64,000 bases of DNA from Schmidtea nova (taxonomy: Eukaryota), in assembly GCA_044892505.1 (NCBI GenBank), contig CM097882.1, positions 499,162,001 through 499,226,000 on the forward strand, read 5' to 3'. The notes below the pieces were generated by a model, which was not told where the DNA came from, ran no database searches, and worked only from the letters and a program-made list of their open reading frames with translations. The translations under genes and the position numbers were made by a program. Positions 1 to 64,000 of the stretch are shown here, one piece after another (position 1 is the stretch's first letter; every line of letters begins with the position of its first letter).

Positions 1-2144
1 TAGTGGTTTTAAAAATTATTATAAACGTGTGAATTGTGAGCCTTTGATGATAAGATCATTTAATCCTAAAATAAACATACAAAACGCAATTTCTACATGC
101 ATTTTGAGTGTTTTATTAATTTTATTAGGGTAAATAAAGGTTTTATTGGATTGTGCATATGTAATTATGTAATCACTATTAAGCGTATAAATAAGATCAA
201 TTTTTACTTTATTGAGATTGTGGAAAGCCTGATGATGACAGCTAAGCTGTTGAAATATATTGCATTAATATATTTTAAAAAATGGTGTTCTTTTTATTTA
301 TATGAATAAATTGCCATTTTTATTTAATTGATTACTTATTAAAAGTATATATTTATATATTAAAAATACAATTTAAATAAATAAAATCAAATTACCAGAT
401 ATTGGTTTGAAAGTTAATTTTAAAACCGACCGCATATCGGTTTTAAATTAAATATATGGTAGTAGTGAAAATAACAATTGTAAATATAATTATTTACATT
501 AACTGTAATTAAAATATAAAAATATTTTTAAATTTGCGAAATTCGTATTTTCAAGGAAATCTTGAACCTTCCTCAAAACCCGGATCAGATAAAAATATAA
601 AAGATCCACACAATAAATTACACGCACTACATAGCAATCACACAATAAGTCTACATCACTTGCATAAAAATATAATTTGTTAAACCGTGTCATTTAGTAT
701 AAAAAGAATTTTGGATTTTGTAAAAAAAATAAAAAGATTTTGTTTCCTTAATAAAATTGTATAAAATTTTGTCTTTTAATAATTATATAAGTATAACCAC
801 TAACAAATAGATTGAGTATTCAAATAGTAGATATTTGAGATCTCACCATATGATTAAATTATGTAATGAATTAAAACGGAAATAAAACTTTACAAAGGCT
901 TATGATAAGGCTGGCTTAGAGAAATACACCACAATATCAGTCATTTGAAATAATATTTACTTAAATAATAAGTTAAAAACTTAACCCACTATAATATATT
1001 TTTGTAAAAAAAAATAAAATATTCTATCCGATCTTTTTGGTCATCACTGTCTCTGCCACCATAGAACCATTTGTTTTATCTATAACTCATGAATAATTTA
1101 AATTACAAATTAATTAATTTATCGTATCTAAAAGTTTTTTTCTAGAACTTTGAAAAAAATAATTAATCTAAAAATATTAAAATGAAATTAAAAGTTTAAA
1201 GATCTTTATTAATATTTGCTAATCAGTAAATTTGTTTAAGTCAATTGTTTACCTTATAATGCGAAAATTTAAAATTATTACTAAATATTTAATTATCACT
1301 AAATAAACGTTGTTTAAATTGATTGTTTTCATTAAATTTTGTTTATTTAAAAATAAATTCAAATTTTTAAAACTATAACTAAGGTTAAATAATTATTATT
1401 AATTTTACTAATTAACTTTGTTTAAATTAATTGTTTGCTCAGAAATGTGTTTATTTGAAATTAATTATATAAACTATATGAAAAGTTGTACTGATTTTAG
1501 TTATTGTGAATTGTCAGATTTGAATAGATAATGAATTTATTGTGTTGGGTCTCAGTTATATTGTTATTGACGGAGTACGAGGAGTCAGAAACTAGACCGA
1601 CTCAAATTAGTAACACAACACGATGAAAGGAGAGGTGAAAATCTTAGACCAGTTTTTAAAAACCAAGTTTTTACCTGAAAGTACATAATTGTACCTAACT
1701 TGTTTTGTCATATAAAGCCTGATGTTTTTAAAAAGTTTCAGTCGATCTGAATCCATTCAAACAATGATGACACTAAATTCTCTGAATTCTAACATCAGAA
1801 AGAGTTTAACAATTCAAGAGCCTATTAAGATTGGTAACTATTTTATAATGAAGAGTCACTTTCCTCTAACAAAATCAAATTAATTTTAGTTTTCCCTACA
1901 ACTTTTGACATATTAATAATGTCTACAAATAGGTGTTTCATTTCTTAATTATTTTCATAGTCTTCAATTAAATTTCTTTCATCATGTGAAAGGATATTTA
2001 TCGATAATCCAGGGTTGTATCTGAAATTTAGGATTATTACATAATTTTATGGGTAAATCAGAAGGATAGATAACAAGGTTTGTAATATTATAATTATAAG
2101 ACTTAACTCCATTTTATATCACCTCATCATATTTTAAAATTTCC

Positions 2145-2149
<5 letters not shown>

Positions 2150-2191
<42 letters not shown>
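2150..2191. repeat. (TA)n microsatellite
   Basis: Uninterrupted TA run; similar runs at ~23989-24028 and ~30072-30098. Confidence 0.95.
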
Positions 2192-2192
<1 letters not shown>

Positions 2193-4970
2193 CACATGTA
2201 ATAAGTATTTTTTTACATTGACAGTACAATCTTTTGATTTTAATCACATTGGGATTAAAATAAAACACTGACAGTTCAGTCTACTTTTTTTGTGAATATT
2301 CTGTAAGATTAAAGCTAGTTTCTTTAATTTTATTAATTGAGCAATTGGTACCATTTTCAGACTTTAGTAATTTTTTTCGGTTAATAAAGCAATACTAGTA
2401 GGGGAAGTGAGTGCTCTGGCACAAGCTAAAATGCCAGGACTGTATAAATTACGAATTAGTTATACAGTTTATCCCCCTCCCTCCTAAACAAATTTAGGTG
2501 GGAGGGGAGTGTACAAAAATTATACAATACCTCCTTAATTGTGTAGTCGATTACCTAACGTGTTACACAACATTTCCAATTAATTAACCGATGACGTATA
2601 AATGAAATGTCAAATAATCTTTTTTCAAAAAATTTCAAATTTATTAATTTTTTATAAATTTTTTTCAAAAACTTTAGAATAACATGGAGAATTTTAAAAA
2701 TCAGTTCTGCGTGGACAAATTCACAGGTAAAAAAGGTTTATTATCACAATTTTTAAAATGAATCGAATTTTAATATTTTTTATGGTAACCTATTAAGAAT
2801 TGAATTGCGGACAAGAATACATAAAAATTACAACATAAAAATCACTCTCTTCCGACAAAAAATCACACATAAAATGGCTCAACCCTCATAATTTCCAAAA
2901 ATTAAAAATTACTTTAAATTAAAAATTTTTAATGATAACATATTTGGAATTGAATTAACAATAAAAATACATAAAAACAAATGAGATAAAAAACTGCTCT
3001 CTTAAATGAAAAACAAAATTACCGGTAAAATTTCAAACAATCAAACAACGACAAAGTGAAAGAAAATCAGTATAGATTACTCTCCCAAGTCAAAATTTCA
3101 TGTAAAAAGTGTTGACTCTTGGAAAAACTAAAAATTATAAGTTATCAAGTAAATAGAAACATAATAAATTTTTTGATGAAAATATATTAACACAAATGCC
3201 AAGCAACAAAAAACTACTACCTCAAGTCATAAAAGATTCACACATGGAAATTAATAAACAAAAAGGATCAGCTCTCAGATTCACGTTAAATACTAATGTA
3301 AAAATACACACTCACAATTCCCAAAAATACAAAAGGTAAATTAAACTTAAAAAGAATATCATAGAAAATGAGAAATTAATTTAAATAATAGAAAGGGTTT
3401 TAAAAGCAAATCAACATTTTAAAGCCTAAAAACAAATTTTTAAGCAAAATACCTTTAATTTAAATTCAAAGAAAAAACATAAAATTCAAGGCATGAAATT
3501 TTTTAATTTTCAGTAAAAAGTCTAAAATATAAAGTTTCAAAGGAAAATTATAAAATTTCAAGTCACAAGTCTAAAAGGTAAATTACAATTAAAACTAACG
3601 ATAAAAATAATGAAAAATTATTTAAATTAATTCCAACTAACCGAATAATTATTATTAATAAATATATTTATACAAAAGAAAAACATGTTTTTTGTATATT
3701 AATTTGAGATTATTCCCTGAAAAAAATAATATTATAAAGAATAATAATTTAAATATTTATTGAAATTTTAGTCAATGTGAATTTATCACACTAGGCTCTC
3801 TTTCTTTTTCAATCAGTCGTATTTATGTAGCCAACCAGAACTTTTACACAATTACCTACAAAGCATTGGATAATTGGAGCCTGTTGGGATACAAGCGTGT
3901 ATGAATACTTGGGTATTTAAACCTGACACTTAAAGCTGATGTTGCTTTGAGTGTATCAGTTACAAGCTAAATATGGAACCGGAAACAAAAAATTTAGTTT
4001 TTGCATAACATAGGTACTAAATGTGATAAATTTGGTAGGAAAACTTTTAAAAGTCATCAATTTTAATATAAAATTTGATCAATTTTGTATATTAAAATCA
4101 ATAATAATAAAGAAAATAATACATTAAACAATAATAAATTTAAGGTAATAAATCGTTAAACAATAAAATAAGTAAAAGTAAAACCTTAACAGATAATTAT
4201 AGTTATTAATAATACAAAATAATTAAAATAAATTATTATTTAATTAAAATTTTCTTACTATTATTAAAAATAAATTAACATGGTTAAAATTAAAAAAAAT
4301 AATTCATTAAAAATATTTAAATTAATTATTTACTTGCTTTATTTGTAACCGTAATAAATTAAGGTGCTTATTTAAAATTTAAGAAAAAATCAAATGTATA
4401 TTTTATGTTTTTTGCTTACTGTATTTTAAAAATAATCATCTACTGAAAATAATAAAATTATTTTAAATATAATCATATTATGTTTATAATTTTAAGAAAT
4501 TTTAAATATAAAAGTTCAATAATTTTCATAATAATATTTCTAAGACTATAGATAAATTATTTTTATTGGGCACCGACTTCAAAATGTGTAATAAATTTCT
4601 AATGTAATTTTTAAATTTTATATTTTTAAAAATAATTAACAATTTTTGATAGATATACTTGACGAAATTGATGTTTTATTAAATATAGTTGATTTAAAAT
4701 AAATTATAAATTTAAATTATAAATTTAAAAAAATTATAAATAAAATTTATCATATTTTTTTTAATTTTTAATAATTTAATATGATATTAATGAATCATAA
4801 ATATATCTGATAAATTTTGATATAAATTACCTATTAAAACAAAAATTAAAAAATTAACAATTAAGAGATTAAAGGCTTTAAATCAAAATTATTAAAAATT
4901 ATATTATTGACTATATTAAAAAATATATAATTTGTTTAAAAACGTTGTTAAATTTTAATATTTTGTTATA

Positions 4971-6521
4971 ATGAATTCCGACGATGATAACACATGTCTA
5001 ATTTGTTACGATACTATTGAGAAAGCTGTACGATTTGAGGAATGCCTTCACAGATTTTGTATTTCATGCGGATATGAATTATTATTTCAATCAAAAAGAA
5101 AATGCCCCCTTGATAGAATTGAAATACGGAAACTTCAAATTGTAAATGAATCAGACCAAGATCACTCTCTAATCCCATTTGAACCGGTAACAAATATTCT
5201 TGTAGACATGGTAGCGCAATATCCTCAGTTATTTGTTTCGGACATTGTGATATTTTGGAATAGCTGTTTTTTGAACCTTTTTAGTGCAATAAGAGCCATA
5301 AAATTTTCATTAAAATCTATGCTATCGTTTCTGAAATCTCTCTCTGAAATACAACAAGAAATCAATTTAAATGATTCCACACGATTGAATTTTGAATGTC
5401 TATTGATGTTTAGGAAAATCAATCAAATCCAACAAAAAATCGCTAAAAATTGTGCAAAATATAACGTTTATTATTCTTTTCTCTGTCGAAGGAATAAAAA
5501 TAATTTAACTGAATTTGAAATTTCTGTCATTAATTTCAAGCATATTCAAGTGATTTTTGATTCAATTTTTTACTTTGATAGTTTTTGTGATTTTTCACTT
5601 GTATATAATTTTGTTCCTAGTTTTAGAAAAATCGAAAATCTGTTAGATTTAATTTTAAACAAAATAAAAATCATCGATAATATCAAATCATCAATGAAAG
5701 CGCTGACAATATGTTTCGCATCCAATGATAGCGAGGCATATAGATCAATAAAAAATTCTGAGGAAATAATCGATAAAAATCCCTTAATTAGCAACATGAA
5801 ATGGCATTCGGTTGATAATTATGGAGAATTTGATTTAAATAAATTTGTGATTACTCATGAAAGTTGTCCAATGGAATCTCATGGAAATTCCAGAATTCCG
5901 ATAAATGTCGATAAATCTACAAATCGCAATAAATCAATTTTGGCATTGATATCAGATTTTATTTCAACTCTAATTAATTTTAACAAAATGAAATTGTTGA
6001 AATTATTAAATGTTTTAACAACAACCGATTTTGTAAATAACGTCAATTTGGTTGTTTTGGAATTCAAAAAATTTTCAACCAATGAAAACATTCAAAAATT
6101 CTGCATGGACTTGAGAAGCAATTATTTTATTGATTTCGACCGATTGGAAATTATCGATTTACAATTCCAAAACCTTTTTCACATATTGATTTCCAATAAT
6201 CCAAATTTCGATTGGTTGAAGAAAAGTTACGATTTTAAAGTTATCAATTATTTACTAATGGACATGGAATACTTCCAAGAAATCTGTGATGAGTTTTGCG
6301 AACTTCAAAATTTTCTTTTGAATGTCTATCAAAAGTCGGATATTTTTTCTATCAGCATTTCGAATTCACTTAAAAGAGAAATTAAAACATTTTTGGTCAC
6401 TATCGAGAAATATCTTAATAATCAAGCTCATATTAATTTGGAAAAGAATTCAGAAATTTATCAAAATTATGAATTAACAAAAATTCAATTCAAAATTTGG
6501 AAAAATCAGAATTTTAAATAA
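4971..6521 (+). CDS. Intronless RING-finger protein, 516 aa (RING-HC with Asp as last ligand, putative E3 ubiquitin ligase)
   Basis: N-terminal CLIC-x12-CLHRFCISC-x10-CPLDR matches the C3HC3D RING pattern seen in TRAF/RNF41-type RINGs. The rest is an unrecognised helical region. Long uninterrupted ORF in AT-rich DNA. Confidence 0.85.
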   Translation: MNSDDDNTCLICYDTIEKAVRFEECLHRFCISCGYELLFQSKRKCPLDRIEIRKLQIVNESDQDHSLIPFEPVTNILVDMVAQYPQLFVSDIVIFWNSCFLNLFSAIRAIKFSLKSMLSFLKSLSEIQQEINLNDSTRLNFECLLMFRKINQIQQKIAKNCAKYNVYYSFLCRRNKNNLTEFEISVINFKHIQVIFDSIFYFDSFCDFSLVYNFVPSFRKIENLLDLILNKIKIIDNIKSSMKALTICFASNDSEAYRSIKNSEEIIDKNPLISNMKWHSVDNYGEFDLNKFVITHESCPMESHGNSRIPINVDKSTNRNKSILALISDFISTLINFNKMKLLKLLNVLTTTDFVNNVNLVVLEFKKFSTNENIQKFCMDLRSNYFIDFDRLEIIDLQFQNLFHILISNNPNFDWLKKSYDFKVINYLLMDMEYFQEICDEFCELQNFLLNVYQKSDIFSISISNSLKREIKTFLVTIEKYLNNQAHINLEKNSEIYQNYELTKIQFKIWKNQNFK

Positions 6522-7077
6522 ATTTTATTTTTATCCCAATTTAAAAAGAATATTTTTTTTTCATTTACTTTTTCATAAATGTTAATTCTCATTTACAAAT
6601 CCACCGGATTAAAATTGTTGGTTTTTTTTATTAAGTCAGTACAAATCTCTCACTCCTCATGTTCCTTTTACAATAAAAGTACCCAGCCCAATAACTTTTA
6701 TTTAATTTCAATACACAATTACAATTTTGTTAACACTTGTTAATAATCTCCACTTTAAGCGATAGGGTAGGTATCCCAATGGGAGATCTTCTTTTCTGGT
6801 AAGCAATACATGATTTGAAGTTAAACTCTAGTTAGCTTTCTGATAAACTCGCAAAACTATCTTCAACTAATTGTCAAGAATACTAAATTCGTATCTCATT
6901 TTAGTGTTTTTGATTGAATTATTGGTCAGTGCTTCTTGATAAATTTTATATTTCCCCAGGTTTTCTGATAATTAATTTGTTCGGGGGAAATTAATTTGCC
7001 GATTCTCACCTGAGCTTTATCTACATCATTAAATTTTTCCTAATAAATAAACAATTTTGTTATTGACTCAGGTTATA

Positions 7078-8481
7078 TTAACATCTCACTTGAAAAGACA
7101 AACGAATCGGTATTTCTTGTACCAAAAAATCTAAAGAAGACAAATATTTAGATCCTGATAGGTTATCGAGTAATTGAGATATGATGGGCATATGAAAAGA
7201 TTCTCTTTCTGTCATCTTATTCAACTCTCGATAGTCTACGCACATTCTTTTTGAGCCGTCTTTCTTTCCCACTTCGACCAATGCGGAGATCCGTGGACTT
7301 TTAAAGCGTCTTATAACTCCAGCTTTGTTAAATCCTTTATCATATCGTCAATTTTATGTTCTAGATGCATCGGTTGTCGTCTTGGGAATCGCATTGTTGG
7401 ATTCCCAGATGTGTTAATTTCATGTTCAGCGATTCTTGTGAATCCTAAATCAAATCTAGCTGCCATAAATATTGACCCGAATTCATCTAATAATTTGTTA
7501 ATTGTTGGCAATTCATTTTTCCTAATTTATTTATTGATTTTTGTCTTCTCTCGTCATCATAATAATTACTAATCCTTGTCTCGGATTCAGTATTGTTAAT
7601 TTCCATCAACTGCACTCCAAATGTTTTCAAAGTATCTACCCCACCAATAAAACCTGGAAATATATTTTTTATAACAATTATTTTGATAGTTCTCATCTTT
7701 TTGTGCCAATAAACATTTATTTCTGTACATCCTTTATCATCATTTATCATCAGCTTGCTCCATTCTCTTCCATCTTATATCACATACCTCATTCCTTCAG
7801 CTCTGTCATTCCGATTTTCTTTCTTTACAACTCCATTGAAAAAAATGTATGCAATGGAGTTCCTAGTGTTTTTATTCAGTTTTCACATCATGAATTACAT
7901 AATCATTAATTGATTCTCTGGTTTCTGCATCATGAATGCGTGTCTCTCCGAATGACTGTTTCTCCGAATGCATGTTTCTGATGATCATAAAGATTGCCTT
8001 ACTACCCAACTTACTATATATTGGTCTTGATGATCCGATAGTCCCGATATCAATCGCCCCTGCCTGATCCAAATATCCAAAGGCCCTACATCGGGCGATG
8101 ACTAGAACGAAAGAAAAATTGATCGAATCTAAGTCTTTTCCTTCTGGGGTCAGACTCGTGTGTCTGTCTCTTCGAAGCAAAAGTTTTTTTGAAATAAAAT
8201 TTGTAGGCCTACTTATCAGGGTAGGTCGCCTTAAAAAAAGAAGGGCCGATATGAAAAAACGCTTTCAAACTGTTTCGTCTGCGGTGATTCCTTTCTGTAA
8301 AGTTTCAAGGTCAGAGATCGGTTTGCTCAGAAACGTGGATGGCTTTTGATCGTCTATGTTCAAACGTTTGAAATAACGATGAAAAATGTTTGACTAGGAC
8401 TCAGAATAGAAATGAAGTACAGAGACTTTTAGAATTTGAATGGGGTTGAATGTGATGCAGCTAACACTATTGCCTCACTAA
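7078..8481 (-). pseudogene. Degraded Ty3/gypsy gag C-terminus, protease and RT N-terminus (element X)
   Basis: RT motifs VEVGKKDGSKRMCVDYRELNK...LDNLSGSKYLSSLD and TRIAEHEINTSG-PT-RFPRRQP; protease-like tail FIGGVDTLKTFGV; Gag motif DDQKPSTFLSK. Multiple stops and frameshifts. Confidence 0.85.
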
Positions 8482-10140
8482 TGTTAGAAGATGGGAGAAT
8501 CCTAAAAATATTAAAATTAAAATATTACACAATAGGGGCAGATAGATATAGAATAAATATACATATACAGGAATAAGCTACAGAAAAATTGGTTTGATGA
8601 CAACTTTCAAGATAACTATGAGGATAACAATTTGGTGATTTATTTTGACAATTATGACTATATTGATTATGTTACTATTTTATTTTATTTTGATCATAAC
8701 AATTATAACTGTATTGATTGTTTGGTTACTTTTATTTTTATGGTGATTGATGTAAGAGAAAGATTATTTAATAGATGTTATATTTTGTCAGTCCGAATTT
8801 TTAAAGAAATCATTGTTTTGCATTAAAATAAAAAATGGAAATTATAAATAACATTTGCTGTCCAATTTCAATTGTGCAGTTGCAAGTACAAAAAAAAGAT
8901 TTAATTTATTTATTTAATTAATTAATTAATTTTTATATAAAGATTATACAAAGAAATTAGTTACTAAACCAATTTATTTTGCGTAACCCCTTTATAAAAA
9001 TTTGTGTAACCATTTGATCAAGTAATTTAATATTTGCTGTATTAGAATTGTTTTGTATAAAATAATAAATTTCAATAAAAACAATACTAACGGCTAAAAT
9101 AAGTTCCAAATGTAGAACGTGGATAAAAAGCGCAACATAAACCAAAATATTCGTGATCCCAAATCATAAAGGAGTAGTGTAATAGGCTAACGGTTTTAGT
9201 AGAATGCGAGGGACACGTCGCACGAGTTCCGGCTCTTCACCTTTGGGGTTTCTAAATAATAATAAATAATAATAATAAACCATAATAATAAATAAAATAA
9301 CTTGTGAAATAAAAATGTGATATCATAATGCACATTTGTACAAACAAAAAATTGAGCAATGCTCAAAAATAAATAATGCACATATTGTGCAAGACAAACA
9401 ATTTTGCACTTAAGCGCAATTTACTAATTAAAATTAAAAAAAAATTTTTTTTAATAATGGTTTAAAATATAAAATATAATTATGTTTTAATAATAATTCA
9501 AAAAATATTTCATTGTTCAAATTAATAAGATACATGCTCTTCTTCCATAGAAACATTACAAAATTATAACTTTTTAATGATTAAAACAAAAATGAATAAT
9601 AACAACTTAAAAATAAAACAAATAAAATAATTTATTCTAATAATGCGAGAAAACACCTTTTTAACATCAAGGATGCTGGGATATCTAATAAATCTAAAAA
9701 TATTAACCCCCAATTTTGTACTTTAAAATTAACGGAAATTTCGAGGAATTAACAACATATTGGATAGACAAAGCGTATTGACATTCGAAATGAGGTGTCA
9801 ACAAGAATTTACTATATATACAGACTGATCTTTCAGTCAAACCACCCAAAAAAATTATTTGCGAAGAAGAATTGCAAATTCAGTAGTTGATATTGCAATA
9901 TAAATTCGAGCATACAAATTTACATAACCGAGCTCAGGTAACAGCATTTGGAGACTATTAACAAAGAAAACAAGATAAAAAGAGAATTTTATATAAAACA
10001 ACATTATTAATTGTGTGAAAGGTGAATATTTTATTTTGTAATATATAATTATTGTTATCAAATAAAAGTTTTGAAAGAACCAGTGTTTGACTTATTTATT
10101 TATATAAGATCATTAAGTTGAGATTCTTGGAACCTCAACA
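8482..10140 (+). mobile_element. Solo LTR (~1.66 kb) of a long-LTR gypsy family, inserted in the gag of element X
   Basis: Starts TGTTAGAAGATGGG and ends CCTCAACA, flanked by 4-bp direct repeat CTAA (8478-8481, 10141-10144). Both termini match the LTR at 61495-63208. Confidence 0.85.
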
Positions 10141-10349
10141 CTAATATGCGAAAGGATTTCGTGGGGTAAGTTTTGCAATAGGTAATTGTATTGTTGCTTT
10201 TGTGTGGTTATGTTGCAACTTTGAAAATATGTTTCCATGATTAAAAAACCACGCCGTAGGAGATCCTTGTTTGTTGAGGAAAAAATGACATGGTTTATTG
10301 ATTTGGTGAATTGTGTTCGGGTAACTTCTATCGCCATTTCCCTCATCAT
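10141..10349 (-). pseudogene. Gag N-terminus (DUF7041-like) of gypsy element X
   Basis: FLIMETYFQSCNITTQKQQYNYLLQNLPHEILSHIS resembles the WF..E..F....IT....KY.Y....LP Gag motif. It continues as EAIVLAASHSTPFKF across the LTR insertion at 8481. Confidence 0.7.
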
Positions 10350-13300
10350 TATTGTGGTGGGTTGTTGATCGTCAATATGACCTTGACGTTTCTATGGCTC
10401 TCATCAACAACTCAACACGTAAAACATTGAAATTACCATCTTGTTACCCGTCACTATGTAACGTTGGTACTGTAACAAGTGGGTGGGTATTCGCAATCAG
10501 TGAGCGTCGTCAATACGAAACTATGATTGACCGAATATCTCCTGGGTCCAAGGGCTACCGATAGAAGGTTTAATGCCCGTTTTTGTCCCTTCTTACATGA
10601 TTTAACTACAAATATTTTTTCAATAAACAGGTTCATCAATACAAATTTATTAATTTTTCTCCCGATTATTCATTATACATAGTATTATCCAAACGCACAG
10701 GAGTTTTCGCGCCTTCATTTTATTCACAAGCTCATGCTCAACATAACATCGCAATCTCAATTTAGGGATCGAAAAAAAACTTTGACCAACACATATATTC
10801 GGGGTATTTGATTTATGACGATTTTAGCTAAACTTTATTATTTTCTGGACCTTTTAAATTCGTATATTCTTATGTCAATAAATTTAATTAAACTCTCTTT
10901 ATCCCCTATACCTAATGTCTATCTTGCAGTTTCAATATATATATTTCTGATTTTATTAGAAAAAATTTTATTTAAATTTTTGAAATTTTGCCTCGTCCCT
11001 AGCAACAGGTAATGAAGCAAATTTTTCCAATATTTTGTCTGTTTAATTTATAAATTTGTTAGAGGTTTTGTGAAATTTATTTTAATTTTTAAATTGTAGA
11101 ATTTTATTTTTATTTAAGAAAAACGGATTTCGGGTGTCCCTATGATATTCTTATCGTGATAATCCAAGTAAAGAAGAATCTATATAGGTGATTGGGTAAT
11201 TTATACTATAGACATTTACATTACATAATCATTATTTTAGATCGGAGAATTTAACTTGCACATTTCTGAATCCACATTTTCTGGTTATATGGAGGAACGT
11301 AAAGGTAATTAGTATTATTTATTATTTCCCTATAACCGTTCTATTCCTAGTTAAATGATTTGATATTTAAGAAAACATGAAAAAATCTCCTTCAAAAGAA
11401 AACTCAATCGAATTCTCAATTCAATGTAAGAAATAAATTTTCTTCAAATCGTCTCTCATGAGTGGGATATCGATCTATGATCAATTCATCCAGACTTTGG
11501 GCATCTACCTGGCGTCTAATCTCCTATCAAAAGCATCGCTATGCTAGTCGTGGTTCTAGCAATTCAATCTAATAACATCTGTTATCATTTCTAATATCGG
11601 ATACTGATACCTGTATCTCATTCAGCGGGTTGTGAATTCACTCTATTCACCGGCAAGAAAATTTCTCACGGCCATTTTCAAAGTTACTGAATTTTGTCGT
11701 ATTGTTCACATACATGCCGGAGGAAAAACTAAATTTGGAATTGCCTTCAAAATTTGGAAATTCTTCACTTTCGTCACTCATGCAATTCCACAATTCTCCA
11801 ATCCGTAACTTCGATGTTTGAAGGAATAATATCACTAACTGTGAATACTCAATAATTTCCCTTTGTATATTCAAATTCAATAAATTTTCATTGATATTTT
11901 TGTTGATAGTTATTGATTTATTTATTTTTTATTTCGAATTGCCCTGAGTGATTTGGCAGTCATGAACATTGTAGGCTCAAACTAAATATGCATGGGGTGG
12001 AATATTATTTTCACTTAAGGTAATATACGATAGTTGTAGGATTATGCTGAATGAATGTCTGAATTTCTTGACAATAAAATTAATCCATTGTTTTGGAAAT
12101 TAATTGGGTATCGAAGTATAGAGAAGGTAATTAAGTGGAATGATTGCCTTCGTTTTAGGGGGTTTAACGTGGGTTTTTTCCTTAGATGTGGTATGCTGGG
12201 TAGAAGAAAGGAGGGAATGAGATGAAGTGATTTGTATAACGGTATGGATTTTCATGTAGATTGTTGATTTTCAAGTTGGTGTGTATGTATAATATTAAGG
12301 ATATATTTTCTATTGTCATGACTATTTGTGATTGTATGTTAGGTAAAAAATGGTTCAGTGAATGGATGTGATTATATGAATACTTGTAGGTTTGACTGGA
12401 TGTATGATGCTAACTAACATAACTGTGTAGATTTTTTCGGTATGGTTTGCTTGTGTGTATATAACTGTTGAATGCTATTGAATGATACTGTGTATGTGTG
12501 TATATTGTATTTTATATGTATGTTGCTTGTGTATTAGTATGGATGATGCTATTGAATGAAATGGATGTAATTTTTCGCAAATAGGGATGCGTTATGATTT
12601 TGAGATATCGTGGGGGTAGTTATAATATACTATATACAAATTACATAAAATATTTTTAGAATTAAAATAATAATAATATTTTTTAAATTAAAATAATAAT
12701 AATAATTTTTATAATACTTTTTACAAATTTTAAATTTATAATTTTTATGAAAATTAAATAACGATAAAATTTATAATTTTTATAATGTAGATTTTTGAAT
12801 TTAAATTTTTATATTTTAAGAATAGATATATTAATCATAAAATTTTTCTATAAAATCTTGAATTCAGATTTTATAAAATGATAAGAATTATTATAATAAT
12901 AAAATTTCGATCTATAATCTTTATGGGTTTGAATATAATTCTTAATTTATAAATTCTTTGGAATTTTATAAAATGATAAAATCTTTTATGGAATAACAAT
13001 ATTAGGAAAATTTTTGGTTTATAATTTTTCATTATAAAATTTTTGCAATATAATAAAAAGTAAATTTTTTATTTTTAGATCAGAACGAAATTCACATAAT
13101 AATAAATTTTTATCCATAAATTTCGAAATCCAAATAAGCATTCGACCTAAAAAGTTTTGTATATTGCATAAAAATGAAAATAAAATAAGTTATAAATTTT
13201 TCAACGAATATTTTACACATCAAGTAAAGTGAATTTCGGTTTCGTCCGAGCATGAATTTCCCAATCAAAGTGCGCGCGAATTTTTCGGGACACTTCCCTT

Positions 13301-15769
13301 AGGAACTTCAGGCTTTCGAAAACAAGATTCACTAGAGAAAATTATTTAGACAATAAATGGGGTTAAATTCAGATCATCAATACTTGTCCGAATAATTCAT
13401 TTCTTTCGTGATCATTATATCAGTTTTAAGCATTATTTCGTATGATTCTTTTCCAACATTAGCTTCCATTGACTTGCGTTTTCGGATAAGATGACAGTTG
13501 TTGCGAGAGTGAAGGCGACGACGAGTAAAATGTTCTTGTACAATTATTTTTCCTAATGGAAAAGACATTGCTGGAGAGAATCGTCTTTACGTTTACATGT
13601 GGTATTATTATTATTTTTTTTTAAATGATAAATATTATAAATTCGGATAAACTACATTTATTATAAATCAAATATCATTAATATAACAACTTGCCTTTGA
13701 CCAAGCCACTGTTCCCCAGTTGGGATGAAGTGAACATGGATGTTTAGGCTATTCACCTGGACTCGGAAATATGGGCTGATCAATTTACGTATCGAACCAG
13801 CGATCCGCTCAGGCTACTTCTACCCGATCGGCACAAGGCCAGACACAGGCTTCAGGGGGTACGGAAGCAAAAAAAAATTTTTATTTATTTACTATTATTA
13901 TTTTTTATGGTAATATCTTTTGTGAATTTAACTCTGAGATTTGTGACAATAATCAAAATAAAAAATAAAGAAATAAACAGTAAAAATTTTAATAGTCATT
14001 CTATAATCATAAAATAATATAACAATAATAATATAATACACTAAAAAATATAAAAATATTACCGGTACGGGGTAATCGGACAGGCATGGTGTTCGATGAC
14101 CCCGCACCAACAAAAGAACGAGACTTACGATTTTCTTTTTTCGGAGATTAAAATTTAGAAATTTTCTGGCATAAAATTTTCACCAATTCTGAATAGAAAA
14201 ATTTTAAACAAAATTCTGATAAATTCCATTTTGATGGCGGTATATATACCATCGATTTTGCGTTACCTTCAGTAGTGTAATAAAACAAATTGTTCTAGAA
14301 TTTTCCTTTTAATTTTTCTAATTTAATTCTAATGATTTTCCGAAAATTAAATTCATATTTTTGTGTAATAATTTTTTACAAAACACAAATAATTTATTTT
14401 AATTCAAAATTTTTATTTTTGAATCGAAATTTGTTCGATTTGATTTAATTTACGATATTTCGATCAATATTAGTTCTTTTTGTTGTTAATGTGAAATATT
14501 TTGATAAAATCACAATTTTCGGCTAAAATTTTGTTAATTTTTTCTGCATGAAGGTTTTATAACACAATTCCGCTTTTATGGGTATTTTCAATGGGTTTTC
14601 CGCCTATTCTAACTTTTTAACGTTCTTCTTTTGATGGCATTCGATTTTTCTCGAGGTTTCAATGTAAGGGCTTTCAAACTCACAGCTAGCGCGTTCTCTA
14701 CTGGTTGATGTGTTTTGAGACCACTTCACCTTTTGGTGTTTTCCACTTAATCGCTTGGATTTTTAAAGGATTTTTGGGTTGAAACTAAATCTTGCGCTCT
14801 CTCTACCTATGGGGTTATCGCTTTATTAAAACAATTTGTGGTTTTTGCCCAACAATTGTCAGCGCCACCTTTTAGAAAGTAATTAATGTCAAGGAATGAA
14901 TTGTTGCTTGGGGTGTCTGTTGTTAAAATTCTTCCGTTGTTATAAATGAGGGCATACTCGTGTGTATTGAAATTATATTCTTTGTCTAATGAGTTGAATA
15001 AGATAGAAAATTTATCCTTAATGATTGATATTTTAGTGTTCGTTTAAGAATGATCCCCATAAACCCCACAATTATCCATACTACAATGGAAAAACTCTTA
15101 CTATTAACCATACGACTGGAGCTCGGTTTCGCCAATGTAGGACATTGATTGATGTTCGTCGAAGATTTGCTAATAGAATCTCGATACCAACAAGCACTTT
15201 CTTCTTCAAATGACTGGAAACTTACAAATCGTTGATAATTTGCTTGTTTCCATTATTTTATTTCGGTACTTTAAGTGTTTTCGCAATGATTCACAAAAGA
15301 CCTTCACTCTCAAATGATTGCAGCAATAAATTATTAGACTAGAAGCAAACCAAAATGACAAGTTTGTTATAGACATGACATTAGTAAGTTCATATTGAAC
15401 ATCGAAATTACAGATAAAATGTAGATTAAATTTCAAAGTTTCGAATGTCTTATACGTTTCTATATTTGCCACTAACCAATCAATTTAGAATGTCTGTGAA
15501 ATCAAAGTAAGACATGGAAAATTTAAAGATGATGCCATGATACCAACATTAATGAGTCTGTAGTATTTGGGGAGTAATAAGGAACGTCACTCCATACTAA
15601 ATCATAAGCACATCATTATTAATCAACAAAATTATTGGAACAGTGAATAGTAAAATGAAAATCAGAAAAACGAATAAATCATAAAATTCATCTGGACTGT
15701 AGTCCAATCTGAGGAAATTAAAAAGTTCATCAGTCTTCTCGGATAGAATAAGAAGATCTTTTAATCTTT

Positions 15770-16657
15770 TAACGTCTTTATAAACCAACGAATAGGACTT
15801 ATATTTTCTCTTAAAAGGGCCACACTTGACAAGCTGATTTGAATAACTTAACACTACATGCGTTAATTCAGAGACCGTATTTGTATCACGAACCAGCTTT
15901 ACTGTTGAACCAAATGGTGCGTAACTAACTTTTGGAAAATGTATTCTTGGATAAGGAACAAGATTTTTTAATGCTGAAAAATCATTGTATATTTCATTGT
16001 CGAATCTACTAGAGACTGTTAACGAACTACAAACTTGTGCTACCAATCTATTAATATGATGTAATGACGGCTCTTTTACATCTATTTGTTCTGGCATAAT
16101 ATCATAAAGAGATTCATTATCAATCAACAAGCTAATATCTACATCATCCATGCAAAAATATTCACTCAAAATACAATTATACTGTTAAATGATTGCACAT
16201 GATAAATTTCGACTTTGGATATTTTAGGATACTTACGTGAGTATTCAAATAATGTTGCAGTCATTCCCGATCCGATAACGCCTCATAGAGATCGAAAAAT
16301 ATGAATTCCTTGAATAGAATCATTTTTTAAATTCTTTCCTAATTCGATTTTCACATACGCCGACAGTATGGAAACCTCTTGCAAACTTGTTTGCAGCATC
16401 TTCATATCCATTAATCAGTTGATTCGAATGATACAACTGACGACAAGGTCCAGATCTCATTTGTTCAGTAACAGTCGGTTCAAGATCTACAAAGATGCTA
16501 CGAAGAACAAATTGACCAGACATTGACACATTGAAAAAAGTATTGTAAGAAACTTTTTCATCAACAACTCCATTATTCATTAAGCCGTCTTTTGATATAC
16601 CATGTTCAGCTAAAATCAGTTCCTAGAGTGCGGAACCAATTTGAATTTCAATTTGTT
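15770..16657 (-). pseudogene. Intronless, degenerate alpha-tubulin copy
   Basis: QIGSAL*ELILAEHGI, RSIFVDLEPTV, EDAANKFARG, RSL*GVIGSG, NRLVAQVCSSLT, KNLVPYPRIHFP and NQLVKC are collinear with alpha-tubulin. Contains in-frame stops and a frameshift near 16325. Confidence 0.85.
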
Positions 16658-17105
16658 CAGTGGCGTACCAAGGATTTCTGGGGCCCTTGTGCAGATTTTG
16701 GGACGCACAAAATATTTGTCGAACGAAGTGATCCGAGGAACTAAACCATAGGCAGGCTTGGGGGAAGGTGATTAGCAACTCTCTGAGTAAATTTGCGCAT
16801 TTTAAAACAGAAATAGTAGCGTTTCCGGTTGGGGTTGAAGGGATATTATAAATAATTTAATAGATGAAAGGGTGTGACATATGTGGTTTACAACTATATC
16901 CAATATAGATTCCTAATAATATTAAATGTATAAACCGACCAAACTGTGGTTGCTGTCTTAATTAAAAACAAAACAAACGCCCAAGCGATGCTTGGTTTGA
17001 TGACAATCGGGGAATTTATAATGCTCGAACGTATAAAATTTACTAATTTTTCGTCCTGGGCCCTTGTGCCTTGCACAACCTGCACAACCTATTGCTACGC
17101 CACTG
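16658..17105. mobile_element. Non-autonomous hAT-type MITE, 448 bp
   Basis: TIR CAGTGGCGTA...TACGCCACTG with perfect 8-bp TSD AATTTGTT (16650-16657, 17106-17113). Confidence 0.92.
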
Positions 17106-17121
17106 AATTTGTTCAACGTCT

Positions 17122-17658
17122 CTATATCTCGTTGACGTCGGTCAAAAACATTATCAATTGACTCATTGATTCTTTTCTCAATTCAATAATTTCCCGTGGA
17201 TCATCTTCAATGCAAGTTGCTTTTGGTTTCACTTCCATAAAACTGCGCAATATCACTGACCTATTAATCTTTTCTAATTCAACTCGAAGTTTCGTAAATT
17301 CACAAGTAAACAAAATCGGTTCGAGAAAATCCACATGAAGCTTCGACTCATCTTTATTTGACGACGCACTTAACAAATATTGAACGACTTCATCGCGAAA
17401 ATGGACAGGTATCCAACACGAGCATAATTTTTTTACATCTTTTATGACAACAAACGGATTCGGTTGCTGTTTGCAGTTAGGATAAAATTCCCTTATTTCG
17501 AGAATGTTTTTGTCTTTTCCTTCGTGTCTATTTCTAATGACATATCGTATTTGAGGACGCAATGGATTGAACATATCAGGATAAAAGTAAGTATATGCCA
17601 TAATTTGATAAATATATGAGATTAGGATTAATAATTTGTATCCCACTCCTGACACCAT
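17122..17658 (-). CDS. Hypothetical 178-aa protein, possibly PC4-like ssDNA-binding fold
   Basis: Open ORF. IRYVIRNRHEGKDKNILEIREFY resembles PC4 [20 protein letters not shown]. Similarity is short and judged by eye. Confidence 0.35.
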   Translation of the reverse strand: MVSGVGYKLLILISYIYQIMAYTYFYPDMFNPLRPQIRYVIRNRHEGKDKNILEIREFYPNCKQQPNPFVVIKDVKKLCSCWIPVHFRDEVVQYLLSASSNKDESKLHVDFLEPILFTCEFTKLRVELEKINRSVILRSFMEVKPKATCIEDDPREIIELRKESMSQLIMFLTDVNEI

Positions 17659-18921
17659 TTTAATCGTGGAATTATTGTAAATTTGCAGGTAATATAATAT
17701 AATAATATAATAATTGTAAAATTGATTTATTTAATTAATTTGTATTTTATATTACATGTTTCCACTCATTTTAACTTAACATTAAAACAAAACGAAAACA
17801 TATAAAAAATAGTAACTACAAGAGTTACTTACAATGGCAGTAGCAAGAAATGTCGAATATTGGGCAGTCTAAAATTTTAGGTTAATGAATACTCTATATT
17901 TATGAAACCATGGCATGCGCTACCCTCAGCCAGAGATGAACCGAGAAATTTTTCCCCTTGAAAAGACATTTTTTATCACCAGTAAACCTTATTTTAGCGT
18001 CTACGAATTCCGAAATTATTTCCCAACAATAACAGATTTTCTTTGAGCCAGTATTCCGTATACTATTTTTAAACAGGTCTAGACAAGAGCCTATCACAGC
18101 GAGTTAACTTCTAAATCAAAACTGTAGAGTCGCCGATACAATCTCCTGCAAAGTATGCCCTTCCCGAGCTACATGAAATTTAAAATCATTTTCTAAAAAT
18201 CTAGCTAGCTAAATCAGTTAATTAAAGACGCATTTTAGTGTTTACCATATACATATGCATAAATTTTTACCGACTGACCGATAAATTTGTTAGGAGTCAT
18301 GGAACTGACCTAACAGGTGTACGAGAGATATTGGTCGAGAATTCCATTTACCGATGATGTAATTGTAACAATGAGTCCCTGATGCGGTAGGTGTGCCAGA
18401 TATCATAATCGATTCGAATCCTGTTATTCTGTTCAATGATACGTGTGATTGATGATGGATGAATGATTAGAAATTTTTGGAAACACCTTGTTAAGGATGA
18501 AGTACTGTTGATGACTTGTTAGGATTGTTGAATAATGAAAGGCGAAATTGAGTAAGTAAACCATTGGCAATCTAATTTCCGAGCGATTCAATCGATATTA
18601 TCCAAACAGCTGTTCCCAGTAGTCCAAATAAATATTCTGGAGTAAATAATCTACCACTCTGAGAATCAAATCGTTCAGAACTAATCAATGTCGAGACTTA
18701 TAAATACGATTACAATCAATACGGCCAACAGCTTCCACCATAATTTCCTGCAATTGTAAACCCCAAATATATGCACAACATTAACCCATTCACTAGGATT
18801 ATTTATTTTTAAGGAAGGTGCACCGTGAAAATCAAATTGCATAACGTTTGGTTAAGAGGATTCGAATCTAATTTACTCTGACGAGAACACAAGTAAAAAT
18901 TTCTCATATTGTAATTATAAT

Positions 18922-19549
18922 TTGAATAAGAAATACAGTCATGACACCCAAGTCGACGAATATCCAACCAAATTCCAAAACCCAGCGCGGAAAAGATCCA
19001 CCATTTATTTCGGAAATGGAAAAGTCAATCAAATTGGTTTCTGGCCATTGAAGCAGGCCCCACTTGGAATATTAAACGATATTCACCGCCAAATCCGAAA
19101 CTGGCGCAATTTATTCAAAACTCAAGTTTCATTTGGCTTGTGGGAAAAATCCAATGAACACCTTTGGTATGAGGGAGGCCTATTATGGCCATTAGAAAAT
19201 CCTAAAATCGTCTCTAAAAATGGTTCGTACTAAGATGGGTAATCGCGTTCTGTATTATTCCGACTCGCAAGCTCCACCGACTAGAATATGTATTACTTGA
19301 TCGGCCGCGACAGTTAGGAAACGAGGAGTACCACGAAATCTCAATCTGCCATTTAAGTTCCATGGAGAATGGAGGGATTTCTCAAATGGAACCCGACAAA
19401 TTGTAATCAAAGAAATTTTCGTATACAACACAAGACTATGCTGGACCCTGAATCCTGATATTTACTACCCGAGTGGCATTGCCAAAGAGGAAGCCGAAGA
19501 AATTCAAGACTGGTCGTGCATGAATACCGAGGATGACTGGACACTAGAG
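18922..19549 (+). pseudogene. Disrupted homolog of the unit-D upstream ORF (ORF1-like)
   Basis: WPLKQAP..DIHRQI and FGLWEKSNEHLWYEGGLLWPL align with LPLKNIPTDLARQI and FSLHRNSPDIVTWHGSRLWPI of 51000-51440. Stops follow 19233; truncated by the hAT insertion. Confidence 0.5.
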
Positions 19550-20605
19550 CATAGTTTCTTAATCGGTGAGGTATACCTCCCTTGGTGAGGTATATTAATT
19601 TGTTAGGGGAGGTATGAGATTTTGTTTTTTTTGTTATGTTTTTTTAAATTGAAAATTAAAATTATTTTCCAAAAAAAATATAATTTAAAAAAATTCTTAA
19701 AAATTTAAACTTATTTTATTTATTATGTATTTATATTATAGTATAAAGTAATCGTTCAAATTTTAATTTGTATAATAATTATACAAAATAAAATTTGAAC
19801 GATTACTTTTTTGCAAAATAATTTAGCATTTCTCTATTTTTGTACATAATTATTTCTAATTAATTATGTTTGTTGAAATCAAGTAGGTTTTGAAAAATTC
19901 AAATTTTATACATTTTTATATTCAAGTATTGGGAATTGCTGCTAATAGTTCCATTTTATTTTAACCAATTCTACTTAATTTTTATATTCATTTTTATATT
20001 CAAGTTTTTTAATATTCAAGTTTAGCAATAGTTTATATTGGCTGCTGACAGCTGCATTTCTTTTAACTTGATTTAATTAGTATTTTGTTACCGCTAATAA
20101 TAAAAAAGAAATATTATGTCGAAAAAAAGGAAATAAAGTGAGGATTATGTGAAATTTGGATTTACATGCTGTGTTCGTGATAAAATCGAAAAACTCCAAT
20201 GCTTTCTATGCTCAAAAATTCTCTGCAATGATAATATGAGGCCTTCTAAACTCCTTGAACATTTTACAAAAATGCATTCAAATAATTCTGGAGACTCACT
20301 TGAATTGCTCGAGCAGAAAAAAGCTCGATTTCAGTCTTCAGAAACTTTAACCACGTTAGGTTTTGAATTTAATCAAAAACCATTTGTTGAAGCTAGTTAT
20401 AAAATATAATTTTTTATATCAGTATGAATTAAATATAATTATTTTTTTATAAATATATTAAAATGGTAAAAATAAAATAATATATGTTGGTAAACACTAA
20501 ATAAGTTTCTTATCTTTTCTTAAAAAAAATTTAATTATGCTGGAGGTGATAACATCAAATTAAATATTAGGTGAGGTATGATGTAAAAAAGGTTAAGAAA
20601 CCCTG
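19550..20605 (+). mobile_element. Internally deleted hAT (Buster/Charlie-like) transposon with transposase N-terminal fragment at 20116-20409
   Basis: BED-finger fragment QCFLCSKILCNDNMRPSKLLEHFTKMH. Imperfect TIRs CATAGTTTCTTAATC / GGTTAAGAAACCCTG; flanks CACTAGAG / GGATAGAG fit the NNNTANNN target. Confidence 0.75.
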
Positions 20606-20824
20606 GGATAGAGAGTCACCGGAATTGGGGCGAAAGGTGGAGAGAGAAGTGGAGAGAGAAGTGGGCATTCGCTGAATGGATGCACATTCGAGTAGACCTG
20701 TTGAAAGGCTTATCAGAACGCCAATTAATAAACTTAATTGATAGCAAGGTTTTTTGGAGTAAAACAAATGTATTTGATGTCTTATGAAATTGTTAATTAT
20801 CGAATATTGAGAATAAATATTGAG

Positions 20825-20935
20825 TATAAATACTGAACCGGATTTTACTAAATTTAATGATTGAATGATCTTTCTGATCAAAATTTTTTATGAGCTGAAG
20901 TTTATTATCAAACAACTTAACGTGAAAGGTATGAA
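20825..20935 (+). promoter_or_regulatory. Unit A putative TATA box, short first exon and splice donor
   Basis: AGTATAAATACTGAACC and CGTGAAAG|GTATGAA are both shared with unit E (58370-58478); CCAAT lies upstream. Confidence 0.55.
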
Positions 20936-21056
20936 CGTTTTATTTTATTGCTTTATATAATTTTTATTATTATGATTTCTGTCAAATGTTTTAACGATTC
21001 AATAAATTATGATATAAATTTTTTCTTTGAATTTTATATGACGAATGAAAGGTGCG

Positions 21057-21234
21057 CTCCTTCCACTGTGTAATCGGTGGAAGGAGGCGAAATAAATTGT
21101 TTTCTATCTATTTATGATTAGAGGGAGCTCCTTTTCATTGTGTAATCGGTGGAAGGAGGCAGACTTCACCGGGGTGGCATAGTTACCTCCGTGAAGTTAG
21201 GCCATTTTCATAGTATTCAGTGCCATGAAGACGG
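21057..21234 (+). ncRNA. Unit A three-hairpin structured RNA element (first hairpin duplicated)
   Basis: Stems CTCCTTCCACT/GGTGGAAGGAG, GACTTCAC/GTGAAGTT with inner GGTGGC-ATA-GTTACC, and TTTTCAT/ATGAAGA. Compensatory changes versus 58613-58720. Confidence 0.6.
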
Positions 21235-21892
21235 TAAGGCATTTTACAATTAAATTTCTTATGATATTAACCTCGGCCAGTATAGCCAGAATTGCTATTA
21301 GTTTTACATCACGAACGACTTTTATCTAGCAATAAATGAGTTTTATTACTTAATTTTTTGAAGTTAGAATAAATGAATTATTCTAAACGACATCGCAGTG
21401 TTCTGTAGAGATTGCCATCAAGGGTTTGGAGCATGAGGTTGTCAGAGATTTTTGTGAACATTAAGAAATAAAAACCGGATAAAGTTTCAGGGACTAACCA
21501 GCATATTTATCATTTAAAATGAAACTTAGAATGTCAATAATTTTGCACATAATACATACCGTGAGATATTTTTTAAGGGTACCGATTATATAAATTATCG
21601 ACGAGAAAGAAGCCCGACAACATAAATTTTGGTCAGAGGTTGCGGTGGTAGTAAAAAGCTCAATTGGAACGTTCTCCATATCAAGTATCATTTCTGATCA
21701 GTAACAAATAAAACAAATAAAAGTTATCATATCTGAACCAAAATTGTGCATATTGAAAATCAGGTAAGTAGGTCCATTCCAATGTATGCGTCAATGTGGG
21801 TAGCCTGCAATGACCTACCGTATCTCATAAGAAATATTTATCGATCAGCCAACTATCGACTAAAATCAATGAATAAAATTTAATTAAATAAT

Positions 21893-22020
21893 CTGATCCC
21901 TGTACATAGAGCAGAAGAATTCATTTTTATAAACTAAATTATTATCCTGATTGCTGTAGATAGCACAGGTGCAAATAAATATTCTAAAAGAATTTATCTG
22001 ATCGCTGTACATAGTGACAG
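21893..22020 (+). promoter_or_regulatory. Unit A array of three small hairpins, each carrying TGTANATA
   Basis: CTGAT-stem-GTANAT-stem-CAG three times at ~52-nt spacing; conserved in unit E. Confidence 0.6.
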
Positions 22021-22226
22021 TGTTTGAAACGTATAGTGTATTTTGCTTCATTTCCTAATTTCAACGTAATAATTAAATGAACCTCAAGGAAATCATCAGA
22101 TAAATCATGACATAGAACCTGTCAATATAATAAGAATTTTTATCAATTCAACCGAAACTCATTCATCAATAACTAATTACGAAAACTAAAGAACAAATAG
22201 AAATAACTCTAATTGATTTCAGGAAA

Positions 22227-22820
22227 ATGTCGACCCATCAAACAAAATCGCAAACTGAATTAGATAAGGCTTGGCGAATCATTCGCAGCCTCGAGAAGGA
22301 AGTTAACATAACAAGAGAAAAATTGAAAGAATCGGAAGCCACAAATTCTCATCTGCGTAAAAGTTGGTTCAGTCCTGAACAGATGAAGAATCAACTCGTG
22401 AAAAATCAACGGACGCAGAGAGCGGGGGAAGAGTATCGGACAGATCTCGAGGCAACCAAAATCGAGCTACGGAAATGCCTCAAAGCGGTCACCGCATCCT
22501 TCATCGACAGTGAACTCAAACAGCTAATACGGCCAGTTACCCACCAGCACTGGTCCGAGGAAAAAGCCGGATGTTTCAAAGGAACAAATACTGAAGGGCC
22601 ATCGCAAACCCTCGAGATTAACACACCAACAACAGCACTGATTACGAATAAATCTTCAGCCATTGAGATTAAAAAGAATAACAAAATGGGAGCGAGACAG
22701 AGAAGGTGGATAAAACAATTCGCCCAGAAAATAATTCATCACAACGACGAACTACCAGAAATCGACTTGACGGCAGATTTCATGTCATTGGATGAAGATT
22801 TTTTTAAATATTTTGATTGA
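22227..22820 (+). CDS. Unit A coiled-coil protein, 197 aa (only copy with no premature stop)
   Basis: Acceptor TTTCAG at 22217-22222 just before the ATG. Heptad-rich N-half, motif LEATKIELRKC...FID.EL..LIRP.T.QHW, basic GARQRRW and acidic-hydrophobic tail LPEIDLTADFMSLDEDFF. Four paralogues in the window. Confidence 0.75.
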   Translation: MSTHQTKSQTELDKAWRIIRSLEKEVNITREKLKESEATNSHLRKSWFSPEQMKNQLVKNQRTQRAGEEYRTDLEATKIELRKCLKAVTASFIDSELKQLIRPVTHQHWSEEKAGCFKGTNTEGPSQTLEINTPTTALITNKSSAIEIKKNNKMGARQRRWIKQFAQKIIHHNDELPEIDLTADFMSLDEDFFKYFD

Positions 22821-23053
22821 TTGGCTAAATTTAAAGCTCGATTAGATTGTACAAATATAGTTTTATTAATTCCTTTGTTTTGTAGTTCATTAAAATTTCG
22901 TAAAATAAGATAGTTAACAGGAAAATTATTATTAAATAATTTAAGTTTATACAGTACAAATTATTCTGGTATAAAATAATTAATAAAGATGGTAGATCAA
23001 CATTAGGATTGAAAGTAAAACATATCATAATTATTCGAATTAACTGTTGTTAT

Positions 23054-23310
23054 TGTAAACGGGGGCAGTAGCGATAAAATGAAAGACAAGGGATTCAATA
23101 AAGTAAAGTGAAAGTAAAGCGTAAGTCCTTCTATCGGCAGCAATGTACACGTGAACATAAATGGGGAGTAGTTCTAGAAATGTAGCTCACCTGCCCATCA
23201 TTGTTCAAACACCTTGCACAGTTCCAACTCGATTATCCAGGGAAATAATCGAGGGTTCTTGTGCGTCACGAATGCATTTTATGTTTGGTCGTGGATGGAG
23301 GCATCCCTAG
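23054..23310 (+). ncRNA. Unit A downstream structured RNA
   Basis: CCTTCTATCGG motif; long hairpin TGAACA-ATGGG/CCCAT-TGTTCA with GAGTA / TCACCTG internal loop; hairpin CTCGATTAT/ATAATCGAG; ends CCCTAG. 23074-23145 is identical to 60599-60670 (72 nt). Confidence 0.7.
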
Positions 23311-23984
23311 AGCATTTTAACTTATTTAATCCCATCCATGGCCACAACACTTAGTTTCAAATATCGGTCAAAATATTTCTTTTGACTCTTTGAATACTCT
23401 TAGTTTCAAATATCGGTAAAAATATTTCTTTTGAAATATTCAATCTGTTTTCTGTAGAAGATAATTAATTCTTTGATAATATGCTCTAAATATCTTCTTC
23501 AGTTGAAATATCTTGATATTAGTGGAGATTGTAAATTGGAAAAATGTATAAAATTTGATTAATCTTCTGCGTAAATAAAATTGACTGGAATTTTCTTTAA
23601 GCTTATAATTTTTAATTTTTAATTATTTATTCAATTTTCTTAATTTTTCTTTAATTTGGCTTACTATAGCAATTTGCTATAGCAAGCCAAATTTAAATTC
23701 AAAATTTAAATAATTAAAATAATAATAAAAATAATTCCCAAACCCAATGCACCTAAATAATAAAAAAGGGGGGGTTCCGGTATACACAATACCATCTACA
23801 ATAACCATAACAACAATACCAATTATTCCTGTACATTACACACATGTTAATGTTTTTATGTTGGCGGGGTTGCCCTAATGATTAGAGCCAATCAGTCCAT
23901 CAAGTAAATCCCAAGTTGAACCACACCTACCAACGCACCAACATTATTTATATTATTCATCAAAATAGAATCTGATTTAATCTG

Positions 23985-24032
<48 letters not shown>

Positions 24033-24109
24033 TCAAAACGTTTGTTCCTGATACTTTAAAATTTGTGGCAAGCGTTGCCGTTAAGAGAAATCGTGCACTC
24101 CACCAGAAT

Positions 24110-24537
24110 GTTGAATCAGAAAAGCTTGATATTCTGTCATCGTTGCTTGTCAAATGATATCCATAAGCTAAGGATTAAATAGTCCAATTTTCGATATTCT
24201 TTTGCATGATTTCGATTTGACTCATATTCAAAATTCTCGGTTGAACCCATTTTACCATCAATTTCTCATTGACTTCATGTTCATCGGCTTCAACAGCTTT
24301 CGTTGTTGCTGCTGTCTTGACTACTTGACGAAATGCGTTCTTTTCTTCCTCGGAGAACGATTTGATATGATTAAACCATCTTAAAGCATGGAAACAGCAA
24401 TCTTTAATTGACGAGCATGCTTGAAACACTTCAACATCAGCAGTAGGTGAAGAATATCCATTGATATAGTTTTTATTGAACATATAATCGTTCAATTTTA
24501 ATTGACCGATATCGATTTTTAGATTACCAAATTCCAT
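24110..24537 (-). pseudogene. Intronless degenerate elongation factor 1-beta (eEF1B-alpha) copy
   Basis: MEFGNLK...LNDYMFNKNYINGYSSPTADVEVF...HALRWFNHIKSF matches the EF-1beta N-terminus. The GEF domain is degraded (LAYG...DDRI after a stop). Confidence 0.8.
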
Positions 24538-25164
24538 TTTTTCAAATTTAAAATCAAAATAGAAGATCTTTAATAATTTTTAATTCCTTCAAAAATTCAC
24601 AAAATTTAATTATAAGTAATTTAGACAAACAACGAAAATCAAATTGTCAAATAGTTCCAAATAAAAGAAAGCAGCCAAAATCAATTCTTATCACAAAATT
24701 CCAAAGAACTCGCACACAGACGCGAGTATTTTAATAAGGCACACACACGAATAAATTCAAAAAAACACACAAAACCAATCCAAATCCACACAGCGCAAAC
24801 CACTTGCCATTTGGTGAACGATATTTTACTATTTTGAAACATGAGTGTGCATTGAGGAATGTGAAGATTATAAAAACGAAATTTCTTCAAATATTCCTCA
24901 ACAACGTTGTTGTTGTAAATTTTTATGAAATTTTTTTATGTTATCGGTATTCGTAATGGTATTATTGAATCCTTTTTTTAAAAAAATTTTCCTTAGATTT
25001 CATTAACAAATAATAAGTAATAATTGTCTAAGAATATATTACTCGCTGTTGAAGAGGGTAACAATTAGTAATTTAACTGGTTGTTTTCTGGATTTGACTT
25101 AAATTTACTTGCTGAGCTCAACTCGGTTATTAATTGATATTACCGGATTTCACTTAAATGTCTG

Positions 25165-25990
25165 ATACACCCATACCTCGCTATAACGGCCCTCTTCAAT
25201 TAAGGCACGTTTTGATTTACGGCCTAAAATGTTTCGCTATAACGGCAAAAAAACTTTTTTTCGATGTCGATATATCTACATGTTGCAAATTTTACGCAAT
25301 CACAATCTCGATGAACTCTTTTCTATTTCCTCTTGTTTACGAGCGTTATTCAGTGTGTGCTCATAAAGCGGCTGGTTTAGACTTGTCTGTGAGTGTTTTA
25401 TGTTTTATGAAAATATTAACATTAAATTTTTACACACAGGTAAGTTTGTGTGTTCCTATAATATAATTTTATCGATTTTTTTAGATTATAGAAACTTTTA
25501 TCTTTCGGAATTAGGTGTATTTATTACTGATTGTTACACATTAACTGGAAAAATTGGAAACAATTAGGGACATTTTTTATACGTAAGTACATATGTATGT
25601 ATGTATAAATTAAATTTTTTTAATATGTATTTTTTTATTAAACTTATTTTATAATTTCATTATTTTTTAGACAAAATGCCACCGAAACGATTATTGACTT
25701 CGGAGACTAATAAAAAGAGATGCCGAAAATCAGTCACGCTAGGAACCAAACTAGAAGTATACGGAAGGCTAATAATCATCAAGGACAAACAACAGAGGCC
25801 TCAATGAGTGGTCTATTGGGGATACATCCCACGTTAGGAGTTTATGGAACTGGGTCTGACGATTGTGATGTCAATTCGGCCAATCAGAAGTTCTCAGGAG
25901 AAGTTGCTCAAATTCTCTATTTCCGATTTGCGAAGGAAGCCTCTTCTCGAGGGTTTGAAAATCCGACAGGTCTTTGCCAAAGACAATGAT
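25165..25990 (+). mobile_element. pogo/Tigger-like transposon 5' fragment
   Basis: Tigger-like end TA|CACCCATACCTCGCTATAACG. MPPKR...KKRCRKSVTLGTKLEV from 25677 resembles the CENP-B/psq HTH N-terminus; frameshifted. Confidence 0.55.
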
Positions 25991-26198
25991 CTAGTGTTTG
26001 ATTGCAATATTGATTAGCGCTTGTAGTTATAAATAAACATTGTGTTAATTTGATCGTAACTTTTGGATATTGAAACTTTTTTATTAGACTTGTAAAATTA
26101 AATTATGGTTTAAATCCGGCAGTCGGATAGCCTTTATGAATTATTAGAATTAAATCAAAGTTTAGATTTACTAAAATATGTCATTATTCCTCTCCAGC

Positions 26199-26780
26199 AT
26201 GAACGAACGCTTCAACCATCAAGCAGAACTGGAGAAGGCTCAGAGGATACGGAAGAGCCTAGAGAAGGATATAGAGCACTGCAAAGCGCAAGCGACCCGG
26301 TTCGAGATACAAAAGTAATACTTGAGACAAAAAAGGTTCATCCCTGCGCGGATGAAAGACCAGATTAGTCGCACTGAACGCGCCACGGCCGAAACAAAGA
26401 TAGAACTGGAGGCCACAAAGATAGAATTGTACAAGTGCTTGCACTCAGTACCCCCTCTCATTCATCGACGCAGAACTAAAGTCCTACATCCGTTACATTA
26501 CTTACCAACACTGGGCTACGGAACAAAAGTCCACTTGTTCGATAGGGACCTGCGTCAACGACTTGGCCGAGATCTCACCCTGTCCCCAGTTCAATCAACG
26601 GAGTCGTCCATGATGCCAGCACAGACAAATAAAAGGAAACGAATCGGATCAAATCGGAGAAGGTAGAAAAAACTTTTCTCCCAGCAGTTTATAGTGCAAG
26701 TCGATCGCTTGAACGATTTATCTGAATTGGATTTGCTCGTGGAAATCTTGCCATTAGTCGAAGACCCATCTAGTGTTCAT
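26199..26780 (+). pseudogene. Unit B coiled-coil protein (disrupted paralogue of 22227-22820)
   Basis: Acceptor CTCCAG before the ATG. ELEKAQRIRKSLEK...LEATKIELYKC, then frameshifted FIDAELKSYIRYITYQHW, then GSNRRR*KKLFSQQ and LNDLSELDLL. Confidence 0.75.
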
Positions 26781-26939
26781 AAACAATCAATGTATTGTAT
26801 ATTTCTGTTATGTTCATTTTTGTCATTAAGCAATAAAACGTAGAGAGGTTTTATTAAAACTGTTATAATACGACGATTCGTGTTTGTAGAAAACGATTTA
26901 TTACCAAAGATTTTAAAGAACAGAGTCAGTTAGTGAGAG

Positions 26940-27353
26940 CATATAGAGAGCGTAATTCCGTCTAACGGCCGCTGGAACCGGAAGTGAAAGGAAGAGTGGA
27001 GAGTAGTCTTTGCGAAAGGGCTTGCCAGTCCACTCGTCTTTCACCGTCGTACACAGTTCCAACATGGCCCCAGGGGGAATGGCCATCGGTGTGCGAGCGA
27101 GATGCATACATACTTATGTTAGGGTGTGAGTCACCTAGATTTCACACACCACGTCAAATTTTACGTCCACGCCACAACCCAGCAAAAGGTTTGAATTTTC
27201 GACGCTCACACTTTGCGGACATTCACCCATTTGTTGCATTACCAGCGTTACTTAGTTACGGACAACAAGAAATTTAAACTAATGTTTTGTATGTTGAGTT
27301 GTTTATAGAAGCCACATCAACGTCAACATCATATTGACGGTCAACCATCCACT
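26940..27353 (+). ncRNA. Unit B downstream structured RNA, continuing into a gag-leader-like segment
   Basis: GTGAAAG-GAGTGGA/TCCACTC-CTTTCAC stem with GAGTA / TTGCCAG loop and GCGA tetraloop; CGTACAC/GTGTGCG enclosing AGTTCCAA; CACCTAG. 27201-27353 is homologous to 10356-10509 (minus strand). Confidence 0.65.
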
Positions 27354-27429
27354 ACTGATATCGATTTACAATCGCTACCGTTTAAAATAATCGTAAATTT
27401 TATTTTATTTTTTGTAAATAGTTAAATTA

Positions 27430-29018
27430 TCATGCGCCAAGGAGATTTATAAAATGTCAAAATTAATTTGGTTTAATTTTGAATTTTTGAGGGAAACTTT
27501 CCAGGCTTTGTTTAATAATTATAAAATACTAAAGATGAATTTTATGCATTATCATCTTGTTATTTATGCAAGAAACCAAAATTATTATTAGTAAAGGATA
27601 ATGATCACTTTAGTGGAAAATATTTAGGACCAGCATGTAATAAATGTAATCTTTCAAGAAAAATAAAAACAAATCTGTGTGTTGTATTTCATAATTTGAG
27701 AGGTTATGATTTACATCACATTCTCAAGTATGATCTAAATAAATTTCCAAGTTTGAATATCAATGGTATTACGATTTCAAGTGAAAATTTGTTTAACATT
27801 AATTGTTAATTATAAGGAAATAACAATTAGTTTCATTGATTCGTACTAATTCGTTAACGACCCATTGGCAAAAGCAGTTTAAACTTTAAATGATTTACCG
27901 ATCGAGGTCAGAATTCATTGGAGTCATTATAGACACAAAAGGTATTTTCCCATACAAATTTGCCACAAGTTTGGATATATTGGAAACGACTACTTAATTA
28001 CTACCAATTTGGGAAGAAGTTTCTAATCAACAATTCCGTATCAAATCACTGATTCATAATACTTTGGAACTATGGTATTCCTGGTATGTCTTGGGTATCT
28101 ACATTAATGACATTATCCGAACCTATTGAACTTCTACAAGATAACCATATAATTTCATATAATTTTTATGAAGGTGGAATACGTGGATGTCTAACATTTG
28201 TTAATAAACCCTACGTTAAAACATCAGAAAATACCGAATTATTATAAATTAATAAAAGTAATTTGTATGGTTGGGCACTAAGACAAAGTCTGCCATATAG
28301 CGATTTTTAGTGGGTACATGACGATAAATATTTATCTGATATATTGGAAGAATGTATTAACTCAAATATAACATCACCTTCATATTGATGCACTAAAGAA
28401 GTCGATATGGTCATACCAGAAGAATTACATGATACTCTTGATGATTTACAGATAACAGCAAAGAAAATGTGACCTCCAAATTCGAAGGTTGAGAAACTTA
28501 TGTTAAATCTTACACAAAATACAACAATATCATACATTGTAGATTACTAAAATTAATTTATCATTAGGAGTTCAAGTAACAATGATACATCGTACAGTCA
28601 AATTTAAACAAGCACCAATTTTCAAGCAAAATATATATTGACACAAATACACAAATGCGTGCAGAATCAACAAATCCTCTTGACAAAAATTATTATAAAC
28701 TATTGAATAATATTTTGTATGAAAAAAACAATAGAAAATCTAAAGAAAAAAATGAATCTTAGATTGTGTACCACCAAGTCAAAAATTGTATATATGCATC
28801 AAAACCAACGTTAAAAAACAATAAAAATTGAAGATAATCTGATTGTTGCATTATTATATAAATATATCACGTGTTTAGATAGATCGAGTTATATTGGACA
28901 AACAGCGCTTGATTTATCAAAGTTCACATGTATGAACTAGAATATCAAGAACTTGAAAAATATCGAAAAAAGTTTAGTTGTGATATTAATATAGTTACAG
29001 GAGATACTGATAGCTTTT
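27430..29018 (+). pseudogene. Polinton/Maverick protein-primed DNA polymerase B, N-terminal part
   Basis: DHFSGKYLGPACNKCNL, VVFHNLRGYDLHHI, GGIRG, SNLYGWALRQSLP and GDTDSFL motifs; many stops and frameshifts. Confidence 0.85.
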
Positions 29019-30066
29019 TGTTAGATAGAGAAATCGTAGATGTATTTGAGTTGGATGAAGACTATAGCATAGGGACAAATAGATACAGGCCTAATATACA
29101 TATTGATCCATCCAATAACAATATCTCTCCCGATGAAAAGAACAATCTACCATCATAACAATCTGTTATTCAGATAACAATCTATTTCATCTTTTTGACA
29201 ATTTTATTGTGTGACCAATTTATTCATCTTTGGGAATTATATAACAATCTATCTCATCTTTAAAATTATGATGACATCCTTATAATTGTATCAATTTAGC
29301 TTGTGTGATTTATTTTAGTAATTTTATATTTTGATATAATTAATTTAATGAGGGTATATGATGGGGAAATATGTATATATACATACATATATAAATGTTT
29401 ATGTAGGGTTAAATTGTAAAGTTTGTTTTTATATCGAGGATGGTTGTGTATTGTGTGATAGACTTATAGTAAAATGCTTTTTTATTAATATTTGTGTCGA
29501 TAATGAATGAGAGTTGTGTGAGGGAGATACTGAAGAGCCCAAGAGAGTCACCGATTTATGTTGGGACACTCGGGGTGCTTGCTATGTATTTGTGTGATTG
29601 CGTGCTTTCGTGCGTAGGTGAATGCACTAACAAATAACAAAAAACAAACTTTCAACTAATTCGTTTATTCAAAGTATAACAAAAAAATTTCAACTTAAGT
29701 TAAAAACGAGTACTCACGTATAGAATGTAAATATAGAATGTCAATCAATATAGAATGTAAATACCAAAAGAATGGGCATGTCGTTTATTTGTTTTATCTG
29801 CTTTATTCATTTTTAAATTCCACTCCTGTTAATTTTAGTCCTTGACCATTCTTTTAAATTTAACTTTTAATTTTTTATCAATTTTTTTATTGATTTTGTT
29901 TTTAATAATAATTATTCTTATTATTAAAGGCATAATTGCCACAATTAACCACATTAAAAAAGGGGGGGTTCTCCTGTGTCCGCAAGGACGCCCTTATTTA
30001 AAAACACTACAGCAGAGATCACAATAATAATCATAATGAAGATAATAATAAAAAATATACAACATT

Positions 30067-30099
<33 letters not shown>

Positions 30100-31455
30100 A
30101 CGATTTAATCCAGGGAAAATACAATTTATATATTTCGACAAATTCCTTATTCTCATCATAAAAGAATACTCAAAAACCCCCAGGCATATATATTTGAATT
30201 AATTAAACCATCTAGAGGCTAATTAATTATAAAAAAATATTGTTATAAATATTTTTATAGACGTTAGGTGTCATTACAATTTACTTTGCTCTTTAATAGA
30301 AGAACAGCACTTCAAGTGCAAACAAGAGGGCAAATACGAATTGCCATTAATTTCTAATCAATAAATATTCAACTTTAATCTCACATTATTCGAAATATAA
30401 AAACTAAGGTGATTCTTTTATGGGATTTTTCAAACAATTCTTGTTTTTGATGAGGTCTTATTATTGGTATGTATTATTATTATAAATATTATTATTGATT
30501 ATTGTATTAATTATTGGTTANNNNNNNNNNNNNNNNNNNNNNNNNNNNNNNNNNNNNNNNNNNNNNNNNNNNNNNNNNNNNNNNNNNNNNNNNNNNNNNN
30601 NNNNNNNNNNNNNNNNNNNNNNNNNNNNNNNNNNNNNNNNNNNNNNNNNNNNNNNNNNNNNNNNNNNNNNNNNNNNNNNNNNCTAAATGCTCGTTTGAAG
30701 GCAAAAAGGATGACATTGAACAGCGTAGGCATAAAAGATCAGGTGTATATTGACTGTTACAATGGAAATACAATACCAAAGGTAATTTCGCTNNNNNNNN
30801 NNNNNNNNNNNNNNNNNNNNNNNNNNNNNNNNNNNNNNNNNNNNNNNNNNNNNNNNNNNNNNNNNNNNNNNNNNNNNNNNNNNNNNNNNNNNNNNNNNNN
30901 NNNNNNNNNNNNNNNNNNNNNNNNNNNNNNNNNNNNNNNNNNNNNNNNNNNNNNNNNNNNNNNNNNNNNNNNNNNNNNNNNCTAAAGGCTCGCTATTGTC
31001 TTTTGAGAGCAAACAAAAGGCACTTACTGCCAGAAAAGATAAGTACTAAGTGCTCAAAAATAAACACGACACATTTTGTGCAAACTATTTTTTTAAAATA
31101 TAAAATAAAGTGTGTTGACACTCGAAATGGAGTGTCAACAAAAATTTGATAGATAAGTAGACTGATTTCTCAGTCAAAACCACCCTTAAAATCTTGTAAT
31201 CTAAGAAGAGTTACAATTTCGGTAGACGACATTTGTAACATAAATTAGAGCATACAATATTTACACATTCGAGCTCAGGAAACTGCAAACACTTATATAC
31301 ATATACACAAAAAATTCAAAATTATTATATTTTTGGGGTAATTGTTATTTTTATTAAATTTGTAATTGTTATAATTAAATAAAATTTTAAAGAACCAGTC
31401 TTTGTTTTTTTATTTATATAAGAAACATCAAGTTGAGATTCTCGCAACCTCAACA
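29019..31455 (+). mobile_element. Solo LTR of the long-LTR family (with gaps and probable nested material), inserted in pPolB
   Basis: Starts TGTTAG and ends CCTCAACA, with TTTT on both sides. Shares 5' (ATAGGG.CA.ATAGATA) and 3' (CAGTCAAA.CCACCC, GAGCATACAA, GAGCTCAG, GTTGAGATTCT) blocks with the other two LTRs. Confidence 0.75.
30521..30981. other. Two assembly gaps (30521-30682, 30793-30981) around a 110-bp island
   Basis: N runs. Most of the island repeats ~31680-31770. Confidence 0.95.
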
Positions 31456-31790
31456 TTTTTCTAGAATGTAAAAATATAAATTTACAAAAGCTGTTTGCAG
31501 CAATGATTATCAATAAGTTACTGGATACATCAGATTATGATCCGTCACACCCTCTACTCAAAAATGTTGAATTCTGTTATCAGAAAGTTCAAAGATGAAG
31601 GTAAGTGCAACGGATATAAAGTGGATTATTTTACGACCGATGTGTTATAGCCTATTGTCAAACGATACTAATAAAATTATGAAGGCAAAAAGGATGACAT
31701 TGAACAGCGTAGGCATAAAAGATCAGGTGTATATTGACTGTTACAATGGAAATACAATACCAAAGGTAATTTTGTTAAATTTATTTAAAT
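31456..31790 (+). pseudogene. Polinton/Maverick pPolB, C-terminal part
   Basis: LDTSDYDPSHPLYSK...KFKDEG...LRPMCYS...MKAK resumes where GDTDSFL was interrupted. Confidence 0.8.
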
Positions 31791-33345
31791 TTTTCTAAAC
31801 AAGACCAACGATGGAAAAATGATTGAAACACTAGTGAAGTTATCCAAGAGTTTATAAACATTGTGCAGGGCTGGCAGAACCATAACCGTAACGTAAAATT
31901 AGACCAATAATAAAAAATAATTAGAAGGATTAAGTGAAATAAAAAGATAAAGAAATAAACAATGAATGTATAAAGAAAAGAAAAAAATAATTAAGAATAA
32001 CCTAATAAATTAATATTAAAAGAATAGCTAATAAAGAGCAAAGAAAAATGGTAAATCTCCCAAAAGAAAAATAAAATAGAGAGGAAAATAATAAAATAAA
32101 AATTAGAATTAGTTTAGAAAATTTAATTAATTAGAAAAAGTTCTAATTCATTGTAAGGATAAAATAAATTTAATTGGTTACATATAACACAATAAAACTT
32201 ACAAATTGCGGGGTGGAATTGCTCTGATTTGCCAGCTCAGCCACGAAAATAATATAAAAGGAACTGACCAAATCACAGATGAAGACTTATTAATTAGTTT
32301 ACTTATTACTAATACTACTTTTATTACGATTAAGCATCTATCTAATTTTGACTAATTGAACATAGAATTTGCATTATGAATTCGATCGTCGTAAAATAAA
32401 GTAATTTTCGGTTGAATTTTGTAACTTTTTTATTTGGGGTAAACACTCATATTTTCCCCCACATCAATAAATAATCAAGAGGTTGTCGGAGCCAGCCACG
32501 AGCTCCCAACAGGTTATATACTCGATTCGCAAGGTAAATCCGGGTTTTCAACAGTTGTTCCGAAGTAATAAATAGTTACTCTGAAATTTTTTAGGCTTAA
32601 CCGTCTTCAATTTTCTAGCTGATGGGGAATCTTAATTTCTAAGTGTGGATCAGAAAGTGGATATCGAGATTGGGAGACGAGAAAAGATGCTCAAGGAAAC
32701 AGTGAAATTTTTGAGGGGTGGGTACGTAGAGAACACACTTTTGTAGTGAGAATTTAGTGATGTCATTGGCAGTGTGACTTGAATTTTTTTTAACAGACCA
32801 TAAACTAGATAAACAAAGGCATTGTATTACCTATATAATTAAGCAAACCGAGTCAATGATTTAAAAGATACTGCAGTTGTTACACAAGTAATTTCATGGC
32901 ACGTAAACTTATGCAAATAAGCCACTAATAGTATACTGAAAATTCGTATCACACTATCTAAGAACGCTACCAACTAAAGTTTTGTGTTCATCATAAAAAT
33001 TTGTATATTAATTAACCACGGTCGAGAAATTAACATAATTATTACAATTCGAAATGTAAACCATACGTACGATAAATCCTGCATAAATTAGACCAATCTC
33101 TGTATAATTAATTAGATGAGACGAGGCTGATAATAATATACCTTAACTATATCGTGATAGACACTCAACATGGACGGCCGATTTAGCAATTATGAGCGTT
33201 GAGAAGTTCTGGAGAAAATCGAGCGAATCGTAGATGGAATTTCCAGTATAACGCTGTTTCCACCAAATACGCCCAAATGCATTCCTTAATTTGAAACCCA
33301 GATAAGTTGTTTTAGTGTATTATTATCCTACAGTGACTACGATAA

Positions 33346-33858
33346 ATGGGGAAAAATCTACACTTATGCAAAATGCGCTATGCAGGAGAAAGCATGAAAA
33401 CAGGCAGCAGTAGGCAGGTTAAAAAGGAGAATTTTGGATCTAGAGAATTCATGGAGAATTCACCAATACAGATGAAGGAGGCCAAAACTAAAGCCGAGAG
33501 ACTCAAATCAGCAAACAGTGAATTGACAACCGAATTGCAAGCTTCCAGAATAGAGCTGAACAACTGCAAGAAATGAATAAACCGAGAGTTCATTGAGCAA
33601 GAGTTGAAGGGAAGAATCAGACCCCTAACGTTTGAAAGATGGGTTCCAAATTGTTCTTTGACCGAATTGGAGAAATCCATCATCCAAGTAATGAACCAAA
33701 CCCAAATGGCATGTAAACTTTCTGGACCCAGAGGAAAGAAAATACGAAAGTTATGAAGAGAGCGTGATCACCAATTCGAATTGAAATTGACGAAACAAGT
33801 GGAATACTTAGATGGTCTGGACTAGATTGATTTATTTGACGAAATCACCCTCTTGTAA
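33346..33858 (+). pseudogene. Unit C coiled-coil protein (diverged, three in-frame stops)
   Basis: Acceptor CCTACAG upstream. LQASRIELNNCKK*INREFIEQELKGRIRPLTFERW...GPRGKKIRK...YLDGLD*IDLFDE. Downstream region ends GCCCTAG at 34181. Confidence 0.65.
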
Positions 33859-34199
33859 TGGTATATACCCAATATACTCTTCTATGTTTAAATCCGTTTT
33901 TTGTGCCTTAGTTTAACTCCGTAATTTAGCTTAAATAGCAGATCATTCCGCGAAGCTCGACAACTAAATATTTTCTCTTGAGTGGCGTACCAGTCTTGAA
34001 AGTAGAACTGCCTAAATCAGTGACCAGAAGGACATGTTAGTAATTGAGTGATAAACGGATCACTCTAATCACAGATACCGTAATGAACACTACCAAACTG
34101 TTTACTTGGTGTAATCATGGGTACACATACGATGTTAAATGTAAAGTCTTGCAGTTAATTGTGTAGTCTATTTAGCCCTAGATACATCTTGTTCACTAC

Positions 34200-34380
34200 C
34201 AACTAACCAACACGTCTTTGGCTGTTTTCATATCGAATCTACCTATTCGCATAAGTATCGGTAATGCAAATCTACCTATTGCTTTCAACCATCCTGAACA
34301 ATATTGCTTACATACAAAATATGATAACTCACCACCATTTTGGCTATTAATAAAAATTGAAACTATATCTGAAACTATAT
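34200..34380 (-). pseudogene. Polinton/adintovirus small core-like protein remnant
   Basis: QNGGELSYFVCKQY..GWLKAIGRFALPILMRIG..MKTAKDVL resembles the Q.GG...F.G.....G....L.R.A.P.L...A.DVL core-protein pattern. Confidence 0.5.
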
Positions 34381-34439
34381 TTGAAAATGTAATGTTAAAT
34401 GAATTTTTAAATCTTTTGGGAAGTTTATCAGTTTTCCAC

Positions 34440-35330
34440 TATCACAAATATTAATTTCTATATTGTTTTTACATGATGTTCAAATAGGTAAATACATTAG
34501 ATTTTCTACTTGAATTTGTACAACTTCATCTTGCTCATGTTTTTCAATCCATATTTATTTCAATAAAGGAATAACCAACAATTATAGTTTCAACAATATT
34601 GTTATAAATAAACATTTGTTGATGAAATTTAATTATTTTTAAGAATACTTTACGTTTATGAATAACGCTTTTCACAAATGTGACTTGCGAAAATCCAAGT
34701 GTTTTATCAACATTAAGTGTAAATTTAAAAATTTCATCTTTTCCTAATTATATAATGCTCAATATTTTGAACCAATTTTTACAAGATAATTTTTTAATTC
34801 TGTAATATTAGACAAATATAAATTATCATCAAATGCATCATCAAACACGTTTCATTTCGATATCTGAAATAACTGTAAATTTTATATTGGTAAGTAATTA
34901 TCGACCTTTTTTAAATCTGGAAGTTTTATTTTATACATGTTAGTATTTTATAAAACATTCAATCTTGGAAATCCTATATGCTTTGCATGTACCATATTAT
35001 CTACTTTAATTTCAAAAGGAATATTTTGACAACTTATATACAAGTAGAATTTATCAATGCAAAGTTGTACATGATTATCTATTGGGTTTGCTACATCACA
35101 AGCATGTTTAACATTATCAATTATCTAGTATCTTTTACTACCTTTTTGTTCACAAGCTTTGAGTTAATATAAAACGGGAAAAGATTATATACAAATGTAA
35201 AATCCAACAAGGCTGCTTTTCATTCTCCTTTAATGTAGATAGGATTTTGAAATTCAATCTTAAATTCATTGGCATTATTATTTGGATGAATAAGTGAACA
35301 ACTATTGTTTGGTAAGTGTATAAAAATCAT
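34440..35330 (-). pseudogene. Polinton/Maverick penton (minor capsid protein) remnant
   Basis: MIFIHLPNNS...HPNNANEFKIEFQNPIYIKGE*KAALLDF at the N-terminus; MFIYNNIVETIIVG and VENLMYLPI...IEINICD near the C-terminus. Confidence 0.65.
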
Positions 35331-36705
35331 TTTAATGATATTCAGGAAGAGTTTTTATATTCATGCTACTTATTGGTAATAATTTGTAAAAATTGTTTAA
35401 CGTATGAATGCAATATTTTTATTTTTATTTATAAATGGTAATAAATTGTTACTTTATGCATGAATAGAATGGTGAGAAATTTCCAAAAATATCTAGAAAA
35501 AAACATCTGCAGGAGCTACTTGCCCACAAGATCCGTCAATGTCCAAAAATGGAAGCGACAATAGTTCAACCTGAATAAAATGAATCATGCGCAGAAAAAA
35601 ATAAAATGTTAATGAAAAAAGCCACCGAAGACTAGGAAGAAGGTAAATTTGACGGACAAAGAATATAAGCTGAACTTGACATAAGTAAATCAGGATATAT
35701 CAAGGGCAATTCAGCCATTTGTGTACAAGCATATTACATTTATTCTCGCAAAACAACAGATCTGAATTAACCAAAACTTGTAACAGAAAAAGAAATGTAA
35801 GTCAAGAAAGGTTGATAGAGCAAATGTGAAGCGACGAATTAAAATGAAGTCAAAATATTATAGTATAAAAAATATTAAAAAAATATAACATTTGCAATGA
35901 TGCAAATAATTTTTAACACTTCGTTGTATTTTAATTGTGGTGAATTAGAGCTATGTGATTTTTGATGGGAATGTCACGAGAAGTTTATCAATTTACTTAT
36001 AATTTAAATTAATATTTCCTAGATGACAAGCCCGTCAAAAACTATAGGTATAAGGATTTAAAGTGGCAAATTAATTTTAAAGTATGTGACTATGCAAAAA
36101 ACATGTAAAATTGTTCTGATAACTAATGATAACGAATACACACATCGAGTCGTAGGAAAGAAATTAAATCATTTTAGAATTAATCGGTTTAATATATTCC
36201 TATATATTTGAATTATTGCGAACTTATGCGATGAAATACTAAAATTTCTAAGAATTTCTCTTCATGTTGATTCATAAGTCTGTGAGAGAATTTTATGCAC
36301 ACATCATTAAAATGAGAAAGAAGATGTTTAGGTGGACACCAAAAAATTAGTATAAATATGACGCTACAAATCAGATTTATAGATTAGAATTACCAACTAA
36401 GTTACCTATATCAGCAAAACGCTGCTTAAATTTTTTTTGACAATTCTATGACTAGAAAGTGCTTGTCATTTTCTGTGTAATGGTAATTTTATAGCATTTA
36501 AAAATTGGCCTTAAAATGAAAAAAATAGAATTTTATAATTATAAACTAAATTAGTTAAAATAGAAATCATAATTAAACAATTACTAAAAATAAATTTTAG
36601 TTATTTTTGGTAATAAATAATAATGAATTATCTAAAATTAGTAATTTTAAAATTACTAAATTTACATAACCCTTTTTTAGAATACCTTAGTACAGGGTTT
36701 ACAAG

Positions 36706-36840
36706 GTAAAAAATCATTTTGTAAAATAAAAAAATCACTTTGTAAAATAAAAAAATCGTTTTGCAGAATAAAAAAATCACTTTGTAAAATAAAAAAATCA
36801 TTTTGTATTTAAAAAAAATCATTATGTATAATAAAAAAAC
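36706..36840. repeat. ~21-bp tandem repeat (AAAAAATCA(T/C)TTTGTAAAATA-like), about 6 units
   Basis: Visible period-21 repeat upstream of the Tc1-like ORF; possibly a subterminal repeat. Confidence 0.75.
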
Positions 36841-36986
36841 CACTCCGCAAAGAAATATTTTAGAATGTAAAAGAACAAAATATTCATAAATGCATTATTA
36901 ACATAAACATTTTTAACTATTATTTAATAAATTTAATACTGTAATATTAAATTGCAATCGTTCAATATAGTGATTTTTAAACCCAT

Positions 36987-37475
36987 ATGGCTACCTACAC
37001 ATCCCGTAAAAAACAACTATCTAGCGAAAGCAGAGCGTCGATATGTCAAAAATATCAGTCCGGCAAATCCATAGTGACAATTTCTCGTGAACTTGATCTC
37101 CCATATAAAGCAGTAGCAAATATAGTGCGAATTTTCAGAACCATCGGAAGAATATACGCCAAGAAAACGAGAATAGCCAAGATTCCACTGATTTCAGCCG
37201 AAAATAAAGAATTCATCAGGCAGGAAAATGACAGAGATGTTAGCATCACGTTAAATCAGTTGCAGGATCGATTGAGAGTTCATAAGGGTGTCTCGGCGTC
37301 ATTGTCAACAATAAATAATGCCATACTGTCGTTCTCTTATACCCTAAAACGCGTGAAATTTGTTGCGGAGAGAAGCCAATCGACTTCAATTACGGAGGCC
37401 CGGTTTCATTATGCCAATGAATTTTTACTGTTGAATGAAGAAAAAGTTATTTATTTTGATCAATTTGTAAAATAA
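36987..37475 (+). pseudogene. IS630/Tc1/mariner-family transposase N-terminal half
   Basis: Two HTH-like segments (GKSIVTISRELDLPYKAVANIVRIF; ITLNQLQDRL...SASLSTINN) then ARFHYA...KVIYFD, ending at the first catalytic Asp. Confidence 0.75.
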
Positions 37476-39615
37476 AGAGAAAGAACGAAAATGTATTGAC
37501 AAAAACAATCAGGACGATAAAACTAAGAAAAATAGTGAATAAAAATTCAGGCAAAATCGAATTTTGAAGATACATTGAATCGTTTAATTGAAACGAAGTG
37601 ACAGTACATATTATTAATTCGTCAAGGAGAATTTGGATTCCTTGAAACGGGGAGAAGTAACTAAAAAAGAATTCGATTTCGAAAATAATTGAAGAAATCA
37701 TTTATCAAAATTAAACCTTCTATTTTGTGAAATCAAAGTGACTTAAAAGGAAAGATAAACTTATCTTAATATTTTTCAAATACGCGTATACAAAGCGAAG
37801 TAATCAGCTTTAGTATACTATGAGTGTGTTTAAAATATAAACTTGCTTTCCCAAATCTGTTATTTGTTTTCAGCTATTTTTGTGCGATATATGAGCCAAA
37901 TATTTCTTGCAACTGTTATAAAACAGCAAGTATAATCTTAAGCCAAGCTCTTATTTATATCTTGTAAATATAACAGACATTGCAAATTTTTCTGTTTAAA
38001 TAAAAGTTTGGTAAAAGAGAATTTTGTTTTAGATATTTCGAACACAATTAACGAATAATTATATTCAATTATTTATAAAACTTTATGTATGATTATTTAT
38101 AGTCAGTTGTGCTAAGATTAATTAGTTCCATTTCCCGATCTTAACAAGTATAAATGAGAAAAATATTATTTTTAAAATTTTGATAATTTTTTTTAAATTC
38201 AAAACTAATAATTCCTTTTAAGTTAGTATTTAAAATCAAATATTTAAAATTAATTTTAATTTTTTAAAATAATTTTTAAAATAATTTATCCTATGAATAG
38301 AAAATCTTATTTAATAAATGAAAAAATAAATGCTTTGAAAATATAAAAGAAAAACAAACAATATTAACAAGAAATTTCCACATAAATATTCAAAAACTTG
38401 AAAAATAACGCTGTCAGAAGTTCCTGGCGAAAGTTTGCATGAAATTAACCAGAAGTCGTCGCATTGGAGTGTATAACATTGGTATAACATGAATTAGAGG
38501 TTCGAATTTCAAGTACAACTCATTTAAGAGACAATAAATAGCTATGTATAACATATGAGTTACTCGAAATAGCAAAGAATAGTCATGTAAACCAATGGAA
38601 GGAAAGCTAGCATGGTATGGCAGCCATGGGTACACCATACGTCTCAGAGACCCCAGACCAGATTAGAAAGTCAATGATTAAAGTAGGGAGCAAATGTTTT
38701 CTGTCCAAAGACATACCACTAAATATTATAGACTGATTAGTCAAAGAAATGAAAGGGGACAAGAAAGATCATCGAACTGATACATGCTAGACTGAAAAAA
38801 AAGAATGTACAAGGAAATTAAATAAAAGTTTTCTTTAAATTTGTTATAATTGTGTGATCAGGATTTTGTGAATTATATGTTCGGCAACTTCTTAACTTGA
38901 TCCAAATCTCATTTAGTGAATAAAAGAGGATTTCTATCAGAATCTTAAAGTGCATGTGATTTCTTAAATCACAAGTACAATTATTAGAATAGCAGTTAAT
39001 TCGTATATAAACCAACCTAATTTAGTTCCAAACGCTTTTAAGATCTACAAGCGTATCAGACGCTAAACTGAAATAAGAAAAATTTAATTGTTGAGAATTA
39101 AAATAGAAGGGTTATCTTACTGGGACGGACCATGGCATTATATAAAGGCGTTCATTGATAAAACTCTATGGAGAAAATTAATTCTTACTAAGATGTAGAG
39201 CTATTCTTGGCTGATGATTTATCGGATATCACTTGTCTTCTATCACTAAGTTGACTTTTGACAATTGAATTAAATGATTTCAGCATTAATGTATCTTGAA
39301 CTTTTCTAGTTTTTATAATAAGACAAATTTATTGGAATTTCTTATTTCTTATCGCGTCCGTGTGCGCATGATATTGTATTTGGTAATTTTCTAATTGAAT
39401 TTTTAGATTAATGATTTTGATTTTTAGATTTAATATTTTTTTAGATTAGATTTATTTGTATGGTTTTTGTTTGTTTTAATATTCCAATGGAATTTTAATG
39501 GAGATATTTAGTTTCGATAGTTTTGGATTTTTGATGTGGAATTAGTGGAAATAGTGGAAATTTAGATTTATTGCTTAATAGACTTCAATAAATATGGAGA
39601 ATTAATTGATTATGC

Positions 39616-43506
<3,891 letters not shown>

Positions 43507-44696
43507 ACGTCTTTTTTTGATTTCATAGTAATATCATTTTTGAGTGATTAACGCATCTGGTTAATATATATTATTATAAGAGCCCACAGAAATTTAGACA
43601 ATGTTATCAGAATTTTTTTAACAAAGTTTAATCGGAAATTGAAAGCTTAGTTTGAAATTGTACGAAAATTGATAATAATAAAGTTTATTAGGATTTAGTT
43701 TAATTGCTATCATTGTAATATCAAAAAATTTTTATATATTGTTTGGATTATTTATCAATACCAATGAACCGGAAGATTCATAATGAACTTTAATTAAAAA
43801 GAAAAAACCAATTTTACGAAAAAACCAAACTCCTTTTATTAAATATTTTCTTTCTATTTACTTTTTCATATTATTTCGGAGTATTATTATTTAAAACTAA
43901 TTCAGATAATTGACATTATAATTTTCGTATTGTTTACATATTACAAGCTGAGACAAATTTCTGAAAATGAAAAAAATATAGCATAAATGCAGCAAAAATT
44001 TTAGAAGATGATGAAGTACTTTAAGAAGATAATTATTATAAATTGGCACTCAAGATAAATTCATTAAATAAGTATGTAGAAATATTCTTAGTGTTAATTA
44101 AAAAATTATGGAAAAATTGCTTTAATAATATGTTTTGGCTGACACTCAATGTGTTTTACTGGCTCCAGCCAAAAATTCAAAAACATAGAACGATAAACGG
44201 AATAAACAAACTAAAAGAATAGAACAATAAGGAAATAATTAAATTATTCAATAATTAAATAATTAATTGATAAAAACAAATCAATCTAATTAGGTAATAG
44301 ATTTCCCGAGCTGTAGTCCTATACAACTAAAACAATAAATAATTTTATTTATTTAAGAATTTTTCGGAAAATAAATCAATTACAGGTAATATAATTTTGT
44401 TTTGGATTTTTGAGAATTCAGAATGTTTCAGAATTCTAAAAGAATTTGATAATTGGGTTACGAATAGTATCAAACAAAAAAGAGAGCTGTAAAATGAGAG
44501 ACAATTTTCGACAAATGGTGAATGTAGTTGTAGACAAAAGTTAGGAAAATTAAAATGAGAAACGAGTTAAAAATCAAGCTAGTCAAATAAAACAAAGTAT
44601 TTACAATGGTTTCCCATAGTGTTACTTCCATAATTATTTTTGAAAAGTGCAGATATTCAAAGTGATTGTATAATTGCAATTTTGTCAAATAAAAGT

Positions 44697-44912
44697 TTAT
44701 TGTGCTGGGTTTCGTTTAATTTGATAAAGAACACAGGATTCAGAGTTTTATATCGACTAATTCACTAATTATTGTGCTGGGTTTCGTTTAATTTGATAAA
44801 GAACACATGATTCAGAGTTTTATATCGACTAATTCACTAATTATTGTGCTGGGTTTCGTTTAATTTGATAAATAACACAGGATTCAGAGTTTTATATCGA
44901 CTAATTCACTAA
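44697..44912. repeat. Three tandem copies of a 72-bp unit
   Basis: TGTGCTGGGTTTCG starts at 44701, 44773 and 44845; near-identical units with no spacers. Confidence 0.92.
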
Positions 44913-45140
44913 TAACCAATAATTATGATTAATAATTTCATGATTCACAGTATTCATTAAATAAATACTGACAGTAAATGACAATCAAATTCAAGAATTA
45001 GATTTTACACTTTTATGTTATTTAAATATTAATGTATGCAATTAATACTTATCTATTTTAAATAATCTATATTATTTATAAATAATCTATATCTACCATT
45101 AATTAACTTAATAGATATTCATCAACTGATTGTACAAGCC

Positions 45141-45696
45141 TTAACCTTTTCGCACCGAAAACCGTATATTCCAGTGAGAAAAAAAACGTTATAAAAAGTT
45201 GAAAACCGTATTTATCTGATTTCATTATATTTAAGAGACGAATGTCGGACGATTCCGTTTTATGTGTTAGATATGTTTATTTGTGTTTATAGGCAAGTTT
45301 TAACTTGTCTGTTATTTTATTTGTCATGTATGAGTCTGGAAGTAGTAGTTCCTATTCCATAGTAAGCACACGAACGTTTGAGCTTGATAACTATCGAAGT
45401 TTTAGATTTATTAAATTAATATTTGTAATTTTGACAAAATATTAAAATAAGTAAAATATATAAATATTAATAAGTATAATTTTTAAATAATATAATAAGT
45501 AATAATTCTTTTATATTATATTTTTGTAGAAAATGCCTTTAGATCGAAAGAAATATATACGGGAAAAGAATTTGAACAAATTGTTACGGATATGATGGTA
45601 GATGAAGAATTTGAAGATGACAATGCAGTAATTAGTAGTGGTGAAAGTGATATTGATGAGGACATTGATAGTGAAGAAAATACCAATGATGTAGAC
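45141..45696 (+). mobile_element. piggyBac-like 5' end with acidic transposase N-terminus, cut by the hAT insertion
   Basis: TTAA|CCTTTTCGCACCG terminus; acidic ORF start ...DEEFEDDNAVISSGESDIDEDIDSEE. Confidence 0.45.
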
Positions 45697-47915
45697 CAAG
45701 GGTCGGCAAAATACGGCCCGCGGGCCAAGTACGGCCCATTCGGTATTTTATTTTGGCCCTTCAAGACTTTTATTACCACCTTGTTATTCGGCCCGCTTTG
45801 GTTTAAATTATTTCAGCTTCTCAAAAAATTCAATTCAAAGTAAAATAATGTGAACCTTCAAAAACTCAATTTAATTTATGAATATACAATTTAAAGTTGT
45901 AGGTAAGTACCAATAATTAAAATATTGTGTTTACGCCTGAATAATTTTCTGATGGTTTAGCGATTGTTGTTACGTTACGCATTGCAGTTGTAGTTGCAGT
46001 ATACAAATTACAAAAACCGAAAAATTCATTCCAAACTAAAGTTGTTTTTTTTTTAAAAAAATTGACGTTTCGTATTTGTTTCTTCTGTGAATTCTTGATT
46101 CTTGGAAAATTAAAATGTTAATTTATTATTTAACAATTGAAAGTTGTTGGTAAGTACCAATAATTAAAAAAAGTTTATGAGTACATAAAATTATCTATTT
46201 ATTTATTTTCTTAATTAACTATGATTTTAATGTGTTTATTTAGCTCAAATATAATTCCAAAATCTAACCAAAAAAATCAATAACAAAAAAGATTAGTGGT
46301 CGGAATCAAATTTCAATACTGCTACCTGCAACTAGTAAGTTTTTTATTATTACAATTTTTAAGTGTTGTCTAAATTTTAATTGAAATATAAAAATATTTT
46401 TGTACATTAATATTTGTTAGCTTATATATAAATATTTTATTCTATTTTTAGCAAAAATAATTTTATTACAAACGCCTTCAGCAATGTTGTCAAAAAAACG
46501 TAAAGTAGATTCTGAAGGAAGGGTTTTCAATAAAAAATGGACATATGACTATTTTTTCGTGGAATATAATAAGAAAGCGTGCTGTCTTATTTGTAGAACG
46601 ACAGTTTCCGTATTTAAGGAATATAATGTACAGCGGCATTATAATTCGCAACATAAAGAGGAATACAGCAAGCTTCAAGATAGTTCAAGAACAACAGAAA
46701 TAAATAAAATGAAGATTTCTCTGACAAACCAGCAAACTTATTTCCACAAAATTAAAAACAAAAATGAATCACTGATACGAGCAGGTTATAAAGTTGCCTA
46801 TTTAATTGCATGTAATGGAAAACCATTTACTGAAGGCGAATTTTTAAAACAATGTATGCAAGAAGTTATTGCGGAAATTTTACCAGAAAATAAAAATATC
46901 ATTTCAGATTTAAGCCTTTTAGCACGAACTATAACAAGACGAATAGAACACATAGGCAGTGATCTTTTCGACACATTAAAAAAACAATCAAATACGTTTA
47001 AATATTTTTCAATTGCTATGGATGAGAGCTGTGATATTAATGATACAGCTCAACTTATTATATTTATTAGGGGTATAAATAGTAAATTCGACGTATGTGA
47101 AGAGTTAGCTGCTTTGTGCAGTTTGAAAGATACAACAACAGCTGCAGATATATTCGTTCATGTTGAACAAACTATTGAATCGCTAGGATTGAACTGGAAA
47201 AATTTAAAAGGAATTACAACAGATGGAGCCCGAAACATGTGTGGTTATAAGACCGGAGTAGCTGTTTGTATTAGCAATAAAGTGATATATTCAGGTGGTG
47301 AACCCCCAATTATTTTCCACTGTATAATTCACCAACAAGCTTTGTGCATGAAAAATTTAAAATGGAAATCAGTTATGGATGTGGTCATTTCTATAATAAA
47401 CTTAATAAGGCGACACAGTTTGAACCACCGCCAATTTCAGGAGTTTTTAGTACAAATTGAAGCCGAGTACGGTGATGTACTTTATCATACTGATATTAGA
47501 TGGTTAAGCACTGGTAATGTCCTTAAAAGATTTTTTTATTTAAGAGACGCTATTGATATTTTTTAAACGAAAAAGGAAAAAGAAGAATGGAATTATTAGA
47601 TCCGGAATGGCTACTTGATTTAGCTTTTTTAATTGATATCACTTCATTGATGAATGAATTAAATTTAAAACTACAAGGCAAAGATAAATTGGCTCACGAA
47701 TGTTTTTCTGATATTAAATCTTTTGAAATGAAATTACGATTAATCAAATCCAACATTTTGCAGAAAAAGTTTCACAATTTACCATTTTGTTCAATTATTA
47801 TGGAAAATAATTCACATTTAATTTTACATAAATTTGGAGATTACATTGATATGCTTCAAAATGAATTTGAAACACGGTTTTCTGATTTTCATAAACACTC
47901 GAAGACATTTAAACT
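45697..47915 (+). mobile_element. hAT (SPIN/Buster, GTF2IRD2-like) transposon, 3' truncated; transposase 46484-~47915 with a frameshift near 47566
   Basis: TIR-like CAAGGGTCGGCAAAATACGGCCCGCGGGCC. BED finger CLICRTT...QRHY, SIAMDESCDINDTAQL, ITTDGARNM, HCIIHQQAL and RWLS motifs. Confidence 0.9.
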
Positions 47916-48560
47916 CTCCTGGAGGTAGTCAGAAATTTTTTGGGAAACACCGCTCTAGCAACTACAAAGAAGTCGTTTCTGAGCTGCTTGATGCTTTTGC
48001 TGCACTGAAGGTAACTTCAAATTATTGTGGCTGTAGCATATTATTATTTTTCTACCTCTTACAGGTCAATATGTCTCTCAAAATTCATTTTTTGAAGAAT
48101 CATCTTGAATTTTTTCTTGACGATCTGGGAAAAGTGAGTGATGAACACGGTGAAAGGTTTCACCAGACAATCAAAGCTATTGAAAATCGCTATCAAGACA
48201 GGAGTGACTCAAGGATGATGACAGACTTTTGCTGGTTAATGAATGTTGAAACTTAAATTTTATTGACACTGCGTTTCTTTGCTGAAATATCAAATAGTGA
48301 CAGCCTAACTCAGCGTATTTTTCCGTTTCATTTATCTCGCCGTTGAAATTCTCATGCAAGTATCTTTCTACTTCTGTCTGTGTCTATCATAAATTGTTTT
48401 CGCTATAATTTACTATATTTTTAATGACAATCTCCTTAAAAAATATATCGTTAACTTCAACTAACTTTCCTTCTAAATGACTTTTTTTCTAAATTTCGGA
48501 TACTCCTTTATATAAAAAACTAGACGTGGCGGAGAAATTTCGATAAAAATTATCTTTCTA
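47915..48560 (+). mobile_element. Chapaev(3)-like transposase C-terminal fragment with a 54-nt GT-AG intron (48011-48064)
   Basis: NMSLKIHFLKNHLEFF...LGKVSDEHGERFHQ.I..IENRYQ...MMTDFCW. Superfamily name is from recall of this motif. Confidence 0.6.
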
Positions 48561-49169
48561 TATTGACTTAACAGTTTTGTGATTATCTTTGCATTGACAA
48601 TTTATTGTGAATTTTTATTATTTTATAATGTTATCTGAATGCCAAGATATGCATTTAATTGTAAAGAAAAATCATTGATAATTTATTTTATGTTGTTTCC
48701 TTTTATATTAGACATTTACAAATAACATATTATATATGGATAATAAATCACAAAGTTCAACATTCATATGTATAAAATGTTATAAATCACAATATTCAGT
48801 TTAAATTATTCATTAAATGAATGTCAATGCTAAATGAATCACAGATTATTGGATTGTTTATATTGATAATATGTGTGTACATATATGTTGGATGACGAGT
48901 GTTGGGCTAGTACATATCTAGGATAAATACAAATTAAGCAAATAAATTAGTAGAATTAAATAGCGAAATGAACATCAGAGAAAGAAATTAGAAAATTAAG
49001 AAATAATAGCCGTAAATGGGATATATTTAAAACAAAAATAAATTGGAAAGTCGGAGAAAAATCAGAAAATAATAGTAAAAGAATAAAATTAAAAGAAAAG
49101 AAAAGAAATTTAATAAAAGAAATAAGAAATAATAATCAGAAGAAGATTATTATGTCGTTCTTAGAGGCT

Positions 49170-50045
49170 CTATGAGGAAAGTTGATGACACAGAAAAATA
49201 CAGATGGAGTTTATTCTGGGGTTTAGTGGCCATGTACAGAATAATGGTCATCAAGCAAAGTGGTGACCAACAATATATTACAAAAGTGTCAGATGCTATA
49301 CTCTGTGCTCAAATCACCACCATTCGGTGTCGATGTCTCTGAATTTTTGCATTTTGCTAAGTTAAGAAACAGTCTTTCCAATCCATCTAGTTATACCAAA
49401 CTAGTCGCAGCCCTTGACATGTTCCTTGTTAAATTTCCAAACAATGTTTATTCTGCTGCACGCATGTCAACGGCGCCCTCAAGACAGAGGGCCTGTACTA
49501 TATTGACAGGATTGGCGGATATTGGTGAGGCAACAGGCAGGTTACCAACTGAAATACTCAGCTATGTGATGGATTCCAAGGTAGCAGATGACGCCATCAG
49601 AATAGCAAAAGCAGGAGAAGAGATCGGAATAGAGGATTCCTATTCAAATTATATTCACGACATGTGTATTTCTTCAAGGTCTCCTTATTCTACCCGGTTA
49701 ATAGGCATCTCCATTTTTGGATGCATGTTGTAGGTGTTGTGTGCTATTCCACACCAACTGATTCCCATGGCTATACATGCGGGGTTATCTATAAGGAAAT
49801 CGGCCACAGTCGCTCTCCGGTTTACAGAAAGCAAAGAAATGCAACAAAGATTCAATAAGGAACTCACTAGCAGAAAAAAGACCTTAAAATCTGGGGATGA
49901 TTTTAGCAACAGCACTCTTGGGGCTGTGTTAGAAAGGTGGACTTTAAATAATGGAGACATACCAAAAGAAGATCTAGAGCAACTTTGAATACAATTAAAG
50001 TCCTACACCAACACAATACAAGACACAATAGGGACAAGTGGCATG
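49170..50045 (+). pseudogene. Endogenous viral element: rhabdovirus-like nucleoprotein (N), frameshifted
   Basis: SYTKLVAALDMFL, STAPSR, EEIGIEDSYSNYIHDMCISSRSPYS and then NRHLHFW in a shifted frame are collinear with vesiculovirus N (NYTKIVAAVDMFF, GTIVSRF, QEIDKADSYMPYLIDFGLSSKSPYS, NPAFHFW). Confidence 0.88.
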
Positions 50046-50999
50046 GAGTATCTCGGATTGTAATATATGCAGACCCATTGTATATTAGAGAGCCAACAAA
50101 AGCGTTAACGATTGGTAAAATTAAGTAGGAGATCTAATAGGTAACTCCACTATCATCAAATCGGTTAGAGTAGCGAGGCGACGACTAAACCAGATAAATA
50201 AATTTTTACTTTCTACCGGAACAATAATCAAGTTAGTGGCATTTCCGTAAATGCGAGCAAATTCCAATCAGTTATCAAACCAAATTGTAACCAAAATTCA
50301 CGTTGAATAATATAAAATAAAGAAGTTTTGTGTGATTCCAACTCTGTCGTTTTAACCCGCCTAGAAATGACTATGATATAATTCACCCATTTAACTAGTC
50401 CTGTATCTATAATTAACGTTTGCTTTTCCAGGCATATAATAGTCAGCAGGCATATCCGATGCAACCCGCGAGAGCACTTAAGAAATTTCAAATGAGTAGA
50501 AATCCATGAATTCCCCACTTCAGGAAAGTTTTGAGTGCTTTTGTAAGTCATGGAGTAGAGTGAATAGAATCCAAAATTTCAAGAGTCGTGCCGAGTTGAG
50601 TGGTGAGCGCACTTGAGATATCTGAGTGTCATCGAGAATGTCGGGAAAAAATCTGGAAAATTTGAACCGTAATTAATTACGACAACCGGTCGAGAAATCT
50701 GGAGTGAATTTGCGCCGCTTATCTTTCACTAGTATGAATTGCTGGCGTAATAAATTAAAAAATTAAAGGTTTTTTTTGGCCGCAGACGTTAAGTGAATAA
50801 ATGATATAATTATTTAAAATTAAAACACGAACGCCCTGAATGTAAATGAGATGTCTAAATAATAGTTAATGAATATAGCTAATAAAACTGTACACTCCGG
50901 GAGTGAGTGAGCCCAGTTTTTTTTATCCCCATGGGGAAGGACTGTTAAATTCATTTTTTTTTGTTAATTTTAATTGAATTGTTAAATGCAGATTCAAAC

Positions 51000-51440
51000 A
51001 TGGCAGAACGAATCAGTATTCAAGTTAAAACAGAGGAAAGTGATATTGGGAAGAGAGACTCTAGACGGCAGGAGTCCGAGTCGGTTGACAATTATCTTCT
51101 CTGGGCACTCCCTTTGAAGAACATTCCGACGGATCTGGCGAGACAGATCGTCGAGGAACACCAAACATCGTTCGAAGAGAGAGGAGTCGTACCGCCGTTT
51201 AGTCTACACCGGAATAGTCCGGACATCGTCACGTGGCACGGTAGCAGATTGTGGCCAATCGATGTAGATAGGGACTATCCCGCGGATCTACCACAATACT
51301 TCGTCGAATCGCCCACTGACGTCCCAGGGCGATTCAGGATATATTATACCGGGTGGATTCCCACCGAAGAATTTTGGAGTATCGGGCGTTTTTGTCTTAG
51401 GTCCCGCTCCAACCAGCCAGACAACATATTTTCCACATAG
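51000..51440 (+). CDS. Unit D upstream ORF1 (~146 aa from ATG 51000), possible Tudor-knot/chromo-barrel-like domain
   Basis: Open ORF. IVTWHGSRLWP and FRIYYTGW...FW resemble the MRG15-type motifs VLCFHGPLLY and YFIHYSGW...EW. Degraded homolog at 18922. Confidence 0.45.
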   Translation: MAERISIQVKTEESDIGKRDSRRQESESVDNYLLWALPLKNIPTDLARQIVEEHQTSFEERGVVPPFSLHRNSPDIVTWHGSRLWPIDVDRDYPADLPQYFVESPTDVPGRFRIYYTGWIPTEEFWSIGRFCLRSRSNQPDNIFST

Positions 51441-51646
51441 TCCTTCTGGAGTGCAGGAGTTTGATTAAATTTTACAAGAATTAACCTCGTTCGGCATATT
51501 AATGTATTACTTGATGAGAGTAGCGAGGGTGGGGGAACGCCCAAGTAAGGATGGTTTTGGGGGAAGGAGATATCCAACGAGCAGTTATTGGAGAGTGATG
51601 ATGGCGGGGAATAAAATCTAATATTTGTTATTTTCCAAGGGAACCA

Positions 51647-52051
51647 ATGGCATTAGAAATAGAAACGATTGGAAAACTAAAACAGAGCATCATCTAGATG
51701 GAGGAGATGAAAGTTGTAAGAGAAAAACTACGACGGGCTATCAACACAATCGAAGACCAACGCGTCGAACTGGAGACAGCCCGGATAGAGGCTAATAACT
51801 GTCGCCGGGTCATTACCAAACATTTCGTAGCAGTTCAATTAGCAGATATGGTTAGACCCATAACGCTTGAAAAATGGTTCCCCACCCAAGAGATAGAAGA
51901 GAGGACTGAGAAAACAACAACAGGATTAACCAAGACAAAGGCGAGGAGCCGCCGAAAATCTCATGCCCAGCGAAGGCATAAACTGAAACCGAAATTGGTG
52001 GCCGAGTTTAACAAAACGCAAATCGATTCAAGTCCAGTGGGAGCCCATTAA
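51647..52051 (+). pseudogene. Unit D coiled-coil protein (one early TAG at 51695-51697)
   Basis: Acceptor TTCCAAG before ATG 51647. LETARIEANNC...FVAVQLADMVRPITLEKW and basic RSRRKSHAQRRHK. Confidence 0.65.
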
Positions 52052-52204
52052 TTTCAATTTTAGTGCAAATTCATGTTTAATTAATATATGTATATGAAAT
52101 TCGTTATAGTTATTGTTGTTTAATTTTTGTTTAGTATTAAGCTTAAAGTTAATAATTTAAACGAAGGAGTTCGTCACCAATTACTAGGAAGAGTAGGCTA
52201 GGCT

Positions 52205-52438
52205 AGAGAATAAAATCACCTTAAATGAGAGACCTGCGACTGGGTGAGGAGCTAGAGTGAAAAGACCTTCTATCGGTCAGTTAGAAATCGAGAAATGCGA
52301 CAAATCAGGAGTAGTTCTTGTGAAGGAGCTCACCTGCTGATTTGCGATCGGCTGTTATGCACATTTCCAGCGTGAAGTATTAGGGTAATTCACGGGTGCA
52401 TGAACAGTTAAGTTTGTATGTGTGTATTGTAACCCTAG
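52205..52438 (+). ncRNA. Unit D downstream structured RNA
   Basis: AAGACCTTCTATCGG; CAAATCAG/CTGATTTG stem with GAGTA / TCACCTG loop and GTGA tetraloop; ATGCAC/GTGCAT enclosing ATTTCCAG; ends ACCCTAG. Confidence 0.68.
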
Positions 52439-54291
52439 AAAGTAGAGCAAGCAAATGTGTAGATTGACGTAAGCTAGAGTAGAAAGGGAAATCGTACAAG
52501 AGGGAAAAGATCTAAATTTTTGAAACTTACAATACACCAACACGAGGGAAAGCCCATCGACACATTCCTCCTATCTAGAAATTATATTGTAGGATTCAAT
52601 AAATACAGGGTCAATATTTATGCCGAACCTGATCAATCAACAAACAAGCCCGATTAAATCAATAACAAACAACCCCGAACATCAATCAACCAAAAAACAA
52701 AAAGATTACAATTCCCTCTTAACAATCCTTTTCAAATAATTCATACATCACTTAATCCCTTCTCAATCAATCAATATAAGCAATCAGATGATCTGCGATT
52801 CATTTAGCATTCCTTTAACTGAATATATTTTAACAATTTGTACTTTAATCAGACATTTATGACATTTGATATTCTTTTATTGTATATTTTAGTTAGCATG
52901 GATATTGTATTCTCATTTTTCTTGAATATTAACAACAATATTATTTTATTATGCATGCACTTTTATTTTGATATTTTATAAAATCTGAATGTAATTGCGA
53001 TATAATGTAAATATTTAAAAACAATTAGCATGATTACAGGAAATTAAAATTATTTCAAGAAATTTTGATATAAGGGAATAAAAATCACAGAATTGCCTGG
53101 AAAATTTTTAAAACTTTGGTTATCACTAAACTTAAGGCTAAAATTATTCTCGAAGGGTAATCCTAAGAGAAATTAACATAAGCCATGTTGTTTCTGAATA
53201 ATAGTGTAAATACTGATAATGCGGAGCTATATAGAAGAATATTAAATGCACAAGAGAGGCGGGCATAGATAAAAATAAAATTAACAAGAAAGCAGTAAAA
53301 CTAATCAGATTGTTAGATCAGAAGAAGCTCATTCTATCGAAGTTTCTCTGAGTAACTAGTTCTACTCATCGGGTTGCAACAAGCAGTCAATATTATTGGT
53401 GATCATAATTTAAAGTGTTATTGTAATTAATTTAGATCTTTTACATTGTGATAATGGTAATAAATAAATATATTGTTAGAGTTGTATTTGAATTGTTAAA
53501 ACACAGACATATAGAGAAAATCAATAATTATTACTGAACCAACTTTTCTGCTAATCCCAGTGATAATAGTAATAAATAAAAAAAAAGCTTTAAACTTATT
53601 TCAATTACGATTATAAATTTACTATGTTAAACAATCTTTCATAATAATGATTGAAATTTAACATTAACGTCTTAATTTTTATCGCAAAATAAAAGTAAAT
53701 ACCTGTCTAAGATATTAAGAAAATAAATTATATAAAATTTCCTTTTTGAATTTCTTTTTTTTTGAAAAATAAATTCTTACAATAACATTTTCTGTTTGAT
53801 TGATTTATTTCTTTGAAATAGAAACTTTTTGTTAAGTTATTCTTTCTTTGGAATATTTTTATAAGAATGTGAATAACTAATCTCTTAAACAGACATTGAT
53901 TAATAAAATTTTGATTATTTTAAAAATAAACACGTGAGCTCTGTCATAGGTGTTGTGTTGAGTAATTAAACAAAATGTATTTATATTTTAAATCAAGAAA
54001 ATATTTATATGGAAATAATATCAGTAAGTTTCCAAAAAAATGATGAATTGATTATCTCTTAAATTAATTTTTAAATTTATTTATCCAATTTTAATATTTA
54101 TCAAATTCGGATTTAATAGAAATGCTTATTTAAGAAAATTATAATATTTTTTGTTTAAAATTTGACTCAAACAAAACATAATCAGACGTTATAATAAAAG
54201 AATTTGATCATTGAGGTAAATTTTAACGAATTATTCAATAATTTTTACTTAATTTTTACAACAGCTCCAAATAAAAGAAATAATATATAAA

Positions 54292-56346
54292 ATGCCTATG
54301 AAAAATAAATCAAAAATGGATGTTGAGTTGGAAACAGATAAGGTGGCATTAAAAAGAAAAATTGAAGATGAAAACAGAAAGTTTTAAGACAAGTGGGAAG
54401 ATATGTATTTTTTATTGAAACAAAGGACCGAATTGTGTGTCTTATTTGTCATCAAACAATTGCGGTAGCAAAAGAGCTCAATCTTAGTCACCACTATAAC
54501 ACACTTCATGGCAACAAATTCAAAAAATTCCATGGAAAACTAAGAGAAGAGAAAATTATTCAGTTCAAATCATCATTTGAAAAACAAACAAATTTTTCTC
54601 CAAGTGCAATAAAGTCAGTGAAGATTCTGTTAAAGCAAGCTATGTTCTCTGTGAAATGATAGCAAAAGCATCCAAACCTTTTACAGAAGGACTTTTTGTC
54701 TAGGAATGCATGGTACAAGCCTGCGAAATAATGTGCCCTGAAAAGAAGAAAGTGTTTGAGGGAATAATTCTATATGCTAATACAGTTTCTGCTCGAATTT
54801 CTGAGTTAGCAGATGACACAAAAAAAATAACTTTTCAATATCGCTAAAACATTTGAAGCATATTCCATAGCTATTGATGAGAGCACAGACACAACTGATA
54901 CAGCCCAATGTGCAGTCTTCATTAAAGGTGTTGACAAACATTTAATGATTACTGAGGAATTCCTAGAATTAATACCTTTGAAGGGCACAACAACAGGAAA
55001 AGATATTTTTCAAAAGCTTGAAGAGTGTATTGCTAAAGCTGAGCTACCTTGGTCAAAATTAGTTAATCTTGCAACAGATGGTGCTCCAGCAATGCTTTCA
55101 GAAAAAGTCGGAGTTGTTGGTCTATTTAAAAACAAATTTCAAATCCTCAGTTCTCACAGCAACAATTCATTTCATTTTGCATCAAGAAGCTCTGTGTGGT
55201 AAAAATGTTCAAATGAAAGAAGTAATGGAAATTGTGGTAAAAACAGTTAATTTTATTAGATCAAGAGGTGTAAACCACCGACAATTTTCTTCTTTCCTTC
55301 TTACCTATGGTTGCCAACATGGTGAACTTTTATATCACACTGAGGTAAGGTGGCTCAGTCGTGGAAAGGTTTTAAGAAGATTTTTCGATCTTTTGGATGA
55401 GATCGACTCATTCATGAAAATAAAAAACAAAGAAGTACCAGAACTCACAGACTCAAATTTCATCAGAAATCTTGCTTTTCTAACTGATATTACAGATCAC
55501 TTGAATGATCTGAATACAAAACTGCAAGGAAAAGATTTGATCATAACTTAAATGTATGATCACATCAAATCATTCAAAATCAAGCTGAACTTGTGGAACA
55601 AACAAATTTCCAATGGTAACTACATTCATTTTCAAACACTCAAGTCACTGAATAGATTGAACCCAATTGCTTGATAGTCTATTCAAGTATTCTTAACAAA
55701 CTCCTTCAACAGTTTGAGACACGATTTAAAGATTTTAAAATGCTTGAACCACAGTTCCAACTTTTTTCAACACCATTAGCTGTTGATGTTGAATCCGTGG
55801 CAGAGGAAATTCAGATGAAATTAGTGGAGCTTCAGTGTGATTCTATTTTAAAACAAAAGTACTCTGATGTTGGAATTCTTGAGTTTTATTCATATCTCCA
55901 ACAAGAAAGATTTCCAAGTTTGCATTCTCAGGCAGTAAAAATAATTGCAATGTTTGGAAGCACCTATCTTTGTGAATAATTTTTTTCATTGATGAAATTC
56001 AACAAATCTTCAACAAGAACAAAGTTAAGTGACGAACATTTACAAGCAACACTAAGACTGAACACATCTAAAAAGATTGTTCCTAATATTGATGCTCTTG
56101 TGGCGGCTAAACGTTGCCAACTAAGTAGCCAGAAATAAAAATAATATATTTGGCACTTTGTTTGTCTTTATTTAAATAATTTTGTGTTACATTTTTATGT
56201 TCATAATGTTTTTTTCCTATTTCTAATAAATTGCTATTATGATACATTCTTGAGTATTAATTTTCAAAATAAATTATGCTGCGCCCCGCCGGCTCATGAT
56301 ACTAGTCTAATGCGGTCCACATGCTAGTTTGAGTTTGAGACCCCTG
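54292..56346 (+). mobile_element. hAT (GTF2IRD2-like) transposon with frameshifted transposase (54292-56138) and right TIR
   Basis: CLICHQTIAV, SIAIDESTDTTDTAQ, LATDGAPAM, HQEALC, YHTEVRWLSRG and MFGSTYLCE motifs; right end TTTGAGACCCCTG. Confidence 0.9.
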
Positions 56347-57320
56347 ATCCAGAGGATTCTGATATACAAGGTGATTATTGTTATAAAGCGCACTAAGTCA
56401 AAGCATCCCATGGTGAAGCTTGATCGAATAATTAGAACGCTGTATTATTGCTGTGAATTGTAAAAAGATTGTATCAATTTAAGACAAATACACGTTGGGA
56501 GTGTTATTAGTTATTGATTTGTTTAAACACGAGGAGTCAGGCATCGACGATTATTATCTGATTTAATTAGACCCAACAACATCGAAAATCCCAACAAGTA
56601 AAAATTGTCTTCCAGAATTATGTTAGACACATTAATTAGCAGAAAACTCTTTATTTTTTTTTGTTAATTAAAAATTATTCCATACATAATATCTTGATTC
56701 GTTTTTATGAAAGATCTTTATATGACAATGGAACTGCTACTGATAATTTGTGGATCAAAATTCATTCTAGTCAACAAGTGGTAAAATTGATCAACGAAAC
56801 AAAAACCGAGTTCAGTTTTATATCTACAATCAGTTAATAAATATTATATAGCGGGCAGACCCAAATCAAAAGCTGTTATATACTATTGCGGAAAAGTTCA
56901 GGCAATCTTAGGCAGCAATAATAAATCTCAAATATTAATCTTTCAACTACAATCAAAGTCAATGTCAAAATTTGTCTTCACGAAAATCAATTTTATCGTC
57001 GCACACTATATTCTAATCTATAGCTAGTAACTTAAGTCGAAGACAAATTCTTTTAAGTCTTTTATAATAAAATAAACAACAATGATACAAATAAACTATA
57101 CCAATATCAGCCGACAACGCTTCTCGATAACATCATCTTCACCAATAATTCAATTGTAAATAATAAAACTTAATCAGCATTAAACAATGACAAAGAAATT
57201 GCGCGTGTTATATTATTCATAACAAAGGCTGACAAAAACTTGGAAAACATGCGCAAGGTTATGTTGGGTCCACCATTTGAGCAAATAGATGTAGGAATAC
57301 TAGAAGCCAATTCGATTTAT

Positions 57321-57827
57321 TTAATATATATTGAGTATTAATAGATAATTCAGTTTTTGTAGACGGGAATCTGGACCAATGATATCGAGAGTTGATCTGT
57401 ACAAACTCAGTGACTGTCTGTATAGATTGATTTCCTGTCCAGATAAATGATGCATTGAAATAGACTGATTGTGATCCAGAGAATTGATTGATAGGGTTGT
57501 GAAGTTAGGCATCTCAGATGGGTCCGAATTGAGGTTCATGAGAGGTGCCTTGATTGATAAACACATCTCTGTTTGTACAGGTTCTTTTCGCATTTCGACA
57601 TTGAAACATTTTCGCAATGTAGAGAACTGACAATTGCTTCTTCTTTGAATGTCAAATAAACAATAGAAACTTATGCATTCATGGTGTTGAACACGGCATT
57701 TGTTGCTATAAACTTTGCCGTCGGGTTCAGATTTTCGTTTTGACGTTTCGATATTGATATTGTCGTTGTTCAATAAAAATGAGTAATTGTGTAGATCTTG
57801 GATAAAATGTTGTGAATTCTCAATCAT
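57321..57827 (-). CDS. Hypothetical 168-aa ORF or exon, weak B-box-like Cys/His spacing
   Basis: CRVQHHECISFYCLFD...C loosely resembles a B-box; nothing else supports it. Confidence 0.25.
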   Translation of the reverse strand: MIENSQHFIQDLHNYSFLLNNDNINIETSKRKSEPDGKVYSNKCRVQHHECISFYCLFDIQRRSNCQFSTLRKCFNVEMRKEPVQTEMCLSIKAPLMNLNSDPSEMPNFTTLSINSLDHNQSISMHHLSGQEINLYRQSLSLYRSTLDIIGPDSRLQKLNYLLILNIY

Positions 57828-58344
57828 GAAAAATCAGTCGATGTAAATTGAGATGTTGACTGAAGACATCGAATCGTTTAAAGTTGCTTGCATTTTGTTT
57901 GTGTGATAAGCGTGAATATTAAATATGTGAATATTAAAACAACGTCCATTAATTTTTTTTGCTCCATTTAATAATTACTTAAATTAAATTAATTAATTTA
58001 AAAAATAAAAGAAATTTATAAAATTGAATATTTAATCTAAGGCACTACAATAAATAATAATAATAGATAAAAAAATAAATAAAGTAGAATAATACTACGA
58101 AAAGAGAATTAAATATAATAAATTAGAAATAATAGGAAAGAAATAAATAGTGTAATAAAAGTGATAAAAAATATAAATGCAATGTATAAAATATGACGGA
58201 AAATGAAATTTAAAGGTAGAAATAGAATAATATGTAAATAGTTAAATAAGAAATTAAATAAGAAAATTTCAAGTTAATTAAAACAAAAAATTAAATAGAT
58301 TTAGATATAAATAAATTATATTTTTGATCACCAGCTTCACGCTG

Positions 58345-58478
58345 ATTGGTCGGTGTGTTGATCTGATCAGTATAAATACTGAACCAGAATCTGACAATTA
58401 AAAATGATTTTTTTTTATCAAGAATTTTGTGAACTGAATTTTGTTATCAAAAACTTAGCGGAACGTGAAAGGTATGAA
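58345..58478 (+). promoter_or_regulatory. Unit E putative CCAAT and TATA boxes, first exon and splice donor
   Basis: ATTGG at 58345, TATAAATA at 58371-58378, AAAG|GTATGA at 58472; matches unit A. Confidence 0.55.
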
Positions 58479-58612
58479 TGCTTTATTTTATTGTTTTGTA
58501 TAGTTTATATCATGATTTTTGTCAAATATTTTAGCGATTTAATAAATTATGATAAAAATTTTGGATGTTCTTATATATATGTATTTTATATTAATGATGT
58601 ATGAAAAGTGTG

Positions 58613-58720
58613 CTCCTTCCACTGTGTATTCGGTGGAAGGAGGCGACCCTCTCAGGGGTAGCATAGTTGCCGTGTGGAGGGTTAGGCCATCTTCGTAGTA
58701 CTAGGTGCCGTGAAGACGGT
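58613..58720 (+). ncRNA. Unit E three-hairpin structured RNA element
   Basis: CTCCTTCCACT/GGTGGAAGGAG; GACCCTC/GAGGGTT with GGTAGC-ATA-GTTGCC; TCTTCGT/GTGAAGA with GTAC-TAG-GTGC. Confidence 0.6.
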
Positions 58721-59379
58721 AGGAATTTGATATTGAATTTTTTTTTGTTATTAATGCTGGCAAGTATAGCCAGATTGCTGTTACTTTTGCATTATCAAAT
58801 ACTTTTATATTATATTATCGTTTGATCAATACCTAAACTTTATTATTCACATTTATAAACGATGTATTCAGAGCAATACAGTGTTGTCCTTTCGAGATTT
58901 TGCGTCCGGAAGTATGTCGCACGAGGGGATCAGCATGATCTTTGTGGTTAATAATGAAACATTTAGACAAACACTCCCAAAATTAAGAGCTTCATGAAAA
59001 TAGTACCCCTTTTTGATTAAGGAGTGATTAGTAAAAAATGTATTGTCTAGAGCAGTAGAAATTTCATTCCATCAGTGACGATTGTTAATACTAGAATAGA
59101 GATTTGATATTTGACTTAAATCCATCACAGTAGGAGGATGAAGAGTTGATCAACAAACTATCGTTGAAGAAAGGTCCACCTCCAAAATCATTTCACAAAC
59201 GAATTCAACGCCGAAAAACACCATCTACTATAAAGCAAACATAAATTAGCATAATAATCAATGATAATGATACAAAAATTCAGGTAGGCAAATGAACCAC
59301 CACACATAATAACTACGATCAGCTAGGCAAAACTGATCAAATTTTCAACTATAAAAACAATAAAATTTAACTTAATAAA

Positions 59380-59507
59380 CTGATCCCTGTATATAGGGCA
59401 GAGGAATTAAACATTTGAAATTAAATTATTATCCTGATTGTTGTAGATAGCACAGGCATAAATGAATATTCTAAATAAATTAATCTGATAGCTGTACATA
59501 GCGACAG
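59380..59507 (+). promoter_or_regulatory. Unit E array of three TGTANATA hairpins
   Basis: TGTATATA, TGTAGATA and TGTACATA, each in CTGAT-stem-loop-stem-CAG at ~52-nt spacing. Confidence 0.6.
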
Positions 59508-59734
59508 TGTTCAGAACTTGTAGTATACTTTCTTCATTTTCTCATTTCAATATAATAATGATATAAACCTAAATGGAATCGTCATTTAAACAATGACATG
59601 AGGTCTGTCAGGGATTATGAAATGTATTGTCAAATCTAAGTAAATCATAAAGAATCTTAACTTCATTTTCTTATCAATCATTAAATACGAAGCTGAAAGT
59701 AAATCATGAATAATCACAATTGGTTTTCAGAATA

Positions 59735-60325
59735 ATGTCAACAAATCCCGCAACTTCATCAACTGAATTAGATAAGGTTTAGCGAATCATTCGCAGCCTG
59801 GAAAAGGAAGTCAATATCACCAGAGAAAAGTTGAAAAAATCGGAAACGTTAAATTCACATCTTCAAAAGATCTGGTTCAGTCCGGAGCAGATAAAACAGC
59901 AAATTATAAAAAATCAACGGGCCCAGAGAGCGGGAGAAGAGTACCGCATCGAACTCGAAGCGACGAAAATCGAGTTGCGAAAATGTCTCAACTCAGTTAC
60001 AACGTCCTTCATTGACAACGAGTTAAAAAATCTAATACGGCCAGATACCTACCAGCACTGGTCCGAGGTAAAAGCAGGATGCTCCAAAGGAACAAATACT
60101 GAAGGGCCATCACAAACCCCCGAGATCATCAGAAAAACTGCACCGAAAATCTCATCAGTAATTGAAGCTAAGAAAAGGAAGAAAAATAAAATGGGATCAA
60201 GACAGAGAAGATGGAAGAAGCAATTTTCACAACAAATAATCCATCACAATGATGAACTTCCAGAAATCGATCTGACGACAGATTTCATGGCATTTGACGA
60301 AGATTTTCTAAATTTCTTTGACTAA
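59735..60325 (+). pseudogene. Unit E coiled-coil protein (closest paralogue of A; TAG at 59780-59782 where A has TGG)
   Basis: Acceptor TTTTCAG at 59724-59730. Aligns along its whole length with 22227-22820. Confidence 0.8.
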
Positions 60326-60565
60326 TGGGCTGAATAGAAAACTTTGTTACTTATATAAAATTATAGTTTTATCTTGTTATTTTTTTTGTTGGGTTCATTT
60401 TTTTTGTTTGTGAATTATAGTAGTTAAAAATAAAGTAATTATTCAATTTCAAATTAAATTCGTCAAGTATAAATTATGTTTAGAAGGATATAAAAAATTT
60501 AATAAAGCTTACAAACAAATAACATTAGGAATATAAAGCAAAGGTATATTATGATTATTTGATTT

Positions 60566-60835
60566 AACTGTTGATATTGTAAAAAGAGGGCAGTAGCAAT
60601 AAAATGAAAGACAAGGGATTCAATAAAGTAAAGTGAAAGTAAAGCGTAAGTCCTTCTATCGGCAGCAATGGACCCGCGAACATAAATGGGGAGTAGTTCT
60701 AGAAATAGAGTTCACCTGCCCATCATTGTTCAAACACCTAGCACATTTCCAACTCGATTATCCAGGGAAATAATCGAGGGTGCTTGTGTGTCACATAAGC
60801 ATTTTATGTTTGGTCGTGGATGGAGGCATCCCTAG
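60566..60835 (+). ncRNA. Unit E downstream structured RNA
   Basis: Near-identical to 23054-23310; AGCAC/GTGCT closes the second domain. Confidence 0.7.
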
Positions 60836-61032
60836 AATGTTTTTCTCTTGTTTCAATTTAAACCCATTGCAGTGTTTCATTATTATTTAATTAAATAATA
60901 TTGCAAATATATGATAAATTATTTTGTTTAAATAACCAGAAGAAAAGAAAAAGTAGAAATTCAAATTTGGTAAGAATCAAAATTGTGATTTAAATAAATT
61001 AATGATCGTCTTATATTTGAATTCATAACAAA

Positions 61033-61494
61033 ATGGTGTCAGAAGAAAACCTAACAATTGGGAAAATGGATATCAAAACCAATGAGACAGAAGATTATCA
61101 ATTAGAAAACGTTTTCGCAGTGGAAAAACCGAAATTACCAGAGTTTTATTTAGGAAAAGATGGATCTCCAAAAATCTGGTTTGCAATATTTGAGGCAGCA
61201 AATGGGAAATATTCTTCAATGAACAAAGCGTTATTGTTGATTGCAGCTTTACCTAACAGCCTCTTACACGAGTTAGAAGAGAAACTAGAATCCATACTCG
61301 CGGATAAAGAGCCATATGGAAACCTAAAGTCTGCAATAGAGAAACAATACCTACCTCAGCAGAGCAATTTTATAGAGCTCTATTTCAAAACGCCAAGTTT
61401 AGGCACGTTAAAGCCATCCGAGTACATAAAAAAACTCAGAAGCGATTTAAATAAAATTCAAGAAGGTTCTGCCAACAATGATATTTTAATCAAG
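61033..61494 (+). pseudogene. Ty3/gypsy Gag (DUF7041-like) N-terminal part, interrupted by the LTR at 61495
   Basis: KLPEFY...PKIWFAIFE...ALP...KEPYGNLKSAI...LGTLKPSEYIKKLRS. Confidence 0.75.
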
Positions 61495-62271
61495 TGTTAG
61501 AAGATGGGCGTAGAATAAGGGTTTTAAAATTAAAACATTATACAGTAGGAAATGGAAGATACAGGATAAATATACATGTGGATCAGATGGCAATGACAAG
61601 TCAATAATCAATGGAAAATATCAAATTCAATGACATTATGATTTTAGTGATTTTATATGATAATATTTTATGTGATGACTATCTGGCAATTTTTATTTTT
61701 ATGGGATAATTTTATTTTGTTTCTATTAATAAAATATTGATGACAATTATATTTTATTGTGTAATGATAATTATATGGTTTGATAATGGATAATTTCATT
61801 TTTTTTGTTGTTGTGTATATATTTCGACAAACTCACTTCCATCGCCAAATATATCCCGGGTCAGGACCCCCCATACAAATATATATAAATAATTAATTTA
61901 ATTAATTTAAAACGCTCTCTAGGGGCTATTTAATTCTAAAATTAAAATTAATTTTCAATATTGACGCGAGGCGTCACAATCCAATTGTTTAGACACTTTA
62001 AGTGACAATAAGCACGCTTTTTTTTAAAAATATACAGATATTTTGGTTTAACGCTCTTCAAGAGCAATAAAAACAAATGTGAAAAATGACTTCAAGAGCA
62101 ATAAAAACNNNNNNNNNNNNNNNNNNNNNNNNNNNNNNNNNNNNNNNNNNNNNNNNNNNNNNNNNNNNNNNNNNNNNNNNNNNNNNNNNNNNNNNNNNNN
62201 NNNNNNNNNNNNNNNNNNNNNNNNNNNNNNNNNNNNNNNNNNNNNNNNNAATAATAATAGTGATAGTAGTA

Positions 62272-62316
<45 letters not shown>

Positions 62317-63208
62317 TTAATACAATATGTTGAGTCCTTTAACTAATAAATACATCATCTTGAAAAACTATTAATAACAATAATTTTATAGTAGTAATAA
62401 TAATAATAGTAATAAGTAACTTCATGATAGTGGTAATGATAATGATAATGACAATAATAATAATAAAAAAAAAGAAGATAAATAATTGCTTGAAAAGATA
62501 TAGTTATTAATGAATATGACTTGCTGATTTATAATATCATGTTATTTATTTTATCATTTTAAATATTTATTAATGACAAAGATGAAAACTGTAATATAAA
62601 TAATACTTAATAATTTTAATTTTCAGATAAGGGTAATTCATACATTAATTAAAACAAAATAATAATTAATAACATTGAAAATAGATAGAAATAAATTACA
62701 ATAAGATTAATATAATCAATAAAGCATAGGTATCAACCTGATATAAATTATCACATGTTTAAACATTAAGGATGCTGGTAAAAAGGATAATTCTAAATAT
62801 AGTAATTGTTGTGTGTACTATTATAAATAGAAAAATTGTTTATTAAAAACAAATATTATTGACAGAAAACAACTCTTGTCACTTGAAGTTAAGCACCACA
62901 GAATTTAACTATATAAGCAAACGTTTTTCTCAGTCAAACCACCCATAAAATCTTTGCGTAAGAAGAATTTCATAGTTGTTATCGACTATTGAAATAATAA
63001 TTTCGAGCATACAAGATATCGAGCTCAGAAGGCATTCACGCATACACACGCATACATATATAGTTTCACATTAAAGGAACGACATTGTAAATCTTTAATA
63101 ATTTTTTTGAGGTAATTTGTAATTGTTATATTTGAATAAAATCTTTTAACCAGTGTTATCTTATTTATTTATATAAGATACCAAGTTGAGATTCTGGGAA
63201 CCTCAACA
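61495..63208 (+). mobile_element. 5' LTR (~1.7 kb, includes gap 62109-62249) of a long-LTR Ty3/gypsy element running off the window
   Basis: TGTTAGAAGATGGG...CCTCAACA termini, followed by a PBS and a gag ORF. Confidence 0.88.
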
Positions 63209-63210
63209 TT

Positions 63211-63228
63211 TGGTGCCGCGAACCGGGA
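63211..63228 (+). promoter_or_regulatory. Primer-binding site
   Basis: TGGTGCCGCGAACCGGGA begins 2 nt after the LTR-terminal CA. Confidence 0.8.
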
Positions 63229-63408
63229 ATAAATTAAAGTGAATAAATCAATTTGGGGGATAGGAATTGAGATCAGAGGGATATTGTATATTGGGATTAT
63301 TTATAAATATAAAAATTATTGGACATTAAATTTTCGAGATAATAGTGAAATAACATTGATAATCAACCCGAAATAATTTATAATTTGAGAAACCGAATAG
63401 TATATAGA

Positions 63409-64000
63409 ATGGCGCAAAATAATGAAAATAATGATAATATAAGACATATTTGGCAAAATAGAGATGAGGATAATAATAACCGTAACATTTTGATAAAAAC
63501 ATTACCCATAGAGCATTATAGGGGTGAACCTGAAAAATTTGATGATTTTTTCGATGAAATTGCTCAGTGTGCAGAAGCTTGTGGATGGACAAGAGATGAA
63601 TTAAAAAGAAGAATACCGTTATATTTAAAGGGGTATGCATTACAAGCATATAATAATTTAGAGTGTAAGGGTAGAAATTGGGAAGATTTAGTTGATAATT
63701 TGAGAGGTGAAATAGTAATCGAGCGAGATTTACAAAAGATAAATGTACAAAAATTTCGAAATAGATATCAAGGGAGCAGAGAAACAATTGGAGAGTATGT
63801 TTATAATTTAACTGAATTAGCTCGAAAGGCCTTCGGTGTGGGAGAACATACTACAAGACTAATTGAGGATCAATTTTGGAATGGTATCCAAAAACATTTA
63901 TACAAATCTTTGATCATGGTAGAATATGAGGATTTAAATGAGTTAGTACAAAAGGCACGAAGAATTGAAGCAATACAGAGGGATAGATTTAGTTCTGTGA
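63409..64000 (+). CDS. Ty3/gypsy Gag, open to the window edge (absent from the supplied ORF track)
   Basis: MAQNNEN...YRGEPEKFDDFFDEIAQCAEACGW...IPLYLKGYALQAY...FRNRYQGSRETIGEYVYNLTELARKAF...DQFWNGI; no stop before 64000. Confidence 0.88.
   Translation, partial: MAQNNENNDNIRHIWQNRDEDNNNRNILIKTLPIEHYRGEPEKFDDFFDEIAQCAEACGWTRDELKRRIPLYLKGYALQAYNNLECKGRNWEDLVDNLRGEIVIERDLQKINVQKFRNRYQGSRETIGEYVYNLTELARKAFGVGEHTTRLIEDQFWNGIQKHLYKSLIMVEYEDLNELVQKARRIEAIQRDRFSSV

Follow-up and report, generated by a model that had tools for sequence, protein, structure and literature searches.

The open reading frame (ORF) at positions 22227–22820 (+) is a real, selected accessory gene, which lies within the long terminal repeats (LTRs) of the giant flatworm Burro elements of the Ty3/gypsy type. 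Here, the window denotes the whole stretch of 64,000 nucleotides of the Schmidtea nova genome that was analyzed. A sequence-only reading of this DNA had proposed a small Rev-like protein made from a spliced mRNA in a Ty3/gypsy lineage. Supported are the Ty3/gypsy context, by polyprotein, LTR and accessory domains, which identify the elements as Burro, and a small gene under selection behind a conserved acceptor, by the dN/dS ratios and the YAG ahead of the ATG. Overlooked at that stage were the location of the gene inside the LTR, a second LTR gene in several subfamilies and the nature of the window copies as decaying LTRs.

The planarian Burro elements carrying the ORF, referred to as the coil gene, have LTRs of 2.6–3.2 kb, and the full-length elements of this genome span 22–27 kb from LTR to LTR. 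The coil gene reads in the same sense as gag-env-pol, and the LTR's own TATA box lies 1.2–1.7 kb upstream of it. In four young full-length elements the LTR pairs are 99.88–99.97% identical, the ORF is intact in the 5' and the 3' LTR alike and a primer-binding site follows the 5' LTR; over the young elements as a whole, the identity of the LTR pairs is 99.05–99.97%. One young element displays the LTR ends TG..CA together with a 4-bp target duplication. Two further pairs of matches were rejected as LTR pairs, being segmental duplications.

A single gag-env-PR-RT-RH-IN polyprotein of ~5,000 aa is encoded by these elements, and a gag search of the genome yielded numerous frames, either 4,118 or about 5,140 aa in length. 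For the polyprotein of the young element L081-L082, Pfam revealed in this order CCHC, Monjiviricetes_fusion (mononegavirus-type), RVP, RVT_1, RT_RNaseH, rve and then ankyrin. RING and TRAF/MATH are located on ORFs apart from the polyprotein. The ankyrin, MATH/TRAF and apoptosis/ubiquitin accessory domains of Burro are represented by Ank, MATH, zf-TRAF and RING in Pfam; BIR and BCL2 domains gave no Pfam match in the Burro elements scanned. In another copy (L035-L039), gag, an env-like fusion protein, a protease as well as ankyrin and TRAF pieces lie between two LTRs that are 99% identical. This is the layout of the Burro/GYPSM1 elements as reviewed in PMC6431247, where a length of likewise 5,140 aa is given for a Burro-like element. 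The text of the review mentions accessory ORFs, but no LTR gene, splicing programme or RNA fold. Subfamilies C and D were assigned to Burro via the common coil gene, orfX (the second LTR gene) and the 3' RNA fold; in none of the four pairs of subfamily D LTRs examined was a Burro internal region found between them.

Within one young subfamily (L085-L088; G000:C1:400165001-400205000) the polyprotein frame has 4,118 aa, where related subfamilies have 5,140–5,147 aa, and may have become non-autonomous through an internal deletion; no RT match was obtained among the 15 pieces scanned of L035-L039, a copy related to it. A separate observation concerns the start of the polyprotein. In Y1, Y2 and Y3, its frame is open for exactly 153 codons ahead of the first Met (L081:5529-5987; L085:5655-6113), and an acceptor-like site is present shortly upstream of this stretch. 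The mRNA of the polyprotein may itself be spliced.

The window harbors five copies of the coil gene, starting at 22227 (A), 26199 (B), ~33400 (C), 51647 (D) and 59735 (E). Only in copy A is the frame open, from the ATG at 22227 to the TGA at 22820 (197 aa); B, C, D and E contain stops and B additionally a frameshift. Copy A belongs to a Burro LTR remnant at 20820–23349 (+), which lacks the 5' portion of U3, CCAAT box included, keeps an intact CA at its 3' end and is not followed by a primer-binding site. The remnant of copy B (25760–27183, +) contains a broken orfX (25760–26002), a coil gene with ATG at 26199, stops at 26316 and 26664 and the frameshift, and a 3' RNA element at 26951–27131. 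Copy C (33394–34211, +) retains a broken coil gene and a weak match to the 3' element (34078–34135). In copy D (50949–52541, +), an open orfX (50991–51440) precedes a tailless coil gene, whose real start is the ATG at 51647, with a stop at 51695 and its end at 52051; the 3' element lies at 52261–52438. Copy E (58052–60868, +) is a near-complete LTR with CCAAT, TATA, donor, hairpins and 3' element (60645–60835), and its coil gene runs from the ATG at 59735 over a stop at 59780 to 60325. An orfX fragment at 18988–19224 (+; tblastn E 1.5e-10) marks a further remnant. A primer-binding site is absent behind the LTR in copies A–E and in 0 of 30 A loci genome-wide was one found; the window copies are therefore solo or truncated LTRs in decay. 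On the minus strand, 10417–10575 matches the 3' RNA element weakly (E 1.6e-5) and represents another decayed LTR end; the notion that all remnants lie on one strand was dropped because of it.

Selection on the coil gene was assessed within the genome itself. A search with the ORF gave 8,621 first-look candidates, 150 of which were scored, all at least 64% identical. The best 30 matches of subfamily A comprise 17 without a stop in the match and 13 with stops. Pairwise dN/dS amounts to 0.11 for A (30 copies), 0.17 for D (29 of 30, one duplicate dropped) and 0.10 for the core of B (29 of 30, the window copy dropped), and in A dN is smaller than dS in every one of 365 unsaturated pairs. Two shifted frames, used as control, gave 1.16 and 1.56. 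The gene has thus evolved under strong purifying selection (dN/dS 0.10–0.17). Within the A protein, the basic helix shows the lowest value (0.02), followed by the second coil and core (0.07) and the tail (0.12–0.13). Variants common to several copies have a dN/dS of 0.12–0.20, vs. 0.74–1.08 for those of a single copy, and stops confined to one copy are about as frequent as expected under neutrality (15 stops vs. 183 missense changes; 34 of 461 non-synonymous sites lead to a stop). Constrained shared variants together with near-neutral single-copy variants and stops indicate selection during replication and decay after insertion.

The encoded protein consists of a first coil (aa 4–47), a WFSP kink and a second coil with the conserved core (aa 50–110), followed by a disordered linker, the basic helix and the acidic tail. 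An AlphaFold model of the A protein (pTM 0.26) displays helices at 4–47, 50–114 and 156–173, with linker and tail disordered. The heptad phasing of coil 1 is clean, since the hydrophobic fraction is 0.60 and 0.89 at two phases and at most 0.28 at the other five; the heptads of coil 2 are less clean. Judged from model and phasing, the protein would likely form a coiled-coil oligomer. The basic helix (aa 149–165; 22671–22721, +), helical in the model, is a putative nuclear localization signal and a candidate RNA-binding motif. With an RR core, it recurs in five subfamily representatives that are mutually 27–57% identical; it is Lys-rich in A and Y1, with only three Arg in A, and Arg-rich in Y2 and B. 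As the most constrained region of the A subfamily that recurs across subfamilies, this basic stretch is more than chance, although it may serve only as a nuclear or nucleolar localization signal. Of the oligomerizing coil and Arg-rich motif proposed beforehand, a coiled coil and a basic helix are supported by helices, phasing and conservation, and the basic motifs and hydrophobic spacings that had been listed for copies A–E are all present in the sequence.

Relatives of the coil protein were sought in several resources. Pfam contains no family for it. Among 5.8 billion proteins, 0 of 274 candidates reached E≤0.001, and a profile search of 1.84 billion representatives gave 0 matches. The ESM Atlas provided only leads under 0.9, a Foldseek search of BFVD with the model gave 0 matches at E≤0.001, and 0 of 163 pattern matches in metagenome contigs were confirmed. 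All these are collections in which planarian transposon proteins may be lacking.

The acidic hydrophobic tail (aa 176–197; 22752–22817, +) is a candidate docking motif of uncertain type, and the proposed CRM1-dependent nuclear export signal (NES) in it is not supported as a family feature. For NES, the classes 1, 1b, 1d, 2 and 3 are defined, and these definitions were used. The tails were scanned for forward class 1/2 patterns with shuffled tails as control. Subfamily A, to which the ORF itself belongs, matches in 3/30 tails vs. 66% of the shuffled tails, so the NES-like spacing noted there is not above chance. Forward classes were further found in Y2 in 0/3, in D in 0/30, in C in 2/7 and in Y1 in 5/6, in another register. 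In readable old B tails 15/18 match, 14 of them with class 1b in one register, at a background of 73% of shuffles matching some class; windows of the polyprotein match forward patterns as well (46/146). The third hydrophobic position of the NES is Ala in young Y2 and Glu in the young B element, and the tail is absent from 30/30 subfamily D proteins, though D is still under selection. Reverse class 1d fits 23/30 and class 3 fits 18/30 of the A tails, for which reason an unusual type of NES may be present in A.

What stays fixed across the tailed subfamilies is a hydrophobe, Glu at +2, Leu at +5 and Ile/Phe at +9. Since this spacing is kept and the third NES position is not, the tail reads as an acidic docking helix that is not specifically an NES. 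By its pattern, the tail of A is like a SUMO-interacting motif, as is that of Y1, or like an activation domain. The host is a dugesiid planarian, its exportin-1 exon being 97–98% identical to the Dugesia japonica protein. At the end of the D core (L051-L080), a Leu-x-Leu spacing could fit NES class 1d; it is probably structural and was not counted.

The LTR contains the signals for a spliced transcript. An inferred TATA box at 20825–20832 (+), conserved in A, E and Y2, is followed by a candidate major splice donor at 20926–20934 (+; intron start 20929), which is conserved behind the TATA box. Here, 108 sequences were scanned, most of the loci being too short to reach the TATA box; among the 19 with a TATA match, 17 have a donor 68–193 nt behind it. 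The patterns used missed both sites in the young B LTR. Located 74 nt behind the donor is an AATAAA (21001–21006, +), a possible R/U5 poly(A) signal, and AATAAA or ATTAAA is found 57–83 nt behind the donor in 11 of the 17 sequences. Further AATAAA occur behind the ORF, which leaves more than one candidate limit for R and U5. A second donor-like site (21761–21768, +) is conserved less than the first. On either side of the LTR's TATA box lie repeated CTGATC motifs and an inverted repeat (L081:185-225; L085:160-240; window 58342-58385).

A branch-point-like CTAAT and an acceptor with its AG at 22221–22222 (22209–22222, +) lie 4 nt ahead of the ATG at 22227. A YAG ending 1–8 nt ahead of the start of the coil gene is present in 29/30 A loci, vs. 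163/742 background ATGs upstream, and subfamily D has a conserved T-rich acceptor with AAG. The accessory ORFs resemble the coil gene in this respect, with a YAG at most 8 nt ahead of the start in 6/7 in Y2, 4/6 in Y1 and 5 of the 6 listed in young B (all ATGs: 23–27%). Donor and acceptor being conserved and most accessory ORFs having acceptors too, a splicing programme of the kind seen in complex retroviruses is likely for the Burro elements. Four sequencing runs of unstated kind, mapped to a young LTR, gave no GT..AG joint among the 15 of 33 joints listed, which is no evidence either way. Spliced-leader trans-splicing was also considered as a use of the acceptors and is less likely, given the conserved cis donor.

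Three structured RNA regions (21057–21234, 21893–22020 and 23054–23310) had been postulated, and all of them turned out to be conserved and to fold or to covary. The most widespread is an element of ~190 nt at the 3' end of the LTR (23120–23310, +), preceded by a purine-rich run from 23057. Every subfamily examined has it at some of its loci (A, B, C, D, Y1 and Y2). After removal of 9 candidates without both anchors and 8 near-duplicates from the earlier set, 54 of 66 distinct copies with both anchors were aligned; the remaining 12, 11 of A and one of B, were set aside because of truncation or to reduce the share of A. In this alignment, 21 of 31 predicted pairs change on both sides, several with three or four pair types, and 96% of the cells are paired vs. 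29–44% with the partners slid; 0 of 500 shuffles reach 96%. This is strong, though not independent, proof, since one alignment of related copies served both to derive the structure and to test it. G-U wobbles favor the sense strand, and the single-sequence fold is modest (z −1.5). Rfam has no family for the element and gave chance-level matches only. Resemblance of the RNA elements to an IRES or a ribozyme was considered and dropped, as no support was found.

The other two regions lie in the predicted intron. At 21057–21234 (+), two type-I hairpins and two further hairpins fold with a z of −6.2, a value inflated by mutual pairing of the two repeats. Type-I hairpins occur in 18/30 A loci and in four copies in Y1/Y3, are absent from B, C, D and Y2, and covary weakly. 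At 21893–22020 (+), three tandem bulged hairpins of type II are present (21893–21914, 21947–21968 and 21998–22020), found in 28/30 A loci, in Y1/Y3 and in 11/30 B loci; D and Y2 lack them, as does the young B element. Their stems change in a compensated fashion between the tandem copies; 15 distinct units are 91% paired vs. at most 89% in shuffles, with two pairs fixed by the search, and the single-sequence fold has a z of −1.4. The intron hairpins are lineage-specific, within a scope in which no more than 1.5 kb upstream of the coil-gene match was covered for the loci of B, C and D.

For the coil protein we consider most probable, among the readings weighed, a role as an RNA-binding switch which would favor the full-length, unspliced genomic RNA, similar in function to Rev or to the CERV protein of Caenorhabditis elegans, by whichever export route. 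We hold this reading tentatively, at somewhat below an even chance, and its strict version with a CRM1 NES is unlikely. Transcription would start behind the TATA box of the LTR, and by default the LTR donor would be joined to one of several acceptors, giving small mRNAs for the LTR gene, orfX, RING, TRAF and others. The LTR protein would be an early product, first made from the fully spliced LTR transcript, which would oligomerize via its coils and bind LTR RNA via the basic helix. Intron-containing genomic RNA would thereby escape splicing, early polyadenylation or nuclear retention. The need for such help would lie in the genomic RNA itself: donor, intron hairpins, 3' fold and primer-binding site all have to stay in it, and its many acceptors are a reason to require a factor for unspliced RNA. 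Most subfamilies would use the acidic tail to bring in a host factor, not necessarily via a CRM1 NES, whereas D manages without a tail. Because protein and 3' fold are present in all subfamilies examined and the intron hairpins are not, the 3' fold is the better candidate for the target. Counting against the RNA switch are the unconserved NES core, a basic helix that may do no more than direct localization, the missing intron hairpins in Y2 and the young B element, and that no homologue or fold match points to a function.

A broader version sees Burro elements as complex retroviruses of flatworms and their LTR as a regulatory cassette, made up of promoter, major donor, one or two spliced genes and the shared fold. 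The coil protein would here be an independently evolved Rev analogue that acts on the 3' fold to switch from spliced to genomic RNA, and solo LTRs would be self-contained gene copies able to supply or to poison this switch in trans. We regard it as rather doubtful.

The retroviral systems HIV Rev/RRE, HTLV Rex/RxRE, HERV-K Rec/RcRE and MMTV Rem employ a small protein from a spliced mRNA, with an arginine-rich motif and an NES, for the export of unspliced RNA, and in HIV Rev the domains are ordered oligomerization region, basic motif, tail. The Burro protein is likewise small, with a basic motif, a putative oligomer region, a hydrophobic tail, a predicted fully spliced mRNA and structured RNA nearby. 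In contrast to these proteins, it has a long coiled coil and no conserved NES, its gene sits beyond the LTR promoter, towards R/U5, and no similarity in sequence or fold to them was found (Pfam, BFVD at E≤0.001, profile search). MMTV sag, lentiviral nef and foamy virus bel are ORFs in or overlapping the LTR, too, but these lie in U3 upstream of the promoter. The ORF of Burro follows 1.2–1.7 kb downstream of the TATA box, so that promoter, intron and gene are all contained in a solo LTR.

The sequence-only reading was not aware of an analogous system being described in an invertebrate Ty3/gypsy lineage. As a claim of novelty this is wrong, since CERV of C. elegans Cer1, a Gypsy/Ty3 element, is a protein from a spliced mRNA required for export of the unspliced genomic RNA, as demonstrated by mutants (PMC10309623); the concept is thus already known for invertebrate gypsy elements. 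CERV has H, M and G domains, and its ORF lies after pol, ahead of the 3' LTR, and shares gag exons (PMC10309623). Cer1 groups with an env-carrying flatworm element (PMC13524379). Both proteins combine a coiled-coil part with a basic localization signal (putative in Burro), come from a spliced mRNA (predicted for Burro) and would be needed because the genomic RNA retains splice sites. By its description in PMC10309623, CERV differs from the Burro protein in length, position and predicted model, the latter having ~200 aa, lying entirely within the LTR and being predicted all-helical, with an inferred role. In foamy viruses, the major splice donor is located in R upstream of the poly(A) signal of the LTR (PMC3694450). 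The Burro donor likewise lies soon after the start and is followed by AATAAA in 11/17 sequences; unlike the foamy virus signal, that of Burro is only a candidate, with more AATAAA behind the ORF.

Several other functions have to be weighed against the RNA switch. A transcriptional trans-activator of the foamy-virus Tas or Tat type, which would dimerize via the coil, bind promoter DNA or nascent hairpins via the basic helix and activate via its acidic aromatic tail, is improbable in our view. Such a role would suit a tail that is acidic and whose fixed hydrophobic positions follow Phi-x-E-x-x-L, with I/F further on, and not the Phi-x-Phi of an NES core, the FxxFF-type motif at the end of the A tail and the CTGATC repeats with the inverted repeat around the TATA box. 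It fits poorly to subfamily D, which is tailless and yet selected, and to a basic region that follows the coil after ~40 disordered residues, a layout unlike that of bZIP factors. The conserved hairpins allow another interpretation, as hairpins behind the major donor have equally the look of a retroviral packaging signal. If the RNA elements were signals of packaging, dimerization or reverse transcription for Gag or RT, the LTR protein would act in the cytoplasm, as an RNA chaperone or a cofactor of the particle, and would take no part in the fate of nuclear RNA. The position of the hairpins between donor and first acceptor, the 3' fold ~40–70 nt ahead of the primer-binding site and a Gag with CCHC knuckles would agree with this, but the strong NLS-like basic run and the separate spliced-type start appear more typical of early nuclear regulators, which makes this option distinctly improbable.

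Basic coiled-coil suppressors of silencing exist in RNA viruses, and the coil protein might be a small counter-defence protein of this kind, acting against piRNA/RNAi silencing, or an adaptor docking on the SUMO/ubiquitin machinery. The element is rich in genes for host interference (RING, TRAF/MATH, ankyrin), the A/Y1 tail reads like a SUMO-interacting motif, and Burro1 is repressed by SMEDWI-2 (PMC8532177). We rate this role as quite unlikely: suppressors are often fast-evolving, whereas core and basic helix are very constrained here, and the retention of the gene in the LTR beside the RNA elements would be left unexplained. An ORF without function for the element, or one taken over by the host, is hardly credible. 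The stops in 13 of the best 30 A matches and the near-neutral single-copy variants would be compatible with it. Against it stand the strong constraint on shared variants, seen in three subfamilies, and the intact ORF that the young elements examined carry in each of their LTRs; the roughly neutral rate of single-copy stops argues against host selection on most copies. The dN/dS analysis largely refutes this reading.

No description of an ORF, splice sites or an RNA fold in Burro LTRs was found in the literature searched; the 2018 genome paper or the Repbase entry may already draw the ORF. The LTR-embedded gene cassette is apparently undescribed, in a known family of elements. In the main model animals of regeneration, few retroelements are as large and as abundant as Burro, and the expression of its many genes seems undescribed as well. 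Here, the LTR cassette, the acceptors of the accessory ORFs and the shared covarying fold provide a concrete and testable expression model. If the protein is Rev-like, invertebrate gypsy elements would have arrived at two unrelated solutions, CERV being the other. Solo LTRs, in which promoter, intron and ORF are retained, could be mis-annotated as host genes or act on live elements in trans.

Ahead of the coil gene, Y2, B, C and D carry the second LTR gene, orfX, which A/Y1 lack. The gene encodes about 150–160 aa, Trp/Gly/Pro-rich and predicted as alpha/beta, and has its own acceptor. Copies are located in the window at 50991–51440, 25760–26002 and 18988–19224 and elsewhere at L081:1158-1631 and L147:2996-3472. 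Pfam and the Atlas gave no match for orfX, and its model is of low confidence (pLDDT 48).

The window contains further mobile and viral sequences. A fragment of an endogenous rhabdovirus nucleocapsid is present at 49245–49733 (+; PF00945, E 3e-24). At 39969–43460 (−), a frame of 1,163 aa joins HSP70, ubiquitin and a DUF1759 (BEL/Pao-type gag) region; since a similar frame exists in L040-L041, it may belong to a mobile family with captured host genes. A perfect inverted repeat of 183 nt (39616–39987) adjoins this frame. Also present are a RING-finger ORF, a tubulin fragment, a Tc1-like HTH, two hAT-like transposase remnants and a DUF7041 gag fragment (4959–6521, 15597–16622, 36981–37475, 46421–47928, 54831–55979 and 61021–61500). 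A second, short LTR family is found at 9770–10140, 31107–31458 and 62900–63211, and behind its copy at 62900–63211 lie a gag-like region and a primer-binding site of another kind.
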